Of a stretch of 14,886 nt of DNA, positions 1-14,886 are shown piece by piece. The DNA is from Verrucomicrobiales bacterium (GTDB taxonomy: Bacteria; Verrucomicrobiota; Verrucomicrobiia; Verrucomicrobiales; SLCJ01). The notes under the pieces are model-generated. The model had not been told where the DNA came from, did no database searches, and saw only the letters and a program-made list of their open reading frames with translations. Where the stretch lies: assembly GCA_046075565.1 (NCBI GenBank), contig JBJTQJ010000088.1, forward strand, positions 1 to 14,886, in the 5' to 3' direction. Position 1 is the first letter of the stretch. The number at the start of each line of letters is the position of its first letter. The position numbers were made by a program, and so were the translations under genes.

Positions 1-2
1 CC

Positions 3-2111
3 GGGGGATTCACCACCGTGGCGTTCTCTTCGTTGCCATATGAGATCACTTTCGAAGTTACGGGCGCGGCCGGCACCACCACAACCGGCCCTCTGCATTT
101 CGATACGTTCTTCGCAGGAGTGAACGGAGTCCAAGCCCAGACCGGGAAGGCCCACAAGATCATACTCCGGCCGGGGGAAAGCCGGGTCTTGTCTTCCATA
201 TCTGACAAGGCGTTCGCGGGCGCGAGCGGCCAGGTCGATGTGGAGTCCGGTTGGGAACACACCACCGGCGCGCTTTTCAACGCCGGCACCTTCCCGAAGG
301 CGCTGGCCTCCGGCGATAGGATCAAGGTAACCCTCAGGCCCAGAATCAGCACAATGACTGATGATTACATCACCTACTGGTTTGGAGCGAGGACGGCCAC
401 TCCCACCCTGCAATCGGGCACGATCACTCTGCAAAACGATATGAAAGTGGATGTGGAATTGCCCACGGTGATCACGCCACAGGCCTACTCGGTGAGCAAT
501 ATCGTGGCCGAAAAAAAGATCCCGATGATGTTATTCAGCTACTATCTTCGGCCCGAACGCGATACCCCTACCCCATCAAAGTCATGGGTCTGGAACAACC
601 CAACCATCGCCTACAGGTGGCCGGCTGACGGCTCGCTTTCCAGCAAACTCCACCGCCAGTTCGAAATGCTCGTGGTGGGTGTCGATACCCCGGAAAACCC
701 CTACCTTCAAATCACCCCCGACAACCAAGCCTACTGGGGCGGCGGAGTTCGGGCCGACTTCGGGGTGCCGTTCTTCACCTACCGCAATGTCCCGCTCACC
801 CCACCCCTTTCGCTCGCCGCTTTCCAGCATTCTTGCGCGAATGGTTTCCGCCGGCATTGGAAAGACAGCCCGGTCCGCATCGGCGGCACCTTCCCCACCG
901 ATGCTTTCGGGCTGGACGGCCACCAGTATCTCGCGCCCATGGTTTCCAAAGCTATCGGGAACTCGTTCGCCCAGCCCCTCATCCGCGGAGATCGGGTGGA
1001 GGGGACACTTTTGGCTTGTCTAGCCTCGGGCAACGGAGGTGCCCCCGGTCAATACAACATCGCGGACCACTCCTATCTGGCCAATGCCGCGCTTTGGGAC
1101 TCGTGGTATCTCTCTTCCCTCGGACCGCAGACGGTGGATCCATACGGTTCGAACAAACGCAGCCTGCAAAAGGTCTTCGACGACTTCTTCCCCGTGGTGG
1201 CGTCCACCAAACCGGTGCCGTTGCCTTCGGTAAGGATGCGTCCCTACCGGGCCGACGCCGAAGCCGACCTTCGGAAATTGCTCACTGCCGGCAAACCCGC
1301 CGCCGATGCTTATCGGAAACTCGCTTCCCACCTGTTAGTTGATGGTGCCTTCAATATTAATTCCACCTCGGTGACTGCATGGAAAGCCATCCTCGGCAGT
1401 CTGCGTGGCCATGATGCCGTGACCCGCGATCGCAACAGCACCAATCCCTCGCTCGTGGCCGCCAGTTCCGGCAATACTCCGGTCAACGGATTGATCGTCG
1501 CCAACGGACCGCTGGCCCAACCCTCGGGCGACCCGGCGGAGCGCGATCAGTGGATCGGTTTCCGTTCCTTGAGCGACCAAGAGATCGACAAACTCGCGAC
1601 CGCCCTTGTCGAGGAGATCCGCCTCCGCGGACCATTCCTCAGCCTCTCGGATTTCATCAACCGCCGTCCCGGCACGGACGATGATCTCGCCCGCCAGGGC
1701 ACGCTCCAAGCCGCCATCGAAAAGGCTGATATCAACGGGGCTTTGGACAAAGGTTCCCGGGCCCTCGGTGCGATCGCCGGGGCCGTATTTCCCAAATCCG
1801 GCGAGGGTTCACGTGCTTCGGGAGTTCCCGGTTACATCACGCAGGCCGACTTGCTCACCCCACTCGGTCCGGCCTTGCAAGCGCGTTCCGACACCTTCAT
1901 CATCCGCGCGTATGGCAGCACCACCGACCGCACCGGCAAGGCTCTGGCCCGGGCGTGGTGCGAGGCGACCGTGCAGCGTGTTCCCGACTATCTGAGTTCC
2001 GCCGATAAGCCCGAGGTGCGCTCCGCGGATCTCACCTCCGCCGTCAACCGCGCCTTCGGCAGGCAATTCAGAGTTGTTAGCTTTCGTTGGCTCAATTCCG
2101 ATGATATCTGA
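3..2111 (+). CDS. Large hypothetical protein, 5'-truncated by the window; C-terminus has GspK/pseudopilin-like motifs; family typical of Verrucomicrobiota
   Basis: Frame is open from base 3 (ggg gga ttc acc acc gtg), so the GTG at 18 is probably not the true start. Motifs GAFNINSTS, EEIRLRGPFLSLSDFINR, ARSDTFIIRAYG, ARAWCEATVQR and terminal FGRQFRVVSFRWL match my recollection of a paralogous verrucomicrobial family. Function is inferred only. Confidence 0.75.
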   Translation, partial: GGFTTVAFSSLPYEITFEVTGAAGTTTTGPLHFDTFFAGVNGVQAQTGKAHKIILRPGESRVLSSISDKAFAGASGQVDVESGWEHTTGALFNAGTFPKALASGDRIKVTLRPRISTMTDDYITYWFGARTATPTLQSGTITLQNDMKVDVELPTVITPQAYSVSNIVAEKKIPMMLFSYYLRPERDTPTPSKSWVWNNPTIAYRWPADGSLSSKLHRQFEMLVVGVDTPENPYLQITPDNQAYWGGGVRADFGVPFFTYRNVPLTPPLSLAAFQHSCANGFRRHWKDSPVRIGGTFPTDAFGLDGHQYLAPMVSKAIGNSFAQPLIRGDRVEGTLLACLASGNGGAPGQYNIADHSYLANAALWDSWYLSSLGPQTVDPYGSNKRSLQKVFDDFFPVVASTKPVPLPSVRMRPYRADAEADLRKLLTAGKPAADAYRKLASHLLVDGAFNINSTSVTAWKAILGSLRGHDAVTRDRNSTNPSLVAASSGNTPVNGLIVANGPLAQPSGDPAERDQWIGFRSLSDQEIDKLATALVEEIRLRGPFLSLSDFINRRPGTDDDLARQGTLQAAIEKADINGALDKGSRALGAIAGAVFPKSGEGSRASGVPGYITQADLLTPLGPALQARSDTFIIRAYGSTTDRTGKALARAWCEATVQRVPDYLSSADKPEVRSADLTSAVNRAFGRQFRVVSFRWLNSDDI

Positions 2112-2137
2112 TTCACCCCATCCCTTGCAATTACTTC

Positions 2138-2869
2138 ATGCTCCTTTACTCCTCCATTAGGCCGTTCTTGCTCCGCATCCTATTTTCCCTAGTCGTGCTT
2201 GGCTCCAATGTCCCTGCCCAGGAAAATGCCGAGGAGAAGGAAGACAAGTCTCCAATCCTCTTGCGGGTTCTTTGCAAACAACCGGTGGCCGGTGCCACGG
2301 ACCTCAAAATCGTGCAAGGCGAGCAGGCAATCCATGCCCTCGAGATCACACCCTCCCTCATGACCGATCCCATCGCGGTCAATCGGGGAGATTTGCTGCT
2401 TGCCCGCACCGAAGGCGGCGGGGAAAAGCCAACCTTCAACCACGTTTTGAAAATCAACATCCCTAACGAAGGAAAGCGATTTGTCCTCGCCATCTTCGCT
2501 TCTCCCGAACCACCGTCGCCCGACAAACCCTACCAATTCCGTTTGGTCCGCACCGATGGTCTGCGTTTTGGGGCATCGGATCTCTATCTTTTCAACCTCA
2601 CCCCGCTTCCCATCGCGGGTGTTCTCGGCCAGGAGAAATTCGCCCTCGCACCCGAAGCATCCAAGGTCGTCACTCCCAAGCCGGAGGATCCGGAAGGGCA
2701 AATGTATCAGAGCCGCTTCTACTGCCAGATCGGCGATCAGGCGAAAGTCTTCAACGACACCCGTTGGCCGGTTGCCGCCAGCGCGCGGGTTTACCTCTTC
2801 TTCATCCCCGATCCCGAGCGGAAATCCCTAGGTTATCTTTCCTTCAGGGAATACGAACCGTTCCCGTGA
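2138..2869 (+). CDS. Hypothetical protein, probably exported
   Basis: 243-aa ORF starting 26 nt after the previous stop on the same strand. Hydrophobic N-terminus (RILFSLVVLGSNVPA) followed by an acidic stretch, consistent with a signal peptide. No recognisable catalytic motif. Confidence 0.75.
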   Translation: MLLYSSIRPFLLRILFSLVVLGSNVPAQENAEEKEDKSPILLRVLCKQPVAGATDLKIVQGEQAIHALEITPSLMTDPIAVNRGDLLLARTEGGGEKPTFNHVLKINIPNEGKRFVLAIFASPEPPSPDKPYQFRLVRTDGLRFGASDLYLFNLTPLPIAGVLGQEKFALAPEASKVVTPKPEDPEGQMYQSRFYCQIGDQAKVFNDTRWPVAASARVYLFFIPDPERKSLGYLSFREYEPFP

Positions 2870-2872
2870 AGG

Positions 2873-2890
2873 GTCCGCCGGAGGGCGGGC
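2873..2890 (+). terminator. GC-rich hairpin after the stop codon, possible terminator or stabilising stem
   Basis: gtccgcc-ggag-ggcgggc forms a 7-bp stem with one G-U pair, 3 nt after the TGA at 2869. No U-tract follows. Confidence 0.3.
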
Positions 2891-2953
2891 GCGTGCTGGC
2901 CTAGCAAGGCAGATCGAACGAAAGCCGGGCCAACTCCCGCACGTTCTTATCCC

Positions 2954-4468
2954 ATGTTTTTCGCGCCTTTCCGGTTCTCCCTGCTGTTCGCGGTGCTGGT
3001 GCCCCTCTCCTTGTCGGCAGGACCATCGGATCCCATCCTCAAGCCCGATGTCATCCTCATGATGAGTGATGATCACGGTTGGGAGGAAACGGGTTACAAC
3101 GGCCATCCGCACGTTAAGACTCCGGTGCTTGATCAAATGGCCGCCACCGGGCTGAAGTTCGAGCGCTTTTACGCCGCCCATCCGAGTTGCTCACCGACCC
3201 GCGCGAGTTTTCTCACCGGCCGACACCCGAACCGTATGGGCACCTTCGCTCCGGGTTGGTCGATGCGCCCGGAAGAGACCACCATCGCCCACCTCATGTC
3301 GAAAGCCGGTTATCATTGCGCCCATCTCGGTAAATGGCATGTCGGCGCGGTAAAAGCAGGCTCCCCCGTGAACCCGGGCGCCATGGGATTCCACGAATGG
3401 CTTTCCCATGACAATTTCTTCGAGCTCAATCCCCCGTTCTCGCGCAACGGCGGCCCCCCGGAGGTCCTTAAGGGCGAAAGCTCGGACTTGTTGGTCCAGG
3501 AAGCCATTGCCGCCATGGCAAGGGCGCGCGCGGCAAACAAGCCGGTCTTTCTGGTCATCTGGTTCGGTTCTCCTCACGAGCCCTATCAGGGATTGACACA
3601 GGATCTCGCTCTCTATGACGATGTCACGGCCAAATACTCGAAAATGGTCAGCCTCACTTCGAATGAAACCGGTCTGCAGACGAGACGGCCTCAAGGCGAG
3701 GTTTTGCGCGAACGCTACGCGGAGATCACCGCCATGGATCGCGCCATCGGGAAATTGCGTGAACATCTGGTGGAAACCGGTCGGCGCGAGAACACCCTGC
3801 TCTTCTATTGCGGTGATAATGGCACCTCGCCTGATAGCGCGCTCGGCTTCCCCCATCGCGGCGTCAAAGGCCAGATCTACGAAGGCGGCACGCTTGTTCC
3901 CGGTCTGATAGAATGGCCCGCCCGAATTCCGAAACCCCGCACGACATCATTCCGCGCCTGCACCTCCGATCTGCTGCCGACCCTTGCCACCCTCACCGGC
4001 CAGCCATTGCCGAAGCGTCCTCTCGACGGATTCGATCTCGGTCCGGTGCTCGATGGAAAGATGAACGAGCGCCCGATCCCCATCGCCTTCTGGGACTTCA
4101 ATAGCGGACGCTTTCTCAAGACCAGTCCGAAGCCGTATATTGATCCCGCGTTGCAAGAGGGCACCACGCCCTTGGTGAAGCGGGGCGGGAGCAAATTCAC
4201 GAGGGATTTCTACAATTACCAATACCCGGAGGTCAATGAAGCCGACGTGAAAGGTCCCCGCTCCATCATCGAAGGTGATCACAAGTTGGTTCTGATGGAA
4301 AAGAACGGCGAGACGAGCATCGAGTTATTCGACTTGAAGACCGACCCGGCGGAGAAAACGAATCTCCTCGCGCAAAAACCGGAACTCGCCCGCAAACTCG
4401 AAGCGGATATGCTCGAGTGGCAACGTTCCGTGCTAAAGAGCCTCACGGGAGCGGACTACCAACCTTGA
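2954..4468 (+). CDS. Secreted formylglycine-dependent sulfatase (family S1, arylsulfatase-like)
   Basis: Signal peptide; metal-binding MMSDDHG; signature CSPTRASFLTG (CxPxR); GKWH; GDNG; KGQIYEGG; C-terminal ELFDLKTDPAEKTNL. Confidence 0.95.
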   Translation: MFFAPFRFSLLFAVLVPLSLSAGPSDPILKPDVILMMSDDHGWEETGYNGHPHVKTPVLDQMAATGLKFERFYAAHPSCSPTRASFLTGRHPNRMGTFAPGWSMRPEETTIAHLMSKAGYHCAHLGKWHVGAVKAGSPVNPGAMGFHEWLSHDNFFELNPPFSRNGGPPEVLKGESSDLLVQEAIAAMARARAANKPVFLVIWFGSPHEPYQGLTQDLALYDDVTAKYSKMVSLTSNETGLQTRRPQGEVLRERYAEITAMDRAIGKLREHLVETGRRENTLLFYCGDNGTSPDSALGFPHRGVKGQIYEGGTLVPGLIEWPARIPKPRTTSFRACTSDLLPTLATLTGQPLPKRPLDGFDLGPVLDGKMNERPIPIAFWDFNSGRFLKTSPKPYIDPALQEGTTPLVKRGGSKFTRDFYNYQYPEVNEADVKGPRSIIEGDHKLVLMEKNGETSIELFDLKTDPAEKTNLLAQKPELARKLEADMLEWQRSVLKSLTGADYQP

Positions 4469-4475
4469 AATACCC

Positions 4476-5972
4476 ATGAAAACCGGAACAGTTTTCGCCG
4501 CTCTTTTCCTTGTCTCGCTATCAGTGGCCATCGCGGATCCCAAATCCGCGAAGCCGAACGTGCTCATGATCGTGATCGATGATCAGAACGACTGGATCGG
4601 CCCCACGGGCGGTCATCCTTTGGTAAAGACACCCCATCTCGATGCCCTCGCCGCGCGCGGAACCACCTTTCTCAACGCGCATTGCCAATCGCCGTTGTGC
4701 AATCCGTCGCGAACCAGCGCGATGTTCAGCGTGCGTCCGACCACCACCGGGATCTACGGATTATCCCCCGCCCCGCGCGACCACGCCGATCTGAAGTCCC
4801 GTGTCTCCTTGCCCCAGCACTTCGCTGCACACGGCTACCGCACGTATGCCACCGGGAAGGTCTATCACGCGGGCACGACCGCGGGCGGGAAGGGTCTGCC
4901 CGCCGAATTCGATGTGACCGCGCCCTTCGGTGGTGTCGGTTCGCGCCCGAAGAAAAAGCTCATTCCCGCCACGCCGATGGGAAACCATCCGGCCATGGAC
5001 TGGGGCGTCTGGCCACCCGATAACGACGACACCGAAAAAGGCGATTTCAAAGTGGCGACCTGGATCTCGGATTCCATCCGGCAGGCACCGGCAGATCAAC
5101 CCTTTTTCTTATCGGCGGGATTTTCCCTTCCACACGTCCCTTGTTATGCGACCCAAAAGTGGTTCGACCTCTATCCGGATGACGACAGTGTGTTACCGAA
5201 GACCCTCGCCGGGGACCGCGATGACACTCCCCGCTTTTCCTGGTATCTGCACTGGACACTTCCCGAACCGAGGCTCAAGTGGCTGCAGGAAAGCAAGCAA
5301 TGGCGCAACCTCGTCCGCAGCTATCTTGCCAGCACCAGTTTCATGGATTCCCAAATCGGACGATTGATGGACGCCCTGCGGGAATCCGGTCGTCTTCAAA
5401 ACACCATCGTGGTAGTCTGGAGTGATCACGGTTGGCATCTGGGAGAAAAAGCAATTTCCGGCAAGAACACCTTGTGGGATCGTTCGACCCGCGTGCCCCT
5501 CATCTTCGCAGGTCCGGGTGTAGGAGCAGGGCAACGCTGCACCCAACCTGCGGAATTGATGGACATCTATCCAACCTTGGTCGAATTGGCCGGCTTGGGC
5601 AAACGTGATGACCTCGAAGGTCTGAGCCTTGTCCCGCAACTGCGCGACGCGGCAAGCAAACGCGTGCGTCCCGCCATCACCAGCCACAATCAGGGCAACC
5701 ATGGCATCCGCAGCGAACGTTGGCGCTACATCCGTTATGCCGATGGCAGCGAGGAACTCTACGACATGATCGTGGATCCAAACGAGTGGAACAACCTGGC
5801 AGCAAAACCCGAACATGCACCTATCGTTGCCGAGCACAAAGCGTGGTTGCCCAAAGTGGATCGCCCGCTGGCTCCGAAGAGCGCCTCGCGCATCCTTACC
5901 TATGATGCGGCCACTGATACCGCCGTCTGGGAAGGGAAAACCATCAAACGCGGGGATCCGATTCCGGAATGA
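4476..5972 (+). CDS. Secreted formylglycine-dependent sulfatase (family S1, iduronate-2-sulfatase/choline-sulfatase-like)
   Basis: Signal peptide; KPNVLMIVIDD; signature CNPSRT; GKVYH; SDHGWHLGEK; KNTLWDRSTRVPLIF; EELYDMIVDPNEWNNLA. Starts 7 nt after the first sulfatase. Confidence 0.95.
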   Translation: MKTGTVFAALFLVSLSVAIADPKSAKPNVLMIVIDDQNDWIGPTGGHPLVKTPHLDALAARGTTFLNAHCQSPLCNPSRTSAMFSVRPTTTGIYGLSPAPRDHADLKSRVSLPQHFAAHGYRTYATGKVYHAGTTAGGKGLPAEFDVTAPFGGVGSRPKKKLIPATPMGNHPAMDWGVWPPDNDDTEKGDFKVATWISDSIRQAPADQPFFLSAGFSLPHVPCYATQKWFDLYPDDDSVLPKTLAGDRDDTPRFSWYLHWTLPEPRLKWLQESKQWRNLVRSYLASTSFMDSQIGRLMDALRESGRLQNTIVVVWSDHGWHLGEKAISGKNTLWDRSTRVPLIFAGPGVGAGQRCTQPAELMDIYPTLVELAGLGKRDDLEGLSLVPQLRDAASKRVRPAITSHNQGNHGIRSERWRYIRYADGSEELYDMIVDPNEWNNLAAKPEHAPIVAEHKAWLPKVDRPLAPKSASRILTYDAATDTAVWEGKTIKRGDPIPE

Positions 5973-6062
5973 GACTGCGCCTCTTTTGAGAACAATTCTG
6001 CCTTGCGTATGGAGGCCATCAAAGTGTTCGACCTCATCGATCCGTTTCTCCAGACAGTGCGT

Positions 6063-6094
6063 CTTTCAAGCGCGAGACCATTCACTCTTGAAAG
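6063..6094. terminator. Inverted repeat between convergent genes, possible terminator
   Basis: ctttcaag (6063-6070) and cttgaaag (6087-6094) are perfect reverse complements, with further imperfect inner pairing. No clear U-tract. Confidence 0.3.
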
Positions 6095-6102
6095 GAAGAT
6101 GG

Positions 6103-6263
6103 AACCACAGATTTCACCCTACGCCGCCCTGCGGACTATGAAGGGCAAACAGATGGTCACGGATTTTTAAAGACTTGCAACAAATTCACCGCCGATCTGC
6201 TGGACGAAAAATTCTTCTTCCAGAACATCCTCAGTATCTGTGTTTTCCGTGTAATCTGTGGTT
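6103..6263. repeat. MITE/REP-like element with inverted arms built from ~9-nt AC(A/G)GAT units
   Basis: aaccacagatt (6103-6113) and aatctgtggtt (6253-6263) form a perfect 11-bp terminal inverted repeat. Each arm has three acagat/acggat/acggaa units. The left arm is interrupted by 31 bp (6118-6148). Confidence 0.6.
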
Positions 6264-6282
6264 TTCACTTCTGAATTTAGGA

Positions 6283-6717
6283 TCACTCCCCCGCTTCCTC
6301 GCCACCGAGCGTGACGCGGGCGGTGAGGATTTTTTTGTCTCCGGCGAGCACCTCGCCCTCGACCATGGCGAGCCCTCCCATCCGACCGCTGAGGCGGGCG
6401 TGGATTTCGATGGTCTCTCCGGGCCCCGCGGAACCGTTGATCCGGGCATTTTGCACGGCGGCCAATAGCAGTTTCCTCAGGGGCGGGCGCTCCGGGTCGG
6501 ACTGGACGATGATCCCTCCGAGCTGGGCTACGGCCTCAATCATGACCACGCCGGGCAAAATCGGATTGCCCGGGAAGTGGGCGGGCAGGAAAAACTCGTC
6601 TCCACGCACCAAATAGGTCGCAACCGCGTTCACTCCAGGTTCCAAGCGGGTGATGGTTTCGATAAATCGGAACGCGGAACCGTGGGGCAGGCTGGTGAGC
6701 GGGTCGGTGGGGGTCAT
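6283..6717 (-). CDS. FabZ/FabA-family hotdog 3-hydroxyacyl-ACP dehydratase
   Basis: LPHGSAFRFIETI (cf. LPHRYPFLLVDRV) and HFPGNPILPGVVMIEAVAQ carrying the catalytic His/Glu dyad; 144 aa. Confidence 0.92.
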   Translation of the reverse strand: MTPTDPLTSLPHGSAFRFIETITRLEPGVNAVATYLVRGDEFFLPAHFPGNPILPGVVMIEAVAQLGGIIVQSDPERPPLRKLLLAAVQNARINGSAGPGETIEIHARLSGRMGGLAMVEGEVLAGDKKILTARVTLGGEEAGE

Positions 6718-6819
6718 TCTGGAGATACGCTAACGGAAAGCGAGAGCATTTTCCACCGCCAAGGTGTTTTCCCACCCCCGGCAATCTCGGCGGGGCTTTT
6801 CCACCATTGTCCGACGCGC

Positions 6820-6848
6820 TTGTGTCGGAGTGCATCCATGGTTAGGTT
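6820..6848 (+). promoter_or_regulatory. Putative sigma70-type promoter for the GT2-methyltransferase operon
   Basis: TTGTGT (6820-6825), 17-nt spacer, TAGGTT (6843-6848), then 5 nt to the in-frame GTG at 6854. Confidence 0.45.
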
Positions 6849-6853
6849 CCCCT

Positions 6854-7630
6854 GTGCCCGATTCCGCCAACTGCCAATGTGTCGTTCTGATTCCGACGTA
6901 TAATACGGGGGAAAAAGTGCGCGAGGTGGTCGCGGAGGTCCGAAAAACCGGTTACCCGCTCATTGTCGTTGCCGATGGTTCGACCGACGGCACGACGGAG
7001 ATGTTGCGGAAAATGGCTGCGGAAGATGAAGCCATGACTTTGCTGGCCCACGAACGCAACCAAGGCAAGGGTGCAGCCTTACTCACCGGTGCCCGCGAGG
7101 CCTTGCAGCTCGGTTACACCCACGTGCTTGCCTTTGATGCCGACGGCCAACATCCGGTGTCTGTGGTGGGCGAGTATCTGGCGGCCATGCGCTCGGATCC
7201 GCACGCTTGGGTGGCGGGTTATCCGGTCTTCGATGCGAAGGCCCCGTGGGAGCGCGTCTTCTTCCGCAAGCTGGCTCTCTTCTGGACCCGTGTCGTATCC
7301 AGGCAACGGGAACTGAAAGACGCCATGTTCGGCATGCGTGTGTATCCGGCCCAAGCGCTCGTCGATTGCCTCGAATCCACTTCCCTCGGTCGACGTTACG
7401 ATGTCGAATGTGTGCTCGCCATCCGCCTCTCCCGCGCCGGGCATCCGGTGATTAACGTGGCGACACCGGTTCGTTACTTCCAAGCCGGCGAGGGCGGCGT
7501 CTCCCACTACCACTACCTGCGCGACAACGTGCGGCTGGGACTGGTCTTTCTAGCCCTCATGCCGGGCGCATTGACGCACCGTCGTCCGCCGCACCGCGAG
7601 GAATGGGAAATTTCCTCTCCCATCACATGA
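6854..7630 (+). CDS. Family 2 glycosyltransferase (DPM1-like)
   Basis: VLIPTYN, VVADGSTDGT, NQGKGAAL, DXD motif FDADGQH, SHY..LRDN. The ORF track starts at 6764, but the GT2 domain begins just after the GTG at 6854, which also follows a promoter-like element. Confidence 0.92.
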   Translation: MPDSANCQCVVLIPTYNTGEKVREVVAEVRKTGYPLIVVADGSTDGTTEMLRKMAAEDEAMTLLAHERNQGKGAALLTGAREALQLGYTHVLAFDADGQHPVSVVGEYLAAMRSDPHAWVAGYPVFDAKAPWERVFFRKLALFWTRVVSRQRELKDAMFGMRVYPAQALVDCLESTSLGRRYDVECVLAIRLSRAGHPVINVATPVRYFQAGEGGVSHYHYLRDNVRLGLVFLALMPGALTHRRPPHREEWEISSPIT

Positions 7631-8289
7631 CCCCGACCCGTGAAAAGTTTAAGGACTTGTGCTCCCGTTTCCCGACCACCGGGGAACGCTGTTATGCGCG
7701 CGGAAAGCTGGCCACCGATCCCTTGTATCCCGCGGTGCGCCGGGCCCTCGGGGAAAGAGATGACATCCCACTCTTGGACATCGGCTGCGGCATGGGTGTG
7801 CTTGCGTTTTACCTCCGCCTGACCGGCTGGAAAGGTCCCATCCGCGGACTGGATTACGACGCCCGCAAGATCGAGACAGCCAACCGTCTCGCGCCCGGAT
7901 TTCCCGGTGAGCATCGCTTCGAATGTGCCGATGCGATCCAAGGCCTGCCCGACCATCTCGGGCATGTAACCATCCTCGATATCCTCCAGTATTTCCCGAA
8001 TGAGGGTCGTGCGCGTCTGTTAGAGGAAGCAGCCCGCCGCGTGGCTCCCGGCGCGTTGCTCGTGCTCCGCACCGGCCTGGCCGCGCCGGGTTGGCGCTTC
8101 CGGGTCACGCGGTTCATGGACCATATGGCCAAGGTTGCGAACTGGATGAAGTCCCCTCCCCTCCACTACCCAACTGCGGAGGAAATCGAATCCGTGTTGC
8201 GCGGCGCGGGACTGGAGGGCTCGCTCGTTCCCTTGTGGGGCCGCACCCCTTTTAACAACTGGCTGGGGGTTTTCGCACGTGCGAAGTGA
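7627..8289 (+). CDS. Class I SAM-dependent methyltransferase
   Basis: Motif I LLDIGCGMG, acidic GLDYD, TILDILQY, RRVAPGALLVLR. ATG at 7627 overlaps the GT2 stop as ATGA (translational coupling). Confidence 0.92.
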   Translation: MTPTREKFKDLCSRFPTTGERCYARGKLATDPLYPAVRRALGERDDIPLLDIGCGMGVLAFYLRLTGWKGPIRGLDYDARKIETANRLAPGFPGEHRFECADAIQGLPDHLGHVTILDILQYFPNEGRARLLEEAARRVAPGALLVLRTGLAAPGWRFRVTRFMDHMAKVANWMKSPPLHYPTAEEIESVLRGAGLEGSLVPLWGRTPFNNWLGVFARAK

Positions 8290-8557
8290 GTAGAGAGGAA
8301 TACAGGAATCGCCGCAAAGCGGGCAGTTGACTCCGCAAAGCCGCTCAAGAATTCAGGATTTCTCCCCGAAAACGCGAAGAATACCATTGCGGGGATCCCT
8401 TCCCATCGGCAGAATCTCGTCGAAACGGTGTGAGCATCTCACGGCCCGACTTGCGCGAAACTTGGCTTCTTGGTGCGGGAACTTTGCTGCAGCCGCCACC
8501 ATGCCATCAACGGCAACTGACATTGAACCGCAATGCTTATCATTCCGACATTTCGGA

Positions 8558-9325
8558 TCATTCGGGCAACAATGAAAATTCCCATCCATCCTCCCGGCAG
8601 CGCTTGATGAGAAGCTCGAGGGTCGCCACTGAGTGTGCATGCCCTTGGTGCAACAGAATGATGCTTCCGGGCATGAGCCCGGCGAGGATCGCGCGGACGA
8701 TGGACTCCGGATCGCGGCGGCGGGTGTCGAAGCCGCGGGCATTCCAACCGAGCAGGCCGAGACCTTGCTCGCGAACCAGAGCCGGCAGAAACGGTCCTAA
8801 CAAACCGACCGGTGCGCGAAACCAACGTGGGGATTGACCGCTGGTGGCGGCGATCATTTGATTCCCTTCCCGAATCTCGCGGCGTTGGGCCGACGGTGGC
8901 ATGGCCCAGAAGGTGGTCGCCGGATGGGAGCGCGTATGATTTCCAATCTGATGCCCGGCCTCCGTGATGGCGCGGGCGAGATCTGGACTTGCCGCGGCGC
9001 GATCACCGATGAGGAAAAAACACGCTTTGGCTTGATGACTTTCCAGCACCTCAAGCATTGCCGGTGTGTCGTCCGTCGGGCCATCGTCGATAGTGAGATA
9101 GAGCATCTTTTTTCCCGTGGCCGGAAAGGATCGCCGGGCGCGGCCGAAGAACCATCCGTGGGGAAAGGCGATGCTGCGGATCATGACCACCGCGATGACG
9201 CCGAAGGCTATGGCAAGTCCGGTTGTGCCCCATGGCGCACCCGCGAGCAGTGGCAGCGCGTGCAAAAGCACCAGCCGCGTCCATGGGCGCGGGACCGCTG
9301 GCAAGTTCGCGGACGGAGCATTCAT
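8558..9325 (-). CDS. NodB/CE4 polysaccharide deacetylase with N-terminal membrane anchor
   Basis: CE4 motifs LTIDDGP, NHTRSH, WFRAPVG, IILLH; hydrophobic N-terminal segments. Start placed at ATG 9325 because the longer ORF from 9475 overlaps vapC. Confidence 0.92.
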   Translation of the reverse strand: MNAPSANLPAVPRPWTRLVLLHALPLLAGAPWGTTGLAIAFGVIAVVMIRSIAFPHGWFFGRARRSFPATGKKMLYLTIDDGPTDDTPAMLEVLESHQAKACFFLIGDRAAASPDLARAITEAGHQIGNHTRSHPATTFWAMPPSAQRREIREGNQMIAATSGQSPRWFRAPVGLLGPFLPALVREQGLGLLGWNARGFDTRRRDPESIVRAILAGLMPGSIILLHQGHAHSVATLELLIKRCREDGWEFSLLPE

Positions 9326-9351
9326 GGTTGGAGCGCGAGGAACATGCCCCT

Positions 9352-9732
9352 TCAAGGCTTTTGATAGGGCTCGATCAAATTTTTCACCATGGGAAAATGC
9401 CGGCTGTTCAGCGCGGCCAGTGGCATCGAGTGGAAAACGGCAGTCGCGGCGATGAGGCAATCCGCCAAACCGCACCCGCAGGAACTCCTAAAATCACGGC
9501 GGAACAACCCTCCCAACTCGCCAATCTCTTCCGTGACGGGAAGCACTATCAAAGCCGAAACCGTCCCCGCGAGCAGGGCCTTTTCATGCCCATCGCGGAC
9601 ACCTTGGAAAAGCTCCGCGACGGTAATTGCCGAGACGTTGATCCGGTCCACATTTCCATGCACGAACTCCACCGCCGCGGGATGGCCGCGCAGATAGTCA
9701 ATCATCACATCCGTATCGACCAGCATGATCAA
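9352..9732 (-). CDS. vapC: PIN-domain toxin (VapC family)
   Basis: LVDTDVMIDYL, SAITVAELFQG, LADCLIAATA and LNSRHFPM are PIN-domain acidic-residue motifs. Starts at TTG 9732 (overlapping the antitoxin stop) or ATG 9726. Confidence 0.92.
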   Translation of the reverse strand: MIMLVDTDVMIDYLRGHPAAVEFVHGNVDRINVSAITVAELFQGVRDGHEKALLAGTVSALIVLPVTEEIGELGGLFRRDFRSSCGCGLADCLIAATAVFHSMPLAALNSRHFPMVKNLIEPYQKP

Positions 9733-9959
9733 AAGCGGTCGAATTCCGCGCGCAGGTCGGGAAGGTTCAAGTCCTCACGGTCTTTCCAAACTCCGCAGGC
9801 AGCCTGCACCCGCCCGAGTCGATCCTGTGGCCCGAGTTTCTGCAAATACTGGTCGATGGCCTCTCGAATGATTTCGCTCTGCTTCCTGCCGGTCCGGGCC
9901 GCGACACGAGCCACTCCCTGAGCTTCGGCACGGGTTAGGTAGATCTGGGTTCGTGTCAT
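9729..9959 (-). CDS. vapB: Ribbon-helix-helix (CopG-like) antitoxin, VapB-type
   Basis: 76 aa; MTRTQIYLT beta strand, then helices with QSEIIREAIDQYL; C-terminal ACGVWKDRED; directly upstream of and overlapping the PIN gene. Confidence 0.88.
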   Translation of the reverse strand: MTRTQIYLTRAEAQGVARVAARTGRKQSEIIREAIDQYLQKLGPQDRLGRVQAACGVWKDREDLNLPDLRAEFDRF

Positions 9960-9993
9960 ACATCACGATGTATGATAAACTGGAATCTGTCAA
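9956..9993 (-). promoter_or_regulatory. vapBC promoter with palindromic operator
   Basis: Perfect 9-bp inverted repeat tcatacatc-ac-gatgtatga (9956-9975) covers the start codon. On the minus strand: TTGACA (9993-9988), 17-nt spacer, CATCGT (9970-9965), 5 nt, ATG. Confidence 0.7.
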
Positions 9994-10445
9994 CAGGCGG
10001 ATCGGGAGGTTCCTCTCGCAGCAAGTTCCGCCACGGTCAGCACGACGGCAACGATGGCGATGGCTCGCGGCCAACCGGGTTCGGTCGCCGCAACCATGCA
10101 GGTAGCAACCTGGACAGCGGCGAACCAGACCCTACCATTGATGGTCGGGGCGGTGAGGGCGTGTAAGGCGGCGGCGGCGAAGACTTCCATTTGCACGAGG
10201 GCGGGCACAACTAGCAACATCCAAAATGCTCCGGTTCCCGCGAAGGTGGCGGGAAAGACAACCACCAGCGCGGCGGCGGCCAGCGCGTAACAGAAGGCCA
10301 TGGCAAAAAACGCCTCCCCTTTCCTCGGCACCCGAGCGGGAAACAGAACCCCCTCTGGCGAAGACGCGCCCCTTCCCCCGGGGAACAACCGGGTAAGCGC
10401 GAACTGGCCGCGGCTATAGCGGGAGTTGTCGGCTTCAGGGTTCAT
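9990..10445 (-). CDS. Hypothetical integral membrane protein (about 4 hydrophobic segments)
   Basis: 151 aa, Ala/Val/Leu/Phe-rich segments; ATG overlaps the acyltransferase stop as ATGA (10445-10442). Confidence 0.7.
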   Translation of the reverse strand: MNPEADNSRYSRGQFALTRLFPGGRGASSPEGVLFPARVPRKGEAFFAMAFCYALAAAALVVVFPATFAGTGAFWMLLVVPALVQMEVFAAAALHALTAPTINGRVWFAAVQVATCMVAATEPGWPRAIAIVAVVLTVAELAARGTSRSAC

Positions 10446-11368
10446 GGTTTGGTGGCGGGTTCGACGAGTTGCTCGAAGGCGAGCCAGTGCGAAGGATTTT
10501 CCCGGACTGCGGCCGCGAGCAGCGATGTCCAGCGGGTGGCGAGATGGCGTGTGCCGGCTTCTTTATCGCGGTCCTCCCACGGCGGTTCGAGTGGAAAAAA
10601 GCGCACGCGGTATCGCCGGGGGCCGATGCGGCTCACGAAGACCGGAAGGCATGCAGCCCGGGCGGCGAGGGGCAAAACGAAGGGGCCTTTGGGCAAGCTC
10701 CAAGCGAGCCCATCGTGCTCGAAGCGGAAGGTGGAAAGTCCCTCCAGGGCCCGATCGGCCTGCACGGCGACCCATTCGCCATCTTGGAGGGCACGCAGCA
10801 ACGTGAGTGCGAGGCCGCTCTCGGGGCCGTCATTATAGTGAGTGGCATGGCGATCCCCAGCGAGGGCGGCGAGATTCTCTTCGCGGATCGCAAGCAGGCG
10901 GGCATTGGCTTCCGGTCGGCGCACGGTGTGCAGCCGCTTCGGTAGCCGCCGGGCGAAAAACGCCGCCGCCGCATCATAGCTGCCCATGTGAGCGGTCCAC
11001 AAAACGACGGGCAAGCCGCAGGTTTCGGCGGTGCGCACATTTTCGATGCCCTCCACTTCCCAGGACAGTGGGACGCCGTGTAGGGCGCGGTGGCCGTCGA
11101 TGGTCACGGCCCCGAACTCGGCAATAGCCCGCCAAGCCTGGAAGCCGGGATTTTTCACCCCGAGGGAGCGGAGATTTCCGGCGAGGTTGCCGACCGGCTT
11201 CCGGGCCGCGAGGCCGATGAGTCCGGACCAGAAGGAGTTGTAAATGCCTTCCAGATACCACGGGCAGGCTTCCAGTGTGGCGGTGAGCATCCTCCAGGGC
11301 ACATCGCCGGAAAGCCCCCAGCGCGCCGGAACTTCGGCGGTGGGCGGAGATTCGGCGGACACGGTCAT
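10442..11368 (-). CDS. LpxL/HtrB-family (lipid A lauroyltransferase-like) acyltransferase
   Basis: HX4D catalytic motif WTAHMGSYD, VAVQADR, GPFVLPLAARAACLPVF, C-terminal ENPSHWLAF. Start moved from TTG 11404 to ATG 11368 because the TTG is part of a TTGACA -35 box. Confidence 0.88.
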   Translation of the reverse strand: MTVSAESPPTAEVPARWGLSGDVPWRMLTATLEACPWYLEGIYNSFWSGLIGLAARKPVGNLAGNLRSLGVKNPGFQAWRAIAEFGAVTIDGHRALHGVPLSWEVEGIENVRTAETCGLPVVLWTAHMGSYDAAAAFFARRLPKRLHTVRRPEANARLLAIREENLAALAGDRHATHYNDGPESGLALTLLRALQDGEWVAVQADRALEGLSTFRFEHDGLAWSLPKGPFVLPLAARAACLPVFVSRIGPRRYRVRFFPLEPPWEDRDKEAGTRHLATRWTSLLAAAVRENPSHWLAFEQLVEPATKP

Positions 11369-11375
11369 GGGGGCG

Positions 11376-11404
11376 AGTTTCGCCAGCGGAATGTGGGATG
11401 TCAA
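11376..11404 (-). promoter_or_regulatory. Putative sigma70-type promoter for the acyltransferase operon
   Basis: TTGACA (11404-11399), 17-nt spacer, GAAACT (11381-11376), 7 nt, ATG 11368. Confidence 0.5.
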
Positions 11405-11440
11405 TCCCCGGCTAATCGGTGGCAGAAGTGGAAAATACGA

Positions 11441-11469
11441 TTGGCGACGGGGGCAAATGATGGCAGGAT
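11441..11469 (+). promoter_or_regulatory. Putative promoter for the halogenase-chorismatase-PagL operon
   Basis: TTGGCG (11441-11446), 17-nt spacer ending in TGG (extended -10), CAGGAT (11464-11469), 6 nt, GTG 11476. Confidence 0.45.
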
Positions 11470-11475
11470 CGGAGG

Positions 11476-13038
11476 GTGGAAGTGGAAGAATGCGACGTGC
11501 TCATCATTGGCGGGGCTTTGGCCGGTGCCAGCGCGGGCCTGCTCATCAAACGGCAGGTGCCCGGGGCGCGTGTCCTGATTGTCGAAAAATCCACCCGCAG
11601 TCCCTACAAGGTCGGAGAAAGCACCTCGGAAATCGCCGGATGTTTCCTCTCCCGCATCCTCCGGCTCGGCAGCTACCTTTCCCGTGAACAGATCGGTAAA
11701 AACGGCCTCCGTTTCTGGTTCCATGGCCAGGGCAACGAAAATCCGGCGGCCTGTGCCGAGATGGGGCCGAAACTCCAGACACGCTTACCCGCATGGCAGC
11801 TCGACCGTTCGACCCTCGACCCTCATGTTTTGTCGGAGGCCATCGCGGCCGGTTGTGAATTGTGGCGCCCGGCCAACGTGCGCGAAATCACCACTCCCGG
11901 AGATGGCGCGCCGAACACGATCTTGGTGAACAAGGAAAATGGCGAAGCCACCACCGTGAAAGCGCGTTGGCTAATTGACGCCAGCGGCAAAGCCGCCGTG
12001 CTCGCCCGTCAGCGCGGTTGGTTGGAAGAGCTTGCCGAGCATCCGACCAATTCCATGTGGACGCGATTCCGCGGTGTCGGCGATCTCGACTCGGAAGAAA
12101 TCGTCAATGAACACCCTGAACTTGCCAAACGTGTCTGGGCCCTGCGCGGCACCGCGACCAACCACCTCACCGGTCGCGGATGGTGGGTCTGGATCATCCC
12201 GCTCAAAGGCGGGGAAACCAGCGTCGGTATCACTTGGGATCGCCGGCTCTTTGAACCACCGAAGGAGGGATCGGTCGGTGAACGCTTGATCGCCCATCTG
12301 CGCGGTCATCCGGTGGGAAAATGGATGATGCGGAATGCCACGGTCGTTGAAGGCGACGCCCACCAATACAAACAACTCGCCTACCGCAGCCGGCATGTCG
12401 GCGGTGTCGGTTGGGCCATTGTCGGCGATGCGGCCGGATTCATGGACCCTCTTTACAGCCACGGCATTGATTTCATCGGCAACACTGTCTGGGCGGCCAC
12501 TCGATTGGTCGTTCGTTCACTTGGAGGCGAGGATGTCTCGAAGTGTGCCTTGGCCTACGACACCGGCTACCAGGAAAGCTACGAACGCTGGTTCCGCGCG
12601 CTATATCTCGACAAATACGAATACATTGGGGATGCCGAGTTGATGAATGCCGCCGTGTTGCTCGACGTCGGTTTCTATTTCCTCTGGCCGGTGCGCCTCG
12701 CCTATCGCAACCACGCCGAGGAACTCACCAACCTCCCCTATGCGGGCAAACCGGGAGGAGTGGTAGCCGCCTTCATGGCATTCTATAACCGCCGGCTTGT
12801 TGCCATCGCGCGGAAGCGGGTGGCATTCGGTTGTTATGGAAGGCGCAACACCGGCCACCATTTCATCTTCCGCGAAAGTTTTCATCCCAGCTTCAAAGTG
12901 CTGGGCCTCATCCGCGACGGGCTCTGGGCCTGGACCAAAGCCGAGGTCTCGACTTTGTGTCTTTCCCTGCGCGCGAGCCGCGTTCCCACTCCGACCTCGG
13001 CGACTGCGCCTGTTCCCGGTTCCAGCACCGCTACTTGA
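11476..13038 (+). CDS. Flavin-dependent halogenase-like FAD oxidoreductase
   Basis: Rossmann motif DVLIIGGALAG, KVGES, QIGKNG (candidate catalytic Lys), DASG, WWVWIIP (WxWxIP), GDAAGFMDPLYSHG (FxDPxxSxG). Alternative start GTG 11482 behind GGAGG. Confidence 0.88.
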   Translation: MEVEECDVLIIGGALAGASAGLLIKRQVPGARVLIVEKSTRSPYKVGESTSEIAGCFLSRILRLGSYLSREQIGKNGLRFWFHGQGNENPAACAEMGPKLQTRLPAWQLDRSTLDPHVLSEAIAAGCELWRPANVREITTPGDGAPNTILVNKENGEATTVKARWLIDASGKAAVLARQRGWLEELAEHPTNSMWTRFRGVGDLDSEEIVNEHPELAKRVWALRGTATNHLTGRGWWVWIIPLKGGETSVGITWDRRLFEPPKEGSVGERLIAHLRGHPVGKWMMRNATVVEGDAHQYKQLAYRSRHVGGVGWAIVGDAAGFMDPLYSHGIDFIGNTVWAATRLVVRSLGGEDVSKCALAYDTGYQESYERWFRALYLDKYEYIGDAELMNAAVLLDVGFYFLWPVRLAYRNHAEELTNLPYAGKPGGVVAAFMAFYNRRLVAIARKRVAFGCYGRRNTGHHFIFRESFHPSFKVLGLIRDGLWAWTKAEVSTLCLSLRASRVPTPTSATAPVPGSSTAT

Positions 13039-13056
13039 GAAGCATTCCATTCGACC

Positions 13057-13992
13057 ATGCAGGATTCACAGCCAACAGCACCTCGTCTAACCTTCGTCCC
13101 CGGAGCCAAGAGCCTCCGGGTGGATATCGATACCAATGGCATCCACTTCAGTTGCCCGATGCCCCGCCTTGCCGGACCGGAAAGCCAGTGCCTCGCCACG
13201 GGCGCATCCGTCCGCCAACTCGATGACGGGGCGCTCCTCGAAGGATCAGATGGCGACTTGTCGGGTGTGCTACTCGCCGAGGAAAACATTCCACTCGAGG
13301 AAGCCTCGGAAAAAATCTTCAACAGGCTGTTCTCCTTGCTCGACGGTCGTCACATCCGTCGCATCTGGAGTTTTGTGCCCGCGATCAATCAAAGGGTGGA
13401 CGGCAGGGAAAACTACCTGTCATTTAATGCCGGCCGACACAAGGCGTTCACGCGGCTCTGGGGAGAAATTCTACCCGACGCGCTGCCCGCCGCATCCGCC
13501 CTTGGCATTGATCGTGCACGACTCGGTCTCGCCTTTTCGGCAGGTTCCGCCGATGTTTCTCTTTTCGAGAATCCCCTTCAAGTTCCCGCCTGTCGGTATC
13601 CGGAGCGTTACGGCAAGTTGCCCCCGCTTTTCGCCCGCGGGTCGAGCAGCCATCATGACGGTCAGGAAGTCTGGCACCTCTCCGGGACCGCGAGCATCAA
13701 AGGATCCGACACCATCGGCTTGGACATCAACAAGCAACTTGCCACAACCATCGAGAACAGCCGCATCGTGATCGAGCGAATGGGTGTGCCCGCCGACCTC
13801 CCTGGTTGCTGGAAGGTTTTCCTGCGCCATGCCCACGACCTCGATGCCGCACGCGCCGCCTTGGAGAACGCTTGGCCGGGTGCTGCCCATCAATGGCTCT
13901 ATCTTCGCGCCGACATCTGCCGCTCCAGCCTGCTTGTGGAAGTCGAAGCCGCTTTTGATACCTCCATCCGCGCCGCCCTGGTCCACGCCTGA
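13057..13992 (+). CDS. FkbO/Hyg5/XanB2-family chorismatase (hydroxybenzoate-forming type)
   Basis: RIWSFVPAIN, ENYLSFNAGR, PAASALG, FENPLQVPACRYPERYGKLPPLFAR, LSGTASIKG and ADICRSSLLVEVEA are the conserved blocks of this family. Confidence 0.88.
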   Translation: MQDSQPTAPRLTFVPGAKSLRVDIDTNGIHFSCPMPRLAGPESQCLATGASVRQLDDGALLEGSDGDLSGVLLAEENIPLEEASEKIFNRLFSLLDGRHIRRIWSFVPAINQRVDGRENYLSFNAGRHKAFTRLWGEILPDALPAASALGIDRARLGLAFSAGSADVSLFENPLQVPACRYPERYGKLPPLFARGSSSHHDGQEVWHLSGTASIKGSDTIGLDINKQLATTIENSRIVIERMGVPADLPGCWKVFLRHAHDLDAARAALENAWPGAAHQWLYLRADICRSSLLVEVEAAFDTSIRAALVHA

Positions 13993-13998
13993 ATTCGA

Positions 13999-14586
13999 AT
14001 GAAAACGGCAATCTTCCTAACCGCAACCTGGTTTGCCCTCGCCTGTTTTCCAGCCCATGCGGTCGAACCAGCGGCTGACGCGGCCGACAAATGGTCGGTC
14101 GATTTTGAAACCGGAGCCATGTGGCGGGTTTCCAACAACACGTCGATCGATTACCTCGTTCTCCCTCAGATCATCAGTCTCCGCACTCCGGAACATATCC
14201 GCTTTGATCTTTTCGGCCGCGATCTGACCGTGCGCGCCCGCGCCAGTCTGCTCATCGAACCAATCGCGACCGGCCCCGAATCCCTCTATTTGGGTTTCTC
14301 CGCGAGTCCGTCCATCGAATGGTGGCTCGTGCCCGACACCGCCTGCTGGTATACCAGTGTCGGTGGAGGCTTCGGATGGATCGACAGCACGGATGTCCCC
14401 GGCGGACAGGGTCAGGATTTTACCTACAACTGGTTCGCCACTACCGGCCTGCGCTGGTATTTGCGCCCGGATTTTGCCGTCAATGCCGGGATATTTTTCC
14501 AGCACCTGTCCAACCGTGGAGCCACGGATCCGAATCCCGGGTTGGACTCCCTCGGCCCGATGATCGGTTGCACGTGGTCGTTCTGA
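13999..14586 (+). CDS. PagL-like outer-membrane beta-barrel acyloxyacyl hydrolase (lipid A 3-O-deacylase family)
   Basis: Signal peptide ending AHA; alternating beta-strand pattern; FQHLSN...NPGLDS (His-x-Ser plus acidic residue); terminal Phe typical of outer-membrane barrels. Confidence 0.82.
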   Translation: MKTAIFLTATWFALACFPAHAVEPAADAADKWSVDFETGAMWRVSNNTSIDYLVLPQIISLRTPEHIRFDLFGRDLTVRARASLLIEPIATGPESLYLGFSASPSIEWWLVPDTACWYTSVGGGFGWIDSTDVPGGQGQDFTYNWFATTGLRWYLRPDFAVNAGIFFQHLSNRGATDPNPGLDSLGPMIGCTWSF

Positions 14587-14673
14587 GTCGCTGGTTGAGT
14601 GGGGCGACACCACCAGATCTTCAAAGAGATCTGCCGCACCCCAACAGGGCACGCGGTTCGGAGCCGCGACAAC

Positions 14674-14706
14674 AAAAAAAGGAGTCCGGGCGTCCCGCCC
14701 TGAACT
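14674..14706 (-). terminator. Intrinsic terminator for a convergent (minus-strand) transcript
   Basis: Minus strand reads agttcagggcg-gga-cgcccggact-cc-TTTTTTT: a GC-rich stem followed by seven T. Confidence 0.5.
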
Positions 14707-14793
14707 TGTCCCAACCAGTGGCAGAATGCCTAATACTGTGAGTTTAGAACCAATAATCTTGGTCTTCTGGAATCTCATTCTCCAAATTGTAGG

Positions 14794-14886
14794 GCAAGAC
14801 CGGGACGGTCTTGCTACGATTGACATGGAACCTCAAGGGGATCTTGCCTCTGAGGGTCCATCGGAGTAGTAGCAAGACCGTCCCGG
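14794..14886. repeat. Inverted pair of GTAG-type REP-like palindromes (second copy truncated by the window end)
   Basis: gcaagaccg-gga-cggtcttgc-tac (14794-14817) is a perfect 9-bp hairpin ending in CTAC. gtagcaagaccgtcccgg (14869-14886) is the exact reverse complement of 14800-14817. Confidence 0.75.

Follow-up and report, generated by a model that had tools for sequence, protein, structure and literature searches.

The genes at positions 6283–14586 of the DNA analysed here quite probably belong to a pathway by which a bacterium of the order Verrucomicrobiales makes an aryl-polyene pigment of the xanthomonadin type; they would cover its starter unit, tailoring and anchoring in the envelope. 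Pathways of this kind are well known from the yellow, often halogenated aryl-polyene membrane pigments of bacteria. The assignment builds on protein families, catalytic motifs, synteny and co-inheritance, each of which was observed directly. The xanthomonadin/aryl-polyene-like reading of the initial annotation is supported by a type II polyketide synthase (PKS) core in the same genome, contiguous with the window genes in relatives.

Gene content of the locus

The window, i.e. the whole stretch of DNA analysed, is an entire contig of 14,886 bp (C88), and the cluster is thus truncated 300 bp past its last gene, which encodes an outer-membrane barrel. ORF calls together with Pfam and NCBIfam searches recovered all nine genes listed initially (eight enzymes and a membrane protein) at or near their expected positions. 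Their arrangement into four transcription units, FabZ (-), GT2–methyltransferase (+), acyltransferase–TM protein–CE4 (-) and halogenase–chorismatase–PagL (+), was also borne out, but the list had overlooked a ribbon-helix-helix/PIN (vapBC-type) gene pair in the third unit. By comparison with the complete related genome G013, every ORF of the window is intact and has its full length. The features are as follows.

6283..6717, - strand: FabA/FabZ-like dehydratase, 144 aa (PF07977, 8.4e-18)
6764..7630, + strand: GT2 glycosyltransferase, 288 aa (PF00535, 3.3e-20)
7603..8289, + strand: class I SAM-dependent methyltransferase, 228 aa (Methyltransf_23/25/11, 7e-10 to 8e-8)
8558..9325 (ORF open to 9475), - strand: CE4 (NodB-type) deacetylase, 255 aa (PF01522)
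9352..9732, - strand: PIN-domain (VapC-type) toxin gene (PF01850, 4.4e-11)
9729..9962, - strand: ribbon-helix-helix (VapB/CopG-type) antitoxin gene (PF01402, 4.9e-7)
9990..10445, - strand: small hydrophobic protein, 151 aa (no family)
10442..11404, - strand: LpxL/HtrB-type acyltransferase, 320 aa (PF03279, 2.4e-7)
11476..13038, + strand: flavin-dependent halogenase Hal1, 520 aa (PF04820, 1.6e-11)
13057..13992, + strand: FkbO/Hyg5/XanB2-family chorismatase, 311 aa (PF21168, 1.6e-16)
13999..14586, + strand: PagL-family outer-membrane beta-barrel, 195 aa (PF09411, 4.1e-12)

A polyketide core is missing from the window, which contains neither KS nor ACP nor ligase. The window cannot make a polyene alone, since it holds only starter, tailoring and anchoring genes.

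Tailoring and anchoring enzymes

The dehydratase matches FabZ models of NCBIfam at up to 5.5e-21, under their cut-offs, and is 58% identical to the syntenic gene of G013. Its sole paralogue in the genome, on contig C82, shows 31% identity, and housekeeping FabF and FabZ are encoded separately in the same genome; the window enzyme is the pathway's own, distinct from the housekeeping FabZ. The GT2 protein contains a DAD motif and is 51% identical to its G013 counterpart. Its top NCBIfam match is the polyprenyl-phospho-GalNAc synthase PpgS (4.9e-19, under the cut-off) and its closest solved relative a dolichol-monophosphate mannose synthase (5mlz, 1.1e-8); it is a putative polyprenyl-phosphate-sugar synthase of the DPM-synthase-like type, the start codon of which may lie further downstream than 6764. 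For the methyltransferase, which shares 55% identity with its G013 counterpart, a weak match to UbiG was obtained in NCBIfam (1.1e-5). The CE4 deacetylase has a hydrophobic stretch at its N-terminus, is 50% identical to a 263-aa gene product of G013 and has chitin and peptidoglycan GlcNAc deacetylases as solved relatives (8e-28 and weaker). PF01522 matches the ORF 8558–9475 at 6.7e-31 and the 255-aa form at 4.4e-31; the true start is probably at 9325, because the part of the ORF up to 9475 overlaps the PIN gene.

The vapBC-type pair sits inside the acyltransferase–TM protein–CE4 unit (9352–9962), with the antitoxin gene overlapping the start of the PIN gene by 4 nt. The PIN gene is missing at the equivalent position of G013, where the TM protein and CE4 genes lie 22 bp apart, and the pair is an insertion outside the pathway. 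The 151-aa hydrophobic protein has about three predicted membrane spans and no match in Pfam or NCBIfam, and its gene shares 4 nt with the end of the acyltransferase gene. Among seven other syntenic loci where both acyltransferase and CE4 were found, six have a same-strand open frame of 162–204 residues between the two genes, whereas in the remaining one (L019) none of at least 70 residues was among those listed; none of the frames at this position resembles the window protein significantly (best E 0.19). The acyltransferase exceeds the PF03279 cut-off (30.7 versus 22.3 bits), and its top NCBIfam match is phosphatidylinositol-mannoside acyltransferase (4.6e-9, under the cut-off). It belongs to the lipid A late acyltransferase superfamily and has an HX4D motif (HMGSYD, residues 139–144) whose H139 and D144 are invariant in nine aligned sequences.

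Halogenase, chorismatase and outer-membrane barrel

The best NCBIfam match of Hal1 is CmlS (2.7e-24), and its solved relatives include tetracycline 7-halogenase (1.3e-21), CmlS, PltA and PltM. K45 of its KVGES motif is conserved in 13 of 14 aligned sequences and the WxWxIP motif (237–242) in all 15 aligned. The chorismatase, a putative supplier of the hydroxybenzoate starter, matches TIGR04444 at 8.8e-35, under the cut-off. Against solved structures it finds Hyg5 (5ag3) at 3.2e-21 and FkbO (4bps) at 7.4e-18, or at 1.9e-51 and 1.1e-45 with a profile. Its residues E295, C288 and G210 are invariant in seven sequences and align with E334, C327 and G240 of Hyg5; the role of Hyg5 E334 and of the Hyg5-type Gly and Cys residues is discussed in PMC7170507.

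The barrel gene encodes an 8-stranded protein that carries a signal peptide and in which a His-x-Ser-Asn motif is conserved. Like PagL, the lipid A 3-O-deacylase of Pseudomonas aeruginosa (2erv, PF09411), it is an 8-stranded outer-membrane barrel, and its PF09411 match exceeds the cut-off. Its AF2 model (pLDDT 89.8) superimposes on 2erv with Z 16.9 and rmsd 2.3 A over 141 of 150 residues, a score with which other small barrels tie. The His-x-Ser-Asn motif aligns with H126-Y-S128-N of PagL, placing H169 and S171 opposite H126 and S128, and H169, S171 and N172 do not vary across 20 sequences. However, identity to 2erv is only about 15–17%, with a profile E-value of 0.021, and the residue aligned with the third member of the PagL triad is Asp in 15 of the 20 sequences and Asn in the other five. 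The barrel also differs from PagL in being co-inherited with, and often adjacent to, aryl-polyene genes rather than lipid A genes. Its neighbours are KS-CLF-KR-ACP-flavoprotein genes in G012, KR-ACP-flavoprotein in G040, ACP-flavoprotein in G032, the two halogenases in G003 and FabZ in G005.

The rest of the pathway and its conservation in relatives

Three more contigs of this genome carry further pathway pieces. C118 encodes KS, with matches to both KS domains (1e-31 and 1e-34), as well as a CLF-like protein and an AMP-ligase. C117 encodes a FabG-like ketoreductase (KR), ACP, a second halogenase and an LPG_synthase_TM (MprF-like flippase) protein, and C82 an MMPL exporter protein. The pieces on C88, C117, C118 and C82 are each flanked by unrelated genes. 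None of the chorismatase, KS, KR and MMPL proteins reaches the curated cut-offs of its nearest NCBIfam models.

With the exception of the exporter gene, the pathway genes of G013 lie together in a single uninterrupted block, about 17 kb long. All eight window enzyme genes are syntenic there (44–68% identity) and adjoin genes for the AMP-ligase, KS, CLF-like protein, second halogenase, flippase-like protein, ACP, KR and a PlsC-type acyltransferase; the pathway genes of this block do not include an enoyl reductase. Among 80 loci fetched around chorismatase relatives, four (L019, L022, L024 and L029) have all eight window enzymes plus KS, CLF-like protein and AMP-ligase, and L021 and L032 have six of the eight enzymes. 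The nearest loci carry the labels Verrucomicrobiales or Akkermansiaceae, as expected from the probable verrucomicrobial host proposed initially.

Co-inheritance was followed in 41 related genomes including that of the window (G000), which are kin and hence not independent samples. The CLF-like gene and the LpxL-type acyltransferase occur in an identical set of 25 genomes; with the acyltransferase as query, no match with E below 1e-20 was obtained in the 16 genomes without the CLF-like gene, including all eight of genus g4. The barrel (23 genomes), Hal1 (18) and the chorismatase (18, E below 1e-39) are found exclusively within these 25 and are absent from the other 16. A close chorismatase and Hal1 are each missing from seven of the 25 core-bearing genomes, so both are optional modules; four chorismatase matches of relatives (G003, G012, G032 and G040) contain an internal stop. 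The MMPL family occurs in 29 genomes, four of them without the core, and the exporter of G000 is tentatively assigned to the pathway by adjacency in relatives. In G007 the chorismatase, barrel, CLF-like gene and acyltransferase lie on four contigs. The grouping of the window genes exceeds chance, given their synteny in G013 and the four loci and their joint presence or absence in the 41 genomes. Their link to the KS, ACP and ligase is likewise suggested by synteny in relatives and co-occurrence among kin.

Comparison with known pigment clusters

By gene list, the locus matches the arcuflavin (xanthomonadin-like) arc loci of Azoarcus sp. BH72, and the agreement of our gene list with Table 1 of that report (PMC3949708) further supports the xanthomonadin-like reading. 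As listed there, the shared genes include a halogenase and a XanB2-type chorismatase, with an outer membrane protein immediately after both; acyltransferase, glycosyltransferase, methyltransferase, PS-deacetylase followed by a hypothetical protein, and dehydratase; and AMP-ligase, ACP, KS with an N-terminal-KS-domain protein, reductase and exporter (PMC3949708). Also shared is the division of the pathway among unlinked loci, two in Azoarcus, both of which are reported as required for the pigment, a xanthomonadin-dialkylresorcinol ester and not a glycolipid (PMC3949708). The outer membrane protein of Azoarcus is annotated as MltA-interacting (MipA-like; PMC3949708), whereas ours is of the PagL family. 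Unlike Azoarcus, the present genome has two halogenases and spreads the pathway over at least four loci, and three queries found no LolA-like carrier in G000.

The xanthomonadin (xan/pig) cluster of Xanthomonas and the yellow-pigment cluster of Lysobacter enzymogenes resemble ours in their type II PKS, with KS and an unusual CLF-like partner, ACP and KR, as well as in a FabA/FabZ-like dehydratase, DPM-synthase-like glycosyltransferase, outer membrane protein, exporters and XanB2-type enzyme; the present genes differ in phylum, relative gene order and linkage. For Lysobacter, a KS/hypothetical-protein pair, a DPM-synthase homologue and an outer membrane protein are described, along with two dehydratase genes versus the one pathway-type gene found here (PMC3691225). 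According to the same report, Xanthomonas clusters contain halogenase genes and the pigments carry zero to two Br as well as methyl groups (PMC3691225).

The ape systems of E. coli CFT073 and Xenorhabdus doucetiae share the logic proposed here, with an ACP-bound aryl polyene, a methyltransferase, transfer of glycosyl/acyl groups to a lipid bearing a hexosamine, export by an RND/MMPL protein and localisation in the outer membrane; in Xenorhabdus an ester bond joins the polyene to the GalNAc of a glycerol-phosphate-GalNAc lipid (bioRxiv 10.1101/2020.12.19.423268). The ape core has two KS, two ACPs, two dehydratases and LolA/LolB-like proteins, whereas one ACP, one dehydratase and, by the above queries, no LolA-like gene were found here; conversely, ape as described lacks the chorismatase, halogenase, CE4 and PagL-family barrel of the window (bioRxiv 10.1101/2020.12.19.423268). 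As regards the type of cluster, a match to a characterised pathway, which the initial annotation had set against its own reading, was largely found; this makes the finding far less novel than it was first taken to be, while the interpretation itself stands. Calls of aryl-polyene clusters in Verrucomicrobiota by antiSMASH have also been published (PMC9865893; bioRxiv 10.64898/2026.10.06.756941).

Proposed pathway and alternative explanations

In the proposed pathway, for which we infer every substrate, the order of steps and the identity of halogen, sugar and final lipid, the chorismatase would convert chorismate to hydroxybenzoate (3-HBA, possibly also 4-HBA), and the aryl-acid AMP-ligase would load it onto the dedicated ACP. 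Repeated condensation, reduction and dehydration would be carried out by KS and its atypical CLF-like partner, the FabG-like ketoreductase and the window dehydratase; there would be no enoyl reduction, and therefore a conjugated polyene is the proposed outcome. The window methyltransferase and Hal1, together with the second halogenase, may decorate the ring and/or the chain. By analogy, the product may be a glycolipid: the GT2, CE4 and LpxL-type acyltransferase would assemble a lipid-linked hexosamine and transfer the aryl polyene to it from the ACP, the flippase-like protein and MMPL exporter would move the pigment lipid to the outer membrane, and the barrel, with its His-Ser pair kept, may remove or move an ester-bound acyl chain there. 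The earlier suggestion of a halogenated, methylated aryl-acyl compound tied to an envelope sugar or lipid is backed in this form, with putative substrates.

The same pathway might instead yield an aryl polyene esterified to a (di)alkylresorcinol, in flexirubin or arcuflavin style, or a simple ester without a hexosamine-lipid anchor, in which case GT2, CE4 and the acyltransferase would serve only transport or another envelope lipid. We consider this unlikely. It would agree with the reported product of Azoarcus, made with the same glycosyltransferase, acyltransferase, methyltransferase and PS-deacetylase (PMC3949708), and with a published Verrucomicrobiota genome described as having a type III PKS cluster besides an aryl-polyene cluster (PMC9865893). 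However, the full Xenorhabdus product is a glycolipid with the polyene on its sugar (bioRxiv 10.1101/2020.12.19.423268), and in the genomes studied here GT2 and the acyltransferase are inherited together with the PKS core.

Two other scenarios are both highly improbable. In one, the acyltransferase, barrel, CE4 and GT2 constitute a lipid A/LPS remodelling island beside a chorismatase and a halogenase that are unrelated to it and together produce a small halogenated benzoate, for example a diffusible signal comparable to the DF factor of Xanthomonas. PF03279 and PF09411 are indeed lipid A families by Pfam name, relatives of the barrel are named 'lipid A 3-O-deacylase' or 'acyloxyacyl hydrolase' in their sources, and 3-HBA is reported as a diffusible factor in Xanthomonas (PMC3949708). 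Against this scenario, the phyletic pattern of the acyltransferase is that of the CLF-like PKS gene, the barrel is confined to PKS-core genomes and adjoins their KS-CLF-KR-ACP genes in G012 (with G003 as a further instance), and all genes form a single block in G013. The other scenario regards the genes as decaying remnants of a broken-up cluster that no longer makes any product, as might be read from the scatter over at least four loci among unrelated genes, the vapBC interruption and the stops within the chorismatase match of some relatives. Yet the window ORFs are intact, the catalytic motifs of the barrel, Hal1 and the acyltransferase are preserved, and the Azoarcus pathway is reported to function from two unlinked loci (PMC3949708). 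Moreover, scattering with retention recurs in several relatives, e.g., G007, which argues for selection.

The less usual element of the aryl-polyene pathway proposed here is the co-inherited PagL-family barrel with its intact His-Ser pair. The locus as a whole would be a new but ordinary representative, in a little-studied phylum, of a family that is already known and very widespread.

Gene content and transcription units of the window

The window is one whole contig (C88, 14,886 bp) of a 3.9-Mb genome assembled in 129 contigs. ORF, Pfam and NCBIfam calls bore out every gene that the initial annotation had listed at 6283-14586, and the four units into which it had packed them were recovered as transcription units. 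The features are as follows.

Annotated features of the window (coordinates, strand, description)
3-2111 (+), 702-aa ORF without assigned family, open at the contig start
2138-2869 (+), 243-aa ORF without assigned family
2954-4468 (+), S1-family sulfatase (504 aa)
4476-5972 (+), S1-family sulfatase (498 aa)
Within 6283-14586 (-), unit 1: FabZ-like dehydratase
Within 6283-14586 (+), unit 2: GT2 and SAM methyltransferase
Unit 3 (-): LpxL-type acyltransferase, 151-aa hydrophobic protein (9990-10445) and CE4 deacetylase
9352-9732 (-), PIN toxin, inside the operon of unit 3
9729-9962 (-), RHH antitoxin, overlapping the PIN toxin by 4 nt
Unit 4 (+): flavin halogenase Hal1 (11476-13038), FkbO/Hyg5/XanB2-family chorismatase and PagL-family barrel protein (13999-14586)

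The vapBC-type toxin-antitoxin pair, overlooked in the initial annotation, lies between the genes for the hydrophobic protein and the CE4 deacetylase, and is missing from the corresponding site in G013, a complete genome of a relative with a contiguous cluster block. Since the pair has been inserted upstream of the CE4 gene, the start of the latter is most likely at 9325 rather than 9475 (gene 8558-9325). The hydrophobic protein belongs to no family in Pfam or NCBIfam and shows no significant match with the proteins encoded at the same position in other loci, so that homology with them is not supported. The two adjacent sulfatase genes directly upstream of the cluster mark its break point in this genome, because PKS core genes occupy this position in G013. 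The two ORFs without assigned family matched nothing in Pfam with the threshold relaxed to E 1, nothing in NCBIfam and, by tblastn, nothing within the G013 cluster region. A 269-aa ORF antisense to the barrel gene (14017-14826, minus strand) has no family match and was treated as spurious. An Rfam search of the window gave no match, and neither promoter-like sites (1 versus 2.2 +/- 1.5 in shuffled sequences) nor terminator-like sites (13 versus 9.3 +/- 3.5) exceeded chance.

Polyketide core and candidate exporter genes on other contigs

The window has no polyketide core, and this core was found on other contigs of the same genome (G000). The xanthomonadin/aryl-polyene interpretation proposed initially is supported in a refined form: as judged from gene content, the genes at 6283-14586 serve for tailoring and anchoring in such a xanthomonadin-type pathway, with the core elsewhere in G000. 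The pathway genes of contigs C117, C118 and C82 lie mid-contig with unrelated genes on either side.

Pathway genes of G000 outside the window
C118 3394-4458, CLF-like protein (atypical KS partner, 354 aa), with weak N-terminal KS similarity only (FabF model, 5e-8)
C118 4275-5597, KS with both domains
C118 5586-6917, aryl-acid AMP-ligase
C117 57045-57392, ACP
C117 58301-59629, second halogenase
C117, KR and MprF-flippase-like membrane protein in the same set
C82 70799-73225, MMPL protein (candidate exporter)

The ligase and ACP genes are contiguous with window genes in G013 and in three loci fetched around chorismatase relatives (L019, L024 and L029). The KR is FabG-like, matching TIGR01830 at 1.2e-68 and FlxB at 4.5e-59, both below the respective cut-offs. 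No gene in the contiguous block of G013 encodes an enoyl reductase, and a polyene product is expected from the combination of a KR and a FabA/FabZ-like dehydratase without this activity. G000 encodes its housekeeping FabF and FabZ in genes separate from those for the pathway KS and dehydratase. A tblastn search with the genome's own proteins recovered one pathway ACP and one pathway dehydratase besides housekeeping FabZ and FabF, a search in which distant second copies could be missed.

In Opitutales-type and Pseudomonadales loci, the arrangement is the classical one, which includes MMPL and LolA_3 genes. Queries with three MMPL and three LolA_3 proteins of L047, L070 and L087 gave no tblastn match in G000, and the idea that the Verrucomicrobiales version lacks this export pair was considered. 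It was rejected for MMPL, since a weak search in relatives led to MMPL proteins of roughly 820 aa adjoining the acyltransferase or the chorismatase, and from these to the orthologue on C82, which is 33-40% identical to them over its full length. This MMPL family is wider than the pathway, occurring in 29 of 41 related genomes. A LolA-like carrier was not found in G000 with the three tblastn queries.

Synteny and co-inheritance in related genomes

All eight window enzymes are syntenic in G013, which belongs to the same order and a different family, with 44-68% identity. There, the block continues with genes for the AMP-ligase, KS, CLF-like protein, a DUF1361 protein, the second halogenase, an MprF-flippase-like protein, ACP, a FabG-like reductase and a PlsC-type acyltransferase. 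The DUF1361 membrane protein, encoded between the CLF-like and second halogenase genes (15572-16327 of L012, the G013 cluster locus), has no homologue in G000 by tblastn. An apparent 779-aa AMP-ligase ORF in G013 proved to be an artefact, its N-terminal half being antisense to the KS gene.

The initial annotation had expected co-conservation in relatives, and among the 41 related genomes the window genes are indeed co-inherited with the CLF-like gene. The CLF-like gene and the window acyltransferase each occur in 25 genomes, and these are the identical 25 (G000 counts among the 41); the barrel (23 genomes), Hal1 (18) and the chorismatase (18, at E < 1e-39) all fall inside this set, with none in the 16 others, counts that are descriptive rather than a test because kin are not independent. 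The six chorismatase matches that fall outside this set have far lower significance (E 3e-14 to 2e-5), and five of them span the C-terminal YjgF-like part only. The genes are often dispersed: in G007, the genes for the acyltransferase, the barrel, the chorismatase and the CLF-like protein each lie on a contig of their own, four in all.

Among the 80 loci fetched around chorismatase relatives, four contain all eight window enzymes together with the KS, CLF-like protein and ligase, two more contain six of the eight, 14 have a Hal1-type halogenase and ten have the barrel, all of which are lower bounds because many loci are short or end at a contig end. The barrel gene lies directly 3' of the chorismatase gene in all nine barrel-bearing loci read through (L019, L020, L022-L025, L027, L029 and L030), where, as in the window, the chorismatase gene adjoins both the halogenase and the barrel genes; the tenth, L040, is incomplete and was left out of the gene-order count.

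The chorismatase and the starter unit

The chorismatase matches PF21168 (1.6e-16) and the Hyg5 and FkbO structures (3e-21 and 7e-18). Its residues E295, C288 and G210 align with E334, C327 and G240 of Hyg5 and are invariant in seven sequences; FkbO carries Ala at the positions equivalent to Hyg5 G240 and C327, and the window enzyme has the Hyg5 residues. Glu334 of Hyg5 is catalytic, and the Gly and Cys belong to the Hyg5-type signature as described in part of PMC7170507; the third residue of this type (Gly-164 of Nat-hyg5, same source) could not be placed in our alignments. The Hyg5-type residues argue for an aromatising, hydroxybenzoate-forming chorismatase. The hydroxybenzoate product of this enzyme type is not reliably predictable from sequence alignment, as stated in the sections of PMC3949708 considered. 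The enzyme may supply 3-hydroxybenzoate, with or without 4-HBA, as the polyene primer.

Relatives of the chorismatase were found only with an alignment query, a single-sequence query against genome contigs having given 168 pattern matches and no relative. Among 14 control genomes, TIGR04444 matched one (Bacteroides thetaiotaomicron), below the cut-off. Seven genomes (G014, G018, G022, G034, G030, G031 and G038) have the CLF-like gene, acyltransferase and barrel, as well as Hal1 in all except G038, and yielded no close chorismatase with the window protein as query; lacking it, they need another source of the starter unit. Many genomes of cyanobacteria and Bombella encode further chorismatase relatives, at 30-38% identity (L048-L063, L081-L098). 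Across the cyanobacterial loci, the only other pathway genes matched within 10 kb are an AMP-ligase and a KR, each weakly and once, whereas most Bombella loci have a KS in that range, with a distant halogenase in some.

Halogenases and candidate anchoring enzymes

Hal1 belongs to PF04820, and its solved relatives, down to 1.3e-21, are all flavin-dependent halogenases. Among aligned relatives, 13 of 14 retain the Lys of KVGES and all 15 retain WxWxIP, both of which we take to be flavin halogenase motifs. The halide that Hal1 uses is not predictable. The pathway has two distinct flavin halogenases, one of about 440 aa (on C117) and one of about 520-550 aa (Hal1 on C88), and the same pairing occurs in the Pseudomonadales locus L047 (10838-12235 and 17553-19205). 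The shorter enzyme has WSWRIP, and a simple pattern search found no K-x-G-E motif in it.

The window combines a DPM-synthase-like GT2, an LpxL/HtrB-type acyltransferase, a methyltransferase and a CE4 deacetylase, types of genes that are also listed in Azoarcus arc loci (Table 1 of PMC3949708) and in part of PMC3691225. The acyltransferase has an HX4D motif with His139 and Asp144 invariant in nine sequences, and a search of solved structures gave no meaningful match for it (best E 0.23). For the GT2, the nearest solved relative is dolichol-phosphate mannose synthase and the best NCBIfam match is polyprenyl-phospho-GalNAc synthase. The solved relatives of the CE4 protein are GlcNAc and chitin deacetylases. 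In the Verrucomicrobiota locus L070 (8121-9683, plus strand; 520 aa), the cluster CE4 carries a PAP2 lipid-phosphatase domain at its N-terminus, a fusion that hints at a lipid-phosphate-linked sugar as the CE4 substrate. The complete product of the related ape cluster is a lipid of the glycerol-phosphate-GalNAc type, in which an ester bond joins the aryl polyene to the sugar (bioRxiv 10.1101/2020.12.19.423268), and by analogy with this glycolipid the GT2, CE4 deacetylase and acyltransferase may have a comparable role here.

A PagL-family barrel associated with the pathway

The barrel protein matches PF09411 with 46.8 bits (cut-off 23), and its AF2 model (pLDDT 89.8) is an 8-stranded barrel. 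The model superimposes on PagL (2erv) with Z 16.9 and rmsd 2.3 A over 141 of 150 residues, a score tied with those of OmpA-, NspA- and OprF-type barrels (Foldseek was also run); a profile of 20 relatives searched against solved proteins had PagL as its sole match (E 0.021). In the alignment, H169 and S171 fall on PagL residues H126 and S128, and H169, S171 and N172 are invariant in the 20 sequences. The position aligned with E140, the third residue of what we take to be the PagL catalytic triad (His126, Ser128, Glu140), is occupied by Asp in 15 of these sequences and by Asn in the other 5. The family is large (at least 996 clusters at E < 1e-5), its members are named acyloxyacyl hydrolase or lipid A 3-O-deacylase, and the hosts include the named Verrucomicrobiales Prosthecobacter, Roseimicrobium and Phragmitibacter.

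Pathway genes adjoining the barrel gene in other genomes
G012: KS-CLF-KR-ACP-flavoprotein
G003: two halogenases
G040: KR-ACP-flavoprotein
G032: ACP-flavoprotein
G005: FabZ

In nine other genomes the barrel gene has no pathway neighbour within 8 kb. When all 80 chorismatase loci were searched with a profile of the barrel, only the ten Verrucomicrobiales-type ones contained it.

The family names suggest lipid A 3-O-deacylation, and the genomic context of the barrel points instead to aryl-polyene genes. A broader reading, which we consider possible and rather doubtful, is that the barrel was recruited as a dedicated aryl-polyene component in a dispersed, functional pathway that builds a hexosamine lipid with the GT2, CE4 and LpxL-type enzymes. 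Recruitment is favoured by the presence of the barrel in 23 of the 25 genomes with the core and none of the 16 others, by five different pathway neighbours across genomes, by the kept His-x-Ser and by the restriction of the barrel, among the 80 chorismatase loci, to Verrucomicrobiales-type ones. Under such recruitment, the barrel would be an outer-membrane serine esterase acting on the pigment lipid, and could either trim an ester-bound acyl chain or transfer the acyl group of the aryl polyene to the acceptor that finally bears it. The GT2, CE4 and LpxL-type trio would, in parallel to ArnC/ArnD or LpxC/LpxD logic, yield an N- or O-aryl-polyenoyl hexosamine lipid, and the pathway would still be functional despite its distribution over four or more loci. 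If this reading is true, the pigment lipid would be a substrate of a class new to this family, which is otherwise known from lipid A alone.

Comparison with known aryl-polyene systems

The pathway belongs to a known, very widespread kind and is no new kind. The likeness to the XanB2, XanA2, ArcB and ArcT systems was assessed from gene lists and descriptions rather than by sequence alignment. Compared in this way, the arc genes of Azoarcus form a nearly identical set, situated in two unlinked loci that are both needed for pigment, with halogenase, chorismatase and outer membrane protein genes consecutive and likewise methyltransferase, PS-deacetylase and hypothetical protein genes (sections of PMC3949708 considered). 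The Lysobacter system, as far as described in the parts of PMC3691225 considered, shares a pair of KS and hypothetical protein genes, a DPM-synthase homologue conserved beside this pair, an outer membrane protein and exporters; it has two dehydratase genes, whereas one pathway dehydratase was found here. The same source describes halogenases in Xanthomonas clusters. The E. coli/Xenorhabdus ape core comprises two KS, a CLF, two ACPs, two dehydratases, a KR and the ApeM transporter (bioRxiv 10.1101/2020.12.19.423268), and G000, with one pathway ACP and one pathway dehydratase found by tblastn, departs from that definition. Flexirubin-type systems use DarA/DarB and a tyrosine-derived starter; the starter enzyme of the pathway proposed here is a chorismatase.

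Within Verrucomicrobiota, antiSMASH has called aryl-polyene clusters in a yellow isolate (PMC9865893), and such clusters are common in Kiritimatiellia (bioRxiv 10.64898/2026.10.06.756941). A literature search for xanthomonadin and Verrucomicrobia returned no paper with both terms in title or abstract, and the literature searched, mostly at listing level and excluding supplements, contained no chemical characterisation of such a pigment from Verrucomicrobiota.

Implications for Verrucomicrobiales

These data place genes for xanthomonadin-type pigments, that is, chorismatase-primed and halogenase-bearing ones, in Verrucomicrobiales. The points of interest are the chorismatase and two halogenases in this order, the co-inheritance of genes spread over at least four loci, the PagL-family barrel that travels with them and has an intact His-Ser pair, and the toxin-antitoxin insertion in one operon. 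With a pathway this dispersed and a window devoid of core PKS genes, a rule-based cluster tool would probably flag the KS locus alone; this illustrates a limit of cluster-based genome mining, the pieces having been connected here by co-inheritance analysis. Polyene anchoring is settled only for the E. coli/Xenorhabdus type in the literature considered (bioRxiv 10.1101/2020.12.19.423268), and the barrel together with the GT2, CE4 and acyltransferase set provides testable leads on the anchoring of xanthomonadin-type polyenes. For the yellow colour of Verrucomicrobiales isolates, the pathway also provides a concrete candidate. Members of this order commonly take part in polysaccharide degradation in marine and freshwater settings, and in such isolates the pathway is a candidate source of halogenated antioxidant or photoprotective outer-membrane lipids.
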